From: Hyaloraphidium curvatum SAG 235-1 | Lineage: Eukaryota > Fungi > Monoblepharomycota | DNA: 64,000 nt | NCBI GenBank assembly: GCA_025558095.1 | Contig: JAIVFI010000028.1 | Coordinates: 543,113-607,112, forward strand | Reading direction: 5' to 3' | In this document: piece by piece, positions 1 through 64,000 of the stretch | How positions within the stretch are numbered: position 1 is the first letter of the stretch | Layout of the letters: the number at the start of each line of letters is the position of its first letter | Notes under the pieces: model-generated | What the model was told of the DNA's origin: nothing | Databases searched by the model: none | What the model saw: only the letters and a program-made list of their open reading frames with translations | Position numbers and translations under genes: made by a program

Positions 1-406
1 CCATTGACGATGTACCGGTCGTTCTTCTCGTCCATGGAGACCTGCGCGCCGAGCTCGCAGCCAAAGAACTTGGTCGGGTCTGCGGGGGGCGCGCCGGGTC
101 AGCAAGGCCTCTCGACACCGCGCCGGCCGTAGATCCGGCGCGAAACAAAGGACACGCACACGTCGCCGGCCTGTGCAGCGCCTTGGCGATGTCGGACATG
201 TTGGGGATGAGCGTCTTGATGCCGTTGCCGCGGCCCTCGATGGTCCGGGTCAGCCGGGGCATCTTGTAGCGGTAGAACGGGTCATCCCGGTTCGCAATGT
301 TCTGGAAAGGTTGGAAACCGGTCAGATCCGAGGCGGGGAGGGCCCGGTGGGTGCCGGGGGCCGGCCCGCGGCCGGGTCGGGAGGCGGGACCCACGATGGT
401 CGCCAT
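1..406 (-). CDS. TIF5: Translation initiation factor eIF5, 5' part (runs off window start); exons 406-395, 301-160, 79-<1
   Basis: Spliced translation MATI|[47 protein letters not shown]|[27 protein letters not shown] matches the eIF5 N-terminal signature; GT-AG introns 302-394 and 80-159. Confidence 0.95.
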
Positions 407-1218
407 CCTTGCGGTTCCTGCCCTCCTAAGCCGTCAGAATCGAATTCGTCCTATGCGGTCCCGTTTCCTGGCACTTCCGTCCCTCCCCGGCGTCCACAAG
501 CATAAAGCTCCGGTTATCCGTGGCGGTCAAGGTCTGCCCCGGTCGGCGTTCAGGGCGGGCCCCGCAGCTTTCTCTGCCTCGGCGGCGGCGGACGGTAGCG
601 GGCTCCTTTCACGCGTGCGATACTGGGCGCGTCTGCGGGCCGCCAATTCATGAAGCGTCGGACGGGGGTGTGCGGCGGGGTTGCCTCGCTCTGCGGGCCG
701 GGGGGAGTCTGAGGGGCGGCCGGGCGCGGCGGCGGGCGGGCGCACCTGGGTGCTATGTGGGAGGAGGCGCTCGGCACTCGCGGGGTCGCGGCGGTGCGCG
801 GGGGACTCGGAAGAAAAGAGCTCGTGAGTCGTTGGCGGTGGCGGTGGGGTTAGCGGATGTACTGCGTGGGTCGGCTTAGCGATTTCTGGTAGTCACAACG
901 TCGAGAGCAAGTCCGAGAGTCGCAATCCGTCTTCGCGGCTCAAGACACCAGGCAAAGACGGCGGAAGATGGACCATTGGAGTCGGTCGGAAAGAGCAGCT
1001 TAGGCAACGACTCGATCTATGTGCCGGATCACGGCCTCCAACGAACTACCGATCCTACATTGCCAGGAAGACTCAAATCCACGACCATCAGACGTTTCCA
1101 TGATGCAGCGCAACGCGAAGCGTGTCCAGATGGCCCGGGGCCGGAGCCTCGCGGGGCCGAGTCGGTATCTCCGCCCATCGGCTGCTGTCCCGTGTCGGCG
1201 ACCGTTCGAGGCCCGGGC

Positions 1219-1506
1219 TCAAGCGACCTCCCGCCAGCTCTTGTACGGCACCACCCGCCTCGCCTGGGTCCTCCCGGCGGGCACCTCCTCGCAGGGCGGG
1301 CCGTCAAGGGAGAACGGGGCGTACGCGGGGACCAGAAGGCCGCCGCCGGCCGCGGCCGCGTGGAGGGAGTAGAAGTCCGAGGGCGCGGAGCGGGAGGGGA
1401 AGGCGGAGTCCGTGCGGGAGAGGGAGGGGGCGGAGGCGCCGGGGAAGGTGGCGGCGCGGGAGGAGGAGGGCGAGGGGGAGCGGGGGCGCGACGCGTTCTG
1501 GCCCAT
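1219..1506 (-). CDS. Small hypothetical Ser/Pro-rich protein with possible N-myristoylation (MGQNAS)
   Basis: 95-aa ATG ORF with MGxxxS start; no recognised domain. Confidence 0.35.
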   Translation of the reverse strand: MGQNASRPRSPSPSSSRAATFPGASAPSLSRTDSAFPSRSAPSDFYSLHAAAAGGGLLVPAYAPFSLDGPPCEEVPAGRTQARRVVPYKSWREVA

Positions 1507-1981
1507 GGTGTCTGGTTGCGTTCGGGGGGCTGGGTGGAGCAGAGGTGGCTCGGAGGTGCTGCTGCTCGTGTTTGCGATGGCGTTCCGCCGCTTCGAAGAC
1601 CGGGTTTATCTATGTTTCGCGCGGGAATCGAGGAACGGTTCGGGGGGTCCAGGGAAGCTTCCGCCCGAAGGGCCCAGATTTCCCGCCGGAACTCTCGACG
1701 TCACGACCCGATTTCTCACGCGCGGCATCGGCGATGCGCGCCGCGTTGAGTCAAGATATGCGGACGATAACGGAACAGATTGCCGCGGCGTTCGGCGGGG
1801 GTTTTGGGCCCGCATCGGGGGGACAAGGCCACGTATCCGCGGGGGCCGCAGTGCAAGATCTCGAGACAACGCAACTACCAATTGCCACAACGATTGCCAC
1901 CACCGCCCTCCAAGCCACGGGTGCGGAGACACAGCACTGTATCCCCGCTTTGGAACCTCCCTCCCCCGTGCCGCCAAAGTA

Positions 1982-2419
1982 CTACGCCGCCTTGCCGGCC
2001 TTGTCTCCCTTTCCCCCGCCGACGAGCAGGTCCAGCGCGATCAGCACCGTCGCCACCGTCGTCGCCACCGCCGGCGGCTGGATGAAGTGGCCCCACGAGA
2101 CGGCCGCGATGGCCCCCGACGCGAGCAGCGCGGCCACCGTGGCCATGGCGCGGTCCTTCTTGGGGGTGCCGGCCAGCGCGGCGAGCGTGAGGCCCAGGTA
2201 GGCCTCGAACGCGGTGCAGAGGTGGCTGAGGCCTTCGTAGTAGATGTAGTGCGAGCGCGCGGTGCCGAAGTCCTCGAAGGTGTCCTTTGCGAGGGCGACG
2301 AGAGAAGCGTGGCCGTTGCGCGAGGGGGAGCCGGAGAAGACGAGGGTGTGGCCGTACAAGTGCCCGGCCATGGTGAAGAAATGGAGAAAGGAAGCGAATG
2401 CGAGCAGGTAGGAGGGCAT
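1982..2419 (-). CDS. Small integral membrane protein, bacterial LIC_13387-like family
   Basis: MPSYLLAFASFLHFFTMAGHLYG...FGTARSHYIYYEGLS...SWGHFIQPP; about 4 hydrophobic helices; single exon. Confidence 0.6.
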   Translation of the reverse strand: MPSYLLAFASFLHFFTMAGHLYGHTLVFSGSPSRNGHASLVALAKDTFEDFGTARSHYIYYEGLSHLCTAFEAYLGLTLAALAGTPKKDRAMATVAALLASGAIAAVSWGHFIQPPAVATTVATVLIALDLLVGGGKGDKAGKAA

Positions 2420-2519
2420 TTTCGCGCGCTTCCGCGGGGCAGTTCGCGGGCAACGTAATGCAGCGGGCGCGGCGGGCCGCACGGCCCCCCGACCCCACCT
2501 TCGTCGCCACCCTCTCGCG

Positions 2520-3233
2520 ATGCCCGGTCCTCTGCTCCCCGCCGAGCTCGTCCTGATGATCATGCACATCCTCGCCGGTGGCCGCCGCCGCCGCACGCTC
2601 CTCGCCCTCTCCCGCGCGTGCCGCTCGTTCTACGCGCTCGGGATGCCCGCGCTGCTCCGCCGCATCGACGTGCACGCGGGGAACCTCGGCGCGGTGGCAA
2701 ACAGGGTCAAGTGGACGCGGCCCAGGAGGAGGTCGCTCGAGGCGCCGAGCCCCATGCTGGACGAGCTGGGCGCGGTGCGCGAGGTGTCGGTCGCGCTCGC
2801 GGACGTCGACCGGTTGGGGATGACCCTCCGAGAGGCGCTCGTCGACATGCGGAACCTGCGGAAGCTCGAAATCGACTGCACCGGCGCGGGTTCGCACGAC
2901 GCGGCCTACGAAGTAATGTCCTGGGTCAAGAAGGCGCTCGCGGAAGTGGCCGTCACCTCGGCGGACGTCAAGACCGTCCAATACATGCTCCAGCACTGCA
3001 GCAAGTGGAAAGGAACCGGCCTCTTGGTGTTCGACCCCGCCGATCCCCCCTCGTTCGGGAGCCGCGAGACCGTCAGGAGTCTCAAGCCGCACTCCGCTCC
3101 CAAGACCAAGCGCCGCGGATGGAAGGTCGAGATCCGCGGGCTCGTGGATTGCAGGGCCGGAGGAGGTTGGAACCTCAAGCGGCAGCGCAAGTACTGGGCG
3201 GCGTACGGGCACGGCGCGTCGGTGGTGCCGTGA
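2520..3233 (+). CDS. F-box-like protein (paralog A)
   Basis: N-terminal LPAELVLMI...TLLALSRACRSFYALGMPALLRRI F-box-like motif; clear paralog at 7550-8275. Confidence 0.7.
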   Translation: MPGPLLPAELVLMIMHILAGGRRRRTLLALSRACRSFYALGMPALLRRIDVHAGNLGAVANRVKWTRPRRRSLEAPSPMLDELGAVREVSVALADVDRLGMTLREALVDMRNLRKLEIDCTGAGSHDAAYEVMSWVKKALAEVAVTSADVKTVQYMLQHCSKWKGTGLLVFDPADPPSFGSRETVRSLKPHSAPKTKRRGWKVEIRGLVDCRAGGGWNLKRQRKYWAAYGHGASVVP

Positions 3234-3379
3234 GCGGCGGACGGCGGGCTTCGGGCGCGGCGTCAGAATGCCACTAGTCCTGCTGAGGACCATACCGCGA
3301 GCAAACAGCTCGAAATGAGACGAGATCCCTCCCTAGCACGGGCTCCCAACTCCCACGCGACATCCTGCGCCGCCCGCCC

Positions 3380-4255
3380 TCACGCCTTCCTCAACGGGAT
3401 CCTCAGGCTCCCCAACCCCACGCTCACCCCGTCCTTGCTCACATTCACCCTCATGTTCCCCATCTGCTTGCTCATCGTCGCCCCGCCCTTGGCCACGTGC
3501 ACCTGCGTGCCCGGCGCCACGTCCACCACCGCCCTCGGCCCCCCGGAGCCGACGTAGATGTCCGTGTTGGGCGAGACTTCGACCTTGGCGGTGGCGCTGG
3601 TCGAGAGGCCGTCCTCGGTGAGGCGGACGCCGCCGACGAGGGTGGTCTTGTCGTTGACCTGGAAACGCGGGGTCAGATGCCGCCCTCGTACCTCGGCGGC
3701 CACCAACCTGCACTGCCTGGTAGTTCTGGACCGAGGGGCCGTTGGTCCCCACGGTCACCGACGTCCCGTTGTTCCCGACCCCCTTTGTGACGCTCGCTGA
3801 CGGTCCGCTGCCATCGACGCCCCTTAGCCGCCCTCCCTCCCCGATGGGACGCCTCCAACCCACCCCGGACCCATCCCAACCTGCGCATACGTGTTCCCCG
3901 ACGCCTGCCCCGACCCCGCGACGACCATCGCCCCCGCCACCGGCACAATGCTCGCCTGCTGCACCGGCGGTGCCGCGTACTGCGCCGGCGCGGAGGGGAA
4001 GTCCCACTGCGACTGCCCCGTGGCGGTGTTGACGTAGAACACCTTGCCGGTGGAGTGGTCCGTCTGCGCGAAGAACCCGGGGGGCAGCGCGGGCGGGGCG
4101 GCGGGGGCGGAGGGGTGTTCCCATTGCGATTGGCCGGTGGCGGTGTTGACGAAGAACACCTTGCCGGTGGCGGGGTCGGTCTGCGCGATGAAACCCGGGG
4201 GGAGCGCGGGAGGGGCGGCGGCGCGTGGGGGGAGCGGGGGCTGGGCGGCCGACAT
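3380..4255 (-). CDS. Two WW-like domains plus C-terminal beta-hairpin repeat region; exons 4255-3891, 3807-3708, 3658-3380
   Basis: Two LPPGFxAQTDxxTGKVF(F/Y)VNTATGQSQWxxP repeats; introns GTATGC..CAG (3808-3890) and GTTGGT..CTGAC..CAG (3659-3707) keep the frame. Confidence 0.8.
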
Positions 4256-4581
4256 GCCGGTCGGTGCGGGGCGGCCGCCGGAGCGGAGGAGGAGGGAAGG
4301 GAGAAAAGGCGGAGGAGAAAGGCGGAGATTCGAGGTGGGAGCAGGGAGTGATTGAGGCTCCGTGCCGGAGGGACCAGCAGGGAGCAGGGGGTAGCCCAGT
4401 GGCCGACGCGTTGTCGGCATCCCCCGTTTCTCAATCCGATCACGTCCGTTCTTCCATCGATTCCGGGCTCTGCTGGTTGGATCCCGAGCTCCGGGCTATT
4501 CGCTCGGCTGATGCGCTCTGCTCGCGGCCGCGGACCGTCGACTCACCGGTCGCCCCGTCACCCACCAATCACGGACCCACC

Positions 4582-5582
4582 ATGGCCCTCCCCGAAGAAG
4601 TCGCCGCCTTCGCCACCCCCGTCTCCCTCCCCCACGCCATGAACTCCCCTCCGACCGCCGTCTGCGTGCTCCGCGGCGACGCGGGCGTCTCGGGCACCGT
4701 CTCGTTCGCTCAGGAGGGCGACGGCGTGCGGGTCGAGTACGAGGTGCAGGGGCTCAAGGCGGGTCTCCGCTCGTTCCTGCGGTTGGAAAGACCGTGCTGA
4801 AGCGGCGAGGCAGCCGGGCAAGCACGGGTTCCACGTCCACGAGGTGGGCTTCCCCCTCCCTCCGCGCGTACCGCTGACCTGTCCCGCAGTTCGGCGACAA
4901 CACCAACGGATGGTGGGTCCCCTCCCTCTCGCGGTGCACGGATGATTGAGAGATGCGAAGCACGAGCGCGGGGGACCACTACAACCCGTTCGGGAAGGTG
5001 CACGGGGCGCCGGAGGACGAGGAGAGGCATGCCGGTCCGTCTCCTTGCGCGTATCGGGAGACCCAGTTGTGCTGATTGGAGACTAGGTGACCTGGGGAAC
5101 ATCGAGGCGGGGGAGGACGGCAAGGCGAGCGGGGTGATCGTGGACAGGATGGTGCGGCTGGAGGGGGAGCGGAGCGTCGTCGGGTGGGTCGTGGTCGCCC
5201 GCCCCGCCGGAACGCCTGGGGTTTCCGTTCTGGCCGGGGTTGATGCATGCATCCCACAGGCGCACGATGGTGGTCCACGAGAACGAGGACGACCTCGGCA
5301 AGGGCGGCCACGAGCTGAGCAAGAAGACGGGGAACGCCGGGGGGAGGCTCGCGTGCGGGGTGATCGGTGCGTCGTCTCCCCGCGGCCGAGTCGGAACTCA
5401 TGCCGATTTGCGGTCGTTCAACGACGCACAGGGTACCGCGGACCCAGCCAGAGCCAGGGGCAGGGGCAGCAGCAGGCGCTGGCGGGGGCGCTGAAGGCGG
5501 CCCTGCGACGGATGTGGGTCGGGCCGATCACGGCAGATCTGTGGACGGGCTGACGGATCCATGCAGCTTGCAGGTCGCCTGA
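4582..5582 (+). CDS. SOD1: Cu/Zn superoxide dismutase with N- and C-terminal extensions (8 exons)
   Basis: [86 protein letters not shown]; all metal ligands present after splicing. Confidence 0.95.
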
Positions 5583-5723
5583 ACGACATCAATGTCGCAC
5601 TCTTGTTTTCCTTCTTGATCTAGCTTGGCGGACAGTCAGATCTTTGTCGGGATCCTTGCGGTGGACGTCAAGGTCGCAATCGACGACACAGACTCGAGCC
5701 GGCCGGTCCGCAACCACTTGCAG

Positions 5724-6680
5724 TCATCCATCCGAGCTCTGTTGCCCCACCCTTGCCGCATCCGCCCTCCTCCCCGCCCTCTGCTCCGCATCCCTCTCCG
5801 TCGCGAGCACCGGCCCCTCCTTCCAATAGCCCTTCAGATCCGGCAGCCCCCCGTCCTACCCGTCCCTGCTCGCATACACGAGCGTCGATGACCTCCCGTC
5901 CGAGGAGTCGTCGGCCGCGGGGAGGAGCAGCTCCCGCAGCGCGTCGTCGAGCGCGCGCGCCTGTTCCTGGGCGGGGATGCCGCGGGTGTAGTCCGAGGGG
6001 GAGTGCGTGACGCCTACCGCCACGAGACTGTGGAAACTGACGTGCCGTGGGGCAGATGCGGTGGGATGGAGGCGGGCAGGGATGGTGGGGCAGGTGCTCC
6101 GCCGGGGTTGTTCGGCGGGGCGGCGGTGCGCGGCGGGCAGGGGCTCCGATGCGCGGCGGGGAACAGCAGGCTGGCTCTTCGGAACGTCGAGGACGAATGT
6201 GGAGTGGAAGGAGAGGATGTGTTCCGACGGCGCCGCCGAATAGGTATCAGAGTCCGAGTCCAACCCGCAGTCCCTGAAGCTCCCCGCCGCCGGGAGCGGG
6301 CTGCCGCTCCACAGCCCCGGCTTCGGCGCCTCGAAGATGCCCCACAACCCTGAGGAAGAAGGCGAGGGCGCGGCGGGTGCGTGCGGCGGTGCGGGCCGGG
6401 GGGGCTTCCGCGGCGGGGACGCAAGGGAGGGGAAGGGGACCCCGACGTCCCCGTCGCCGGTCGCGCCCCGAAGAGAACGAGAGTCATCGCCCGTCGTGAG
6501 CACTGCGGCCGCCGAGCGGGGGACGAGTTGGGAAACAAAGGAAATGTCGCGGTTCCACCCCGGCCGCGCGGCCGCCGCCTCGTCCCCGGCCCGCGGAGCG
6601 CGCGGGTCGGCGCACCGGCATGCGTCGCGCGAGAGGGAGGCCGAGCGAGAGCGGGCGTGCGGTGCCGGGTCCGCCTGCAT
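5724..6680 (-). pseudogene. PP1-docking disordered protein family member 1 (in-frame TAG at 5856-5858, or C-terminally truncated CDS)
   Basis: RDISFVSQLVP, RRASEP and RHVSFHSLVAVGVTHSPSDYTRG; the family motif LPDLKGYW continues in frame after the TAG to TGA at 5724. Confidence 0.6.
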
Positions 6681-7549
6681 GGGTTGTTGCTGGGGCCGCG
6701 GCGGTGGCGGGCGGAGTTTCGGCCGGCCCGTGAAATCCTACGGAACTGGGGGACGCGGCGGTCGACGGGCGCACCGGGCCGGCCGCCCGCGTCGTCGGCG
6801 TCGATGAGAAGAAGAAGAGGCTCAGAAGTCCGTCGTTCTGCGTCCTTTTCGCGGGGGAGGGCCGACGACCCTGATTTCAGGCTGGGATTTCGACGATTCA
6901 CACGAGCCTGTCGTCATCGGCTACCGTTCCGCGAAGAGGAGCGTCCGAACCCCTCGACCCCCCCGGCAAACAACCCATTGATCACCCAAGAGACACCCCC
7001 GGACGCACCGGGAACGCGGCGATGCGTCCCACCACGTAACGGAGGCCGGCCGAAATCCGTCGGAGAAAGCCACGGGTCCCTCGCCGACCAAAAAGGGCTC
7101 GCCTCACCAGAACGCCGCGGACGCAATCCGCATCGTACCCGTCGCATGTGCTCCCGCGCGTCCTCCTGGTCGCTTTTGGGCTTGCGCCGTGCTCCCGCGC
7201 GCGAGGGGGATGCGTCCGAGGGTCCCGACGGCGGCACCGCCTCCGCGCATCCCCGCCGTCCGAGATCCGTTTGCGCAACCCCCGCTTGCCGCACCGCGAC
7301 CCAAACAAGGTTCCGACATTCAAGGGGAGGAGCGGAGAGAAGGATTGGAAGCGGATGGCGCGGGACGGTTGCGGCGCAGGATGCTGGATTGGGAGTGACA
7401 GGCAGCCTCCTCGGGCGCTCCATTCCTTTTGGCCGCGATCCTAACTCGCCCGCTACAGGTGCACGTCCCCAGAGACATTACATGTTTTCGCCTCGTACTC
7501 TCGTTGTTGCCCAGTGGATCGACGTGCGCTGTGCGCCGCTCGACACCGC

Positions 7550-8275
7550 TCACAGCACCGCGGACGCGCCGTGCCCGTACGCCTCCCAGTAGTTGCTCTG
7601 CTGGTACAGGCTCCACCCCCCCGCGGCCCTGGAGTCCACGAGCCCCCGCATCTCGACCCTCCAGCCGCGGCGCCTCCTGACGGCTCCGGGCGACCGCCGG
7701 AGCCCGCGGACGACCCTGCGGCAGCCGAGGGAGGCTGGGTCGGCGGGATGGAAAACCAGGAGGCACTTTTCAGTGCTTGAGGGGCACTTCGCCAGGTTTT
7801 CGAGAATGAACTGGATGGTCGCGATGTTTGCCGAGGTGACCACGACCTCCTCCAACGGGCTGCTGATCCAAGAGATGGCGGTAAGGGGCGCGTGGTGCAG
7901 CAGCGTTCCCCCGCAGTCGAAATGGAGGTTCTGCAGGTTCCACAGACCAGAAGGAGCGTCGCGGAGGGTCTCCACGCCCGCACTGTCGACGTCCGCCAGC
8001 AGCACCGAAACTTCCGAGACCGCGCCCAGCTCCGCGAACATCGGGCTCAGCGCCTCGAGCGACCTCCGCCACGGCCGCGACCACTTGAGCCGGTTCGCCA
8101 CCGCGTCCAGGTTTCCGGCGTGCACGTCGATGCGGCGGAACAAAAGCGGCATGGCGAGCGTGTAGAACGAACGGCACGCGCGGCACAGTTCCAGGAGCGT
8201 GTGGCGCTGGTGGCGCGCGAGAAGAAGCCTAATGATAGTCAAGACGAGCTCGGCGGGGAGCGTCGGGCCTGGCAT
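7550..8275 (-). CDS. F-box-like protein (paralog B)
   Basis: MPGPTLPAELVLTII...; aligns end to end with 2520-3233, including the terminal AYGHGASxV. Confidence 0.7.
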   Translation of the reverse strand: MPGPTLPAELVLTIIRLLLARHQRHTLLELCRACRSFYTLAMPLLFRRIDVHAGNLDAVANRLKWSRPWRRSLEALSPMFAELGAVSEVSVLLADVDSAGVETLRDAPSGLWNLQNLHFDCGGTLLHHAPLTAISWISSPLEEVVVTSANIATIQFILENLAKCPSSTEKCLLVFHPADPASLGCRRVVRGLRRSPGAVRRRRGWRVEMRGLVDSRAAGGWSLYQQSNYWEAYGHGASAVL

Positions 8276-8521
8276 CGCGCGGGGAGGGCGCGGGGGAGGA
8301 TGTTGTTGACGGGACGCGCATCCCCGACGCCGCTGGATTCGCACCGGTTCCCACCGAGGCAGCGAGCCATTCGGGGAGTCCAAAATGATTCAATTCGAGG
8401 TGAAATCATTCCCACGGATGCTACCGGTGACCTCTCGATCGCCCAAAGGCGAGGCAACCGGCACCTCGTCACTCCCTCCACATCCGCATCGCGGCCCGGT
8501 GGCGAGGCGGCGGCAATCTCG

Positions 8522-9971
8522 TCACTCGGCCTTGCCCGCCCCGGCCTCCTGCACCACCACGTCCTGCTTGTCCACGTCCTGCACGTATCGAACCCCCGCC
8601 TTGCCCTCCTCACCGTACCTGCCGGGAAAAAGACGGTTGAGCCATCGGAGGCGGTGGGGAAGCCAGTGCGCGGGACGCACCAAGTCCCCTCCTTCATCCG
8701 CCGCTTCCGCTCCGCGTTCCACTTCCAGAAGGCTTTGTCGTATCCGAATAGCCAGTCCAGGCCCGGCAAGTAAGCCTGGTAGGAATTCTTAAACGTGATG
8801 TGATGGTGTTCGTGCACCGCGGGCCCGGGCCAGATCAGGGCGTTGTACGGCTCGAAGGGGAGGTCGTAACCTGCGCCGAAAAAGGCGATTCAGTGCCGCG
8901 TTTTGCGCGGGAGAACCGTCTGGGCCTACCACAGTGGATCATATAGCCCATGTACGTCGTGATGGCATAGTAGACCATCTGGCGAGCAAAAGAAGGGGAG
9001 AGGCAAGGAAAACGGAGGAAAGTAGGGCAGAGAGAAGAATCAGAGTCAGGTCGCCCGCTTGAACGGCCCGGGAGGAAGAACCCACACATCCGTGCCACGG
9101 CAGCTTCATCAGCCCCGTGCCCATGAGGTCGGCGAAGCGGGCCTGCAGGATGAGGTCGCCGATCGAGATGTGGTTGGTGACGAGGGGCCGGTTGACAATC
9201 TGCTCGTGGTGGCTGCCCGCGCAGGGTCAGCTCCCGTCACTCGAAGCGCAGTCAGCGGCAGGCCCACAATTTATGGCCTCCTAGACGGCTTTTGGGACCA
9301 GAAGGTCAGCTTGGCAGCGAACCAGGGCCGGAGGGCGACCCACTAGAGCCACGGGGTCTTGTGGATGATCACGTGCATGACGAACAGCACAGTGTCGTCA
9401 ATGTAGATCGCCGCCGCGATCCTCCACCACAGCCCCCAACCCCAACGGAGCTCCGTGTCCCGCGGGTCGACGCCGACGCCGATCTCGCCGCCCTTGAGGA
9501 AGCGGTGCACGTGGTACGACGCCCAGTACATTGGCAGAACGACGAGGAAGAAGCCGACGACGGCCTGCTTCCCAATGAACTTATCCCATTCGTCGGCAAT
9601 GTACTCCTTGGACAGGTTCCGGTGCGGCTGGATCCTGCGGCCCGGAGCGCGGCACGTCAGCCGCTGGGCGGCGTCGCACCGTCGCGGCCGGCAACCGACC
9701 GGTACTGCCGCCACCAGCCCTTCTCCTCGGCAATCTCGAACGTCCAGCATATCGTCACCCCGATTATCTTTCCCCCGCGGGCCGCGTGGTCAGCTCCCCG
9801 CCTCTTCGCCGGACGGCGCCGCAAACAAACCTTCAGCAATATGTACTGCATCAATGTATAGGTCAGCCATTCCCCGAACGTAGGCAGGAGCATGTTGACG
9901 AATGCCATGTGGAAGTCCGAGAGGCGGTCCGCAAGGCCGGGGCCCGAGGAGGGGGAAGTGGCGTTCGCCAT
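8522..9971 (-). CDS. Fatty acid hydroxylase / sterol desaturase superfamily protein (multi-exon, includes a 21-nt micro-exon)
   Basis: Di-iron His boxes HVIIH, HKFHH (built across the micro-exon) and HEHHH; YRIQP, HCGYDLPF and LDWLFG motifs. Confidence 0.85.
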
Positions 9972-10658
9972 GGTGCGCGGCTGGGAGGGGAGTGCGGCGG
10001 CCGTGGGAGAGAGTGCCGACCGGAGTCCGCTGGGAAGAGAGGGGAAGGAAAGGAAGAAGCGGTTTCCGAGCGCGGTCGGGCGGTGCAAGGGGAAAGGAGG
10101 ACGGCGGCCGCGCGGGGAGACAGGCGGGTCCTTCGCCACCTTCTCTGGTGGCCGGATGAGCAACGAGCTAGCTGGGCCTTTGGTCGAAGTCACCACGGGA
10201 TTTCCATCAAGAATGCTCCTATGATGCCAGTGCCGTCTTCCCTTGGCGTCTTCTTGTCTTCTGCTCGTTTGATGGTGCTGCAAGTTTCGAGGATCCCAGC
10301 ACGGAGAAGCAGTATGGCCGCTCGATTGTACCAGAGCGCCTACACAAGATGACACTTTGGATCGTGGAATCAATCTCGGAAGACCTGTAAGCGAGCTCGT
10401 GTGCTAGTTGGTCTTCGGAGGAACGGTTCGAGATCGGGTACGGGTCGCTGAAGAGGCTGCTGGGTCGCTGGCCACGGTGCGTTCGCGGCGTGGGGCGCGG
10501 TGAGGGGCTTCGGGGTGTCGGGTGGTGCTGGGGAGCTTGTGCCCGGGGTGAACGCCGGGTCGTTGTGAGGTCGGATCACAATGATCTTTTTCAGATTGAT
10601 CCTAGGAAGAGGCCACGTACATCCACCCATCGTACCCAGGAATCCCAGCATGTGCCGC

Positions 10659-11364
10659 TCAGACCTGGGAGGTTACGACCTTGGCTACCTTGCCGTCCTT
10701 GATCGTGAACGTGATTTTGAGGTTGATGGTCTTCATCCTGAAGCACAACGACATCATCAAACGCAGGAAGCAATACCGAGCCGCGGAACGCACATGACTT
10801 TGTTCTTGCCGTGGACGGTGGGGACACCTGTGCGGTGATAGGCGTTGTGAGTTCAAGCGCTACCGGGTGGAGTGGAGGAAAGAACCGACCACCCTCCTCC
10901 TTGACCTCAGCATCCCACTCGCCGACGAACGGGTTCTTCTCCAGATAGGCTGCAAGTGGGCGAATAAAATCCGGCGCGGTGCACAGCGGCGGCAGAGAAA
11001 GCGCGGCCTGTATCAGTGCCTGCCCTCGAAACCCGCGGCAACCGCCCTCCGAACCGACTTTTGGCGGCCTCCTTGCCCGTCGCCTTGTCCCGCGGCGTCT
11101 CGAGCACGATGTCTGCGTCCCGGTGGCGAGGGAGATGAGCGGCACCCCGGGCTTTACAACGTCGCGCCCACCGTCGGTCATCAGAGCGACAGCGCCGGCG
11201 ACGTCGCCCTTCTTGCGGGCCGCGAAGTACTTGTTGGCGACCTCGACTGGTCCGGTGGGGCGCGCGCCGGAATGCGCGTCGGTGGCGGGGTCGAAAGGGG
11301 CAGCGAGGAGGGGAGGGTCAGCGGCGCGTCTGGAGCCTTCGTGCGCGCCCGCACCGTCGGTCAT
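10659..11364 (-). CDS. SnoaL/NTF2-like small protein (multi-exon, boundaries approximate)
   Basis: PVEVANKYFAARKKGDVAGAVALMTDDIVLETP...ITFTIKDGKVAKV is the typical NTF2-like pattern. Confidence 0.7.
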
Positions 11365-11680
11365 CGTGAGGCGGCGCTGCTTTGCCGGGCGGAGACGGGC
11401 GGGGTGCTGGTTTTTGGGTTCAGGTCCGAGTTTTCCGGGGTCCTCGCGGGGCGGCACAGGGCGGCACGGGCCTGCCGCATGGCTGGCGCGTGGCGCCAAG
11501 GACGTTGGGGCAACATGCCTTCGGAAGCCACGTCTATCCAGCTGCAATTGATGGTGCAATCCAAACATCCGACCTATTGGGAGACCCGCCGCTTGATACG
11601 CTACAGAACAGGTATCTTTGCGTCGCAGCTCCATTCTCCACCCGCAACCCCAGGCCCCCCCGTCTCACCCCAACACGACA

Positions 11681-13272
11681 TCAACGAGCCGGACAGAAAC
11701 TCTCCCACGTCAAAAACACCCCAAGCGCCCTGAGCACCGTCCACAGCCCGATCCCCAGCGTTGCCGACGACACGGCAAAGGTCCGCACGAACCCGTACGA
11801 GATCGGGAAGCCGAAGAAGGCCGTGCGGAGGTCGTCGTCGGCCTCGAGGAAGGAGCCGAGCACGCGGTCGTGCGCGGCCAGCTCTTCCTCTGCAGCGTCC
11901 GGGGGGCCGGCGGACCGGCGCCGGGGGAGGAGGGCGTCGGAAAGGAGGATGCGGATGCGCCGCCGCGCGGTGCGGTAGACCGAGCCGACGGCGGCGATCT
12001 CCCTGTTTAGCGCCGCCGGGCCGAGCAATACCGAGGTTGACCACGGTATGGAGGGCGAAGACCACGGCGCCGATCTGCCAGGCGCAAACGCAGCCGCCGA
12101 CCGACTGGCGGTGCGGGCACGTCAGAGGGAAGCCGCCGCGCGCGCGCCAGACCACCCACCGCGGTGAGGACCACTCCGACAAGGATGGACACCGGCACGG
12201 TGACGGCAAACGAGTCGCGGAAGTTCCGGAAGGAGGCCGGGTTACGCCGCGAGTCGCGCAAGCGCCACAGGGCCGCGAGATGGCCGTGCAGACGGATGTA
12301 GAGGTACTGCCCCTGCGGATTCGGAAGGGTGGCCTTCCCATCGAGCGCGGCGCGGTACCTGTCGAGGAGCCCGTCGAGGGCAACGGAGGCCGCGCGTCTC
12401 TGCAGTTTCATCTCGAGGCTGGCGACGCCGGTGTTTGGCTGTCCGGCGAACAAACCGAAGCCGATGAAGACGTGGAAAAGGAGCTGGACCGCGTAGACGA
12501 CGACGAGCAGCATGCCCCACCACGATGCCACCAGGGAGGGTCCAAACGTGACGAGGGGCGTGACGACGACGAGAAAGTTGCAGGCGATGTAAAGCAGCTC
12601 GTTGGAGGTCACACCCTGCACGCCGTGGAGGAGAGCCGAACGGGGTGCACGGCCCGCGCAGGTCGTGCGCGGGCACGGGCAGAATTCGTCGCCGTCCACG
12701 TGCTCCAACAGCGTGTAACCACCCTTGCCCGCGTGCTCTTTGTCGGCATCACCCCCCACGTCGCGGCAGAGCTCGAGATAGCGCGCCAGAGGCCCCAGGA
12801 CGGATGCATACACGAATTGCTTGGCGTCAGGCGCGACCCCGGAGCCCTTCAGGAGAGCGACCGCGTAGAATGCCAGGGCACCGATGCGGTACACGGCAAC
12901 GGCGGCGATGCCTGAGGCGAGCTGGGGCGTCCCGAACCGCCCGTCGTTGAACCGGAACGCCAACGCGAGGAGGCACAGGTCGAGCACCGCGACAACGACG
13001 TTGTACGGCACGTGGAACTGCGCCGGCACGGCGAGGCGCGTGCAGACGGCGGCGGCGGCGTGCAGCCACACGTGGCCGCGGAAGGCGGCGACCAGCGAGC
13101 GGCGCGTCATCGGCCGCACGGCACGCAGCTCGGCGGCGGGGTCGCCGGCGTCCGGCGCGCCCTCCGCGTCCCCGGCCGGGCCGTCGAGCGGCGGCACCGC
13201 CACCGGCACCAGCGTGAGCCATTCGGCAGGCCGGAAATCGGCCGCGGCGGCCGCGTCGCGAAGTTCGTTCAT
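11681..13272 (-). pseudogene. Seven-TM protein, candidate gustatory-receptor-like / 7TM ion channel (intron 12105-12159; +1 frameshift near 12029)
   Basis: Seven hydrophobic segments; C-terminal LGSFLE..RTAFFGFPISYGFVRTF...LW pattern; one extra base (GGT A TTG) separates the TM6 halves. Confidence 0.6.
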
Positions 13273-13419
13273 CTCGGAAGGACGGCGTCACCGAATATTC
13301 GAAATCCCGCCGAACGAACCCGCCCGGACCCGATGTACAATTGTCGCCATTGAGGTCAAGATTACACTATATTACCGATACATCATCCTTCGTTTCCCTA
13401 CCGGCACGCCGGCTCGGCC

Positions 13420-16180
13420 TCACACCACCACCTCGACGCCCTCGAACTTGCCGATCTCATCCCAGTCGAAGAGCATCGGGACCATTTCCCAGCGCGAGTA
13501 GAACTCGGCCTGATCCGACGCGTGCGGCGACCCGGGGACCCCCGACACGCCGAGCGGCACGATCCAGCGCGAGGCGGCCCAGTTGTCGGTTGGATCCAGG
13601 ACGTACCTGGCGCACAACGCATCAGCTTCGAGATCCCCGGCCGTCACGTCAACGTCACGCACCTGGCCACGCTCTGCAGCACGACCTCCGGGAACCCTCC
13701 CGCCGCCTGCACCGTGTCCGCGTCCCCGCCCATCGGCATCGGCTTGGCGTCCCACTCCTTCCTCTTGGCCTCATCCACGACCGCAGACGCCGCATGCTTG
13801 GGCCTCGATGCGTGCGCGTCCCCGTACCGCCACTTGCCCACCTCCCCGCCGTACTTCTCCACCCCCTGCTTCACCGCCCTCGCGAACGCCTCGTGCACCA
13901 CCCGCTGCCACGTCCACCCGGGGGGCAGCACGCACGCAGAGCGGTGCTTGGCCCAGTTGCTCACGGGGCCCCACTTCCTGTTGCCCTTTTCCGCGAGCCA
14001 CCCCGCCGCAAAGTCGTCCGCGCCGATCGCGGGATCCTTGAAGGCGTTGACGGCCGCGAGCGGGGCACCGGGCTCGCTCTCGAGGATCTGGTGGACCTGC
14101 ATCCGCAGCAGGGTGTACAGGAGGGGCGCCGCGGCGTCGGCCGATACCACGGGCTCCGTGCGCCAGTCGCGGAGCAGGTCGAGGGCCTCGAGCTCGGGGC
14201 CCTCGGCGGCGGGCGCGCCGTCGAGCAGGAGGGCGAGGAAGGGCTCGGCGGTGAGAGTGAGGAGGTCCGCATGGATGCGGGCAAAGTGGTCGGGGGTGAT
14301 CGTCCCCTCGGCCATGCCGGCGAGGAGCTGGTGGATGCGGATGAAGCGACCTTCGGGGGCCTGTGAGTTGAACATTTGCCAAACATGGTGAGTCGGATGC
14401 CAGTGTCACCGCGGGCCATTGCCACCCACGTAGTCCACGCTCAGCGGCCCAAACTCCCACCCGCTCCCCACGATCGGGTTGTTCGCCGTCACTATCCGCC
14501 CCGTCTCCCCGCCCTCCCCCCTCGGCAGCGCCTCGAAGGGCACGAAACCCATCCACTCGTGCTTCCCGTCCCACCCGGGCACGGGCACCCACAGGTTGAG
14601 CTGGTCCGCGCGGATGGCCTGCAGGCCGCGGTTGAGGTAGCGGATGTGGCCGTGCGGGTGGTCGGGGGTAGCAGGGGAGAGGAGGAGCATGTTGTTCTGG
14701 GGCTCTGTCCAGGCCCGGTTTGCTGAGGGTCGGCCAATCAGTGGTCGCCGGCGGGCAAAGGCGGGCCGTGCAACCCACCCTCGTCGAGCTCGGGCACGTC
14801 CCTGGCCACCAGCATCGGCTCGAGCGCGTCCGTGAACGCGTTGGGTATCCACGCCAGCTTCCCCGCCTTGGCCTTGTCCGAATCCACCAGCGCGCCAGCC
14901 CACCGCACCGAGACGCCCCACCCCTTCTCGGGGGACCCGAGGAGCAGCGGGCCGTGGTGGGTGAACACCGCGGCGCCGTCGAAGAGGAGGGGGAGCTCGC
15001 AGCCCTCGAAGGAGTAGGTCTTGGGGGTCGGAAAGTGCTCCAGAAAGAGGTCGGCGTTCGAGTACATGGCGTGGGTGATGCACCACGCCACGTGGCTGTT
15101 TGAAGCGTTCAGATGCGTGAGTGAGTGCTGGTGACGTTCCCAGAGGAACGACTCACGAGTTGTGGCCGAAGTGAGCGAAGCCGGGCACGCCGGGGAAGGC
15201 CAACCCGATGGCGTCAAACTCCGGGCAGGTGATGTGGCACTGGTAATAGACGTTTGGGAAATCGCACTATGGACGACGTCGCATGAGGCACAGGTACTGC
15301 ACCAGTCAAGCGGACCGACACCCACCTGCCTGTGCGGGTCCCCGCCCAGCATCGCGAGCCCGCTCTTTGTCCACCTCCCGTCGACGGCCCAGCAGTTGCT
15401 CCCCATCTCGAACCCGTCGGCCCACTTGCCGCCAAACTCGCCCGTCAGGTCCTTGTGCAGCTGCTCGAACTCGGCGACCAGCTCCGAGGGGGAGAACCCG
15501 CCGTGCCACGCCGACGGCGGCAGCGAGGCCGCCAGGTCCGGCGGCGGGTGGAGCGACGCGATGCCGCCCTCGGCCGGCTGCGTGGGGCCACTGAAGTGGT
15601 CCTTGGACCCGCCAACCAAGCCATCCTTGAGGATCACGTGGTTCCCGTCGAGCGGCGGCAGCGACTCGGAAAGGATCTGCGCGGCCTTCTCCGGCCCGAG
15701 GGCAAGCACCATCTTCCAGCGGTGCAGCTTGTTCCCGATGGTGCCCATGGTCAGGTGCCGCCCCTTGAACACGGCGAGCGAGTCCACGGGCGTCCACGGC
15801 TGCGGGCGGGGCAGGCCCAGCTCGGCCCACTCGGGCGGCAGCTCGCCGCGGTCGATGTACGCGTTGACGCCCGCCGCGAACGCCTCCAGCATTTCCAACG
15901 TAGAAGGCTTGAGAGCAGCGAGGTCCGCGGCGCACGAGCTCGCCATGCCCATCTTTGCCTGCAGCGCGTCCCACGCCTTTGCCGACGGCGTCTTGAGGAA
16001 GCCGCCCAGCGCCGCCCCGGCGAACCGCCGGTCGACCTCCATCTGGAAGAATCGGTCCTCGGCCATCGCAAAAGCCTGTCCCGCAAACGCCGCGAGCCGC
16101 GACGGCGCCCGGACGTGCGGGATGCCGCGGTCGTCGCGGTGTACCGAGAAGGTCAGCGGCGGCGGGTCGATGGCCCCCAT
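13420..16180 (-). CDS. Penicillin acylase / AHL acylase family Ntn hydrolase (peptidase S45), multi-exon
   Basis: RDDRGIPHV, AEDRFFQME, catalytic GSNCWAV...DPHR, PVPGWDGKHEWMG, IVTANN, GVSGVPGSPHASDQ. Confidence 0.92.
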
Positions 16181-16448
16181 CGTGCGGGCGGCCGGAACAG
16201 AGCCGGGAGGAAGATGGAGGGGATATAAGCGTTCTTTGGGCGCCCAGCGACGTCGCTTCCGGAGGTGCAAATCTGCAATGGGAGACGGTCCGCCAATGAC
16301 GCTAGCGGGATAAAGGACTAGCCGGTCGGGCGCCGCCCCGTGCCGCAGGAAGTCTGCTGTGGCAAACGACTTGACTGTGAAACATACTATCATTCAAAGA
16401 GTGCTAGCAACTGCGCGTCGGCTTTTTCGGGAATCCAATCCGCCAAAG

Positions 16449-18104
16449 CTACTCCTTCACCTCCATCCCCTTGGGCACGATGTTGTTGTTCATCCGCAGG
16501 AAGTTGGCCCCGTCGTACTTGGCCTTGACCTCGGCGAGCCTCAGCGCGTTCGGGCCCTTGCCGTACGCGATCTGGTCGGAACCCTCGAGCGCCGCGAGGG
16601 TGTTGTACGAACCCGCGACCCACGGCTTGAGCCGCGTGCGGAGGTCGCGCATCCACACGGTGATGTTGTCGCGCACCGAGGCGTTGGGCCCGTTCCACTT
16701 GGCCAGGCAGATGAGCCAGTACTTGCCCCCGCGGTGCCCGAAGGACGTCGAGGTGGGGTCGACGTCGTTGATGGCGCCGCCCAGGGGGAGGATCATGGCC
16801 ACGGCCTCGATGCAGCCCTTGGGCGCAGTCGCGGTGCAGGCCAGCAGCTCGTCGAGGAACTCGTCCGTGGCGTCGCCAATGACCAATGAGCAATCATAGT
16901 ACCATCCGGGCCCCTGTTGGTCGGCAAAGTACGCCTGCAGGCAGCCCTTGCCGGTGCCGTAGGCCGCCTCGCCGGTGGTGCGGTAGACGGCCGTGCCGAG
17001 GTTAAACTCCTCCGAGATGTACTTGCGGCCGGCGGCGAGGTCATCGCCGACCCAGGGGAAGAATGAGATGACGGGGCCGCCGGCGGGCAGGACGAGGAAG
17101 GGGAGGGTATCGCGGGGAAGGGATGGGCTGCTCGTCTTGTCGCGGAAGCGTCGAGCGACGGTCTGGGCGCCAGGAAGGAGCTGAAGGCGGCGGGATCACC
17201 GTCAGTCGGGCAATCCATTGATAAGGTAGCCCACGCACCCCAAAGAGCGACGTCCGGAAGTGCACCGCCATGTGGATCAGCACAGGACCGCGCGGGTACA
17301 GCTTGAACTTGAAACGGGTCACGACGCCGAAGTTGCCGCCACCTCCACGAAGCGCCCTGGGGGAGGTGTTGAGAAAGAGCCGGGGGCTTCTCAGTGTCGG
17401 AGTGCCCACCAGAAGAGGTCGGAGAATTCCTTCGAGTCAGCAGAAGCCACTACTATCCGCCCGTCGACCAAAACGACTTCGCACTCGAGCAGGTTGTCGA
17501 TGCTGAGCCCGTGCCTCCGGCACAGGAACCCGAAACCTCCGCCCAGGGTGAGCCCGGCGACACCCGTGTCGGGGTTGGTCCCCGCCGTGGTCGCCAGCCC
17601 GTGGGCGGCGCAGGCGGCGTCGAACGCGCCTAGCTTGATCCCGGGGCCGACGTCGACGGTGCGCTTCTCGGGGTCGACGTCCAGCTGCGTCAGCCGCGAG
17701 AGGTCGAGCATGAGGCAGCCCGTGCGCGAGGCGTAGATGGAGTGGCGGCCAGAGGCAATACACATGGTCTGGTTGGCGGCCACGGCCCACTTGACGACCT
17801 CGGCGACCTCGGCGGCGTCCTTGGGCCGGACAATGAGCGCCGGTTTGCCGATGATATCCTTGTTCCAGGCATCCCTAGCCGCGTCGTAGCCTGGAAGAGG
17901 AAGAGCGCGGGAGGAGGAGGAACCAACAAAGGAAAGTGCAGTCGACCATCGAAACGGCACGGAGTGAGCTACAATCATTACGGGAATCGCGAATTTCGCG
18001 GCCTTACCGTCGTCCGTGGGCAGGAGCACGGGACAAACACGGCGAAGCGCGTCCACATCCCCTGCGGGCGGTGCAGGCTCGGAGTTGGGAGCGCCGTCGG
18101 GCAT
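16449..18104 (-). CDS. FAD-linked oxidoreductase (VAO/BBE, 6-hydroxy-D-nicotine-oxidase-like), multi-exon
   Basis: SGRHS covalent-FAD motif, TGVAGLTLGGGFG, GLSIDNL, ALRGGGGNFGVVT, RLAEVKAKYD..NFLRMN BBE tail. Confidence 0.92.
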
Positions 18105-18399
18105 CCCGACAGCAGACCGGGGAGCAGCCGCGCGATCACTCCGCGCGCTCTGCGGCGCGTACGGTGGGGCAGCGAAGTTTGCACAGGCCGGGGCGCGCGC
18201 AGAAACTTCGAAGGGTGGTGGCTTGCGGCGGTGCGGGGCTGCGCGCGGGCGGCGTTTCGAGCAAACACCGGCCCAGCAAGGCCGTGTAGATCGCTGTGCT
18301 TCGAGGAAGCAGACAGCGGGTGAAGGCATTTGATTGAGAGATGAGGTGGATGCTATGTTGCAGCTGCCAGCGTCCTTTCGTTCTCACAGCGTCGTCAAC

Positions 18400-19268
18400 G
18401 AGAAGCCTTTCAGGCATGTCTGGCATGCCCGCAGACCTCCTTGCATTCTCCGCCGGGGTCGCATATACTAGCTTGCATTCATGCATGTCTCCACGTCCAC
18501 ATCCACAATGTCCTCCAGCTCGTCCCCGGCTTCCCCAAGGTCATGCGTCAGGCCGGCCTCGCTCCCTCGCGAAGCCCGGGCCTCCACGATTCCGCCCTTC
18601 GGGGAATCGATCCCTCGATGGTACTCGCTCTTGCTCCACGTCGGCATGATGGTTATTCTGCTTGAGAAGCTCACTTTCCTGGCCGACATCAGCCGCGGGG
18701 CGGTCGATGGTTCGCTGGCGCGCTGCTGCTCCGTTGCCCGACCGCGTCTCTCCATGAGGGGGTCCGAGGCACTGCGTGGCTCGCGGTGGCCGTGATTGGC
18801 TTTGGGCCCGTCAGGTGGACGAAGGTCCGAGCCCGCGACATCCTCCGTGGCTGCAGACGATTCCGACGAGGCAGACAAGGGGGACGCCGTGCGTGCGAAA
18901 CCCGGCGGGGGTTCCGGCTCCGAAACGTGCCACAGTCCTCTTCCGCGGGCGATTGGGTGCAGCCGGAAGTTGTCGTCGGTGGACGCAACCCGGAATGATG
19001 GGTCCAACCCGCTCGGTGGCGGTCCCGGTCCAATCTCGGGCGGCTACCCCGGACCGAAGAGAAAGCTCGTCGCCTGCGACGTTATCGAACCCTCGTCGTC
19101 GTCGTGAGCAGTCCCGCTCATCTTCCATGGATGTCTCCAGCCCGCGTCGGACGCGGCGGATCCCCTCCGTTCTTCGTGCTGCGGTCCGCGCAGGAGTGCC
19201 TTCACGAACCGCTCGTCCTTGACAAGCAACCCCGGGTCCGAGCGACTGCGGGGAACGTCATTCGCCAT
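18400..19268 (-). pseudogene. PP1-docking disordered protein family member 2 (in-frame TAG 19044-19046; 3' frameshifts)
   Basis: VKDERFVKALL, QRASEP and RKVSFSSRITIMPTWSKSEYHRG are in one frame across the TAG; LVYA and MPD/LKGF remnants lie in shifted frames downstream. Confidence 0.6.
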
Positions 19269-19905
19269 AGCTATCCGGACTTTTGACTAATTTTTGTCCC
19301 CCGCGTGACTCTGGGCGCCCGCCTTTCCGTCCACCCCAAGCAAGGCGGGAACCTCCTTTTCGGCGCAGGGCGCGCACGCCTCGGCGGCCGCCGCGCTCGT
19401 AAACACCACCATGCTACCACCGCATGAATCGGCACCGGATCCACAACGGGGAAACGCATGGGAGGCGCTGCATGCCAAGGGTTGCCTTGGCCGACCGGCC
19501 CGCTGTCGGGGGTCCAGGCCCCTTCTCATCGCCGGAACAAGCTGTCGCGCGATCATGCTTGCACCGTGGGAGGCAAAGGGAGGCGGAACTGGCATGCTAC
19601 GGTCCGCTTGCTGGATCGCACTGTGGAGATGCGCTTTCCGGCGGGCAGCACAATCGGCCATCGTCGTCATCCCTGCCGACTGTCTCCTGAACCCTCCCAT
19701 GTCGGCCAAGCGCCAAAAAGCCCGCAAAGGATGTATCGACAGCTAGATCATAGCAACGGCAATGGACGAAAACACACTGCGGCACGAGCTAGGTTGTTCG
19801 GGAAGCTTGGACCGGTTCGGAAGCCGCGTCACCGTTTATTCAATCCTCAACTTGAACACATAGATCGGCAAGACAGTTCCTTGCCTACAACAGAACGGAG
19901 CTCCG

Positions 19906-20457
19906 TCAGGAAACCTCCACCCCAACCCTTTCCGGCGATCCTTCCATCCCGAGTCCGGCCCGTTCCAGAACCCCTTCAGGTCTGGCAGCGAATTGCTCGC
20001 GTCCGTCCCCGTAGACCTCGCTCCGAGCGAACTGTTCTCGGAGGAGGGTTCCGGTGCCCGGAGGGGATCCTCCCCAGCGGTGGCCGCGGATCCCCCGCTC
20101 GTAGTCCTCGGCGCTCCACGTGAACTTCACCGTGACCTGCTTGGAGAAACTGACCCTCGGCCGGCAACGAGGGGGGAAAGTCGCGCGGCAGGACGCCAGT
20201 GAAGGGCGGTCCGGCCGACCGGTGTCGGCCGGGGGCTCAGAGGCCCTCCGCGGCACCCCAGAGGGAACCCCGGCCTCGGGAAGTGGTCGACGGGGGTCTG
20301 CAACAGAGCTGGAGGTCGCGGCGGGGATCTGTGGCCGCCGCACATCGTCCGCGAGGCCGTCCTCGGGTCTCTGCGGCACGAGCGCGAGGACGTAGAGCAC
20401 GTCCTTGCTCCCGGCGCGGCCGCAGTCTCGTATGAAAGTGTTCTGCGCTGCACACAT
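19906..20457 (-). CDS. PP1-docking disordered protein family member 3 (possibly decaying)
   Basis: KDVLYVLALVP, RRASEP, RATFP, RVSFSKQVTVKFTWSAEDYERG. Confidence 0.55.
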   Translation of the reverse strand: MCAAQNTFIRDCGRAGSKDVLYVLALVPQRPEDGLADDVRRPQIPAATSSSVADPRRPLPEAGVPSGVPRRASEPPADTGRPDRPSLASCRATFPPRCRPRVSFSKQVTVKFTWSAEDYERGIRGHRWGGSPPGTGTLLREQFARSEVYGDGREQFAARPEGVLERAGLGMEGSPERVGVEVS

Positions 20458-21272
20458 CGCTTCAGTTGGTGTTTGTCGGCCCTCGGGGCCCTGGGTTGCG
20501 CCCGTCGGGGCGCGGGGCGTCTCCCAAAGCCAAATCCGTAGCCCCGCGGTCGCCGCATCACTCACTTTCCGCCAGTGTCGGCACTCTGGGATGGCCGCTC
20601 TGGATACGACAAGCTGCGTCCGATCGGCTTGAGTAGCTTTCGATGCATTGGGCGGCGGTTGCTGCGAGATGTTCGTGTCTGACCCGGAGGGCCAGGCTTG
20701 GGCGGGCCGCAGGGGTAGGGTCCCCTGTTCTGGAGATCGGCCGGATCTATGGGCGGAAGAGCACGGCTTCTTGCGGTCAGTCCTGCGAAGAAGGCACCCC
20801 TTTCTCGCGGTTTTGGCGACGGCGGAGGCGCGGACGAGTAGGTGACAACCCCTCCTGGAGCCAATCCAATCCTGGCAAATCCTGTCGGCCACTGGCCGAC
20901 CCTGCATCTTCCTGCCGAGGTCAACACCCCTCCCTCTGGTCTCCGGCCAACTTTGCCACGTCCATCTACCCGCCGGCCACGTACATTTGGCAGAACACCA
21001 ACCCCAGCTGGCCTGGCGCTCGATCCCAACCTGCGGCGGCGGAGGCCGCGGCCGACTGGTGTACGCTACAGCACGTCACGTTGCTTCAGCCTCCTAAGCA
21101 GGTCGGTCTCCCTTTCGCGTGATCTGGTCCGGGGCTTGGTCTTTGGGGTCGCCGCCGCCACCGTCGGGCTGCCGAGGCAAATCGGTACGTCCCGCTCCCT
21201 GCTCCTGCAAACCTCGGCTCCGTCCTTGGGCCCTCGTCGGCCCGGCGCTGTCTGCCGTTGGGGTGCACTGTC

Positions 21273-21790
21273 TCAGCGCACGCCGACGGGAGCGACCGCA
21301 CGGAGTCCCAAGTGTGATTTACGACGCACAGCAACCCGGTCCATCGGCCGAGGCACACGCTCCCCAGGCGCCACCAACACTCCGAACAATCTTGCCGCCC
21401 CCCACGGTGCGAACGTCATTGTTGCAAGCGACACCAGCAGCGCCCTCAGCGACCCGTAGCTGATCTCGAGCCCGCGAATCTTCCTCGTGCTTTGGAAGAC
21501 TCGCGAGGCAGCACGCGAGCAGGTCCGCGTGCGCGACAATGTGCCTCACGGCGGGGGAACGAGCCCGGTCGGGCGGGCGGGCCAGGATGAGGGGTTCCCA
21601 GGTTCGGAGAGAGCTTGGGAGTAGAGCTCCCCCAGGAGGGCGATCTCACGGTTGGCGGCTGCGGCGGAACAGAGGCCGACGAGCGCGAGGCGGTCGAGGT
21701 AGAAGGCGAGGAAGCAGATCGTCAACGCGGGCACCCAGTCGGCGATCGCCTGGGAGGCGATGAGCGCGTGAGCCGGCTCGGGAAAGCAGG
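21273..21790 (-). pseudogene. Degenerate C-terminal fragment paralogous to the 7TM gene at 11681-13272
   Basis: LVGLCSAAAANREIALLG aligns with LLGPAALNREIAAVG; GLEISYGSLRALLVSLAT aligns with GFPISYGFVRTFAVSSAT; split over frames. Confidence 0.6.
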
Positions 21791-22963
21791 GTACTCACGA
21801 TGCTGAGCTAGCAAGGACAGCGACGGCTCGGACTCGGACACTTGCTCCGCGGCCAGCTCGGAGCACATCGTAGTCCACTCCTTCCCCTCCAAGAAGCCGA
21901 CCGGGGGATGCTACGCTTCGCCTCCGAGCCCCTATCCCACGTGCTGTGCAGCACCGAGTGCTCCCCGCGGCGAAGCAAGTGCGCCGGCATCTCTTCCGAC
22001 GCTAGCGCACTTCGAAAGGACCCACGATACGTCACCTTCCTGTCCTTCGTCGTTGTCGACTAGCGCTCACGGTTCGGCGCGGACCTCGCGCAGGAGCTCT
22101 AGGACACCGGATTCGGGGATCCGTGGGAGGCGGTCTATGCGGAGCTCGTCGCGGGGAGGCTTCCGAGCCCGGACCGGTCGTGAGAAGACGGAGAGGCTGG
22201 TTGCATTGCGGGCGCCGCGGGGGCGTCGGATCGGGGCGTCGAGCGGGAAAAGTGTAGCGCTAGCGGGCAAAGACATCTTCTGATGCCGATGTGATCTCTA
22301 CGGCAACAGCGCATACATCCGCTTTCCATTTCGGATGGGCCTTTTGTATGACGTAGTGTCCCCACTGCGAAATCTCCGCCAGAGTTAGTCCCGTCCAAAG
22401 GCGATGCGATCGTCGTCGCGAGAGGGCAGCACCTTCCAGACCCCCGCCGACGCATCTCGCACTAAGTGTCCTGCAGTAAGCACTGCGGCAGCTGGAAGCG
22501 CGCTGGAAGCACGACACTGGGGGAAGCCTCTGAGTCAAGTTAGAATCCCATCGGCGCTGCCGGTCAAGCAGTTGCACCCGAAGAGTTTGCGAACCCCGGG
22601 CTCCTCGGGAAAGATCCGTCTGATCATTCGCGTTGGATTTAGGCCATCGTCTGAAGCATGTCCCGTCGGCCCGAGGCCGACGAAGCGAGGCCGGTCGGCC
22701 CGGGTTTGAGGAAGGGATCTGCGGGCGCCGCGGGCCTGGGATTTCGGAACAGTGAGGGCAACGCCGCATAGCTCAACAATCGAGAACATTAGAACTTCTT
22801 TCATTGACGTGGTGCTGCATTCGCTATGCGCGAATGGGCCGGTTGTGTTGCATCCCTAGAAGTCGGAGCTTACTCCGATTCCAGACCCTGCGAGGGCCGA
22901 CCGTCGGCGATGCGCCTCATTACGGTCGCCTGTGACTCCCACACAAAGCCAGAAACAGAAGAG

Positions 22964-23863
22964 ATGAGCTACTCCCCCCCCTCCGCACTGGCGCGTCAGG
23001 CCTCCGATTCGGCCGGCGTCGTCAAGGACACCGCGTTCGTGCGCTCGCTGCTCCCCGCCGCAGTCCCGGCGCCGTGGTGGTCCCCCTGCCCTCAGCGCGA
23101 GGCCCCCCCCTTTGCGGCCGCCCCCGCCGCGACAGCGCCGCCGCTCCACCGGACGGAGCGGTCGGCCGAGGGCCCCGAGGTGCCCGCCGGCGGTGGCCGA
23201 CGGGCGGACCCCGGCCCCCCTCCGCCCTCGTCGGGGCATGACTTTGACGCCACCCTCGTCTACGCCTTCGACCTGCCATGGCCCCGGGCAGACGGCGCTG
23301 CCGCCATGGACCTGTTTGCCTCGCCGGCCTTCTCGACCGACGCAGCGAGCATCGACTCGGAGGCGACTGACGAGTGCGCGGACTTTCAGTACCTCCTGGA
23401 GCTCCGAGCTCAGGGCTTCGAGCCGACCCGTGCGGTTTCGGAGCCGCTGATTGGGGGCACCGAGTCCGATGCTCTCGCCCTGTTTCCCCGCCGGGCCACC
23501 CTACCCAGCGCAAGTGCGACGATGCCCGCCGCTGGTTCCAGGCCAAGGCGGAAGCCGCCCCGGAAGGTCAGCTTCGGAGCCACTGTGGCCGTCGGAGAAA
23601 CTTGGTCAAGCAGGGACTACAACCGCGGGATGGACGAGGCGGAGCGGGAGCTAGTCGACCAAGGCATGGACGAAGGCGTGGCCCCGGACGCCGGCGCGGA
23701 CTCGGAACAGGGGTGGACGCAGCCCGTCTTCGTCGACACAGAACGACGGCTCGACGGCACGCTCTCCAGCCTGCCAGATCTGAAGAACTTTTGGGCGGGA
23801 TTGTCGCTGAAGGGGAAGAAGCCGTCGCGGCTGAAGCAGTTCTTTCCTCGAGGCACGCTGTGA
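22964..23863 (+). CDS. PP1-docking disordered protein family member 4 (apparently intact)
   Basis: VKDTAFVRSLLP, RAVSEP, RRATLP, RKVSFGATVAVGETWSSRDYNRG and SLPDLKNFW in one ORF. Confidence 0.7.
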   Translation: MSYSPPSALARQASDSAGVVKDTAFVRSLLPAAVPAPWWSPCPQREAPPFAAAPAATAPPLHRTERSAEGPEVPAGGGRRADPGPPPPSSGHDFDATLVYAFDLPWPRADGAAAMDLFASPAFSTDAASIDSEATDECADFQYLLELRAQGFEPTRAVSEPLIGGTESDALALFPRRATLPSASATMPAAGSRPRRKPPRKVSFGATVAVGETWSSRDYNRGMDEAERELVDQGMDEGVAPDAGADSEQGWTQPVFVDTERRLDGTLSSLPDLKNFWAGLSLKGKKPSRLKQFFPRGTL

Positions 23864-24080
23864 AATGGTGTAGATTCCCAATTTTGTCACATTTGTGCAT
23901 CTAGTGTAGATCGAGGCAGCTCCGCTCAGCAAGTCAATGGATTTTGGGCGCGGGCCGGCGGGCGGCAGGCGGCGGACCGTCTCGCTCACTCTCCTACGTC
24001 GGCCCCTCCCACCGGTCGAATCGCCCCTTGCTGCGGCCGACCAACGTTCCACCCTTCCTTTTGTTTCCGTGCGCACCACG

Positions 24081-25477
24081 ATGACGGCCCGCGAGGTGCC
24101 CGCCGCGGCCACGGCCGCGTCCACGGATCCCCTTGCTCTCGGTTGGATGGTCGGCTCCCCGCCGCCAAAGGACAAGCTCATCCAGCCGACGCACGTGACG
24201 TCGAACGGGATTCCGGACCACTTCATATTCCCGAAGACGCGGTGGGCGTTTTCCAACATGCAGAAGCTGTGGGTTCGCGCCGCGGAGCCTCGCTCGAATG
24301 TCACCCAACCAGCCTCGCTACCCGCAGCGTCGTCTCCGCCCCGGTCTACCGTGCCGACGGTCCCCCATCGGCCCTGCCGGTTGCCCTGCGGGACGACCTC
24401 GATGCCGTCACCTACACGCCGTTGGGTGCCACCGACACCCGGACGTGGACCGAGTTTTTCGACGCTTCCTTCACGGACGCCGTCCTCGTCATGCACAAGG
24501 GGACGATCGTCTACGAGAAGTACTTCCACGTCATGGGGCCGCAAAGGCATCACACTGCCTTTTCCGTGACCAAGAGCTTCTTCGCCACCATCGCCGCTTG
24601 TCTGATCCTTGAGGGCGTGCTGGACGAGACGGCGCTGGTCTCCAAGTACATTCCTGAGCTGAAGAAGTGAGGGGCTTCGTCGGTGCTGTTGGAACGGGCT
24701 ACGTCGACTGACTGCTCCATTCCCAGTTCGGCCTTTGGCGACGCGACGGTGCGGAACGTCCTCGACATGCGGGTGGGCGTCGCGTACTCGGAAGACTATG
24801 CCGACCCCAAGGCCGAAGTCTGGGACGGCGCCCGCGCCTCTGGCGTCTTCCCCCGGCCCCCTGGCTACTCCGGCCCGATGTCGACCTACGAGTTCCTCGC
24901 GAGCCTGAAGAAAGAGGGCGAGCACGGCCGCGATTTCTTCTACAAGACCCCCTGCACCGACGTCGTCGGCTGGCTCCTCTGCCGCGTGACCGGCAAATCC
25001 CTCTCGGACCTCCTTACGGAGCGCCTCTGGAAGCCTCTGGGGATGGAGCGCGACGCAGCGCTCTGGTTTGACCCGGAGGGCACCGAGCACGCGGGGGGCG
25101 GGCTGCAGTGCGTGCTCCGCGACCTCGCGCGGATGGGCGAGATGATGCGGCTCCGCGGCGTGTTCAACGGCGCGAGGATCGTGCCCGAGGCAGTTATCGA
25201 GGACATCGAAAAGAACGGCGATCCGGCGGCATTCAAGGCCAAGGGGCCGACGACGATTCCTGGGGGTGCCTACCGCACAATGTGGTGGATCCTGAACGAC
25301 GAGCACAAGGCCTACATGGCCCGGGGTATCCACGGGCAAGCCATCTACATCAACCCGACCGCCGAGCTCGTGATAACAAGGTTCGGGAGCCACCCCGTTG
25401 CGGGCAACGCCGCGATCGACCCCGAGGCGCTGCCGGCATACCGGGCCATCGCAAATCACCTGATGACGGCGAAGTGA
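24081..25477 (+). CDS. Beta-lactamase-family serine hydrolase, 6-aminohexanoate-dimer hydrolase (NylB)-like; 2 introns
   Basis: LGWMVGSPPP, catalytic FSVTKS (SxxK), FFYKT, LWKPLGME, LRDLARMG, ARGIHGQAIYINP. Confidence 0.9.
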
Positions 25478-25834
25478 GTAACGTGCACGGCCGGGTCAGT
25501 TTGGAGCAACGGCGGTGGCAGCCGGTGGTTGCGGCTTGCGGGGGCTCTTGTCCATGGATGGGACGGACAGCGATGCGCAGGAACGGACCGCACCTGGATT
25601 CGGCTTTAGAAAGTTGCTATTCATAGTATTCAAACGTGTTGTCGCTTCTGGTTGCCCCATCGTCGATTTGCCCAGTCCATACACAGCACCCGAGTAAGAG
25701 GCGCGGCCTCTTCAACTCTGCCGGCCCGCAACTCCCCAATCTCCTCGCTTCCTCTCTCCTTGCCGCCCGTCCCGGCTCATCCTCATCCACTTTGCGCGCC
25801 TTTTGCTCTTCAATCTCCCTCTCCCCGGACCGCG

Positions 25835-26185
25835 ATGGCCAAAACGGTCCTCGTGTACTTCGTCGCGAAGCCGGAGCATGCCGACGAGGTCGCCCGGGCC
25901 TTTGCCGACTTCTGCGCCGAATCCCGCAAGGAGCCCGGCTGCCTCTCGTACGACTGCTTCCGCGAGTCGGAGGAGCCGGCCAATTTCGTGTTCGTGGAGC
26001 GGTGGAAGGACGACGAGGCGCCCAAGCTCCACGTGAAGAGCAAGCACATGGACGAGGTGCACAGGAGGATCAACGGGAAGCTGAGGCGGAAACCGAGGTA
26101 AAGTAGCGCCCTGGGTACGCGATTGGGACGTCGGTGACAAAAACTGGGCCGTCGCAGGGTGGTGAGGATCATGTCGAACCTTTGA
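25835..26185 (+). CDS. ABM-family (putative quinol monooxygenase) protein; 1 intron; ends SNL
   Basis: SRKEPGCLSYD...FVFVERWKD...H..SKHM; intron GTAAAG..CAG gives the C-terminus KPRVVRIMSNL. Confidence 0.85.
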
Positions 26186-26549
26186 AGGTCGCTTGGGCTG
26201 CTCGTGTCGCCCTGGATGCGGCTCTGGACCCCGGAACTCGGTTTGAAAAGAACCACGGGCTTGCGGTTTGACTCTGGGTGATGGGTGGGTCCGTTTCTGG
26301 TCAATCTCCTGCTGTTCCGTCGGCGGGATCGCGACCGGACAGTACAGGGTCCATCGCGCCCGGCAACAGGATGCTAGACCGGCAGGCCACTTGAACATGC
26401 GGCGCTCGATAAGGGCCCACGCACCGTTGTCAAACACTTTTGCTTTTTCTCGGTGTACACACTTCTTCCGAGAATGGGACAGCTTCGTGTTGCCTCGCTG
26501 CTTGACCGAAATCCTCCAATCCCGCACTTTCAACACGTCGTTCGCCCGA

Positions 26550-27600
26550 CTACGCCTTCGCCTCGCCGGTGTAGTCGAAAATGACGTGCTCGGTCGTCAT
26601 GAAGCACCTCGAGCGGTCCATCTGGACGAACCGCCTCTCGTCCTCGGCCATGGCAGCGCCACCCTTCGCGGCCGCCTCGTGGTCGGTGATGGCGGCGGCC
26701 TCCGCCGCCGAGACCCACACCTCCGTGATGCCGTCCAGCGGAGCCGCGAAGCCGCGCGGGGACTTGGTGAACGAGAGGTTGACGTCGTTGTGCACCGTGT
26801 GAGACTGGATGTACCGGCACATGGCGTTCGTCTTGGCAAAAGACGCGACGAGGGGACCATGGTCGACGAGCCAGGTGCGGTGGCACTCCTCCTGGGTCAT
26901 GCCGTCCTTGGCCGAGAGCAGGTAGGTGCACTTGGAGCAGTCGGCAGGGAGCTTGCCGCCCGTGTGGTCAAAGATCACGTGCTCTTCGGTGAAGAAGACC
27001 TGCGAGTTCTTGAAGTCGATGAACTTGCTCTCATCCTCGTCGAGGATCTTGGCGGCGATGGCGCCTTCGGGGGTCGCGTACGCCGCGCGGAAGTCCTCGA
27101 TCGAGTCCCACCAGACCTAGAGCCGAACATGTCGCAACGAAGCAACAATGAACAAGGAGTCGGAGGATGCCGCGGGGTGCGGGGAGCCGGTCAGCCGAAT
27201 GTCTCCCGCCGCCGCACCCGGTCTCCCACCTCGGTGATCCCGTCCACGGGCGGCAGCATGCCCCTCACGCTCCTCAGGGCTTCATTTGCCGGAGAGTCGA
27301 CGATGAGGTGGCTCTGGATGTACTTCCGCAGGCGGAGGGTCTTGGCCTGGCTCCGAACGAGCGGCCCTGCGGAGCGGGAAAGAGAATGAGGCCCCGAACC
27401 GGTCCGCGCGTACCCGAAGCCGAACAAAATCGTTGGAGACTGCAAACGGCTAAGCGGAGCGCCGCTTGGTCTGCGCCAGCTGCCAAGCTTCCGCGGATCC
27501 ATGTCCGGTGTGCCTCACCGTGCGTGTTCAGCCAATAGTCGTAGAACTGCTCCGGTGTCAGGTCCGGCCGCCTCGTGATGACGTAGACGAGCTTTAGCAT
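26550..27600 (-). CDS. Double EthD-domain protein, paralog 1 (2 introns)
   Basis: KLVYVITRRPDLTPEQFYDYWLNTHGPL...YIQSH...DGITEVW...DESKFID, repeated twice. Confidence 0.88.
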
Positions 27601-27995
27601 CGTAGAACTGGTGCGGAGAGGGGCGAGCCGCGGGAGCGAGCGATAATCGGCTCCGAGTATTTGGCGGAGTCGGTTGCCGGGCGCAAAACTGGCCCGACGC
27701 GAACCTCCCCGCCACAGACTGAACAACGCTGTGCTATCAGGCCGAATGACCTACGATTAACAGATCTGCGGGTCGGTGGATAGAAATCCGGGGATGGATC
27801 CGTTCTCAGCCGCCCCTGGGCGCCGCCGCCCCACCTCATCACAATCCGTGTTTTCCACGCCCTCGGCGGCCATCCGGATCATACCATCGAGCATCTATCC
27901 GCCACCTAGCCGAAGACAATCTAACAAACTAGCTCCACCTTCCCAACTCAGGCCCCGCAGCACCCCACATCGGCCCCCAAAAGCGGGTGGTCCGC

Positions 27996-29106
27996 CTAGA
28001 GCCGCGCCGCGTCGCCGGTGTAGTCGAAGATCACGTGCTCCTTGGTCATGAAGCACCTCGACCTGTCCATCTGGACGAACCGCCGCTCGTCCTCGGCCAT
28101 GGCCGCCGCGCCCTTCCTCGCCGCCGCCCTGTCCGTGACTTTTGCCGCCTCGGCCTTCGAGATCCACACCTCCGTGATGCCGTCCAGCGGGGACATGTAG
28201 CCGCGCTCGGATTTGGCGATGGCCTGGTTGACCTCGTCGTGCACCGCGTGCGATTGGATGTAGCGGCACAGGGCGTTGCTCTTTGCGAATGAGGCGACCA
28301 GCGGGCCGTGGTCGTTGAGCCAGGTGCGGTGGCACTCTTCCTGGGTCAGGCCTTCCTTCGCCGACAGCAGGTAGGTGTTCTTTTCGCAGTCGTCGGGCAG
28401 CTTGCCGCCCGTGTGGTCGAAGATCAGGTGCTCCTTGGTCAGGAAGACCTGCGAGTTTTTGAAATCGATGAACTTGCGCTCATCCTCGTCGAGGATCTTG
28501 GCCGCCAGCTCGCCCTCGGGGGTCGCGTAGCCCGCGTTGCGGTCCTCGAGCGAGTCGTACCAGACCTGGAGCCAGAAGGCGGGAACATCGAGCCGCGGGA
28601 ACGAGGGCAAAGAAAGCGCCGGCATCGCGAGGAAAATGCCGTCAGGGAACGTTTCCCCGCGCCGCACGGAGCCTCCCACCTCGGTGATCCCGTCCACGGG
28701 TGGCAGCATCCCCCTCACCCTCCTCATGGGCTCGTTCCCGGGGTGGTCCCTGATGAGGTGGCTCTGCACGTACTTGCGGATCTTGAGCGCTTTGGCGTGG
28801 GCCTTGACCAGCGGGCCTGGCACCGAGGACGAAAGAAATGAGCCCGGGTTGCCGAAAAGGACGGGAAGGGGAGCGGCGGGAGACATCCGCCGTCTGCGGG
28901 CCCGACGCCGAGCGGCCTAGCCGAGCACTCCGCGGGTCCGCCGTAGACCAATTCCACATGATTGAGGATAACAAGGTTGATCCCCACGGATCTTTGCTCC
29001 CCAGTGACGCTGCCTTCTACCGACCGTGCGTGTTGAGCCAGTGCTCGTGGAACTGCTCCGGCGTGAGCTCCGGCCGGCGGGAGATGACGTAGACGAGCTT
29101 TATCAT
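27996..29106 (-). CDS. Double EthD-domain protein, paralog 2 (2 introns; ends ARL)
   Basis: Same motifs and intron positions as paralog 1; tandem duplicate. Confidence 0.88.
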
Positions 29107-29754
29107 CGTGACGCGGGTTTGGAGCGAGACGGAAGGGCGCGAAAGAGGGGAGCGAACCGCCGGTTTGTGGGGGGAGCCGAGCAGCAGGCGGTTATCTCGA
29201 GCTTTACCCGGCCCGCCGTCAGGGCAAGTCGAGCTCCGTTCCGCCCGAATCGAAGCCTTCCAAAGCAAAAGCCTCACGGATGCCTTTATTTGGATGGTAT
29301 CCTGGAATGGATTCGTTCCTCGGTCTCGAGTTCTCCCCACCGCGAGGGCCTTCCCGGCGAGCCGCCCGGCACGCCTTGGTCGAACACCCAAAGAGACGGC
29401 GCGATCGCTCTCCCGAATGGGTCTCCGTAGCTTGTCTCTGGCCCATGCATCTGCACCTCGTTACCCCCGGCAGTCCGGTGAGCCACGTCTTTGCGCGCTA
29501 TTGTCAGCCTGTGCCGGACGCAGCACGCGTCACGGCCGACGGTCTGCGTCGTTTTTGGAAGGGGCGACCGGGACGCGCACCGCAGCCGGGTGATGGGACG
29601 GGGTTCGCGCGATCGCCCGGGTGGCGATTTGCTGACAGCGAGCGGCAGGTAGTCCTCCAAGCCTCTCGGTTCTGCTGGGAGGTCCCAGCCGGCGCCACGC
29701 AAGCCCGGATCCCCGCCCTCTCGCTCCATCCGCGAGACCGTTACCGCCGCATTT

Positions 29755-30729
29755 ATGCCCTCCCACGCTCCTTCCGAACCCTCTGACCGCGACCCCGGGG
29801 CCAACCCCGCCGGGCCCACCGAGCAGGCCCCCCTTCCGGTCCCCTCCCTTACGCTCTCCGCGCCCGCGGCCGCAGCCCTCCGCACCGCCCGCCTCCGCAC
29901 CCGATTCTCGAGCATGGGATACGCTACCCCGTCGTACCGCGCGAGGATGCTCGAGAGGGCGCTGGAGGAGGCGGGAGGGGGAGGGGAGAACGAGGTGCTG
30001 GATTGGTACAGGCGGGAGTGCGGGCCGTTGAGGCCCGAGGTGTTCAGATACGAGGAGGTCAGGAGGTCCGGGGTCGCGGAGGAGGCCAGGATCCTTCTGC
30101 GGGCTCTTCAGGACGGGCAGCAGGCCAGCCTGCCGGGCGTCGACCGCCCCGCTCCCCTCGCCGCCGCGTTCCCCCTCCTCTCCCCCGCCTTCTGCGCCCT
30201 CCTCTCGGCCGAGATCGCGCACTACGCCCGCACCTTTCAGGTGCCGGAGATGAACCTCCGCCTGGACGACCTCGCGTGGCTGGGCGTGGCGAGGCAGCTG
30301 CTACAGGAGCACGCGCTGCCCGTCGGGCGGGCGCTGCTGCCCGGCCTGGATGATGAAAGGTGGAGCGGGGGGTGCTACGGGAAGGTGGTGAGCTACCAGG
30401 AGGGAGGGGACGGGGAGTGGCCCGCGCACGCGGACGCGTCGGAGCTCACGATGAACGTGTGCCTCGGGGAGGACGGGTTCGAGGGGTCAGAACTGCAGCT
30501 CTTCTCGCGGGATGCGGAGGGGGGATGGACGATGAGCGAGTACGTGCACGAGGTGGGGAAGTGCATCGTGCATCCGGGGTCGCTGCCCCACGGGGTGGGC
30601 GCGATCGGCAGGGGGAAAAGGACGAGCGCCGTGGTGCTCATGGAGGGGACGGAAGGGACGGGTGGGGAGGGGCTGGCGATGGGGGACTGGGCGGAGATGC
30701 TGGAGATGCAGAGGGCGGAGCGCGCCTGA
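29755..30729 (+). CDS. 2OG-Fe(II) oxygenase, OGFOD2-like
   Basis: HADASELTMNVCLG (HxD), FEGSEL, HPGSLPHG (distal His), GKR (2OG-binding Arg). Confidence 0.8.
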   Translation: MPSHAPSEPSDRDPGANPAGPTEQAPLPVPSLTLSAPAAAALRTARLRTRFSSMGYATPSYRARMLERALEEAGGGGENEVLDWYRRECGPLRPEVFRYEEVRRSGVAEEARILLRALQDGQQASLPGVDRPAPLAAAFPLLSPAFCALLSAEIAHYARTFQVPEMNLRLDDLAWLGVARQLLQEHALPVGRALLPGLDDERWSGGCYGKVVSYQEGGDGEWPAHADASELTMNVCLGEDGFEGSELQLFSRDAEGGWTMSEYVHEVGKCIVHPGSLPHGVGAIGRGKRTSAVVLMEGTEGTGGEGLAMGDWAEMLEMQRAERA

Positions 30730-30818
30730 AGGGGGTAGCGGCCGTTTGCCCCGGAACGGGGGAAAATGGTCCGATCGGTACGGGTATCGAGGTATCTTGT
30801 CCCATCCACGCCGCGTGT

Positions 30819-32207
30819 TCAACCCCCCACCGCCCCCGCCTCATCTGCGCCGTCTTCCTCCCCGCTGTCCTCCTCGGCCGCCGACGGCTGGGGCCGCATC
30901 CCCGCCCTCGGATCGGAAAGCCGGAGCACCCCCTCGGCCTCGTCGAAAAACACGCGCGCGCCCGACTGCGTAAACGTGGTCCGAAATCCGTCGTCCGCCG
31001 GCGCGAGGGTGTCCCGCGGGGCCAGCGACGGCGTGGGGGTCGGCGGCAGCAGGACGGCGCCGCGGGGGTTGAGGAACGGGTGCGCCAGCGCCTCGGCCGC
31101 CGACGGCCGCAGGGCGGGGTCGTTCCCCAGCATGGAGAGGAGAAAGTCCCGCGCCTCGGGGGAGATCGCAGGGGAGGAGGGGAGGGCGAAGCGGCCTTCG
31201 GCGATCCGGGAAAAGAGGTCCTCCCACGAGGTGGCGTCCTGGAAGGGGGTGTGGGCGAAGAGCATCTCGTAGCTGATGAAGGCGATCGTCAGAGAAACCA
31301 AAGGGCAGGGGTTGACTCTCACCAAAGCACTCCTGCGGAATAGACGTCAACCTTGGCGCCGTACGGCCACCCCTTGACCGCCTCCGGGGCCAGGTAGAAC
31401 GGCGTCCCCGTCACCGTGCTCGACAGTTCGCTCCCCCCTCCACCCCCTCCCTGCCCCGGCACCTCCCCGCCCGGTTGGCCAATGTACACGCTCGTCAAAT
31501 CGGCGAGGCACAGCGACGCCGGGTCCGCGGGGTCGCGGAGCAGCAAATTCGCGGGCTTGACGTCGCGGTGGATCGCGCCCTGCGAGTGGAGGTGCGCGAG
31601 GGTGGAGAGCAGCACCTGCATCGTCCGGCGGGCCTCGACCTCGGGGCGGGCGCCGCGCGAGGCGAGGTACTCGGCCAAAGAGGAGGGGAAGAGCTCCATG
31701 GCGGCATACCACTTGCTTTCCGTCTCGAAACCCTCCTTGAAGTAGGGCATCGAGGGGTGGCCGGTGACTATCGGGGCCAGGAGGTCCCACCGGCGGCGCG
31801 AGGCCTTCTCGGCGGCGGCGCGGCGGGCGGGGTCGGCAGGCTTCGGGACGACCTGCCGGCACGGGGATTAGGGGGGGCGTTATTTCTCCAGGGGAATCGG
31901 AGGGCACCTTGAGCGCGAACGTCTCCCCCGTCTCGGTGCAGACGACCGTCTTTATCGCCGCCTCCGCGCCCTTCCCGAGCTTCTTCCCGGCGTCCCTGTA
32001 GACCCTCCTCCTCCGCCTCCCGTGGGCAAAAATGCCGGCGTCCGACGTGTGGCCGCCGTCGCCCCGCGGGGGCAGCGTGGCGGCCGAGGCGAGCGACGAG
32101 GCGGAGAGCGCGGGCGACGCGGGGGTGCCGGCCGAGGAGGACGAGCGCGCGGAGGAGGCGGCGGTGGGCTGGGAGAAGGCGGGAGGGCGGGAGGGAGGGT
32201 CCGCCAT
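30819..32207 (-). CDS. Ser/Thr protein kinase (CAMK-like), 2 introns
   Basis: LGKGAEA, FALK, HRDVKPANLL, DLT in place of DFG, GTPFYLAPE, DVYSAGV, RPSAAEALAHPF. Confidence 0.9.
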
Positions 32208-33775
32208 GGCGTTTTTGGCAGGAGGGAGCACGGTGTGGGAATGGCGTCGGCGATTTTGGAGTTGCGGGGTCGGCGGGATCGCGCGGGCGGTTAGCCGACC
32301 CCCCGGCGCACGCTCTGGCGAGCAGTCAGGTGGGCTGCAAATCGCGGGCTCGTATCGCAATGCGGACAACGGAATGCGCCTGCCGCGGGGGCTTTCGCTG
32401 CCATGCGGCGTGGGATGCTCGGAGTTGGGCGGCTGGGGCGGTGCGTGTGCGGCATGTCGGACCGTGGGCCGCCTGGTGCGTCCGTGTCGGCGGCCGCGGG
32501 TGTGAGCCATCGGGCCGACGCTGGAAGTCGCTCGGTTTCTCTGGGAACGCGTCGGAGAAAGTGAGGGCCGAGGGCGACGTCAAGCGCACCGGACCTTCGT
32601 CGCCCGGTGCGTTCAGGGCATCTCGCGGGGAGGCAGAGGTGGGCGAAGCCACATCCGGAAGACGCTGAAGTACGAGAGCACTAGTAAGCCAGCGTAGTGG
32701 CGGCCTCGGTCTCGGTCGGCCTATTGTGTCGTTGATCTGGGGTTGACTGGAATGGGCGGGCGGATTGGGCGAAGGAGAGCCAGAGATGATCACGACGCCT
32801 CGATGCTCCGATTTCCGTCCTCTGAAGGTCAAACGGTGCAGCGGGAGGCGTCTGTTCGCGGCCGAAGGCTATACCGGCGATGCCCGGTGGGGAACGACGG
32901 GCGAATCGGAGGGCAGAACATGTGTACGCGACGCCCGCTCCGGCTTTCCGGGCCCGTCTTCAAGGCCCCGTGAAGGGCAAGTACGGCGAAAGAATTGCGT
33001 GGGACTGGTGGCAAATGCTGCGCGCCGCGCAAAAGAAGGTCCGGAGATGCGGCGATGCGCGCGGACCGAGCCGGCGCCCTCGAGCTGGCGGGCATGTCCG
33101 GGACGAGGAGAGGGAGTTCCGTCTGGACCAGATGGAATGCGAGCGCGGCTCAAGCACACCTCGGGGGATCCCCGGCGGCGAAGAAGCCGCCGCGCGCCTA
33201 GCCGCCCGCCGTCCCTGAGGCCTAACCCTTTCGGACCGCCGGCATCGTGGCTTCCCGCGACTTGGGTGGTGTCATTCTCCTCGCGCTCTCCATCGGGTCG
33301 CTGTCGTTCCAACGCCTGATGGCCCGGGTTAGTTGGGGATCCTCGGTCGCGAACCCCGAACCCCGGGCGCAGGGACAGGCGGCCCGAAGGGACAACCGGT
33401 CGGCCCCTCAACTGCCCATGCGACCGGTATCGCGTGCCCATCACGTTCGGAAGCGATCGGCACTTTTTCGCCCATGCGGATCGCGGCGGGCCGGGGATGG
33501 CCGCGGGGATCGGTGGGTAAACCGAGGTCGGCACCGGGCCTGGACCCGGGACGCTCGAGCGAGGGAGACAGCGGATCGGCGGCCGCGGACCGCACCGAGT
33601 GCCCGGTTCCACGGGCCATCCATCTGTGCTGAGTGTGCCTGCGGTTCCGGCCGGCGGTGCGCTGCGGGGCCGGGGGGCCCGGCGGGATCGGGTGGATCGA
33701 CAGGCGGCTCTAGGGACCTCCGCGGTCGGCGGCGGTCGGCAGTGGTTCGTCCGAAACCTCCCGCCCGCCGGCACG

Positions 33776-35766
33776 ATGTTCTCTGTGGCCGGCACGCCCG
33801 TGAGGACGTGGTCGGGCCAGTCGCCGAGCAATGCCGGCCTCCAGGTGCCGCTGCGGCGGCCGCGGTCGGTGTCGCCGGGCGCCCACCGCTGGGAGGACCT
33901 GGTGCCGATGGCCGCGGAGTACCACCGCCGCAACTCGCTGGCCGCCGATCGGGAGGGCGATCGGGAGTTCGATCGGGACGGCGGCGAGAGGCCGGCGTCG
34001 GACCCCGGGGCCGGCCCTCTCTCCTCCCTCCTCCGCCCGATGGTCCCGCGCCCGCCGGGGCCGCCGCCCGCCCCCGCCATCGCCGGCTGCTCTCCAACGG
34101 AGCTGCTGTTCTCCTCCATCGCCAACTACTTTGAACACGCGCACGTGCTGGTGCCGCTCGTGCACCGCCCGTCGTTCGAGGACGCACTCCGGGGCCGCCC
34201 GACGCCGTACTCGCCCCCCGGCGGCTCCCCGCGCAAGCCCCTCGCCCTGTTCTACGCCCTCGCCGCATCGGGCTCCCGGTGGCTCCCCCTCGGCACCGAG
34301 GTCGAGCGGCAGCGGTTCGGGCGGTGGTGCTGCGACCGCGCCCGGGACGCTCTGCAGGGCCCGGGGGCGTGGGACGGCCTCGAGGGGGCGCAGGCGTCGG
34401 CGCTTTTGGTGTCGATCATGATGATCGCCGGCGCGGCGGGCTCCGCGGCCCCCTTGGTCCGAGCATCAGCGGCCTCGTGCGAGGCGAGCTTCGCACAACT
34501 GCCCCCCGGGGGCCCGGGGACGCCCGAGGACTGGGTCACCAGGGAAATCGTCGTGCGCACGCGCATCGTCATTGCATCGTACGTGCAGGCGCTGGCGTAC
34601 TACGCCGGGCGCGACGCCGGCCCGCAGTACTTTTCCCCCGGCTCCGTCTTGCTCCTGCCCTGCAGCGACGCCTACTTCGACCACCGCGACCCGCGCGCGG
34701 CGTTCGAGCGGCTGGCATGGACCTCGGGCCCTCGCGAAGTATCGCTGGCACCGGGGTGGGCCGCCGCGGCATCCGCCAACCGCACATTGGCCTCGCAGGG
34801 GTTCGAAGCGGGCAGCGTGATGTGCCTCCTCCTGCTGAACCTGCACTCCCGCTCCCTACTGCTCCCCCTCCTCCGGGCCCACGCATCCGGCACGGCGGTG
34901 GCGGACCCGCAGGCCGCAAAGTACGACTGCGTCTCGCTCTCGTGCATCTGCGCGCCGCCCGACCCGCCCCCGGGCCTGCTCACGTCGCCCGACACGGCGT
35001 TCGCGCACCCGGGGCACGCCAAAGCCGCGCTGCAGTACCTGCTGTGCTCGGAATGCCACGCCGTCGAGGCGCTGCTGGCGGGGGGTTTCGTGTCCTCCGC
35101 CTGCGCGAGGGCGGCAAGGGTCGCCGCGGCGCTCGAGTCGCTCCTGGCATCGGACCCCGAGGGTACCTTTGCCCACGCAGCATTGCTGCCCGGCGCGTTC
35201 AAGGTCGGCAACCTGATGCTCGCTCAGTTCAAGGAGCTGGACGACCTGCACGCGCCCCCCTTGGAGGCGCCGGCGGCGGCGGAGGAGCGCAGGAGGCGGA
35301 GGAGCGAGATGGCGCGGGCGGCGGGGACGGTGATGCGGTTTTTGGAGGCGCTGGCGGGGGGTTACGGCCTGCAAAGTGGGTGCTCTGCGTGGATGGTTTA
35401 CGTTGCATCCAGCTGACGCGCATCCGTTCCGTGTCCGCAGTGCGCGCCGTGGCCAAGGTATTTTCCGACGCCATGCGCGAGGCCGGCGTCTCCCCGACCT
35501 CCCCGCTGGCCCCCGCCCCGCTTCCCACGCCTCCGGCCGAGGACGCCCTCCTCCTCTCCGAACCGCACCTCTCCCCCTCCCCCGACGGGGACAGGTTCTT
35601 CGCGCAGGCGCTCGCATCCGGGGGCATCGCGGCCGCCGTGGGCAGCGCGGTGGCGGGGGCGATGGAGCCGGGGGGGAGGGAGGGACCGGGGATGGGGGCA
35701 AGGTGGGAGGCGAGGGCGAGGGGCAAGATGACGCGGATGGTGGGGGTGGATGTCAGGGAGGGGTGA
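33776..35766 (+). CDS. Fungal-specific transcription factor domain protein (start uncertain; 1 intron near 3' end)
   Basis: IANYFEHAHVLVPLVHRPSF, ALFYALAASG, LEGAQA and LPCSDAYF match the Fungal_trans middle region. Confidence 0.75.
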
Positions 35767-36444
35767 TGGCGGGCACGGGGGATGGGGGATGCGAAGTGTA
35801 TGACGGGCGAAATGTACAAGTTGTCCGGTCGGCCATCCGTTGGCGCGTGTGCCGTGCTGCTGTCCGGTAACGCTCCGCGATCGAGTCGCCCGTCGGTCAC
35901 GCTGGATGGAAAACGGGAAGGACGATTACGCGGTCCCATCCGGCCCGCGTTCCCACCATTCCCGCGTCCCTGCGGCCGAAGACGGGGAGGCGGAACCGCA
36001 CGCCACCGGCACGGAAGGACCGCGGACGAACCCCGCCCCACCCAACCACCGCCCGGCTGCCCGGCCCTTCGGTGCACGCCGGAGCCCGGTCGAGCTTCCA
36101 GGACGATTACCGGGACAATGGAAGCCTGATTGAGGTCCCGTGCGGCGGCACGGTGCACGCAGGCGACTTCGGATCCTCCCGAAAGATTAGGCTTCGGGGA
36201 CCGCGTCCCAACGTCCCGAGGACCCACGAGCTGCGGACGCACCCACGGCACGGAGGAGCATCTAGGTGACACCGGATTCCCCGCGTCAATTCACGCACAT
36301 CCTCAACTGTTTTCGGGTTAGGCGGCCGGCACGCTTAGTGCGGCAATCGTGTTGGGCCCGCTGCGTCCCAAGGACGGGATTTTGGCTCGTCGGCGGCAAA
36401 CCGGCCGCACCGACGCCCCTGCGGTCCCCGCAACTCCAAACACA

Positions 36445-36867
36445 ATGCCCCTGCCTCGCAGTACCGCGATGACGTGCTCCGCGCCCCCGCTGCCCTCCCC
36501 GCCGCCGTGCGGGTGCGACAACGCCGGCGGCGTGTTCTGCCTCGCGTGCCTGCCCGCCTTCTCCCTGCCCGCGCCGCCGGAGCCCCTCCCGCGGCCTCGG
36601 CACGGTGCCGCAAGCACACTGCGCGCGGCGACGCCTCCGCGCTCCGCGCCGCACGTCTCGCTGCCGCCGTTCCGCAAGGGCCGTGCGGCGTCGGCCGGCA
36701 CGGCGGGCTGGGCGCCCGGGACCAGGTGGGAGGCGGACCAAGGGTTGCTCGCGGACGCTTTTGCCGCCTTCTGGGCGGGCTGGGACTACGGGCCCGTCGG
36801 GGTCGGAACGTCGGGGGAGAGGAGGCCGTCCGCCGTGGCGGAGGAGGTGGCCGTCGGCGGGTGTTAG
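36445..36867 (+). CDS. Small hypothetical protein with CxC...CxxC motif
   Basis: ATG ORF containing PCGCDNAGGVFCLACLP; no family recognised. Confidence 0.35.
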   Translation: MPLPRSTAMTCSAPPLPSPPPCGCDNAGGVFCLACLPAFSLPAPPEPLPRPRHGAASTLRAATPPRSAPHVSLPPFRKGRAASAGTAGWAPGTRWEADQGLLADAFAAFWAGWDYGPVGVGTSGERRPSAVAEEVAVGGC

Positions 36868-37515
36868 ATTTGGACCAAGTGAAGGACGGGCTGGAGACAT
36901 GGTCGAGGACAGTGAGGCGCCGACAGTGAGGCGCCGATTGGAAAGAAACGTTCGCCGGACGAGGGGCGTAGATGCCTAGGAGGCGCCGCCCGGGGGAAGG
37001 TCAGAGTTGTATACCACGGATGAGATGAACTTGCTGCTATCTGACTGGACACCTCGCCCAAAAGCCTCTTATTCACCTCGCCGCCAGTGTCCCAGTGCCC
37101 GTTCCCTCCATATAGTCCCATGTGCCTTGCAATGCCGAACGTTCCAGTCCCGAAGACCATGGTGGCGTCAACGGCATGGCCGGTCCGAGCGGTAGCCAAG
37201 ACACGACACCGTCCAAGAACGACCGCGGAGACGAGGGTTGACGGCGCGCGGCACGACGAAAGTGCCATTGCGTTGGAAATTGCTGGTCCTCGGCCAATTT
37301 GGCGAGCACAGGGACCAGCGGGGCCTTTCGGGTTCTGGCGAACTCCGATTCCGCCGTCCCGCCCGCGCGCCACACGGGCCTTCCGCATCCCCGCCGCATC
37401 TCCAAACACGCCGGCGGGGAGGCCATAAAGCCCGTGAGCTGCCCGGTCGTCGCCCAACCGACCCAGCACCGACCCCAAGAAGCCGAAAGACCCCATCGTC
37501 CAGCTGCCCGCCGCC

Positions 37516-38511
37516 ATGCCCTCCCCCGTCGGTCCATCCACCGCAACGCCGCGCCGCTTCGTGACCTCCGACGAGTGGTTCGCCGGCGGCCTCCGCATCC
37601 CCTACGACCCCGTCACCCGCGCCGTTCCCTCCCACCCCACACCGGGCGCCGTGCAGGCGTGGATCCGGCTCTCCCCCGCCGCCTCGACCGCCGCACTGGG
37701 GGCAAGGTGGACGACCCTCCTCGGCGGCTACCCGGTCGGCTCGTACGACTACGCCCAGGCAGAGCCGCTGCTCGAGAAGGCATTGCCGGGCGTCCCCAAG
37801 GTCTTTGTGGAGTTCCTCGGGATGGGCGGGTCCGATCCCGCGCCGGGCGGGTACGCCTACGGGATCGCGGAGCGGGCCGACCTCGTGCGCGCGGTGTGGG
37901 CGCACCTCGGCATCCGGCGCACTTCCGTGGTGGCGTTCGATTTTTCGACGCTGTCGGTGATGGAGCTGCTCAACCGGCAGGAGCACGGCGGCCGGGGGAC
38001 GGAGATCGATGCGGTGTTCGGGGCCAACGGGGGTTGGTTCACCGACGCGCACACCCACCCGATCATGACCACCCCGGTTCTCAACTCCGCCTTGGGGGGC
38101 GGGATGGTCTGGGCCACGGGCAAGAGCTTCGGGCTCTTCAAGTTCGTGTGGAACAGGATCGCGAAGGTGACGGAAAAGCCCCTGCCGGACGAGCAGCTGA
38201 GGAGCTACAGGGACGCGATCGCGCGGAGCGGGGGAGGAGCGTTCCTCCACCTCGGCTCCGGCTTCGTCGACGAACACAAGGCCGGAGGGGCCCGCTGGGA
38301 CTTTGCGCGGGTGTTTGCCGAGCACGGGGGCAAGGTGCGGTTCACTGTTGCGGGGAGCGAGAAGGACCCGTACGAGCCGCGGCAGGTGGATGCGGCGGAG
38401 AGCAGGTTGGCGAAGAGGGGTGTGGCGATAAGGAGGTTCCCGGGGGGGCATTCGGTGCCGTGCGAGCATCCGGAGCTGTTTGTGAAGGCGGTGGTCGAGG
38501 CGACCGCGTGA
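37516..38511 (+). CDS. Alpha/beta hydrolase (MEST/epoxide-hydrolase-like), single exon
   Basis: GYPVGSYDY, EFLGMGGSD, nucleophile elbow AFDFS, acid DP, GGHS catalytic His. Confidence 0.85.
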   Translation: MPSPVGPSTATPRRFVTSDEWFAGGLRIPYDPVTRAVPSHPTPGAVQAWIRLSPAASTAALGARWTTLLGGYPVGSYDYAQAEPLLEKALPGVPKVFVEFLGMGGSDPAPGGYAYGIAERADLVRAVWAHLGIRRTSVVAFDFSTLSVMELLNRQEHGGRGTEIDAVFGANGGWFTDAHTHPIMTTPVLNSALGGGMVWATGKSFGLFKFVWNRIAKVTEKPLPDEQLRSYRDAIARSGGGAFLHLGSGFVDEHKAGGARWDFARVFAEHGGKVRFTVAGSEKDPYEPRQVDAAESRLAKRGVAIRRFPGGHSVPCEHPELFVKAVVEATA

Positions 38512-38839
38512 TCGCGATGGAGGACCAAGGGCAAAAACGGCAAAGTCAGGGAGGAAAAACGGCAGATGCTGCTTCATGCACATGTTATAGCTCAGTGCGT
38601 GCAACGGAGAGCGAACCTCCTTGCGCCCACCACGGGCCTGTAGTCCCAGTCCAAGGCACCCATACCGATCCCATGCCGCGGATCTGCACTAGCCCGATCA
38701 TCTATCGATCGACGCAGGCTCCCGGGAGGATGACCCGCAGAACCTGCGGCGGATGAATTCCGGGCAGACTTGCGGAGGCTCCGGCCGGTCCCGCTTTCCT
38801 TTCCAACCACACCCGTTGACCACACCCCGTTGGGGAGCC

Positions 38840-39982
38840 ATGGCCACCCTCTCGCACCTGCCCGCGCTCTTCCTCGTGCTCCTCGACGCATCGTTCGCGT
38901 TCCTCACGCGATCCCGCGCGCGGCGCATCGCCCGCATCCCGCGGGGCACCTCGGACGCCACCCTGCGGATCGTCGTTCCGGCGCGCGACGAGGCCGCCAA
39001 CATCGCCGACTGCGTCGAAAGCGCGCTCGCCCAGCGTGTGGCGACACGGGTCGTTGTCGTCGATGACGGCTCGACGGACGGGACGGGCGGTATTGCACGG
39101 GAAGCGGCCGCGGGAGACCCGCGCCTCTCCGTGCTCCGGCTGGAGGGCCCGCCCGAGGGTTGGGCCGGCAAGGCGCACGCTCTACACTGCGGCTCTCAGG
39201 ACGCGACGGAAGACTGGCTGCTCTTTCTGGACGCGGACTGCCGGCTGGGCGACGGCGCCGCCGAGGCCGCCGTCGCCCTTGCGCTGCGGGAAGGCGTCGA
39301 CATGGTCTCGATGGGCGCGTCGCTGAGCGTCCCCTCGATCGCCTGGCCGACGGTGACCCCCGTGGGTCTGCAGCTGATCCTCGGCTCGTACGAGCCCGAC
39401 CCCCCCGCCGGCAGCGACAAGGCGCTGGCGGTGGGCCACTTCATCCTCGTCCGCCGGGCCGCCTACGAGGCCGCGGGCACATACGCCGCCATACGCTCCA
39501 CACGCGCCGACGACGTCGACCTCGCCTCGCTCGTGTGCCGCTCCGGCTCGCGCACGCGGTTCGCGTGGGGCGGGGACCACCTGCGGAGCGCGCAGCAGGC
39601 GACCTGGGGGGAGCTCTGGGCCAGCTGGCGAAAGAGCCTGCACGCGGGGACGCAGGGCAGCGCGGGGCAGCTGCTGTCGGGGGGCGCCTTCTTCCTCGCC
39701 TGGGGCGCGGGGCCGTTCGCCTGTGTCGCGATGGGGTTGCGCGGCAAGGACGCGGTGCTGGCGGGGCTCGGCGCGGCCAGCCTGGCGATCCAGGTGTGGG
39801 GCAAGGCCGCGTGCGATGCGGGGATGCGGCTGCCGTGGTACTGGTGCTTCGCCGCTCCCGTCGCGAGGATCGCGCTGGGCGGCATGATGGTAGACGCAGG
39901 GCTGCGGGCGCTCGCCGGCTCTGCAAGCACGTGGAAGGGCCGCTCGGTGGAGAGCCAAACGCAGACAACCAAGCAGGAGTGA
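38840..39982 (+). CDS. GT2 glycosyltransferase, carotenoid/hopanoid glycosyltransferase-like, with C-terminal TM helices
   Basis: IVVPARDE, VDDGSTDGT, PPEGWAGKAHAL, LLFLDAD, DDVDLA. Confidence 0.85.
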   Translation: MATLSHLPALFLVLLDASFAFLTRSRARRIARIPRGTSDATLRIVVPARDEAANIADCVESALAQRVATRVVVVDDGSTDGTGGIAREAAAGDPRLSVLRLEGPPEGWAGKAHALHCGSQDATEDWLLFLDADCRLGDGAAEAAVALALREGVDMVSMGASLSVPSIAWPTVTPVGLQLILGSYEPDPPAGSDKALAVGHFILVRRAAYEAAGTYAAIRSTRADDVDLASLVCRSGSRTRFAWGGDHLRSAQQATWGELWASWRKSLHAGTQGSAGQLLSGGAFFLAWGAGPFACVAMGLRGKDAVLAGLGAASLAIQVWGKAACDAGMRLPWYWCFAAPVARIALGGMMVDAGLRALAGSASTWKGRSVESQTQTTKQE

Positions 39983-40076
39983 AAGCATATACTCTAGATA
40001 GCCATCAGATCAGCGTTCAACAATACCCATACCCTGCCACCCGCGTCCCAGGTCGGTCTGCGCTAGACCGTCCGCG

Positions 40077-43000
40077 TCACTTGGGCGGCACCAGCTTCTC
40101 CAGCAGCTCCACGAGCTGCTGCGCGTTCAGCGGCTTGGAGAGGAACGAGTCCATCCCGGCTTCCTCGCAGTCCTGGCGGTGCTTCTCCATCGCGTGGGCT
40201 GGAAGCGGGGGAGGTCAGCCGATCGGGCGGGGAGGGAGGAAAGCAGACCCACCCGTGAGGGCCACGATGGGGATGTGCCGTCCAGCCGCGGCGGATCCTA
40301 GCTCGGCACGTCTCTGGCGTTCCGCTGCCCGGATCACTTTCGATGCCTCGACGCCCGACTGCCGGAACGCAGCAGCAAGTCAGCACCCGATCGACAACGC
40401 CCCGGCATCGAGGCCACCCACCATCTCGGGCATCTCCAAATCCATCAGAATCACGTCGAACGGCTGCCCCGCCCCCCCTCCCGGCACCGTCCCCCTCCAC
40501 GCGTCGACCGCCTGCTTCCCCGTCTCGGCCACGGTGGGCGCATGCCCCGCCTTCTCCAGGATCCTCACGCACAGCCGGATGTTGACCGGGTTGTCCTCCG
40601 CCAGGAGCACCCGCAGCGGCCTTTCCGAACGCGGGATCACGGGGCCCGTGATCCGCGCGGGGCCGGGGTCGGGGGCAGCGGTCTCGACGTAGCCCGAGAG
40701 GCGGCCGGTGGAGGAGAGCGCGTCGATGAAACCCGAGGAGAGGTGGCGCGAGGCGGTGGCGTCGATGAAGCCCGTGGTGGGAGAGTTGGGGGAGGTGGGA
40801 TCCGTGCCCGCCCCGGGGATGCCGAGGGAGGCTGCGGGTTCGGGCTCCCCGGCGGGGACGGTGCCGTTGGCGGCCGCCTCGCGGCCTTCGCCGGGCGGAG
40901 GTTTCGCCGCCGCCTGTTCGTCCATCGGCACCGCCCCGATTCCGGCCGGGATCGCCTGGGCGGGCTGCGCGGCCGCTGGATCTGCCTGCCGCGGGCCCGC
41001 CAACCCCGGCGACGGCACCGCCGACGGCGACCCCCTCGGCGTGTCCCTCCTGAACGTCAGCGCCGGAGTCTGGTTGAACGCCAGCTGCATCGCCGGGGAC
41101 ATGAGGTCCCCTAGCCGCGCGGTGAAGTGGAACGAGGACCCGGCGCCGACGGCCGAGTGGCCGATCCACATGTTGCCCCCCATCAGCGTGACGAGGCGCT
41201 TGGAGATGGCGAGGCCCAGGCCGGTGCCACCGAAGGAGCGGGTGATGCTCTGGTCGGCCTGCACAAGGGGGGATCAGCAACGAGGGAGGCGGAAACCTCG
41301 CAGGCCCGTGGGCGCGCCCACCTGGGTGAAAGGGTCGAAGATGCTCCTCTGCATCGCCTCCGCGATCCCCACCCCCGTATCCGTGACCGCGAAGTGCGCC
41401 ACGAAATGGCTCCGCTCCCCCAGCTCCGCCAGCCTCCCCGGCGTCCCCCCGCCGCCCGTGGGCGTGCCCGGCTCCCCGCCCGGCGCGGGGCCCGCCCACC
41501 GCCCGACCTCCACGCGGATCCCGCCCTTCTTGGTGAACTTGAGCGCGTTCCCGACCAGGTTGGTGAGCACCTGGCCCAGGCGGACGGGGTCGCCGACGAC
41601 CTTGGCCGGCACGTCCGGCGACACCGAGACCTCGAGGTACAGGCCCTGCTGCCGCGCGCGCCCGACGCAGGGGCGCACGACGCGGTCGATGCAGTCCTCG
41701 CGGAGGGAAAACGGGATGGTCTCGAGGACGAGCTTGCCCGACTCGACCCGCGAGAAGTCTGCAGCCCCGAGCGCACGTGAGATGGGCGGCGCCGCGGGGC
41801 GGGCCGGGGGGACCCACCGAGGATGTCGTTGACGATCGACAGAAGGTTCTGCGACGAGTACTTGACCGTCTCGATGTACTCCTGCTGCTCAGGCGTCAAC
41901 GGCGTCCCGAGCGCCAGGTCCGTCATGCCGATGATGCCGTTCATCGGCGTCCTGATCTCGTGGGACACTGCACGAAGACGGCGTCAGCCCCTGCACCGAT
42001 GTCGCGGCCGGCGCGCCAACCCACTGGTCGCCAGGAACTCGCTCTTTGCCGCGCTCGCCCTGTCGGCCCTCCTCGCCATCTCCTCCGCGTGCGCCTTGGC
42101 CTCCGCCAGCGCGGCCCTCTGCCGCCTCCCCACCACCCTCGTCCGCTCGCCCGCCTTGAGCGCCGCCCTCCGCGCGTGCAGGAGGGCAAAGGACATGCAG
42201 GTGGTCATGCCCAGGGCGACGGCGTAGTGGGACCACTCCTCGTCCCCCGTCCGCTTCCGCGCGACGGCGAGGAAGGAGACCCAGCACGTGAGCACGTACC
42301 CGCTGGTCCATCGGGCGTCGTAGAAGGAGCACCCAGCGGCGAGGATGACGATCAGGATGTTGGTCGATTGGCGGAGGTCCGTGGCGAGGGAAAAGTGCGC
42401 GGCGCCGTTGCCGAGGCAGACGAGGCCGGCGAAAAAGAGGAGGGGGTTGGCCAGCCACAGCGGGGGGAAGTAGTCGTCGTCGTCGAACTCGCCGTCCGGG
42501 GGCGCGGGCGTGTCGGGTGGGAGATTCAGGCGGGCGGCGCGGCGGGCGTCCATCTCGGCGGCGGAGGAGGCGAGGAAGCGCCAGATCATGAAGCCGATCA
42601 GCGACGAGGCGAGGGCAAAGGCCACCATGAAGTCGCGCATGGGGGGGTTGTCGGCCAGGACGACCACGTGCAGCACCGTGATGCCGAGGTAGACGTAGCC
42701 AATCATCTTGCAGAGGGTGGGGAGGAAGACGAAGATGGCGCGGTTGCCGGCGCCGGCAATGTCGAGCTCCGAGTCGTCGACGGGGCAGTCGAAGCCCTCG
42801 TCGAGGGTCAGGCGCGGCGGGGTGCCGGAACCGCCGGGCACGCGCAGCGACTCGGTCCGCTTCAGGGGGGCGCCGCCGAGCGACGACGAGCTGGTTCGTG
42901 GGAGGGACGGCGGCGTCGGCAGCGCGTGCGAGGGGGCGGCCGCGGGGGCCGGCGGAGACAGCGGCATCTGCGGGGGCGAATCCGGGCCCGGCGCCGCCTT

Positions 43001-44227
43001 GTCACCCTTGGACGGTGCGCCATCATCGGCCGGCCGCTGCGGCTCCACCTGGCCCCCGTCCTTCAGCCTGGCCCAGCTCTCGAACGGGTCCTCCCCCGTG
43101 CCGTGGGAGCTCCCGGTCCAGCCGTTCCCCGCCGGAGGGGGCGTCCGGCCCGACATCTCGGCGGTGCGGGCGGTGATTGTCCGCGCCAGGTGGGAAAAGT
43201 AGCTCTCGACGTCCAAGCTGTCCGACACGCTGCGGGTCAGCGCGATGCGCCGGCGCTCTGCGATGCCGGCTGCCGCGGTGGTTGGAGAGGGCGGCTCTCC
43301 GGGTTCGTCGTGGGGTGGATCGCCGTCGACCTGCCCGGGCCCGGCAGCACCCTCCTTGCCGCGGAGCTTTAAGGGCAGCGCGTCCCCGGCGATGTCCAGC
43401 ATGTCCATCAGCGAGCCCTCCCCCTCGAGGTCCGCCGTCTCGCCGCCCAGGAAGCGCAGCAGGAACTCGGTCTTCATCTTGTTGGCGACCTCGGCCTCCT
43501 CGCGGGCCTTGACCGCCTCGAGCCGCTCCTTCTCGAACTCGCCGCGCAGCGAGTCGATGGCAAAGGCGATCATCAGGGCGGCGGCCACGTACGACACGGC
43601 AAAGTCGACCACGCGGCCGGCGCGCTCCGCCGTGCTCTGGCACAGGGCCAGGTTGGACAGCGAGCCGTCCGCGGGCGCGGGGCCGCCGGCGAACGAGCCG
43701 GGCGAGGCGAGCTCCCACGCCGCCAGCGCGGCGAACGCGGCGGCGACGAACGAGAAGATGAGCCACGTGCGGCCGGTGATAATGGAGGCGAACACGGCGG
43801 CGGCGGTGAAGAAGGGCGTGTTGCCCGAGAAGGCGCCCTTCTCGAGGAAGCCGAGCGACGCGAGCACCATCACGCCACCGAACAGCGCGTTGGTGACTGT
43901 GCGCGGCGCGCCGTAGTTTGCGACGTGGTAGTACGCGTAGCTCTGGCAGCCGCACCACGCGGCCAGCGCGGCGACCCACGGCAGCGGCGACCGCATCGCG
44001 AGGTTCCAGATGAGCGCCGCCGCCGCGCCGACGTTGCCCGTCAGCAACCCGTATCGCAGCAGCCGCGTCTCGAGCCGGTCGACATCGGGCGCGCCGGCGG
44101 CGGTCCCCGAACGGGCCACCCGGGGCCCGGCGCCCCCGCCCGTCCCCACCCGTGCTGCCCCGTCCGCCGGCCCCCCCGGCGGCGCATCGCCCTTGCCGAC
44201 CGGCGGCTTGGCGTCCGCGGCGGCCAT
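40077..44227 (-). CDS. Membrane-bound hybrid histidine kinase (TM sensors-HisKA-HATPase-REC), multi-exon
   Basis: [67 protein letters not shown]. Confidence 0.93.
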
Positions 44228-44690
44228 CGTCCCGCCTACGGACCCCAGTCGGCCGGCCGTGTGCGGGCGGTGATTGGCTGCGCCCGGTCTGGAGGGATCG
44301 GAGACGAAAGTCAGCGCCCCCGAAAACGGCCAGGGCCCTCGAAGGTCAGCGACGCCAGGGAACTAAGGAGACGACGAACGGCATTGATTTCAATCAGAGA
44401 GACACGGGATTCGTTGTCTGATCGGCAGACCGCCTTGATTCCCGGTCTTGCCATCTCGACGATCCGTCGACCGGTTGACCATTACTCCTAGCTCAAATGA
44501 TTTTATTGAAGACGCCATAATCCGCATCCGAAGTATCAATATTGCTTTCAATCTCCACTGTCGCCTTTCAAAGGCACCCGGGAGATCGGCGAGGTCGCGG
44601 CGGCCGCACCGGCACATCCACGATCCGCCCGCCCGACACATAAACCCCGCCCCTCCGGGAGGCATCGCGGCGCCGCAACACTTTCCAACG

Positions 44691-45479
44691 ATGCCTCCTT
44701 CGCTCGCAAACACCGTCGCAGTCGTCACGGGCGGAGCGAACGGAATCGGGCTGGCCTGCGCCCGCGAGTATGCCCTCCTCGGCGCGGACATCGTGCTGGG
44801 AGACGTCGACGCCGCCGCCCTCGCCAAAGCCAAGGAATCCCTCCTCTCCACCGGCCGCCGCGTCGACACCGTCGTCTGCGACGTGACGTCGGACGCGGAC
44901 AACGCCAGACTGGCCGAAGCCGCCCTCCGCCTCGGCCCCGTCGGCGTCCTCATGCTCAACGCCGGGATTTCTTCGGGCGGCCGGCTCGAGCTGGTCCCCA
45001 CCGCGCAGTGGGAGAAGCTCCTGGCCGTCAACGTGCTCGGCGTCGTCCGCGGGTTGTCGGCCTTCTTCCCGCACCTCAAGCCCGGCGCGCACGTGGTGAT
45101 CACGGGCAGCTCCTCGAGCTTCGACTGCGCGCCGGACGGCATGGACGCGCCCTACGTCTCCTCCAAGCACGCCGTCCTCGGTCTGGTCAAGGGGTACGCG
45201 GCCTACCTTTCCCGGCGCGGCGTGGGCGTGCAGATGCTCGCGCCCAAGATGACCGACACCGCCTTCCCCCGCAGCACCGTCGCGTGGGGCGCGAGGGGGC
45301 CGAGGGTGGCCAAGGACAGGGAGGTGCCCGCGGACGCGGACACGGCGGAGGAGGTGGCGAGGATCATGGCGCGCAACCTGGGGAACGGGCGGATGGTGGT
45401 GAGCGCGGATCCGGGGTTGCCGGGGAAGCTGGAGACGTTCGCGAGGGAGAACATAACGGCGGTGAATCCGAAGCTGTAA
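44691..45479 (+). CDS. Short-chain dehydrogenase/reductase; ends PKL
   Basis: TGGANGIG, LNAG, YVSSK catalytic motif. Confidence 0.92.
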   Translation: MPPSLANTVAVVTGGANGIGLACAREYALLGADIVLGDVDAAALAKAKESLLSTGRRVDTVVCDVTSDADNARLAEAALRLGPVGVLMLNAGISSGGRLELVPTAQWEKLLAVNVLGVVRGLSAFFPHLKPGAHVVITGSSSSFDCAPDGMDAPYVSSKHAVLGLVKGYAAYLSRRGVGVQMLAPKMTDTAFPRSTVAWGARGPRVAKDREVPADADTAEEVARIMARNLGNGRMVVSADPGLPGKLETFARENITAVNPKL

Positions 45480-45489
45480 TCGTTGGCGT

Positions 45490-46263
45490 TCAATCTTCGA
45501 GGACAAGCCGGTCGCCGACCCGTAGCACGCCCTCGCCCCTGTCCACGACCCTCGTCAGCACCCCGAGCCGGAAGTACCCGTCCTCGAACTGCCCCGCCGG
45601 CGAACCCGCCGGCATCGTCCTCCTCCGCCCCTCCACGAACCGCCTCTGGAACCCGGCGATCATCTCCCCCGTCGCCGGATCCCGCGCCGGCACCCCGCAC
45701 CGCACGCAGATGCCCGTGCCCTCGAAGGCGACCGGGCCGATCCGGAAACTGCCGGGCGCGCCCTCGCGCGGGCCCGCGAGGCGGTCCTCGAAGAACGCCG
45801 GCACCCCGTCGACCTCGAGGTTGGCCCGGAACCTTGCACGCGCCTCGTCGAGCGACAGGCCGAACCACGAGCCGACGGCCTCGAGGGAGGCGGTGGAAAC
45901 GACCGTGGGGCCCGGGGACTCCTCGTCGTCGGGGAAGCCCCGGTCCGCGTCCTCCTCCACGCGTACGGGGTACCCCAGCGCGCGGGAAAAGTGCCCCGCG
46001 ATGCCGTCCAGGTCCGAAAGCGCGTACGAGACCTCCTCCCCGTCCTCGGAACGTAGCACAACGCGGTCCAAACCCCCCGCGAACCGCGCGCGGGAACTTA
46101 TGACCCGCGGCTCGCGCTTCCCGTTCACGAACCGGCCCTTGGCGTCGACGAGGGCCAGCCGGCGGTCCCATGCCAGGGCACCAGAGGGGAGAACGGGGGA
46201 GGAGGGGAGGGAGAGCGCGGGGAGCGATTTGATGGGGTGGACGGAGATGCGAGCGAGGTGCAT
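45490..46263 (-). CDS. MOSC domain protein
   Basis: HPIKSL, WDRRLAL, RFRANL, CVRC, GVLRVGD. Confidence 0.88.
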   Translation of the reverse strand: MHLARISVHPIKSLPALSLPSSPVLPSGALAWDRRLALVDAKGRFVNGKREPRVISSRARFAGGLDRVVLRSEDGEEVSYALSDLDGIAGHFSRALGYPVRVEEDADRGFPDDEESPGPTVVSTASLEAVGSWFGLSLDEARARFRANLEVDGVPAFFEDRLAGPREGAPGSFRIGPVAFEGTGICVRCGVPARDPATGEMIAGFQRRFVEGRRRTMPAGSPAGQFEDGYFRLGVLTRVVDRGEGVLRVGDRLVLED

Positions 46264-46446
46264 CCGGGTGGAGGGGTCCGGAGGGGGATCCAACAAAAGC
46301 AGACGCGTTCTCCCGTCACGAAAGAAGTGTTTGCACGCGTCGATCGGCCATTCCGAGGCCGCCCCGGGAAGTTGTTTGGACGCGCGTCGCGCTTTGTCTC
46401 CCTTCTTTTCCCGAACTTGGCCACCGACCCACCCACAAACGCAACC

Positions 46447-47782
46447 ATGTCCCTCCCGACGACGATGCGCGCCGCGGTCATGCGCGGCCAGAACAGCAAG
46501 CTGACGATCGAGGAGCTGCCGCTGCCGGCCGTCGGCGACGACGAGCTGCTCATGAAGGTCGGACCCGCCGCCGGCCTGGCAACGTCGGGCGCTGACCGGC
46601 GGCCAATCTGTCCTCCAGGTCGAAGCCTGCGGCATCTGCCACACCGTGGGTTCATGTTTGGCCGTTGCCGACCGCCGGCGGACGGGATGGACCTCCCTGC
46701 CGCTCCCCCGACGTCGTGCAAGCGGCCCCTTCAAACACCGACGCTGACCGCCCTTCCCCACAGGACGCCCTCCTCAACCAGGTGCTCCCCCTCCCCGCCG
46801 AAGTCCCTCACTTGTTAGGCCACGAGGGCGCCGGCACCGTCGCCGCGGTCGGCAAGAACGTCACCGGGTGGTCCGTGGGCGACCGGATCCTCTCCCCCAT
46901 GCACTCGGGGAGCTGCGGCGAATGCGGGTACTGCACGCGCGGGATCCCGACCCAGTGCGCAAAGAAGATCTGGCACGCCATCTCCAAGCCCGGGTTCTTT
47001 GCCGAGTACGCCGCCGTCAACCCGGCCAACTCGGTCAGGATCCCCGACGGCGTGAGCTTCGAGCAGGCCGGGCCCATCGGGTGCGCGGGGGTGACGGTGC
47101 ACTCGGGGCTGCGCAAGTGCGGGGCCAAGCCGGGGGAGCTGGTGGGAATCTCGGGTGCGGGAGGGCTGGGGCAGCTCGCGGTGCAGATCGCCAAGTCGAT
47201 GGGGATGACGGTCGGTCGCGCCTGGCCGGTGCCCCGGGGAGAGTCGGCTCACGCTCGGCGCGTTCGTGCAGGTGGTCGCGATCGACGTGGACGACGAGAA
47301 GCTCGAGACGGCAAAGAAGCTCGGAGCCACCCATGCGGTCAACGCCAAGGACCCCGACCTCCCCGCCGCGCTGCGCGCCCTCCCCGGGTGCGAGGAGGGG
47401 CTGCAGGCCCTGCTCGTTGTGACCAACGCCAACCCGGCGTTCGAGGTGGCGCCCAAGCTGCTCCGCGGCGGCGGGACGGCGGTGTTCATCGGCGTGCCGA
47501 GCGCCGAGATGAAGCTGGACCCGTACATGGTGCTCAACAAGGAGATCAGGGTCATGGGGTCGTTCCTGGGCAACGTCGAGGTGGGTTTCCCGGCCGGCCG
47601 CCGGCAGCCGGACCGCGCTGACGCTCGGTGTGCAGGACGCGGCCGCGGCGCTCAAGCTCATCGCCGAGGGCAAGATCAAGCCCCTCACCACGCCGTGCGC
47701 GCTCGAGGACATCAACGACGTGTTCCACAAGATGGACCACGGCAGGATCGCGGACCGGTTCGTAGTGACCAAGTTCCGTTAG
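46447..47782 (+). CDS. Zinc-dependent alcohol dehydrogenase (MDR), 4 introns
   Basis: CGICHTD, LGHEGAG, CGECGYC...C, CAGVT, GAGGLG. Confidence 0.93.
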
Positions 47783-47826
47783 GTGGCGAACCGACAGCGG
47801 GGATCGGCGGGAGGGCTATGAACAGG

Positions 47827-48534
47827 CTACATGTGTGGGCTATTCCGGCGTTCGCGAGAACATGCTTCGCTATCTAGGGACGCAGTCGGCTCCGCCATGT
47901 CCGCGTCGAAAGAGGGGTCCGTCAAAGGGGGAAGGGGCGGGGCGGCGGCGGGCGGCCGCTGGAGCCCGACCGCCGGCGAGGAGGGAGACCCGCCCGTTCC
48001 GCCTTCCAAAAGCTGTCCAAGGTCCGATGTCGTCACCCTCCGCGCCACGGGACGGGCGAGGTCGGCGGTCGTGAGTAATGCGACGTCGGCCCCGAGCCGC
48101 TCCACGTCTGCCGGCAGTTTGGCCCCCTGCAGCGCCCTGCTCCGCCGCTGCGCCTCGAGCACGCCGACGGTCGCCCTCCGCCTGTCCTCCCCTCGCAGGT
48201 TCGGCAGCGTGCGGCTGCGCATGCCCGGGTCGGCGCGGCCGAGCCCGAACGGCTCCGACGCGCGCCTGTTGCCGCCCCAGCCCTCGCCGTCCGAGTCCGA
48301 GTCCATGTCGTCGTCCTCGCGGCCCCACAGCGTGGCCGACGAGCGCCGCCGCTCGACGAGGCCGCTTGCGGCGGTGACCGCGGTCCAGTCCGTGCTCGCG
48401 CTGCCGCCGCTGCCCGCGCGCCCCTGCTTCGTCCAGCCGCCGGGCCCCGCGGGCAGCCGCAGCACCGCCATGCCCAGCCCGTCCTCGCGGCTCGCCAGGC
48501 CCGCCGGCGGCGCGACGAACTCGGGGCGCTGCAT
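47827..48534 (-). CDS. Hypothetical disordered protein rich in RRxS/T sites (possible distant relative of the PP1-docking family)
   Basis: RRSS, DSDSD, RRASEP, RSRTLP, RRAT; lacks a clear RVxF motif. Confidence 0.5.
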   Translation of the reverse strand: MQRPEFVAPPAGLASREDGLGMAVLRLPAGPGGWTKQGRAGSGGSASTDWTAVTAASGLVERRRSSATLWGREDDDMDSDSDGEGWGGNRRASEPFGLGRADPGMRSRTLPNLRGEDRRRATVGVLEAQRRSRALQGAKLPADVERLGADVALLTTADLARPVARRVTTSDLGQLLEGGTGGSPSSPAVGLQRPPAAAPPLPPLTDPSFDADMAEPTASLDSEACSRERRNSPHM

Positions 48535-49294
48535 TGCAAGGCCGCGGGATGGTGGGTGGCGGAGGCTGTGCACACGAAGCCAAAACACGGAGACCCACTC
48601 CGCTTTGCCGGCGCCCGGCCGCGGCGTTGCGGGGCGGAAAACGGGGCTCGGTGGGGCCTGTGGCACGATCCGGGGGCTGGGGTTGCGGTCAGTCGCCGTT
48701 TGGTGTGTGGTCTGCGGTCGAGCGATCGTCGGGCTCCGCACCCGGGATCGGCGTGCCTGATGCCGCGACCCGGCGCGTGGGAGCCCGCCCCTGCAACCGT
48801 CTGCGCAAAACAGGTATGGATTGGTCAAGGAAAGCATCCCCGATGCACCTCGCCCGGCGTGGCTCGGGGTTCCCCGTCCGGGGACGGGATCCAGACCCGG
48901 GGACTCGAGGCGGTTGCGGCGAGGCGGACTGCCGCCCGAACCGGAAGCGAGCGTCGTATCTGGAGCTGAACGGATGAAAGGATGGCTGGGAAGGACTGTC
49001 TCTCGACGCGGCGAGCAGCACACTTGGTGTCTGACGGCCGCACCCTGCGTGCCCGCGCGCCGACGCCGCCGCCGACGCGTCATGCCCCGCGCTCCCGCCG
49101 CCGTCCGTCCCCGCGTCCTTGCGCATCTGGTCCTCGTACGTCCAAACCGCCTGGCGCCGAGAGGATGCTATGCGCTTGAAGGACCTCCGGGAGCTGCTGG
49201 ACCGTATTATGTGCAGCATGGCCGCGAAAAAGCCAAAGACGGCCAGGCCCCGACGCGCACACGGCCTTGCCGCCAACGCTGCAATCCGCCGAGC

Positions 49295-50713
49295 TCACGG
49301 AGACCGACCCACCGCCGCCTTGGTCCTCTCGTTCAGCTCCTCCCATGCCGTCTGGTCCGCGACCGTCCAGCACGCCGGCGCCCCGGCCTCCGCCGCGCCC
49401 TCCGCCGCCTCCACGTCCGCCCAGTACCGCGCCTGCTCCCCGGCCGTCCGCGGAACCGAGGCCAGGCCGCGGCGCCAGGCGTCGGCCGCTTCCGCCGCGC
49501 GCCGCGCAAACTCCCGGGGGTCGGGCGCCACGGCGACCGTGTTCCAGAGGGTCCGCGCCTCGCACCACTCGTCGGGGCAGGTGCAGTTCGCCGGCAGCGG
49601 GCCCCAGTGCGTGAGCTGCCCCTCGGCGCCGCGGATCTGCAGGGGGAAGTGGGAGAGCGGCACCGCGGGCGCTAGCGAGGACAGGATGCCCTGCACGAGG
49701 CCGTGGTGCTCCGCAGGGACGGCGTGGGGGTAGACTTCCAGCACGGCCGAGAAGGGGGGCAGGAAAAGCAGGTGGCCGAGGGCGGCGCCGTGGACGAGGA
49801 CCAACAGGTCCGTTTGCGCGGCGAGGCGGACCTGCGCGGGGGGGTCGAGGGAGGCAAAGTCGACGATCCCGGGGGCGCGGCCGCCGCCGAGCCAGGTCAG
49901 GGTGGCGTTCATGGCGGCGAGGGCGTGCGGGGCGAAGCGGCGCGTCCGGGTGCGCTGCACGACGGTGATCCGGGGGTGGAGGCGCGGCGGGGGTGCGGCG
50001 GCGGGCTCCGTCGCGCCGATGTCTGCAAAGATCCCGCGGCGCACGTGCACGGCGGCGTCGGGGGGTTCGAACGTGCGGTTCGCGATCCCTTCGGGCCCGA
50101 GACAGTGCCCGCGGTGGGTGCAGGCGGCGCGCGTGCCGGCAACGAGCCGGCCCACCCTGAACGTGCCGGCATCGCGATGCACCAGCCGCACGCCCGGAGC
50201 CAGCGCGGACAACAAGCGCTCGTCCAGGTTCCCGCGCCCGTTGCTGTCAAGGGCGAACAGCGCGAACGGCTTCGTGGTGCCGTCCGCGGCGACCCCGCCG
50301 ACCGCATCCCACGCCATGGAAGTCGCCGGCACGACCTCCTCGAAAAGCACATGGTACAGGTTGCGCGGGCTGAGGCGGCCCAGCATGACGCCCGCAGGCA
50401 CGTCCTCGGCGCCGGCCGCAAGGGCGGCCCACTCGCCGCGGTGCCGCACGGCACGCACGTCGCACCCGGCCGTTTGGGCTGCCGGGTTGTTGGCGATCGA
50501 GCACAGCAGCGGCGGGACTGCCCCCGCGCCACCCGGGTCGAGGAAGTAGACCGTGCCGTTGGCCACGAGCGCGTCGCGGAACACGCAGCGGGCGGCGTCG
50601 CGCGTGCTGCCCGAGCAGACCGCCGGCCCCTCCCCGCCGCCGCGGCGCCGGCCCTGCAGGAGAAGGGCCGCGAGAACGGTGGCGAGCAGCACCGGGCGGG
50701 GCAGGCCCCACAT
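49295..50713 (-). CDS. Glycosyltransferase family 61 (DUF563) with N-terminal signal anchor
   Basis: NLYHVLFE, ITVVQRTRTRRF, QVRLAAQTDLLVLVHGAALGHLLFLPPFSAVLEVYP; starts MWGLPRPVLLATVLAALLL. Confidence 0.85.
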   Translation of the reverse strand: MWGLPRPVLLATVLAALLLQGRRRGGGEGPAVCSGSTRDAARCVFRDALVANGTVYFLDPGGAGAVPPLLCSIANNPAAQTAGCDVRAVRHRGEWAALAAGAEDVPAGVMLGRLSPRNLYHVLFEEVVPATSMAWDAVGGVAADGTTKPFALFALDSNGRGNLDERLLSALAPGVRLVHRDAGTFRVGRLVAGTRAACTHRGHCLGPEGIANRTFEPPDAAVHVRRGIFADIGATEPAAAPPPRLHPRITVVQRTRTRRFAPHALAAMNATLTWLGGGRAPGIVDFASLDPPAQVRLAAQTDLLVLVHGAALGHLLFLPPFSAVLEVYPHAVPAEHHGLVQGILSSLAPAVPLSHFPLQIRGAEGQLTHWGPLPANCTCPDEWCEARTLWNTVAVAPDPREFARRAAEAADAWRRGLASVPRTAGEQARYWADVEAAEGAAEAGAPACWTVADQTAWEELNERTKAAVGRSP

Positions 50714-50782
50714 CCCCAGCAGGGATCCGTGCCAAGGGGTTAGGGATTGGTCGGGTGCTGACGCGACGCTCCGCAGCCGGAC

Positions 50783-51556
50783 ATGCACGCGCACCACCGC
50801 AGCGCGCTCGAGCGCATCGTGCGGCGCTTCCAAGCCGATCCGGATGCGTTGGCGCTGATCGTCGTCGGGTCGGTGGCGCGGGGCGACGCGCGCCCGGACT
50901 CGGACGTCGACGCGTACCTCGTGGTGACCGACGAGCGGTTCGCGGACGGCCGGCGCGAGTGGAACGCGGACGACCTCTGCGACTGGCACGGTGGCACCGC
51001 CGGGGGACCCATCGTCGACCTCGGCTTCCTCCGGGACGCGGCGGAACGCGCGCCCGAGCCGCTGCGCTACGCGTTCACGAACGCGTTCGTCGCCTTCTCG
51101 CGCGTGCCGGACCTGCAGGAACTGCTCGACCGCATCCCCGTATACCAGGGCCGCGAGCGCGCCGGGAAGCTCGCCGGCTTCGCGGGCCAGCTCCCCGTCC
51201 ACCTGGCCTACCTGCGGCTGGGCGAATACAGCCGGAACGCCTACCTGCTGGCGGAACCGGCGGTGGAGCTCGTGCTTTACGGCGGGCGCCTGATTCTGGC
51301 GCACAACCGCATGCTGTACCCCGGCCGCAAGTGGTTCATGAGGGAGCTGGCCCGCGCGCCGGTCAAGCCCGAGGCCATGGTGCGGCTGGCGGAGGAGCTG
51401 CTCGCCGCACCGAGCATAGCACGCGCCGAGGCGTTCTGCGGCGCGGTGCTGGGGTTCGCGGCCTGGCCGCAGCCGCCGGAGGGGGCGACGGCGCGGTTCC
51501 GCCGCGACCGGGAGGATCACTGGCGCAGCGGGGCCCCGCCACTCGCGGACTGCTGA
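50783..51556 (+). CDS. Pol-beta-superfamily nucleotidyltransferase domain protein, bacterial type, single exon
   Basis: GSVARGDARPDSDVD motif; C-terminal helical part with RLILAHNRMLYPGRKW. Confidence 0.85.
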   Translation: MHAHHRSALERIVRRFQADPDALALIVVGSVARGDARPDSDVDAYLVVTDERFADGRREWNADDLCDWHGGTAGGPIVDLGFLRDAAERAPEPLRYAFTNAFVAFSRVPDLQELLDRIPVYQGRERAGKLAGFAGQLPVHLAYLRLGEYSRNAYLLAEPAVELVLYGGRLILAHNRMLYPGRKWFMRELARAPVKPEAMVRLAEELLAAPSIARAEAFCGAVLGFAAWPQPPEGATARFRRDREDHWRSGAPPLADC

Positions 51557-53116
51557 CCGCCCGCCGCACGGGGAGTGTCCTCCCACCCCCATGTTATACA
51601 TCGCGACACGCCATATGCATTACATACGTACGTCCGCCCATTTGTGATGGATGAGAGTATCGATCTGGAGGTGTTCTCGACGTGGGAGAGGTTTCGCGAT
51701 GGCCTGACGGACAGATCTGTCCAGCTGGCTGCTTCTGACCGAATCAAGGAATTACTCTACCGTTCGTCAGAACCTTTTATGGGCGTCACAATAATCCGTA
51801 TAAAAGATTCGATTGGATGTTTCGTGTATCTTTTGAGTTCAATCCACTGGCGTGATTGGATGGTTTCGATGTCGACCGATTCCCAGACTGGACATACATA
51901 TCTTGGCTTTGGGAGCTTTCCGTTCCTGGGTCTCCGGTGGATTCTGCTGGGCACATAAGCCAATCCAGGGCACCATCGCGGAGTTGCTGCGCCCTCCAGA
52001 GGGCTCAGAATACCACGATACGACATTAGACTTACATCAGCTATGGACCGCTCTCGCACCATTGGCATCTGCAAATTTCTCGGTGATGCTGATTTTGCTT
52101 CCTTCTTCCGTCTTTCCATGCTCTTCTCGAAGAAGGTCTCCGCCGCGCCCAAGATCCTGCGCTTAGCACTCCGTTCCTCGTTGTCCAGGCGGAATGGCGA
52201 CCCTTCCAGTATCCATGACCACGTCCCCAGGTCCCATAGGCCGTGACCGTGTTCTGTACCGAGCTCTCGCACCCGCTTGGCCAGCTCTTGCCGCAGGTCT
52301 TCGTTCCGGCTGCAGCCGAAAAGTAGATGCAGCTCGTCATCAATCTCTCCTCGGTCGTGTTTGCAGGTCCGCCGGTCCTTCGGCCAGTTTGGTAGCGCCT
52401 GTGTACCTGCATGATACGAGCGTGTTCTCCATCCCCGTGAGCAGACGGATTAGAGCACGTCTCCGCGATTCCACCTCGATCTCCAACGCTGGATTAAACC
52501 CGAACGCTATGGCCGATGTCCTTGCTCGCTGTGGAAGAAGTGCCGCGATGACTTGACCTGTCAGCAAGGTCTCACTGCCTGATCCTGATCGAATGAGGGA
52601 GTTACTCCCCCGTTCATCAGAGCTCCTGATTTTCAAAAAGCTCTGCATGGCGAATTCCGGTCGATGGTTTCGATGCGGACCGAGTCAGGGACTGGCTGGA
52701 CATGTGAGGTTCCAGGAGGGGTGACGACTCCATTGCTCCCCATGCCACGCACGTGGACCGCTGTAGCCATGCGAATTGCATCCCGTTAGATATAGATTCA
52801 CCCATTCGGTCAATCTGGAGCACATCTGGTCCCAGCCAAGCGGAATGCTCCGAGCTGTCTCCCAGAGGAAATGCCGCGCGCGACTTTCTCGCATCGCCCC
52901 GCCGCATCCGCATCTCCCTTCCCAACCCAATATCTCCCGATTCGAGGTTGGCAACGATGTGTAATGATCCGTCTCCGATGGAGCTTTGCGCGGCGCACGG
53001 CCGCGGGGCGGCAGAGAGAACATGTCGTCCGCCAACGTCCGCATTCCCCGGCGCACCAACGGCCGGGCGCCCCAGCGAAAGGACACCCCGTTTGACGGAG
53101 GACGCATGGAGCCACC

Positions 53117-53360
53117 GAATGAACACCGCAGCATCCGGTTGTGCGCCAGGATCAGGCGTCCGCCGTACAGCACGGGCTCCACTGCCGTTTCCGCCGGCAG
53201 GTAGGCGTTCCGGCCGCTATCGCCCGGCCGCAGGCAGGCCGGGCGAACGGGGGGCCGGCCCGCGAAGCCGGCCAGCTTCCCTGCGCGTTCGCGGCCCCGG
53301 TAGACGGGGATGCGGTGGGGCACTTCCTGCGGGTCGGGGCGCGCGGAGGCGACGAGGGAC
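53117..53360 (-). pseudogene. Inverted partial degenerate copy of the nucleotidyltransferase gene (about 51090-51340)
   Basis: HRIPVYRGRERAGKLAGFAG...RNAYL..E.AVE.VLYGGRLILAHNRML aligns with 50783-51556. Confidence 0.85.
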
Positions 53361-53389
53361 GGAAGGGGCGCCTCGCCGCTCCGGATCCG

Positions 53390-54430
53390 ATGCGCTTCCC
53401 GACGGCCCTCGCCGCCGGCGCGGCGGCCGCCCTCGCGCTGCTATCCGCGCACGCGTTCTTTGGCCGTCCGGAACCGCCGCGCGCGGCCGGCGGCCCCCCG
53501 CGGATCGCGGCGTGCGCGGTGGTGCGCGACGCGTCGGCCGATCTGCCCGAGTGGCTCGCGTACCACCGCGGCATCGGCGTCTCGCGGTTCCTCGTGTTCG
53601 ACGACGGCTCGCGCCCGCCGCTGCGCATCGATGCGCCGGACGTCGAGGTGTCCCGCGTGGCGGGCACGCGCGCGGCCCCCGGCGAGGACAAGCCGCCGTT
53701 CGCGCGCACGGCGCAGGGCGTCGGCTACGCGCGGTGCGCCGTCCGGTGCGCGGACTTCGACTGGATGCTTTTCGTCGACCCGGACGAGTTCGTCATGCTG
53801 CGATCGCCGCGGCCGTCGCTCCCCCAGTTCCTCTCCCGCCCGCACATCCGCGACGCGTCGGCGGTCTGCCTCAACTGGATCGTGTTTGCCGCCCCGCCCG
53901 GCACCCCGCGGTCGGCCAACGGCACCCTCGCGGGCTACTCGCGCTGCGCAGGGCCGGGGTTCGTCAAGAGCAGCGCGTTCAAGGCGGTCGCCAACTGCCG
54001 GCACCTCGTGGGGATGGCGTCGCCGCACAACCCCACCTCGTGGGGATGGCGTCGCCGCACAACCCCGTGGTGCGGGATGATCCCCCGGGGGAGCCGGGCG
54101 CGGGGCCGGGCGGGGTCGACGCGCTGGGGTGGCTGGTGGCGGTGATCAGCCCGTAGAGATCTGATCAGCCCGTTCAACACGCGGGAGCAGGTGGCCGCGC
54201 CCGTGGCGGTGCACCACTACATGTATCGCTCGGACGAGGAGGTGCGCGAGAAGCTGGCCAAGGGCGGCGCGGACGGCAAGGTGCGCACCGAGGAGGAGCG
54301 AAGGTTGGCGGCGGCGGCGGCGAACGCAACGTGCGATTACCTGCAGAGGAGGGTCAGGAAATGCTGCCCGCTGGTCATGGACTGGGACAGCGTTCCCCCG
54401 CCGCTGTACGGGGACGTCGGAAACGATTGA
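53390..54430 (+). pseudogene. GT92/GT2-like glycosyltransferase with signal anchor, disrupted by a 32-bp and a 19-bp insertion
   Basis: ACAVVRD...LPEWLAYH..IGVSRFLVFDDGS, DWMLFVDPDEF, HHYMYRSDEE; TGA at 54143. Confidence 0.75.
54002..54065 (+). repeat. Perfect 32-bp tandem duplication
   Basis: cacctcgtggggatggcgtcgccgcacaaccc x2. Confidence 0.95.
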
Positions 54431-54813
54431 TTGGCCCGGCCGGCCGACACGTGGTGGTGCCGTCGGTTCGCTATGGGTACCTTTCCATCGCCGCCCGCTC
54501 GGCCGCCTCCATCGCCGCCTCTGCCTTGGCAGCCCTCCCCTGGACCCGCACCGCGTCCCTCCCTCCGCCGGGTCTGGCTCCTTCGGGAACGCCCCTGGTG
54601 GGGCCGGTAGAGCGCCCGGGACCCCATCCTCGAGGGTGGGACAAGGCTGCCGGGACCAAACTCGACTTGAATCAGCAGTTCCGCACCGTAGCTTCACCAT
54701 GCATCTCGGAAATCCGACGGTGGCCTTGTCCCGTCCTGGTCCTCGTCCGACGCCAGGGGCACGGACGGCTGTTTGCTGCGCTCCGCAGATCGCCCACCCC
54801 AATGCATGGCAGC

Positions 54814-55968
54814 TCACCCCCCGCACGGCTCCGCGATCCGCGCCAGCACCTCCCCCGCGCTCCCCTGCAGGGCCTCCAGCCATCCCCTCCCCGCCTCGCC
54901 CACTTTCCCCGCATCCACCGCCTCGAACCCCCCCGCGAGGACCTCCCCCGCCTCCCGCACGGCGCCCTTGGCCGCGTGCCCGACGCCCGAGTAGTAGTCC
55001 GCGAACTTGGTCCAGGGCTCGGAGCCGCCCGGAGGCAGGAGGACGCGGGAGGGCACGCCGTACGCGTCGGCGAGGGCGGCGCCGTGCAGCGAGCCAGAGA
55101 CCACCGCGCGCGCAGAGGTCAGCCGGAGGACGAGGTCCAGCGCGGGCGCGGTAGAGGGGGTGAAGGCCATGTAGACGGGGCGGAGGCACCCGAAGGTGGA
55201 TTCGAGGGCCTGGAGGGAGGGGTGCGGGAGGCCGGCGGAGGAGAGGGCCGCGAGGTCCGGGGCGGAAAAGTGGGCGGAGGGGAGGAGGCGGCCCGAGGGG
55301 GAGAAGGAAGAAGAGAGGATGCGGGCGGCGGCATGCTGGTGCAGGTGTATCGCCAGGGCGAGGCACGTCCGCCTGTGGGGAAGCACGTAGAGGGAGGGGA
55401 AGAGGAGGGGCATGGCGAGCACGGGGTCGCCGACGGACACCCTTACCGCACTCTTCAGCGGGATACCCGAGGGCGCGGTGCACGGCGCCGACGGACCGCC
55501 GGGGCACACGAGGTCCATCGAGAGGCGGCCGCGGGTCGCGAGGAGCAGCGCGTCCCCCGCCGACGCGTCCCCGGCCGTCCCGTTAACGTCCGCCCGCTCC
55601 AGCTTGGTGCCCATGCCGGCGAGCACGTCCCCTGGTTGGAGGAAATATGCCGGCGCGTGTAGCTCCGAGCCGACCATGACCAGCTTGCCCCGCGCCGAAA
55701 ACTCCGCGCGGCGGACCGACACGCGCTTCCCCGCGGCCCGCTCCAGGGCGGCGCGGAGGATCACCGGCACCAGCGCGTCGCCCAGGTTTTCGACCGCCAC
55801 GTCCGCGCAGCCCACCGGCCACCACGTCGCGCGCACGCAGATTTCGGGCGGGGGCGGCGGCGCGGGAGCGGGCGGGCGGGCGAGCAGCAGCCGCAGGCCA
55901 AACAGGAGACAGGAGAGGAGGAGGAGCAGGAGCGGCAGGGGGAGCCGGCCCCGGAGCACCGCGGCCAT
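54814..55968 (-). CDS. Polysaccharide pyruvyltransferase family protein with signal anchor
   Basis: NLGDAL, TRGRLS, GDPVLAMP, VVSGSLHGAALADAYGVP, KFADYY; starts MAAVLRGRLPLPLLLLLL. Confidence 0.85.
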   Translation of the reverse strand: MAAVLRGRLPLPLLLLLLSCLLFGLRLLLARPPAPAPPPPPEICVRATWWPVGCADVAVENLGDALVPVILRAALERAAGKRVSVRRAEFSARGKLVMVGSELHAPAYFLQPGDVLAGMGTKLERADVNGTAGDASAGDALLLATRGRLSMDLVCPGGPSAPCTAPSGIPLKSAVRVSVGDPVLAMPLLFPSLYVLPHRRTCLALAIHLHQHAAARILSSSFSPSGRLLPSAHFSAPDLAALSSAGLPHPSLQALESTFGCLRPVYMAFTPSTAPALDLVLRLTSARAVVSGSLHGAALADAYGVPSRVLLPPGGSEPWTKFADYYSGVGHAAKGAVREAGEVLAGGFEAVDAGKVGEAGRGWLEALQGSAGEVLARIAEPCGG

Positions 55969-56179
55969 GTCGGCGATTCGAAAGGGGGAGTGGAAAACGG
56001 AAGTCCCTTGGGGATCCGTGCCGCAAGGATTCCCGCCCGCTGTCCCCTCTGTTTCGGGAGCGCACTGCGACGGGCCGGCCTCGTGCGGCACCCTCTGCCG
56101 CGGCTGCCCGGCCGCGCACCCCCCTCGGCCCGCGCCGCCCGCTCCCCTAACCCCCCGCACCCAAACAGCCATCCGATGG

Positions 56180-56605
56180 AGCGCCGCCCCGATCGCCGCC
56201 GAACTCGCGGGGAGGTTCGCCATCGAGCGCCCCGGGCTGCCCGCCTTTGCCCTGACGGAACCCTGCGTGCTGACCGCCGTGGGCAACGACTACTCGTGCG
56301 AGCGGGTGTTTGCGCGCCAGGTCGAGGCCGCGTGCGGGCCGGGGGACGTGCTGCTCGCCATCACGACGTCGGGGACCTCGCCAAACATCCTGGCGGCCCT
56401 CGCCGCCACCAAGCGCAAGGGCGCGGCGACAATCGCGCTGTGCGGACTGGGCGGGCAGATGGACGACGCGGACGTGAGGGTCAGGGTGCCGTCGAGGGAC
56501 ACGCCGCGCGTGCAGGAGGTGCAGATGCTGCTGGGGCACGCCATCTGCGAGATGGTCGAGCGGGAAATGTTCGGGGGAGGGGACGCAGGCGACGCAATGG
56601 ACTGA
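56180..56605 (+). pseudogene. gmhA: Phosphoheptose (sedoheptulose-7-P) isomerase GmhA, N-terminally truncated
   Basis: IAAELAGRF..ERPGLPAFAL, LTAVGNDY..ERVFARQV, GDVLLAITTSGTSPNI, TPRVQE...GHAICE; no in-frame ATG and no GNGGS motif. Confidence 0.85.
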
Positions 56606-56651
56606 GCTGCCTGTGCGAGCTGCGTGTGCGATATCCTTCACTACCCATTGC

Positions 56652-58184
56652 TCAAATAACGAGCGCCGCGTGCCGTTCCGGCCCAGGCTGCCCCTCGGTC
56701 CGCGCCCTCATTCTCTTAGCCGCGTGCAACGCCGCCCTATTCTCCCACAGCTCCTCCAGCGCCGCCCTCGCGTTCCGCGCCGCGGCCTCGGGCCCCCTCT
56801 CCCTGCGCACCCACCTCCCGCCGCGCCGGCCGACCTCCCGCGCCCTGTCCGGGTCGGATGCGATCGCCCGCATGATCCCCGCCGCGGCATGCACGTCCGG
56901 TTCCGGCCACCCGGGGTTGAGGTACGTCCCCTCCTCCGCCGGGCACCCCGTGCCATTGTCGCGCCCCTCGCCGATCCGATCGGGCCACCGCACGGGGACG
57001 AGGTACTCCCAACCGGGCGGCTGGAAATCCAGGTTCCCCGAGTAGTTGGTCGCCACCACGGGCTTCCCCATCGCCAGCGCCTGGTACATCCCCAGGCCGA
57101 CGCCCTCGGCGCGGTGCAGGCTCGCGTAGGCGTCGCAGGCGGCAAAGAGCGCGCGCATGCCCGCGGGGGGCAGGGTGCGCGAGACGACGGCGACGGAGGG
57201 GTGGGTAGATGCGAGGGAGACGACGGCGGGCCAGCCGGAGGTGGTGTTGGCGCAGTTGTGGGCTTTGAGGAGCAGGCGCGGGCGGGTGCCAGGCCGGGGC
57301 GGCGGTTGCCCCGGCGGGAAGGCGAGGAGGAAGGCCTGCACGAGCCCCAGGGGGTTCTTGCGGTGCACCGACGAGAGGCAGTCCATGGTGAAGAGGAAGA
57401 CGTAGTCGCCGGGGAGGAAGCCCAGCTCGCTGCGGGCGGCGGCGACCTCGTGCGCGGGGGGTTCTCCCGAACCGACGAACTCGGGGGAGTACGTCTCCCG
57501 CACCGCGCGCACGGGCAGAGCGGTCCATTTCCGGAAAGTCGCGGCGACGAACTCCGAGTGGGCCCAAATGCCGTCGAGCGAGGCGAGCTTGCGCAGCCAG
57601 TCGCGGGGGATGACCTCGGTCTCGAGCGGAATCCACGCCACCGCGAGGGCGTCGCGGTCGGGGCGGAAGGAACCGGTGGTCGCCGCCTCGAACACGACGT
57701 CGAGCAGGTCCAACGCGACCCCCGTCAGCGAGACGAAGTAGCCGTGGGGCGCGCGGCAGTCCATCCCCGCCACGTCCGCCCCTCCCGCCCTCAATTCGGC
57801 CAGCAGCGCCTCCCACGCCTCCTTGTCCGTCTTGTGCGGGGTAGAGACGACGTCGTGGGCGTCGCACGCGCGCACGGGGATGCCGGCCAGCGCGAGGGTG
57901 CGCAGGAAGGAGCGCGAGCCGGCGGCGATGCCGAACTGTCCCGAGAACCAGGAGTAGAACGCCACGCCGAACGTTTTCTCGGCCGAGTGGTTCTCCGACG
58001 AGCCGGCGTCCGGCCGCGAGAAGGCGTCGAGTGTCCGCGGGAATTCAGCCGACGCGAGGGCGGAGAGGCCGTCCCGGGCCGGTTCGCGGGCGGGCCCCAC
58101 CGGGAGCGCCCCATGGAGGCGCAGACGGAGCACCGTCAGGAGGCTCAAGGCCGCGCTGAGGGTCGCGAGGAGCCTTTTCTGCAT
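56652..58184 (-). CDS. GT4 (group 1) glycosyltransferase with signal anchor
   Basis: SSVHRKNPLGLVQAF, ACDAYASLHRAEGVGLG, GKPVVATNYSGNLDF, WPEPD. Confidence 0.88.
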   Translation of the reverse strand: MQKRLLATLSAALSLLTVLRLRLHGALPVGPAREPARDGLSALASAEFPRTLDAFSRPDAGSSENHSAEKTFGVAFYSWFSGQFGIAAGSRSFLRTLALAGIPVRACDAHDVVSTPHKTDKEAWEALLAELRAGGADVAGMDCRAPHGYFVSLTGVALDLLDVVFEAATTGSFRPDRDALAVAWIPLETEVIPRDWLRKLASLDGIWAHSEFVAATFRKWTALPVRAVRETYSPEFVGSGEPPAHEVAAARSELGFLPGDYVFLFTMDCLSSVHRKNPLGLVQAFLLAFPPGQPPPRPGTRPRLLLKAHNCANTTSGWPAVVSLASTHPSVAVVSRTLPPAGMRALFAACDAYASLHRAEGVGLGMYQALAMGKPVVATNYSGNLDFQPPGWEYLVPVRWPDRIGEGRDNGTGCPAEEGTYLNPGWPEPDVHAAAGIMRAIASDPDRAREVGRRGGRWVRRERGPEAAARNARAALEELWENRAALHAAKRMRARTEGQPGPERHAALVI

Positions 58185-58574
58185 TTCCGAGTCGCAGGTA
58201 TCGGCGTCGTCCCTCGGCACGGCCACCTCCCGGATCCTTGCCGGAAGCCACGCTTCGGCAGCGGCACGAAGACCTCCGGTTGCCGCTAAGAGCTCCGCCG
58301 GGCGCACCTTCTCGCCTCTTGCGGGTTGCCTGGAGCCCAGAGGCGGAGGCGGCGGCGGGCGGCCCCACCAGCCCGCCTATATCGGCCGGCGACTCTCCGC
58401 GCTTCGCCAAGCCCAATCTCCTTGCACTTAGGCACCCTTGGTGAGTCCACCGGGGCTGTGAGAGGCCGTGCTGAACTGTGCCACCGCCCTTACCGAGTCG
58501 CCCTTTCGGCCGCGACGCGTCTACAAAGGGCGCGATCCCTCAGCGATCCCCATCTTTCGTCCTTTGGTGGCCGC

Positions 58575-60179
58575 ATGGCCGGCGGCCCCCGCGAGCTCCG
58601 GCCGGCCGTGTTCGTCGACCGCGACGGCACGCTGAACCCTGATGCGGGACACACGCACCGCGCCGAGGATTTTCGGCTGTTCCCCGGCGCCGCGGACGCG
58701 CTGCGGCGACTCGCGGGGAGGGGCTTCCTGCTCGCGGTGGTGACGAACCAGGGGGGCATCGGGCGGGGGCTCTACACGGAGGGGCACTTCGAGGCGGTCA
58801 CGGACCACATGCATTCGCTGCTGGCGGCGGAGGGCGCGCGGGTCGACGCGGTGGTGCACTGTCCCCACGCGCCCGACGCGCGGTGCCGCTGCCGGAAACC
58901 CGAGCCGGGCATGTTCGTGGCCGCTGCTACCAGTCTCAGCATCGACCTCGCGGCTTCGTTTGCCGTGGGCGACCGGCCATCGGACCTCATCGCCGCGCGC
59001 ACCGCGGGGATCCCCCGGTGCGCGCTCGTGCACTGCGGCGAGCCGCTGCCCTTTGCCGCGGACCGGCACGCCGATTTCGCGGGCGACGACCTCTCCGCCG
59101 CCGCCCGCTGGATCCTTTCCTTCCCGCCGCCCTCTCCCCGCCTCCCCGCCCACCCCTCCCGCGCCCTCGCCCGCGCGCCCCTCCGCGTCGGCCTCGCGGG
59201 GGGCGGCACCGACGTCCCCCCCTTCCCCTCGCTGCACGGCGGCGCCGCCCTCGCCCTCGCCATCTCCCTCTCCGCCCGCGCGGAGGTGTGCCTCCTGCCC
59301 CCGGGGTCCCCGTGCCGCTTCCTCACCCCGGACCTCGGCCAGTCCCTCTCGCACGACCCGTCGGAGCTCGCCCTCCCCCCGTCGGATTCGCCGTGCCTCC
59401 TCCCCCTTGCCGCTTATCGGCACTTTGCCCTCCTCCGCGGCCCATTTTCCTGCCTCGCCTCGATCCGCTCGGACGCGCCGCCGGGCTCCGGTTTAGGCGG
59501 ATCCTCCGCGTGCCTGGTGGCCCTCGTTAGGGGGTTTGCGGCGGTCTTGGGAATCCCAATGTCGGCGCGGGAGGTCGCCGAGGCGTGCTGCACGATCGAG
59601 AGGGGGGACCTGGCGATGCCGGGAGGCGGGCAGGACGCGTTTTCGGCGGCATCCGGTGGGGTGAACCTTTTCACGTTTCCCAAGGGAGAGGGAGAGATCG
59701 GCATACGGAGGATCATCCCGGGGCAACGCACGGTCGAGGGGCTGGAGGGATTGGTGCTTCGGTGCTCCGGGGCGGGGCGGCCGCCCGGGACGGGGCACGC
59801 CGCTCGGGCCGACCGGGACGCGCTGGACCACGGGGAGGAGGAGGCGCTGCTGCGGATGAAGGGCGCGGCGCTGGCGGCCGCGGACGCGCTCGAACGGGAC
59901 GACTGGCCGGCTGCGGCGGCCGCGATCGCCGCGTCGTGGTCGGCCAAGCCCTCGGGCGGGAGCGTTCCGGCGGTCGTCGCGGCGCTCGGGGCCGGTGCGG
60001 CAGCTGCCAAGGTGTGCGGCGCGGGGGGCGGCGGGTTCGCCGTCGCGCTGTGCGGGGCGGAGGCGAGGGAGGCGGTGGAGCGGGCGCTGGCGGAGGCGTC
60101 GTCGGCCGGTTGGACGGTTCCGGTGAGGCTGGCGTTCGCGGGTGCGACGGCGGAGATCGCACCCCCCGACGGGCCGTAG
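58575..60179 (+). CDS. gmhB-hddA: Fusion of GmhB (heptose-1,7-bisphosphate phosphatase, HAD) and HddA (heptose-7-phosphate kinase, GHMP)
   Basis: AVFVDRDGTLN, VTNQGGIGRG, CPH...CRCRKPEPGM, VGDRPSD; then RAPLRVGLAGGGTD, PPGSGLGGSS, IER..L...GGGQD, KVCGAGGGGF in one ORF. Confidence 0.92.
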   Translation: MAGGPRELRPAVFVDRDGTLNPDAGHTHRAEDFRLFPGAADALRRLAGRGFLLAVVTNQGGIGRGLYTEGHFEAVTDHMHSLLAAEGARVDAVVHCPHAPDARCRCRKPEPGMFVAAATSLSIDLAASFAVGDRPSDLIAARTAGIPRCALVHCGEPLPFAADRHADFAGDDLSAAARWILSFPPPSPRLPAHPSRALARAPLRVGLAGGGTDVPPFPSLHGGAALALAISLSARAEVCLLPPGSPCRFLTPDLGQSLSHDPSELALPPSDSPCLLPLAAYRHFALLRGPFSCLASIRSDAPPGSGLGGSSACLVALVRGFAAVLGIPMSAREVAEACCTIERGDLAMPGGGQDAFSAASGGVNLFTFPKGEGEIGIRRIIPGQRTVEGLEGLVLRCSGAGRPPGTGHAARADRDALDHGEEEALLRMKGAALAAADALERDDWPAAAAAIAASWSAKPSGGSVPAVVAALGAGAAAAKVCGAGGGGFAVALCGAEAREAVERALAEASSAGWTVPVRLAFAGATAEIAPPDGP

Positions 60180-60236
60180 ATTTCTCGGCAATGCGAGCTC
60201 GTGACGTAACCTGCCCCCTGGCAGTTCACACTGGCC

Positions 60237-61502
60237 TCATCCTTCGCCCACAACGCGGTCCCTCGCAACGCCGCCCGCCAGCAGCCCCTCCAGCTCGCAC
60301 GCGTGCAGCCCTCCCGCGAACCCCTCGACGTCCCCCCGCCCGTACGACACCGCGTACCAGTCCCCCACCCGCGACAGTCCGGAGAGGAACCCCTGCCCGC
60401 TCTCGGGCCCGAACGCGCGGAACGGCCGTCCGGCGCGCAGCAACGCGTACGGCGGGAGCGCCGAGAACGAGTAGGCAAAGAAGTGGTACACGTTGGGCCA
60501 GGTGCCATTGTCAAAATGCCCGATCGCGACGCGTTCGGTAGGGGAGTGGGGGACACCCTGCGAGCCGCCGTGGACCTCAGCGGAGGGGACGCCGAGCTGG
60601 GCGGCCAGACCGGGAAAGGAGGTCCGCGCGACCTCGTCGCAGGCTCCGGTGCGGTCAATGTCGCAGCGGAGGACGACGTGCGGGTCGAGGGAGTAGGAGA
60701 GGAGGAGCTCGCCCACGCGGGACACGAAGGGGATCCAGTTGCGCTCCGTCGGGCGCATGTTGGGGGTCGAGAGGTAGACAACCGAACGCGGGGCAAGCTT
60801 CGGCACGCTCTCTTCGGCAGACGACGCGCCGTTGGGGAAGCTCAGCGCCAGCAGTTCTTCGAGGTCCGCGAGCACGGCGGCAATGCGCTGCGACGCGCAC
60901 GCGCGCGGGTGCGGCGACTTGGCGAGAACGAGCAGCCGCCCGTCAGGCAGCACGACGGGCCGCGGATCCAGATAGCCGTGGTACGGCGCGAGCGGGCACT
61001 CGCTGCGCTCCGAGGGGTGCGGCGCCGCGTCGAGGTGCACGAAGCGGCCCGGCTCGAGGTCCGCCAGACGCCCGCGGAAACGGAATTCCGGCGTGCGGGG
61101 GAAGCGGAAGGCGCGCAACACAACAAAAAAGTTCCCCTGCGGCGGCCACTTCTCGCCCTCGCGCGTCGGGGTCGAGCCGTTGAACGAGGCACGGAACGCG
61201 ACCAGCGCGAATCCCCGTTGGGAGAGCACCTCCGCGTCCTCCGCGGCCACCGACGGATTCGCGAGCAATATCCACGGCGGAAGAGCAGGGAAACGCGGCG
61301 GCACATCGTCCAGCCGCGATTCGGAGGCGGCGAGGGCGGCGGGGATGCCCGAAGGGAGCAGCGGCGTGCGGAGGCCCGGCGGGAGCGCGCAGACCGCCGG
61401 CGCCGGTGCCGCATCGAACGAAGACACTGGGGAGCGAAGGATGAGCCAGGCCGCGGCGAGGGCGGCGGCGGCGGCCACGGGGAGCACGCGGTAGCGCGGC
61501 AT
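60237..61502 (-). CDS. Five-bladed beta-propeller glyco-enzyme (GH130/GT91/GT108-like mannosyltransferase or phosphorylase) with signal anchor
   Basis: NPSV, LDPR, ERNWIPF, YSLDPH, HGGS, FLSGL...SYGRGD motifs; hydrophobic N-terminus. Confidence 0.7.
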   Translation of the reverse strand: MPRYRVLPVAAAAALAAAWLILRSPVSSFDAAPAPAVCALPPGLRTPLLPSGIPAALAASESRLDDVPPRFPALPPWILLANPSVAAEDAEVLSQRGFALVAFRASFNGSTPTREGEKWPPQGNFFVVLRAFRFPRTPEFRFRGRLADLEPGRFVHLDAAPHPSERSECPLAPYHGYLDPRPVVLPDGRLLVLAKSPHPRACASQRIAAVLADLEELLALSFPNGASSAEESVPKLAPRSVVYLSTPNMRPTERNWIPFVSRVGELLLSYSLDPHVVLRCDIDRTGACDEVARTSFPGLAAQLGVPSAEVHGGSQGVPHSPTERVAIGHFDNGTWPNVYHFFAYSFSALPPYALLRAGRPFRAFGPESGQGFLSGLSRVGDWYAVSYGRGDVEGFAGGLHACELEGLLAGGVARDRVVGEG

Positions 61503-61953
61503 TGGTGGCCCGGGGCGGGACGGCCGTACCGGATACCGCGCGCCCCCCCCGGGCCCGAATCAGTGCCAGCGTCCGAATCGAGCTGCAAGCGCTGCACGAT
61601 GCGTTGGAACGCTTCCGAACGAGCCGAAAATTACACTCAGAGAGTTGGCATCCGCGATGGGAGGGTCACAAAGGAGTGCGGGGAATGAGTACTAGACTGG
61701 GACAAGACCGACTTTCGGCGCCAGCAATCCGTTGGGCGGCTGCACGGGCACTGGAAGGAGGTAGTGGAAGGAGGGCTAGCCACCCGCCGAGCTCCGCTAA
61801 TCCTCCCACTGGACAACGTCCAGCAGGGCTACTGTCATGACGGGGGGCGGAAGCCCCGTGTAGACCTGTCTTGACGACGTTGAGGAGTCACTACACAGCA
61901 CTGCGCCTAGTCTTCCCTATGGCGGGTGCGTCCAGGATTATGCATAATCCCTA

Positions 61954-63733
61954 CAGTCCGGTGCGGGGTACTTGAGCGGCAAACTTCCAAACACAACTTC
62001 GTCTCGTTCCCCACACACCAATTACATCGTTTTCGCCTAGAAAATCTACAGAGACGCGTCCAATAGAGCCGCCTGCACGGCAGTGGGGCTGGGGTTTCGC
62101 CCGGCTTGGATTTCGGCCCAGGCGTCGGCGTTCATTGCCAGCGCTAGAGCGACCTCCGCGTCAAACTCCTCGTCCAGCGCTTCCTGGACCGTCACAGCCA
62201 ATCCGTCGCTTTCATCTTCATCGTCCTCGTCGGGAATGGGCTGGACGGCGTCCCCAGAATCGTCCGCATCGCTCTCGAGCTCGTTGTCGACGACCATCTC
62301 TGCGGTCCGAAAAGAGCGACTGCGAGGCTCCGGCGGCACCAGAGCTGCCTCCTCCTCATCGTCATCGTCAATGTGAATGACCATGGTTGCATCCTGGCGG
62401 CGGTACTCGTCCTCTTCCTTCTCAGCATGAATGACGAGCCTCTCCCATGCGGCAGCATCCACCAGCGCAAACCCCTCCTCCAGAAGGACCTTGACGTCGG
62501 CAAACTTGCGCGACTCGTTGTTCTCAGCAACGCGGTTCTTTGCGCGGGCCCACGCAAGCTCGATGGGGTTCAGTTTGGGGTGGTACGGGGGAAGGAAGTG
62601 GAGGTAGATGTCGAACTCGAGTGCCAGCTGGTCAATGAAGCGTTCCGGCTGGTATCCGAGCTCCTGCAGCAGCTTGCGAAGGTCCTTGACGGTAAAGCCG
62701 CCTCCAGTCTTCGTTTTGCGCGCCGTGAGCTGCTCCATTGTGTAAAGAGTCGTGCCCATGTCCATGATGGCCTTGGCGAGATCTGCCTTCTTGGTCAGCT
62801 GCGAGATCCGTTTTTGACCCTCCACAGGTGCAATGTGGTACGCAGCATTGTCCATGTGTACGTGGATCTCGCCCTCCGGGTCCTTTTTGCGCATCTTCCG
62901 AAATGCACCCCGAGCCCACTCTTCAAAGTGCCTCGCATTCATGGATCCGTGGTAATCCGCCAGCTTATGATCGCCCTGGAACACTTTGGGAGGCTCGAGC
63001 CATCCGTATCTCGATCCACAGCCGATGATGCACCACCGCTTTCCGTACCCGTCCGGGTGGGGAACCTCATCGCCGGGACGATACCAGGTAAAGTTGCTGA
63101 CGTGATTTTGATGGACGTACGATTCATCGAGCCAGTACTGGGGTGAAGAGTCAGCAGGAGCTCAGAACAGCAGCGAGGGAGGGACTTACCGAGACGACTT
63201 TCTTGTCGGGCTCCTTCTCCCCTTTGCGAATCCGGTACCGCTCTCGCAGGTACTCATACCGCCGCACATGGATGTTTGGAGTCATGACAACGATCTTGTG
63301 GCCTCCAATCTCCTTGTATCCGAAGCCCAGGTGCTTGCAGAGGGCACGCACGTATCGAAGACTGAAGAATCGGTTGAATTCCCGCACCATTTCCTTCTGT
63401 AGCTTCTTGGTACGGACACGGCACATTGCCCTGTGCTGTTTGCTGACGTAGTCGATGACAAATGCGTTCCATTCCGTCGTCGTGTTGAAGGTTCGATCAG
63501 ATCTGCGGTCCGCCCACAAGGCCACCTTGCCGCTCCTTTCAAACTCGTTGTACAGCTGCCTGATGGTCCCTTCCGAGGCCCCAACCATCTGCGCAACCTT
63601 TTTGACTGGATCACCGACTCCCATGGCCTTCTTGTGGTGTAGAATCCGGAGGTATGCTTTCCGGAGGTCGTATGACAGCGGTTCTCCGGGCTTCCTGTTT
63701 AGCACTTCGGGGATGCCGAGCATTCTGATATTC
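61954..63733 (-). mobile_element. IS630/Tc1/mariner-type DNA transposon with long DD96E spacer (Sailor-like), 5'-truncated
   Basis: Transposase gene inside; putative end TA|CAGT at 61952-61957; no matching terminus upstream of the ORF. Confidence 0.75.
62046..63723 (-). CDS. DDE transposase; intron 63138-63189
   Basis: HTH-like N-terminus, LGFGYK, YWLDESYVH, DYHGSMN, MDNAAYH, LPPYHPKLNPIELAW; GTAAGT..CTGAC..CAG intron. Confidence 0.9.
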
Positions 63734-63884
63734 TCCCCTCCGCTGAGGTCCACGGCGGCTCGCAGGGTGTCCCCCACTCCCCTACCGAACGCGTCGCGAT
63801 CGGGCATTTTGACAATGGCACCTGGCCCAACGTGTACCACTTCTTTGCCTACTCGTTCTCGGCGCTCCCGCCGTACGCGTTGCT
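63734..63884 (+). repeat. 151-bp perfect inverted copy of 60439-60589
   Basis: Base-by-base reverse complement; the paired endpoints both sum to 124323. Confidence 0.95.
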
Positions 63885-64000
63885 TTAGGGTTAGGTTAGG
63901 TTAGGTTAGGGTTAGGGTTAGGTTAGGTTAGGTTAGGTTAGGTTAGGTTAGGTTAGGTTAGGTTAGGTTAGGTTAGGTAGGTTAGGTTAGGTTAGGTTAG
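63885..64000 (+). repeat. Telomeric repeat, mostly TTAGG with three TTAGGG units and one TAGG
   Basis: Direct reading; G-rich strand runs toward the contig end. Confidence 0.97.

Follow-up and report, generated by a model that had tools for sequence, protein, structure and literature searches.

A conserved gene block suggests that the fungus Hyaloraphidium curvatum and a relative decorate their surface with heptose

The stretch of DNA analysed here (the window, 64,000 nucleotides) forms the telomere-bearing end of a Hyaloraphidium curvatum contig of 607 kb, and it carries a region of eight genes, five of which recur in a second, related fungus. These five, gmhB-hddA, gmhA and the genes for a GT4 glycosyltransferase, a beta-propeller protein and a pyruvyltransferase-like protein, are the only demonstrably conserved core. 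Their content suggests that H. curvatum, an early-diverging fungus, and its relative decorate their surface with heptose, and we give somewhat better than even chances to a Golgi pathway whose product would be a glycan that contains manno-heptose and is probably pyruvylated. Heptose, which has seven carbons, is usually regarded as a sugar of bacterial envelopes. We found no literature report of it in fungi, and it goes unmentioned in a survey covering the nucleotide-sugar enzymes of 491 fungi (PMC8092308).

All eight genes named in the initial annotation were found in place by Pfam or, for the propeller, by fold, and their subtelomeric position is borne out by a telomere array (unit GGTTA, TTAGG; 63889..64000, plus strand) that closes the contig. 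Directly before this array lies an exact inverted 151-bp copy of propeller gene positions 60439-60589 (63734..63884, plus strand; self-comparison of the window), preceded by IS630/Tc1-type transposase pieces (Pfam DDE_3 and HTH; 62046..63733, minus strand). Part of the nucleotidyltransferase gene recurs in inverted orientation at 53129..53355 (minus strand), where sequence comparison gives 85% identity. The flank contains introns as described, with two spliceosomal introns in an ADH gene (47212-47272 and 47582-47636). Within the eight-gene region, single genes alternate between strands and form no operon. Of the eight, six have intact ORFs (those for the GT61-like protein, the Pol-beta nucleotidyltransferase, the pyruvyltransferase-like protein, GT4, the GmhB-HddA fusion, and the propeller); the remaining two are pseudogenes, gmhA through a deletion that shifts the frame and the GT2/GT92-like gene through two insertions. 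The annotated lack of introns holds for the ORFs but not for the gmhB-hddA transcript, which has a 57-nt GT..AG intron in its 5' UTR (58441..58497, plus strand), seen in one RNA-like contig with a depth of 16 and a short side of 29 letters. The H. curvatum block is located at a restless telomere and partly decayed in the sequenced strain.

In the window copy of gmhA (56176..56605, plus strand; Pfam SIS_2), about 75 codons are deleted just past the ATG at 56176, and this start codon and the GmhA core are in different frames. The deletion removes the first zinc-binding histidine as well as the GNGGS loop, leaving the zinc-ligand set incomplete, and RNA-like contigs indicate that the pseudogene is transcribed. 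An intact paralogue (G000:C14:746511-747167, KAI9023470.1) lies on contig C14 close to its telomere and is arranged head-to-head with a further ORF that has a signal anchor; judging from the dN/dS of 0.18 between the two gmhA copies, the paralogue is under purifying selection. The GmhA zinc ligands H64, E68, Q175, and H183 (PMC5705639) are kept in its product as H84, E88, Q192, and H200, and they are also kept in the GmhA of the second organism; the D61 position is E or Q in the fungal proteins.

A single intact ORF of 534 aa without a signal anchor (58575..60179, plus strand; Pfam HAD and GHMP) encodes a predicted GmhB phosphatase of the HAD type fused to HddA, a GHMP heptose-7-phosphate 1-kinase. 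The GmhB part has the DxD (D15, D17) and CxH...CxC (C96, H98, C104, C106) motifs and scores 172.5 and 177.8 bits in the two fungi against NF006506 (cut-off 178). WcbL depends on R13, D22, S118-S120, Q162, and D163 as essential kinase residues (PMC4691232); the HddA of both fungi keeps R204, D213, S310, S311, Q353, and D354, with Q353 matching the heptose-binding Q162, and the lone alteration is S118 to G. In both the PDB and NCBIfam, the top matches are to GmhA, GmhB, and HddA/WcbL, yet all heptose-enzyme scores fall under the NCBIfam equivalog cut-offs, and the kinase domain has HddA as its best family with a score far below the cut-off. Conserved columns are changed in one or both species at 35 of 88 positions, and the HddA stem is long (1.96 changes per column). 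Among the 120 best matches, the GmhB-before-HddA fusion occurs only in the two fungi; a metagenome ORF with the reverse order (P0113) is bacterial and lies on an error-prone contig.

The type II layout proposed for the five glycan-modifying proteins is supported by hydropathy: their Kyte-Doolittle 17-residue maxima are 1.75-2.66 within the first 30 residues, whereas GmhB-HddA (0.93) and the nucleotidyltransferase (1.26) have no N-terminal hydrophobic stretch. By hydropathy alone, both organisms retain these anchors. The GT4 enzyme (GT-B; 510 aa, intact; 56652..58184, minus strand; Pfam GT4) had no counterpart in a pattern scan of viral contigs and only relatives at 24-35% in metagenomes, and heptose genes lie near just one of 80 bacterial GT4 relatives. 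The intact, 384-aa pyruvyltransferase-like protein (54814..55968, minus strand; Pfam PS_pyruv_trans, E 2e-3) and its orthologue score 18.4 and 21.7 bits against PF04230 (E 2e-3 and 2e-4), below the cut-off of 25.3, and a word search for relatives returned only the protein itself; beyond the two organisms it yielded no close homologue. Its putative identity as a polysaccharide pyruvyltransferase is a claim of functional likeness.

The three remaining genes comprise a GT61-like signal-anchored protein (472 aa, intact; 49295..50713, minus strand; PF04577 E 1e-4, below cut-off), a bacterial-type, ANT/KNTase-like Pol-beta nucleotidyltransferase (257 aa, intact; 50783..51556, plus strand; Pfam NTP_transf_2) that is probably a separate insertion, and the signal-anchored GT2/GT92-like gene (53390..54430, plus strand; Pfam GT2_4/GT92). 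Two insertions disrupt the last of these, one a 32-bp tandem duplication (54002-54066) and the other 19 bp long (~54149-54167), and a TGA at 54143 precedes its C-terminal HHY motif. A new intron that would rescue it is not supported: the RNA-like contig over 54037-54816 matches the genome exactly and shows no splicing. Elsewhere, the H. curvatum genome has at least 11 further loci with a pyruvyltransferase domain and two additional GT4 paralogues (C18 and C24); the cluster is therefore one of many glycan loci, and some of its neighbours may be incidental.

The propeller protein (421 aa, intact, signal-anchored; 60237..61502, minus strand) has no Pfam match, including none to PF12141 (BMT/GT91). 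Its predicted structure (pLDDT 85) is a five-bladed beta-propeller that matches the GH130 fold, with kinship to GT108 and GT91. Fold matches (VIA) have Z-scores of 23.7 (5ayc), 23.0, 22.4, and 21.4 over ~290 residues, the Foldseek top match is 7fip (E 6e-9), and the best structural matches are enzymes acting on manno-configured sugars. Residues N82, R104, D179, H329, and D391 align with GH130 motifs; D179, the catalytic Asp of the (E/Y)DPR motif, is invariant in 90 rows and H329 is kept in 94%. In both fungi, the family E preceding the catalytic D is L178 and K254 is replaced by R, which suggests an altered substrate. The family R311 is H in both, and R254, H311, and H329 are candidates for the four phosphate contacts that confer phosphorylase activity in GH130. 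Within the family, 25 of 90 members match BMT (GT91), weakly, and nine match GH130. The closest sequence kin form an expanded Mastigamoeba balamuthi family and, among viral folds, those of Pithovirus and other giant-virus proteins come closest; a pattern scan of metagenome and viral contigs gave no further copies. With its signal anchor and sequons, the protein is probably luminal.

The second block is on a 23-kb Logan contig (SRR23967301, GC 55%) that contains spliceosomal introns. Its proteins are 48% (gmhB-hddA), 51% (GT4), 61% (gmhA), 54% (propeller), and 54% (pyruvyltransferase-like) identical to their orthologues, gene order and orientation are rearranged, and two sulfotransferase-like ORFs follow the core genes. 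A flanking host gene is 49-54% identical to an H. curvatum gene that is unlinked to the core there. The GT61, Pol-beta nucleotidyltransferase, and GT2/GT92-like genes are absent from this contig, which stops inside the block; the block is known only from these two organisms. Cluster GC3 resembles that of the host in both, at 0.91 versus 0.87 in H. curvatum (RSCU r 0.97) and 0.57 versus 0.59 in the second organism (r 0.73). RNA-like contigs cover the pyruvyltransferase-like gene, GT4, and the gmhB-hddA start with its spliced UTR intron; they come from one run, probably of the same strain, whose RNA label is a guess, and the comparison took in the pyruvyltransferase-like, GT4, gmhB-hddA, gmhA, and GT2/GT92-like genes. 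Because a diverged block exists in a second organism, codon usage is host-like, and transcription includes a spliced UTR intron, the core is old and inherited. Three bacterial-type genes and ORFs without introns might point to bacterial contamination or a chimeric join, but this is extremely improbable given the telomere-ended contig, the signal anchors, and the placement of the homologous block among intron-bearing genes.

In trees, the two fungal HddA domains form one clade and the two fungal GmhAs another, each with support of 100 and among bacterial sequences; the HddA tree was built by a quick rather than careful method and its fungal branches are long. On the question of an endogenous giant-virus insert, the fungal HddA copies do not group with viral copies, and the pattern scan found no viral locus for GT4 or the propeller, although the propeller does have giant-virus look-alikes. 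Among bacterial gmhA relatives, 25 of 80 have hddA nearby, and the best of them has the locus GT4-hddC-hddA-gmhA-gmhB-GT4 (L053) near flagellin. The proposal of a horizontally assembled, eukaryote-adapted cluster stands in part: bacterial-type heptose enzymes occur in a fungal chromosome with anchored transferases, transcription, and an intact homologous block elsewhere, but the core is five genes of eight, two of the window genes are broken, and C14 carries the working gmhA. None of the contrary outcomes named beforehand (a chimeric join, unexpressed genes without a homologous cluster, or unrelated glycosyltransferases) was found.

HddC had been placed outside the window, and it is absent from it; a whole-genome search with PF00483 likewise gave only other enzymes, a search that exon-split or highly diverged genes could escape, and a bacterial HddC query matched only the GDP-mannose pyrophosphorylase of contig C17 (32%, E 3e-10). 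For HldE, PF01467 returned only choline-phosphate cytidylyltransferase-like and NMNAT-like genes. The Pol-beta nucleotidyltransferase was rejected as a substitute, having the wrong fold and being missing from the second organism's block, and a donor operon without hddC was ruled out because L053 contains hddC. A GalK-GalU fusion (C19), a glucuronokinase-like pair (C30), and a four-domain protein (C7) are weak candidates because each carries its own kinase.

We propose that the core was put together from mixed-origin genes in the ancestor of the two fungi and has been inherited since. Judging from family membership and kept active-site residues, cytosolic GmhA, supplied in the sequenced strain from another chromosome end (the C14 copy), would isomerise sedoheptulose-7-phosphate, the HddA domain would phosphorylate C1, and the fused GmhB domain would strip the 7-phosphate, yielding D-glycero-alpha-D-manno-heptose-1-phosphate. 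Activation to GDP-heptose would fall to an unlinked enzyme, the simplest choice being the host's GDP-mannose pyrophosphorylase, and the GDP-heptose would be carried into the Golgi. There, GT4, the propeller, or both may attach heptose to a glycan that is secreted or part of the wall, with the pyruvyltransferase-like protein as the putative capping enzyme. The heptose, the pyruvate ketal, and the surface location of this product are what we infer. A bolder version, which we consider possible but doubtful, is an HddC-free, secretory, pyruvylated manno-heptose glycoconjugate in Hyaloraphidium-lineage fungi, with the propeller as a new beta-heptosyltransferase using either heptose-1-phosphate directly or GDP-heptose from the host mannose pathway.

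Direct use of alpha-heptose-1-phosphate by the propeller, like GH130 phosphorylases in reverse and without any nucleotide sugar, would explain the missing HddC. The GH130 folds, the aligned motif residues, and the shared changes at L178 and R254 fit this, and beta-1,2 GH130 enzymes accept both alpha-Man-1-P and GDP-Man (PMC12814180). We nevertheless regard it as rather unlikely, since a luminal enzyme would need its sugar phosphate imported, family members resemble BMT more often than GH130, R311 of the family is H in both fungi, and fewer phosphate contacts favour transferase activity (PMC12814180). The long HddA stem with its altered columns, the sub-threshold scores, and the missing activating enzyme could instead mean that enzyme specificity has drifted towards a different sugar, for instance an octose or modified hexose, or that the route stops at a soluble metabolite while the transferases use ordinary GDP-mannose. 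SIS/GHMP/HAD sets also make the octose of lincomycin. Retention of Q353 and of every GmhA zinc ligand, along with the top matches, makes such drift unlikely, if a little less so than direct donor use.

Two further explanations concern the state and the coherence of the block. The pathway may have worked in the ancestor and still work in the second organism while dying in this H. curvatum strain, where two genes, gmhA and the GT2/GT92-like one, are disrupted and the block borders on a transposon and a healed telomere; the selected gmhA paralogue and the four remaining intact core ORFs, three of them with RNA-like contigs, render this improbable. Slightly more improbable still is incidental linkage, in which acquired glycan genes piled up in clusters and the heptose enzymes serve the ORF beside C14 gmhA or the C18/C24 GT4 paralogues. 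The many pyruvyltransferase-domain and GT4 loci and the head-to-head ORF agree with this, but five genes have stayed together despite reordering and ~50% protein divergence, whereas the flanking host gene has not.

The role of eukaryotic heptose enzymes has been called unsolved (PMC11573728). The conserved block ties an alpha-heptose route to Golgi-type transferases and names both candidate enzymes and a cultured, sequenced host, which opens the question to routine glycan chemistry. If correct, the pathway would add to what is known of the fungal glycome, supply eukaryotic heptosyltransferases, and illustrate how fusion, anchors, and a UTR intron can refit a bacterial operon to the secretory pathway.

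The first three enzyme families are those of the bacterial GDP-D-glycero-alpha-D-manno-heptose pathway (GmhA, HddA/WcbL, GmhB/WcbN, HddC/WcbM) of the Burkholderia pseudomallei capsule, Campylobacter, and Aneurinibacillus, with kinase and isomerase active-site residues kept and an adjoining GT4 as in L053; the fungi differ in the GmhB-HddA fusion, the UTR intron, the signal-anchored transferases, the lack of an operon, and HddC, which was not found. NDP-heptose enzymes in eukaryotes have been reported in dinophytes and protostomes (Tang et al. 2024); as portrayed in two commentaries, which name no fungi, these are beta/ADP enzymes of the HldE type, defined by the nucleotidyltransferase and said to lack a phosphatase (PMC11461863, PMC11573728). 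Compared with that portrayal, the fungal route is of the alpha/HddA type, has the phosphatase, has no nucleotidyltransferase that we could find, and is tied to Golgi-type transferases. The propeller shares five blades and the NPS, xDxR, xKNW, H, and YGxxD motifs with GH130 beta-mannoside phosphorylases, GT108 Leishmania MTPs, and GT91 yeast BMTs, and a type II anchor with the BMTs, but is only 12-16% identical to them and carries E-to-L and K-to-R at likely specificity positions in both fungi. The H. curvatum pyruvyltransferase-like protein is only a weak domain match when set against Pvg1 of Schizosaccharomyces pombe, a type II Golgi pyruvyltransferase that carries a PS_pyruv_trans domain; through Pvg1, pyruvylated fungal glycans have precedent.

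All eight genes of the cluster were found where the initial annotation had placed them: a GT61-like gene, a Pol-beta nucleotidyltransferase, a GT2/GT92-like gene, a pyruvyltransferase-like gene (PvT), gmhA, GT4, a gmhB-hddA fusion, and a propeller gene. The N-terminal hydrophobic stretch is present in five transferase-like proteins and absent from the GmhB-HddA fusion and the nucleotidyltransferase, as had been described. GmhB, HddA, SIS, GT4, and GT2_4 match their families clearly, GT61 and pyruvyltransferase weakly; the family-profile search gave no match for the propeller. Two of the eight reading frames are broken. The window gmhA starts with an ATG at 56176, then loses ~75 codons, among them those of the GNGGS loop and of the first zinc histidine, and its remainder is out of frame. 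In the GT2/GT92-like gene, a tandem duplication of 32 bp and an insertion of 19 bp in combination restore the frame, with a TGA at 54143 between them. A complete gmhA paralogue lies on contig C14, ~6 kb from the telomere, with 83% DNA identity to the window copy; dN/dS between the two is 0.18, so the window gene was probably functional up to its deletion. At C14:745142-747167, this intact gene and a signal-anchored ORF of ~424 aa, for which neither a Pfam match nor similarity to GT4 was seen, stand head-to-head.

The window is the end of a 607-kb contig of the Hyaloraphidium curvatum assembly (31.9 Mb, 55 contigs), an early-diverging fungus of the Monoblepharomycota, and terminates in a TTAGG telomere. 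The NCBI proteins KAI9023470.1 and KAI9019953.1 are from other contigs of this assembly. The flank is intron-bearing, with ordinary spliceosomal introns in, e.g., the ADH gene; it also includes a penicillin amidase-like ORF (14738-16393) and a MOSC-domain ORF (45490-46761), both on the reverse strand, and two pairs of local gene duplicates, one direct (26559-27393 and 28008-28845, 77%) and one inverted (2505-3237 and 7546-8290, 72%). At 61935-64000, transposase pieces are followed by 151 bp that repeat part of the propeller gene exactly, in inverted orientation, and by the telomere, which looks like a healed chromosome break. Between the nucleotidyltransferase gene and its partial inverted copy, GC is lower (57-64%) at 51600-53100, a stretch that may be what is left of a mobile element.

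One public run contains 76% of the words of 53300-61600. Its contigs, aligned on 53050-59049 (the propeller, GT61, and nucleotidyltransferase genes lie outside this part), cover PvT, the gmhA remnant, most of the GT2-like gene and of GT4, and the start of gmhB-hddA, with zero differences from the genome in the listed pieces. Both lesions are confirmed independently of the assembly. A 57-nt GT..AG intron in the gmhB-hddA 5' UTR is skipped in one run contig, which makes the run RNA-like and shows eukaryotic processing. It is one run of contigs, the same strain being its probable source, and attests presence, not level.

Among the best 120 of 304 matches, GmhB and HddA are fused at full length in just one other case, on a Logan contig of 23 kb from SRR23967301, where orthologues of GT4 (51%), the propeller (54%), PvT (54%), and gmhA (61%, with the gene intact) adjoin the fusion. 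Order and orientation of this five-gene core differ between the two organisms, GT61, nucleotidyltransferase, and GT2-like genes were not found on the 23-kb contig, and two sulfotransferase-like ORFs follow the core at its end. The contig is eukaryotic and carries kinesin, MFS, and GST genes and canonical introns. Its F-box-like gene has a 49-54% match on a different H. curvatum contig, a divergence equal to that of the cluster genes; from this one flanking gene we infer that the organism may be a monoblepharid relative. Each block has the codon usage of its own host, and the HddA and GmhA pairs are sisters in trees (support 100). Given the block in the second organism, the equal flank divergence, the host codon usage, and the sister HddA and GmhA, we read the five-gene unit as probably inherited vertically from the common ancestor of both fungi.

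The proposed search for further copies recovered, besides the C14 gmhA, two GT4 paralogues and at least 11 other PvT-domain loci. The pyruvyltransferase family is unusually large for a fungus, and, because of these loci and paralogues, Golgi-type gene clustering is a habit of this genome. PS_pyruv_trans loci occur on contigs C2, C14, C15, C17, C27, C33, C35, and C36, and those read are mostly long, signal-anchored open frames. The GT4 paralogues (C24:225296-226558, 43%; C18:539700-540938, 38%) are intronless; a GDP-mannose 4,6-dehydratase gene is near one, and a sulfotransferase gene is head-to-head with the other.

The fungal GmhA retains all four zinc ligands named in PMC5705639, with D61 replaced by E or Q. 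In the HddA-type kinase WcbL, the residues R, D, S (three), Q, and D are essential (PMC4691232); the fungal HddA retains all of these except one S, has a long branch, and is altered in at least one of the two species at 35 of 88 conserved columns. The GmhB part retains DxD and the zinc cysteines. Bacterial gmhA relatives have hddA nearby in 25 and gmhB in 29 of 80 cases, and the best one is in a GT4-hddC-hddA-gmhA-gmhB-GT4 locus close to flagellin.

The initial annotation noted that HddC is missing from the window and could be elsewhere; the window indeed lacks it, and NTP_transferase and CTP_transf_like profile searches plus a bacterial HddC query found neither HddC nor HldE in the genome. 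The suggested GDP-mannose pyrophosphorylase exists, as an intron-bearing C17 gene that is the sole match of the HddC query. Other NTP_transferase matches are a 643-aa GalK-like/GalU-like fusion (locus L007:1471-3402, contig C19), a glucuronokinase-like kinase followed by an NTP transferase (locus L008:1477-3239, C30), a short match on C4, and an intronless 1046-aa fusion (locus L010:211-3351, C7 ~690200-693350, reverse strand); the CTP_transf_like matches are unrelated genes. The C19 and C30 genes are probably further bacterial-type sugar salvage genes. The C7 ORF, of which the NTP_transferase part alone was scored, reads as a HAD phosphatase, a KdsD-like SIS isomerase, an NTP transferase, and a kinase-like domain in a single chain, a putative second nucleotide-sugar assembly line. 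The window nucleotidyltransferase is of Pol-beta/ANT type, resembles actinobacterial and Chloroflexota proteins, and has no counterpart in the second organism's block.

A profile search gave 512 propeller relatives; among 90 family members, 25 match the yeast beta-mannosyltransferase family. The nearest relatives are an expanded Mastigamoeba balamuthi family, and giant-virus proteins are similar in features and fold. At least seven M. balamuthi proteins (P0132, P0133, P0135-P0137, P0140, and P0141) are uncharacterised members of the GH130/GT91-like propeller family, signal-anchored or fused. A confident model (90 rows, pLDDT 85) best matches GH130 mannoside phosphorylases (Z 21-24). Manno-configured sugars are the substrates of this superfamily, which uses GDP-Man or alpha-Man-1-P (PMC12814180), so a manno-heptose donor would fit. 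The Glu preceding the catalytic Asp is Leu in both fungal proteins; this position touches the acceptor mannose O6 and sets linkage in GH130 (PMC12814180), so the replacement suggests an altered substrate.

With modest confidence, we favour a pathway in which the cytosolic core enzymes would produce alpha-D,D-heptose-1-P, an unlinked enzyme would activate it, GT4 and/or the propeller would attach heptose to a glycan in the Golgi, and the PvT-like protein would pyruvylate this glycan. It is improbable that the enzymes drifted to a different sugar or that the product is soluble; the altered HddA columns stand beside the retained catalytic residues. Nearly the same small chance goes to direct consumption of heptose-1-P by the propeller, for which the missing HddC and the sugar-phosphate donors of the superfamily speak. 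A pathway dying in the sequenced strain is a little less probable again: two genes are broken, and an intact gmhA is on C14. Incidental linkage of heptose enzymes and transferases, in a genome where such clustering is habitual, is the least probable of these, with the core together in two organisms. Contamination is effectively excluded, given a spliced UTR and the homologous block in a second, intron-bearing organism.

In literature mostly outside subscription journals, we found no publication on this locus, and a nucleotide-sugar survey of 491 fungi leaves heptose unmentioned (PMC8092308). The eukaryotic heptose enzymes described in PMC11461863 and PMC11573728 belong to a beta/ADP route in dinophytes and protostomes. 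The phosphatase is reported to be absent from that route, whereas H. curvatum has GmhB. Its gene set would act as the bacterial GDP-heptose pathway does, except that HddC was not found.

What the first reader, a model, noticed from the sequence alone, without database searches (positions are those of the whole stretch)
58575..60179. GmhB-HddA phosphatase-kinase fusion protein
Seen: one 534-codon ORF joins an intact HAD GmhB domain (DxDGT, TNQ, CxH/CxC zinc site, GD..SD) to a GHMP HddA domain through a Pro-rich linker. Known: these are consecutive steps (C1 phosphorylation, then C7 dephosphorylation) and are normally separate bacterial genes. Fusion is a typical eukaryotic substitute for an operon and could channel heptose-1,7-bisphosphate. 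The kinase C-terminal helix before KVCGAGGGG looks shortened, so activity is uncertain.
Basis: partly seen in the sequence, partly recalled or inferred. Interest (0 to 1): 0.8.

Follow-up and report, generated by a model that had tools for sequence, protein, structure and literature searches.

The report
Fungal fused heptose phosphatase-kinase gene
A zoosporic-lineage fungus (Hyaloraphidium curvatum) carries, next to a chromosome end, a bacterial-type gene in which the phosphatase and the kinase of the seven-carbon-sugar (heptose) pathway are joined into one intact protein, in a domain order found in only one other sequence in public data.

Summary
Window 58575-60179(+) is one 534-codon ORF. 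Residues 9-181 form a complete GmhB-type HAD-IIIA phosphatase. Residues 182-197 are a Pro-rich linker. Residues 198-510 are an HddA/WcbL-type GHMP kinase.

The catalytic and metal-binding motifs are present. So are the WcbL residues that mutagenesis showed to be essential, except that the first Ser of the Ser triplet is Gly. The "shortened helix" is a real deletion of about 7-8 residues before motif III, but the domain still models like WcbL.

The genome is Hyaloraphidium curvatum (Monoblepharomycota), judged by a 100% HSP70 match. The gene is not contamination:
- it lies 4 kb from a TTAGG telomere;
- it has a GT..AG intron in its 5' leader;
- its codon composition matches the host;
- it is single copy.

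An exhaustive search of 1.84 billion cluster representatives found one other phosphatase-first fusion, P0002 (about 50% identity). P0002 sits in a related fungus within the same five-gene cluster (fusion, GT1, gmhA, two unknowns). Kinase-first HddA-GmhB fusions exist in a few prokaryote lineages and arose independently.

Most likely function: heptose-7-P is converted to alpha-heptose-1,7-bisphosphate and then to alpha-heptose-1-P on one polypeptide. The nucleotidyltransferase step is unidentified. This is a new variant of a known kind, of moderate interest.

The parts
58441..58497 (+). 57-nt spliceosomal intron (GTGAGT...AG) in the 5' leader of the fusion gene. The upstream leader exon ends at 58440.
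   Evidence: One contig of run X1 joins 58440 to 58498, and other contigs end exactly at 58440 and begin at 58497. The sequence was read. There is no ATG in the spliced leader before 58575.
58575..60179 (+). Coding sequence of the GmhB-HddA fusion: 534 codons plus a TAG stop, with no intron detected inside it.
   Evidence: Single copy in the 31.9-Mb genome. RNA-type contigs cover 58497-59081 and 59243-59764 without joints.
58599..59117 (+). GmhB-type HAD-IIIA phosphatase domain (residues 9-181). It has D15/D17, T57, K108, D133/D137 and the Zn cap C96-x-H98...C104-x-C106 with 5-residue spacing.
   Evidence: NF006506 172.5 bits and TIGR01656 128 bits. Alignment to 3L8E. Foldseek TM 0.86 to 2GMW/3L8E. 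A 5-residue cap spacing is a natural variant (PMC9798254).
59118..59165 (+). Pro-rich linker (residues 182-197).
   Evidence: Sequence. pLDDT falls to 75-78 here. In the homologue P0002 the linker keeps a Met at the position of a bacterial HddA start.
59166..60104 (+). HddA/WcbL-type GHMP kinase domain (residues 198-510). Motif I is APLRVGLAGGGTD, motif II is PPGSGLGGSS, the catalytic pair is Q353-D354, and motif III is KVCGAGGGG.
   Evidence: Foldseek TM 0.87, rmsd 2.8 A to WcbL 4USK. All 40 columns invariant among 11 relatives are kept.
59946..59966 (+). Site of the 7-8-residue deletion (residues about 458-464) between the conserved Lys and the helix before motif III.
   Evidence: Alignments. 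The homologue P0002 is shortened by only about 3-4 residues.
56652..58307 (-). GT1/GT4-type glycosyltransferase, transcribed divergently from the fusion. It is a conserved cluster partner.
   Evidence: Pfam Glyco_trans_1_4 and Glycos_transf_1. 51% identity to the L001 neighbour.
56183..56605 (+). gmhA (sedoheptulose-7-P isomerase) remnant that lacks the N-terminal ~84 residues, including the GNGGS motif.
   Evidence: SIS_2 profile positions 50-137 only. tblastn matches only residues 85-224 of the L001 GmhA. An intact paralogue lies at G000:C14.
60237..61502 (-). Conserved 421-aa type-II-membrane protein of unknown family, a cluster partner. Its language-model features are nearest to BMT/GH130-like clusters.
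   Evidence: 54% identity to the L001 neighbour. No Pfam hit. The AF2 model was unusable.
54823..55842 (-). Conserved cluster partner with a weak match to polysaccharide pyruvyl transferase.
   Evidence: 54% identity to the L001 396-aa neighbour. PF04230 at E=0.0035 in the window copy and 0.00022 in L001.
63885..64000 (.). TTAGG/TTAGGG telomere repeats at the end of the contig, 3.7 kb from the fusion's stop codon.
   Evidence: The same repeat ends contig C14.

Best explanation
This is a functional, horizontally acquired, bifunctional enzyme of the bacterial GDP-heptose (alpha) branch, living in a subtelomeric glycan-synthesis cluster of the fungus Hyaloraphidium curvatum.

Proposed mechanism:
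1. GmhA converts sedoheptulose-7-P to D-glycero-D-manno-heptose-7-P. The intact gmhA copy is on contig C14; the copy next to the fusion is truncated.
2. The C-terminal GHMP domain phosphorylates O1 with ATP, using D354 as base, R204 to stabilise the transition state, and D213 and Q353 to bind the heptose. The product is alpha-heptose-1,7-bisphosphate.
3. The N-terminal HAD domain removes the 7-phosphate, using D15 as nucleophile, D17 as acid/base, Mg2+ held by D133/D137, and the Zn cap for substrate recognition. The product is alpha-heptose-1-P.
4. The product is then activated or transferred by enzymes not yet identified, and used by the neighbouring GT1 and other cluster proteins.

What the fusion does: it fixes a 1:1 stoichiometry and keeps the bisphosphate intermediate local. 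It replaces operon coupling in a eukaryote.

How the fusion arose: probably by loss of the stop codon between adjacent gmhB and hddA genes, before the two fungal lineages split.

Shown here: domain identity, intact residues, eukaryotic residence, a spliced transcript, conservation with synteny, and rarity of the architecture. Inferred: substrates, anomer, channelling, and the direction and time of transfer.
For: Domain identity and integrity:
- Domain matches and residue-level alignment.
- WcbL residues proven essential by mutagenesis are conserved (PMC4691232, mapped).
- AlphaFold2 gives mean pLDDT 88.4, and both domains superpose on WcbL and E. coli GmhB with TM 0.86-0.87.

Eukaryotic residence:
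- Telomere at the contig end.
- GT..AG intron in the leader.
- GC3 is 0.90, like host genes. The homologue's GC3 is 0.54, like its own host.
- Single copy.
- The host HSP70 exon is 100% identical to H. curvatum.

Conservation:
- P0002 has 48-52% identity over its full length. It comes from run SRR23967301, which also holds an HSP70 94% identical to the host's.
- There is five-gene synteny between the two fungal loci.
- The two fungal kinase domains are sisters (SH-aLRT 99) inside bacterial HddAs.

Pathway context:
- The best GmhB-domain relatives, P0121 and P0125, lie in gmhA-hddC-gmhB clusters.
- An intact gmhA exists elsewhere in the genome.

Origin of the fusion:
- P0002 keeps a Met at the HddA start position inside the linker.
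Against: - No enzyme assay has been done.
- The kinase domain scores far below NCBIfam's HddA equivalog cut-off (91.8 against 600 bits). It sits on a long branch and has lost the usual 'II..Q' segment after the conserved Arg, as well as 7-8 residues before motif III.
- The GmhB domain scores just under its equivalog cut-off (172.5 against 178).
- Its best-named family is the beta-anomer phosphatase, and my GmhB tree does not separate alpha from beta contexts.
- No HddC- or HldC-type nucleotidyltransferase is in the cluster or clearly in the genome.
- The adjacent gmhA is truncated, which could mean the cluster is decaying.
- Transcript continuity across the linker (59082-59242) is not shown by the listed contigs, and run X1 is only presumed to be RNA.
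Confidence: 0.72

Rival explanations
1. The fold and chemistry are the same, but the substrate has shifted. After transfer and rapid divergence, the kinase-phosphatase pair may act on a different manno-configured sugar phosphate, or may yield a product other than alpha-heptose-1-P.
For: - The fungal kinase stem branch is long, at 1.47 substitutions per site.
- The score is far below the HddA equivalog cut-off.
- The lid region and the segment before motif III are altered.
- No dedicated heptose-1-P nucleotidyltransferase was found.
Against: - The heptose-binding residues of WcbL (D22, Q162) are kept.
- gmhA is a conserved cluster partner in the relative, and an intact copy is present in this genome. 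gmhA has no known role other than making heptose-7-P.
- The nearest solved structures and all top sequence hits are heptokinases.
Confidence: 0.15
2. The gene is a decaying relic. The cluster is being lost in this subtelomere, and the fusion ORF is no longer functional or needed.
For: - The adjacent gmhA has lost its N-terminus.
- The location is subtelomeric, beside a transposon and a duplicated gene fragment.
- The kinase carries a deletion.
Against: - The 534-codon frame is open.
- Every catalytic or invariant residue of both domains is retained despite about 50% divergence from P0002.
- The leader is spliced and the gene is covered by run X1.
- An intact gmhA paralogue exists.
- The models are confident.
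Confidence: 0.08
3. The two domains are made as separate proteins, through an internal promoter or internal initiation, so the fusion exists only at the DNA level.
For: The listed contigs of X1 leave 59082-59242 uncovered. P0002 has a Met just before its kinase domain.
Against: - In this window there is no Met between residues 113 and 329, so the kinase cannot start on its own.
- The depth table shows some coverage in 59043-59239.
- The continuous frame is conserved in two species.
Confidence: 0.03
4. Bacterial contamination or chimeric assembly.
For: All close relatives of each domain are prokaryotic.
Against: - The gene is on a 607-kb contig that ends in a telomere, between eukaryotic features: a Tc1/mariner-like DDE transposase and a spliceosomal intron.
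- GC3 matches the host.
- The orthologous cluster in a second genome is flanked by kinesin and cyclin-related genes.
Confidence: 0.02

Closest known systems
Separate bacterial HddA (WcbL; PDB 4USK/4USM, 3K85, 4N3O) and GmhB (PDB 3L8E, 2GMW) of the GDP-D-glycero-alpha-D-manno-heptose pathway
   Same: Same two folds, same catalytic residues and the same consecutive reactions. Both are linked to gmhA and to glycosyltransferases.
   Different: Here both are on one polypeptide, phosphatase first, in a fungal nuclear genome with an intron in the leader. The kinase is about 35-38% identical to any bacterial HddA and has a 7-8-residue deletion. No hddC is nearby.
Prokaryotic HddA-GmhB fusions: Candidatus Beckwithbacteria 'HAD-IIIA family hydrolase' P0273 and the P0122 clade, marine P0142, and actinobacterial P0110
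   Same: The same two activities are joined. P0122 and P0142 sit in operons next to an NTP_transferase gene (with gmhA in L004); L002 has a SIS_2 gene but no NTP_transferase.
   Different: The domain order is opposite (kinase first). Identity to the window protein is only 32-33%. They fall in separate well-supported clades of the kinase tree, so they are independent fusions.
HldE (RfaE), the bifunctional heptose-7-P kinase / heptose-1-P adenylyltransferase of the ADP-heptose (beta) pathway, and the 'HENases' reported across kingdoms (Tang et al., Science 2024, read via PMC11461863)
   Same: A bifunctional heptose-pathway enzyme. There is precedent for heptose enzymes in eukaryotes.
   Different: The kinase fold differs (PfkB, not GHMP) and the fused partner differs (nucleotidyltransferase, not phosphatase). 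It makes the beta anomer. That survey reported the phosphatase as absent from eukaryotes, and no HldE-type match over cut-off is in this genome.
Other GmhB fusions: HddC-GmhB (P0150, P0250, L107), GT9 heptosyltransferase-GmhB (P0123, P0152), and HisB (HAD phosphatase-IGPD)
   Same: GmhB-type HAD-IIIA domains fuse readily with pathway partners.
   Different: The partner here is the preceding enzyme of the pathway, not the following one or a transferase.
FKP (L-fucokinase/GDP-fucose pyrophosphorylase; PDB 5YYS, 9IIT)
   Same: A GHMP sugar-1-kinase fused to another step of nucleotide-sugar synthesis. It is a weak sequence and structure match to the kinase domain.
   Different: It is a salvage enzyme for fucose. 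The fused partner is a pyrophosphorylase, and there is no phosphatase step.

Membership tests
GmhB (D,D-heptose 1,7-bisphosphate 7-phosphatase; HAD-IIIA) | HAD motifs: DxD nucleophile and acid/base, Thr of motif 2, Lys of motif 3, DxxxD of motif 4 | tested here: met
   D15/D17, T57, K108 and D133/D137 align with E. coli D11/D13, T53, K111 and D136/D140. The motifs are as listed in PMC9798254.
GmhB (D,D-heptose 1,7-bisphosphate 7-phosphatase; HAD-IIIA) | Zn-binding cap made of CxH and CxC motifs | tested here: met
   C96-P-H98 and C104-R-C106, with 5-residue spacing. The same spacing occurs in P0002 and in 6 of the 16 bacterial GmhB relatives checked. Spacings of 5-6 or 12-13 are both natural (PMC9798254).
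GmhB (D,D-heptose 1,7-bisphosphate 7-phosphatase; HAD-IIIA) | Score over the curated family cut-off | tested here: inconclusive
   NF006506 scores 172.5 against a cut-off of 178, and TIGR00213 scores 134 against 149.6; both fall just below. The domain-level models TIGR01656 (128 against 84) and TIGR01662 (97.6 against 44.6) are passed.
GmhB (D,D-heptose 1,7-bisphosphate 7-phosphatase; HAD-IIIA) | Hydrolysis of the 7-phosphate of heptose-1,7-bisphosphate, and preference for the alpha anomer | not testable with these tools
   The nearest relatives P0121 and P0125 are in hddC-containing (alpha) clusters. The GmhB tree does not separate alpha from beta contexts.
HddA / WcbL (D-glycero-alpha-D-manno-heptose-7-phosphate kinase; GHMP) | GHMP motifs I, II and III and the overall fold | tested here: met
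   APLRVGLAGGGTD, PPGSGLGGSS and KVCGAGGGG are present. Foldseek TM 0.87 to 4USK.
HddA / WcbL (D-glycero-alpha-D-manno-heptose-7-phosphate kinase; GHMP) | Residues shown essential in WcbL: R13, D22, S118-S120, Q162, D163 | tested here: met
   They correspond to R204, D213, G309-S310-S311, Q353 and D354. The first Ser is Gly, as in several bacterial HddAs of alignment A1.
HddA / WcbL (D-glycero-alpha-D-manno-heptose-7-phosphate kinase; GHMP) | Score over NCBIfam equivalog cut-off NF049969 | tested here: not met
   91.8 bits against a cut-off of 600. It is the best GHMP model by far, and all top database hits are named HddA, but the domain is a divergent member.
HddA / WcbL (D-glycero-alpha-D-manno-heptose-7-phosphate kinase; GHMP) | Genomic association with gmhA, gmhB and glycosyltransferases | tested here: met
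   It is fused to gmhB. gmhA and a GT1 are adjacent in both fungal loci.
HddA / WcbL (D-glycero-alpha-D-manno-heptose-7-phosphate kinase; GHMP) | ATP-dependent 1-O-phosphorylation of heptose-7-P | not testable with these tools
   This needs an enzyme assay.
Prokaryotic HddA-GmhB bifunctional proteins (Beckwithbacteria type) | Kinase-first domain order and common descent | tested here: not met
   The window protein is phosphatase first. The kinase tree places the four fusion lineages in separate well-supported clades.

The most novel reading that the evidence does not exclude
The fungal cluster may make and use heptose without any nucleotide sugar. It has no HddC- or HldC-type nucleotidyltransferase. 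Its conserved 421-aa Golgi-type membrane protein has features nearest to BMT and GH130-like (mannoside-phosphorylase-fold) families. Such a protein could transfer heptose directly from the alpha-heptose-1-phosphate made by the fusion enzyme. That would be an NDP-independent heptosylation route, and the first heptose-containing glycan in a fungus.
Probability: 0.08. Interest if true: 0.85.

Novelty: new variant of a known kind. Interest (0 to 1): 0.55.

Why it matters
Heptose pathways are treated as a prokaryotic hallmark. Their intermediates and products (HBP, ADP-heptose) are innate-immune agonists. The recent cross-kingdom survey, read through its commentary, reported heptose enzymes in some eukaryotes but no phosphatase.

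This gene shows three things:
- A complete kinase-plus-phosphatase module of the alpha (GHMP kinase) branch is fixed in an early-diverging fungal lineage.
- It has been kept for long enough to take on host codon composition in two species.
- It has been rebuilt as a single polypeptide.

It is a clean natural example of a gene fusion replacing an operon after bacterium-to-eukaryote transfer. It offers a compact two-step enzyme for making heptose-1-phosphate. It also predicts that these fungi carry a heptose-containing glycan that nobody has looked for.

Tried and rejected
- Contamination was rejected on the telomere, the intron, GC3 and the synteny with a second eukaryotic contig.
- P0138 (371 aa, soil read assembly) looked like a third phosphatase-first fusion. 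Its HAD domain loses the GD..D motif and turns into Arg/Pro/Ser-rich out-of-frame-like sequence before an HddA start. It is probably a frameshifted read-through of adjacent genes, and no contig is on record.
- Donor search gave no answer. The HddA relatives in 80 GTDB species are all 28-39% identical and spread over many phyla. The fungal pair has no resolved bacterial sister. Cluster members of the best hits carry no organism names.
- The alpha-versus-beta assignment of the GmhB domain by tree was unresolved.
- DNA of the bacterial cluster around the best GmhB hit, P0121, could not be fetched, so en-bloc transfer of GT1 and the unknown protein was not tested. tblastn of the fungal neighbours against all fetched bacterial loci gave only a generic GT1 hit.
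- The flank of the intact gmhA on C14 gave no Pfam hits.
- The Atlas search with the fusion found only single-domain kinase clusters.
- The AF2 model of the 421-aa neighbour was too poor (pLDDT 45) for a fold search.
- HSP90, actin and mitochondrial HSP70 were tried for naming the organism but are split by introns. I used one cytosolic HSP70 exon by reference and joined no exons.
- The equal ORF lengths elsewhere in the window (551, 421 and 312 aa, each occurring twice) are not DNA repeats.
Full report
**1. Observation**

The window is about 68% G+C (57-74% in 2-kb windows) and ends in TTAGG/TTAGGG repeats. On the + strand, the ATG at 58575 opens 534 codons that end at the TAG at 60177-60179.

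- Pfam finds HAD-family matches over residues 13-184, and GHMP_kinases_N and GHMP_kinases_C over residues 289-508.
- NCBIfam's best models are GmhB (NF006506, 172.5 bits, residues 9-181) and HddA (NF049969, 91.8 bits, residues 199-492).
- Against solved structures, the best sequence matches are E. coli GmhB (3L8E, E=1.7e-38) and the Burkholderia pseudomallei heptokinase WcbL (4USM, E=1.8e-33).

**2. Integrity of the two domains**

For the phosphatase, the alignment to E. coli GmhB puts these residues on the E. coli catalytic set:

| Window protein | E. coli GmhB |
|---|---|
| D15, D17 | D11, D13 |
| T57 | T53 |
| K108 | K111 |
| D133, D137 | D136, D140 |
| C96, H98, C104, C106 | Zn ligands C92, H94, C107, C109 |

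The zinc cap has 5 residues between the CxH and CxC motifs, against 12 in E. coli. This is not a defect. PMC9798254 describes both 5-6-residue and 12-13-residue caps in natural GmhBs. Among the 16 bacterial GmhB relatives checked, spacings of 5, 7, 8 and 12 all occur.

For the kinase, PMC4691232 reports that WcbL mutants R13A, D22A, Q162L, D163A and the S118-S120 triple mutant are all dead, with D163 as the proposed catalytic base. On the alignment these residues correspond to R204, D213, Q353, D354 and G309-S310-S311. The first Ser is Gly, as in several bacterial HddAs of alignment A1. In that 12-sequence alignment all 40 invariant columns are kept.

The fungal homologue P0002 lacks only 3-4 of them. 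A lid segment after the conserved Arg (bacterial 'II..Q') has also diverged in both fungal proteins.

AlphaFold2, run with a 40-sequence alignment, gives mean pLDDT 88.4. Low confidence is confined to the Zn loop, the linker, residues 400-420 and the termini. A short helix at 465-472 still precedes motif III. By Foldseek the model superposes on WcbL (TM 0.87, rmsd 2.8 A) and on E. coli GmhB (TM 0.86). The doubt about kinase activity is therefore weakened, though not removed.

**3. Which genome, and is the gene at home there?**

- The window is the last 64 kb of a 607-kb contig in a 31.9-Mb, 55-contig assembly, and the fusion is single copy.
- One exon of the cytosolic HSP70 gene, searched by reference without joining exons, is 100% identical to 'hsp71-like protein [Hyaloraphidium curvatum]'. 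The next best matches are an unnamed sequence at 94% and Gonapodya prolifera at 92%.
- H. curvatum belongs to Monoblepharomycota.
- A public run (X1, type guessed as RNA) holds contigs over the locus. One contig skips 58441-58497, a 57-nt GTGAGT...AG intron. Other contigs stop exactly at its borders.
- The spliced leader has no ATG before 58575.
- Contigs cover 58497-59081 and 59243-59764 without joints. The linker (59082-59242) is not covered by any listed piece, so a single transcript is likely but not shown.
- GC3 of the fusion is 0.90, within the host range of 0.84-0.99.

Contamination is excluded.

**4. Relatives and architecture**

The word-index search found one full-length relative, P0002 (567 aa, 48% identity, 99% coverage). 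Below it came only single-domain bacterial HddAs at 33-45% identity.

The exhaustive phmmer scan of 1.84 billion cluster representatives gave the same result. P0002 scored 447 bits, and the next hit scored 174 bits.

P0002 lies on a 23-kb contig of run SRR23967301 that also carries kinesin, cyclin-related, GST and MFS genes. The same run holds the HSP70 that is 94% identical to the host's. It is therefore a relative of Hyaloraphidium, with 55% G+C. In that genome the fusion's GC3 is 0.54, matching its own neighbours.

Five genes are shared between the two loci at 46-63% protein identity:
- the fusion;
- a GT1 glycosyltransferase;
- gmhA;
- a protein of about 420-430 aa of unknown family;
- a protein of about 400 aa that weakly resembles a pyruvyl transferase.

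A third candidate, P0138, is probably a frameshifted read-through of adjacent bacterial genes.

**5. Is the fusion common in bacteria?**

Mostly not.

- Among 80 hddA loci from GTDB species representatives, none is fused.
- In 40 loci gmhB follows hddA at a distance of 0.6-2.5 kb. In 2 loci it precedes hddA. In 5 it is on the other strand. In 33 it is not within 3 kb.
- Kinase-first HddA-GmhB fusions do exist. There is a clade of 13 clusters (90%-identity groups) related to a protein named from Candidatus Beckwithbacteria (P0122, P0269-P0280), a marine lineage (P0142) and an actinobacterial contig (P0110). The P0122 and P0142 loci also carry an NTP_transferase gene beside the fusion (with gmhA in L004).
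- GmhB is also found fused to GT9, GT2 and GT1 transferases, to HddC-type nucleotidyltransferases, to LpxL-type acyltransferases and to others.
- In a quick maximum-likelihood tree of kinase domains, the two fungal sequences are sisters (SH-aLRT 99). They sit on a long stem inside a large bacterial clade (99) with no resolved sister. The four fusion lineages fall in separate, well-supported clades.

The fusions are therefore independent, and the phosphatase-first order is so far confined to these fungi.

P0002 keeps a Met nine residues before 'APLR', which is where bacterial HddAs start. This fits fusion by loss of the stop codon between adjacent gmhB and hddA genes.

**6. Pathway context**

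- The gmhA next to the fusion (56183-56605) matches only residues 85-224 of the relative's GmhA and lacks the GNGGS region.
- An intact gmhA ORF (212 residues aligned; best NCBIfam hits all phosphoheptose isomerase, 168 bits) lies about 5.5 kb from the telomere of contig C14. It is 83.5% identical in DNA to the remnant.
- No HldE-type nucleotidyltransferase passes its cut-off.
- A bacterial HddC query hits only an intron-bearing GMPP-like gene on C17.
- Other NTP_transferase genes lie on C19 and C30.
- The nearest bacterial GmhBs, P0121 (53%) and P0125, sit in gmhA-hddC-gmhB clusters, which is alpha-pathway context.
- My GmhB tree does not separate alpha from beta contexts.

The step after heptose-1-P is therefore open.

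**7. Mechanism**

The most likely mechanism is as follows.
1. The C-terminal kinase converts heptose-7-P to alpha-heptose-1,7-bisphosphate.
2. The N-terminal phosphatase removes the 7-phosphate.
3. The fusion secures co-expression, 1:1 stoichiometry and proximity.

True channelling is inferred only. Because prokaryotes join the same two domains in the other order, a fixed tunnel seems unlikely. I put 0.72 on a working heptose enzyme and 0.15 on a shifted substrate. The remainder goes to a decaying relic, separate products, or an artefact.

**8. Comparison with what is known, and novelty**

Both domains are members of known families, although the kinase is a divergent one: it fails the equivalog cut-off but meets every residue-level test.

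Bifunctional heptose enzymes are known (HldE, HddC-GmhB). Heptose enzymes have also been reported in some eukaryotes, but with the phosphatase stated to be absent there (commentary on Tang et al. 2024). A second commentary places the eukaryotic cases in Protostomia.

Full-text searches found no paper that links heptose with Monoblepharomycota or describes this pathway in fungi.

My verdict is a new variant of a known kind, of moderate interest (0.55).

The most novel reading that the evidence leaves open is that heptose-1-P is used directly by the conserved BMT/GH130-like membrane protein, without any nucleotide sugar. This rests on a lead only, and its structure model failed.

Noticed in passing
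G000:C14:746511-747146 (L013:3810-4445, + strand): An intact gmhA paralogue lies about 5.5 kb from another TTAGG telomere. It is 83.5% identical in DNA to the truncated copy at window 56177-56588. The heptose genes are therefore spread over two subtelomeres.
   Followed up: yes
G000:C30:117.0-118.7 kb (L017:1477-3239, - strand): An intronless, bacterial-looking gene pair on one strand. One gene is a 314-aa GHMP sugar kinase whose best NCBIfam hits are mevalonate kinase and HddA (weak). The other is a 254-aa sugar-1-P nucleotidyltransferase. This may be a second acquired sugar-activation module and a candidate for the missing nucleotidyltransferase.
   Followed up: partly
window 60237-61502 (-) and 63733-63882: The conserved 421-aa cluster protein has a signal-anchor and no Pfam hit. 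Its language-model features are nearest to BMT (PF12141) and GH130 clusters. A fragment of about 150 bp from this gene is duplicated right next to the telomere.
   Followed up: partly
window 63885-64000 and L013 end: Both chromosome ends examined carry mostly TTAGG repeats, with occasional TTAGGG. This is unusual for a fungus.
   Followed up: no
L107:2381-3969: In an uncultured alphaproteobacterium, an HddC-GmhB fusion gene is followed directly by hddA in another frame. This is the rare gmhB-then-hddA order from which a phosphatase-first fusion could arise.
   Followed up: partly
Contigs carrying P0121 (ENA ERZ27314314 and ERZ28573524; no DNA retrievable): The best bacterial relative of the GmhB domain lies in the cluster gmhA-hddC-gmhB, facing hddA-GT1_4-(415-aa unknown)-methyltransferase-GT2. 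Its gene content resembles the fungal cluster (a GT1 plus an unknown of about 420 aa). This hints at en-bloc transfer.
   Followed up: no
window 50783-51553 (+) overlapping 49295-51601 (-): A 257-aa ORF with weak Pol-beta-type nucleotidyltransferase matches (PF01909, 29 bits) lies antisense to a 768-aa ORF with a weak GT61 match. Which strand is the gene is unresolved. It is not a sugar-1-P nucleotidyltransferase type.
   Followed up: partly
window 14741-16393 (-) and 38753-39979 (+): A penicillin-amidase-family ORF (170 bits) and a GT2 glycosyltransferase ORF lie further in from the telomere. The region is otherwise poor in recognisable families.
   Followed up: no
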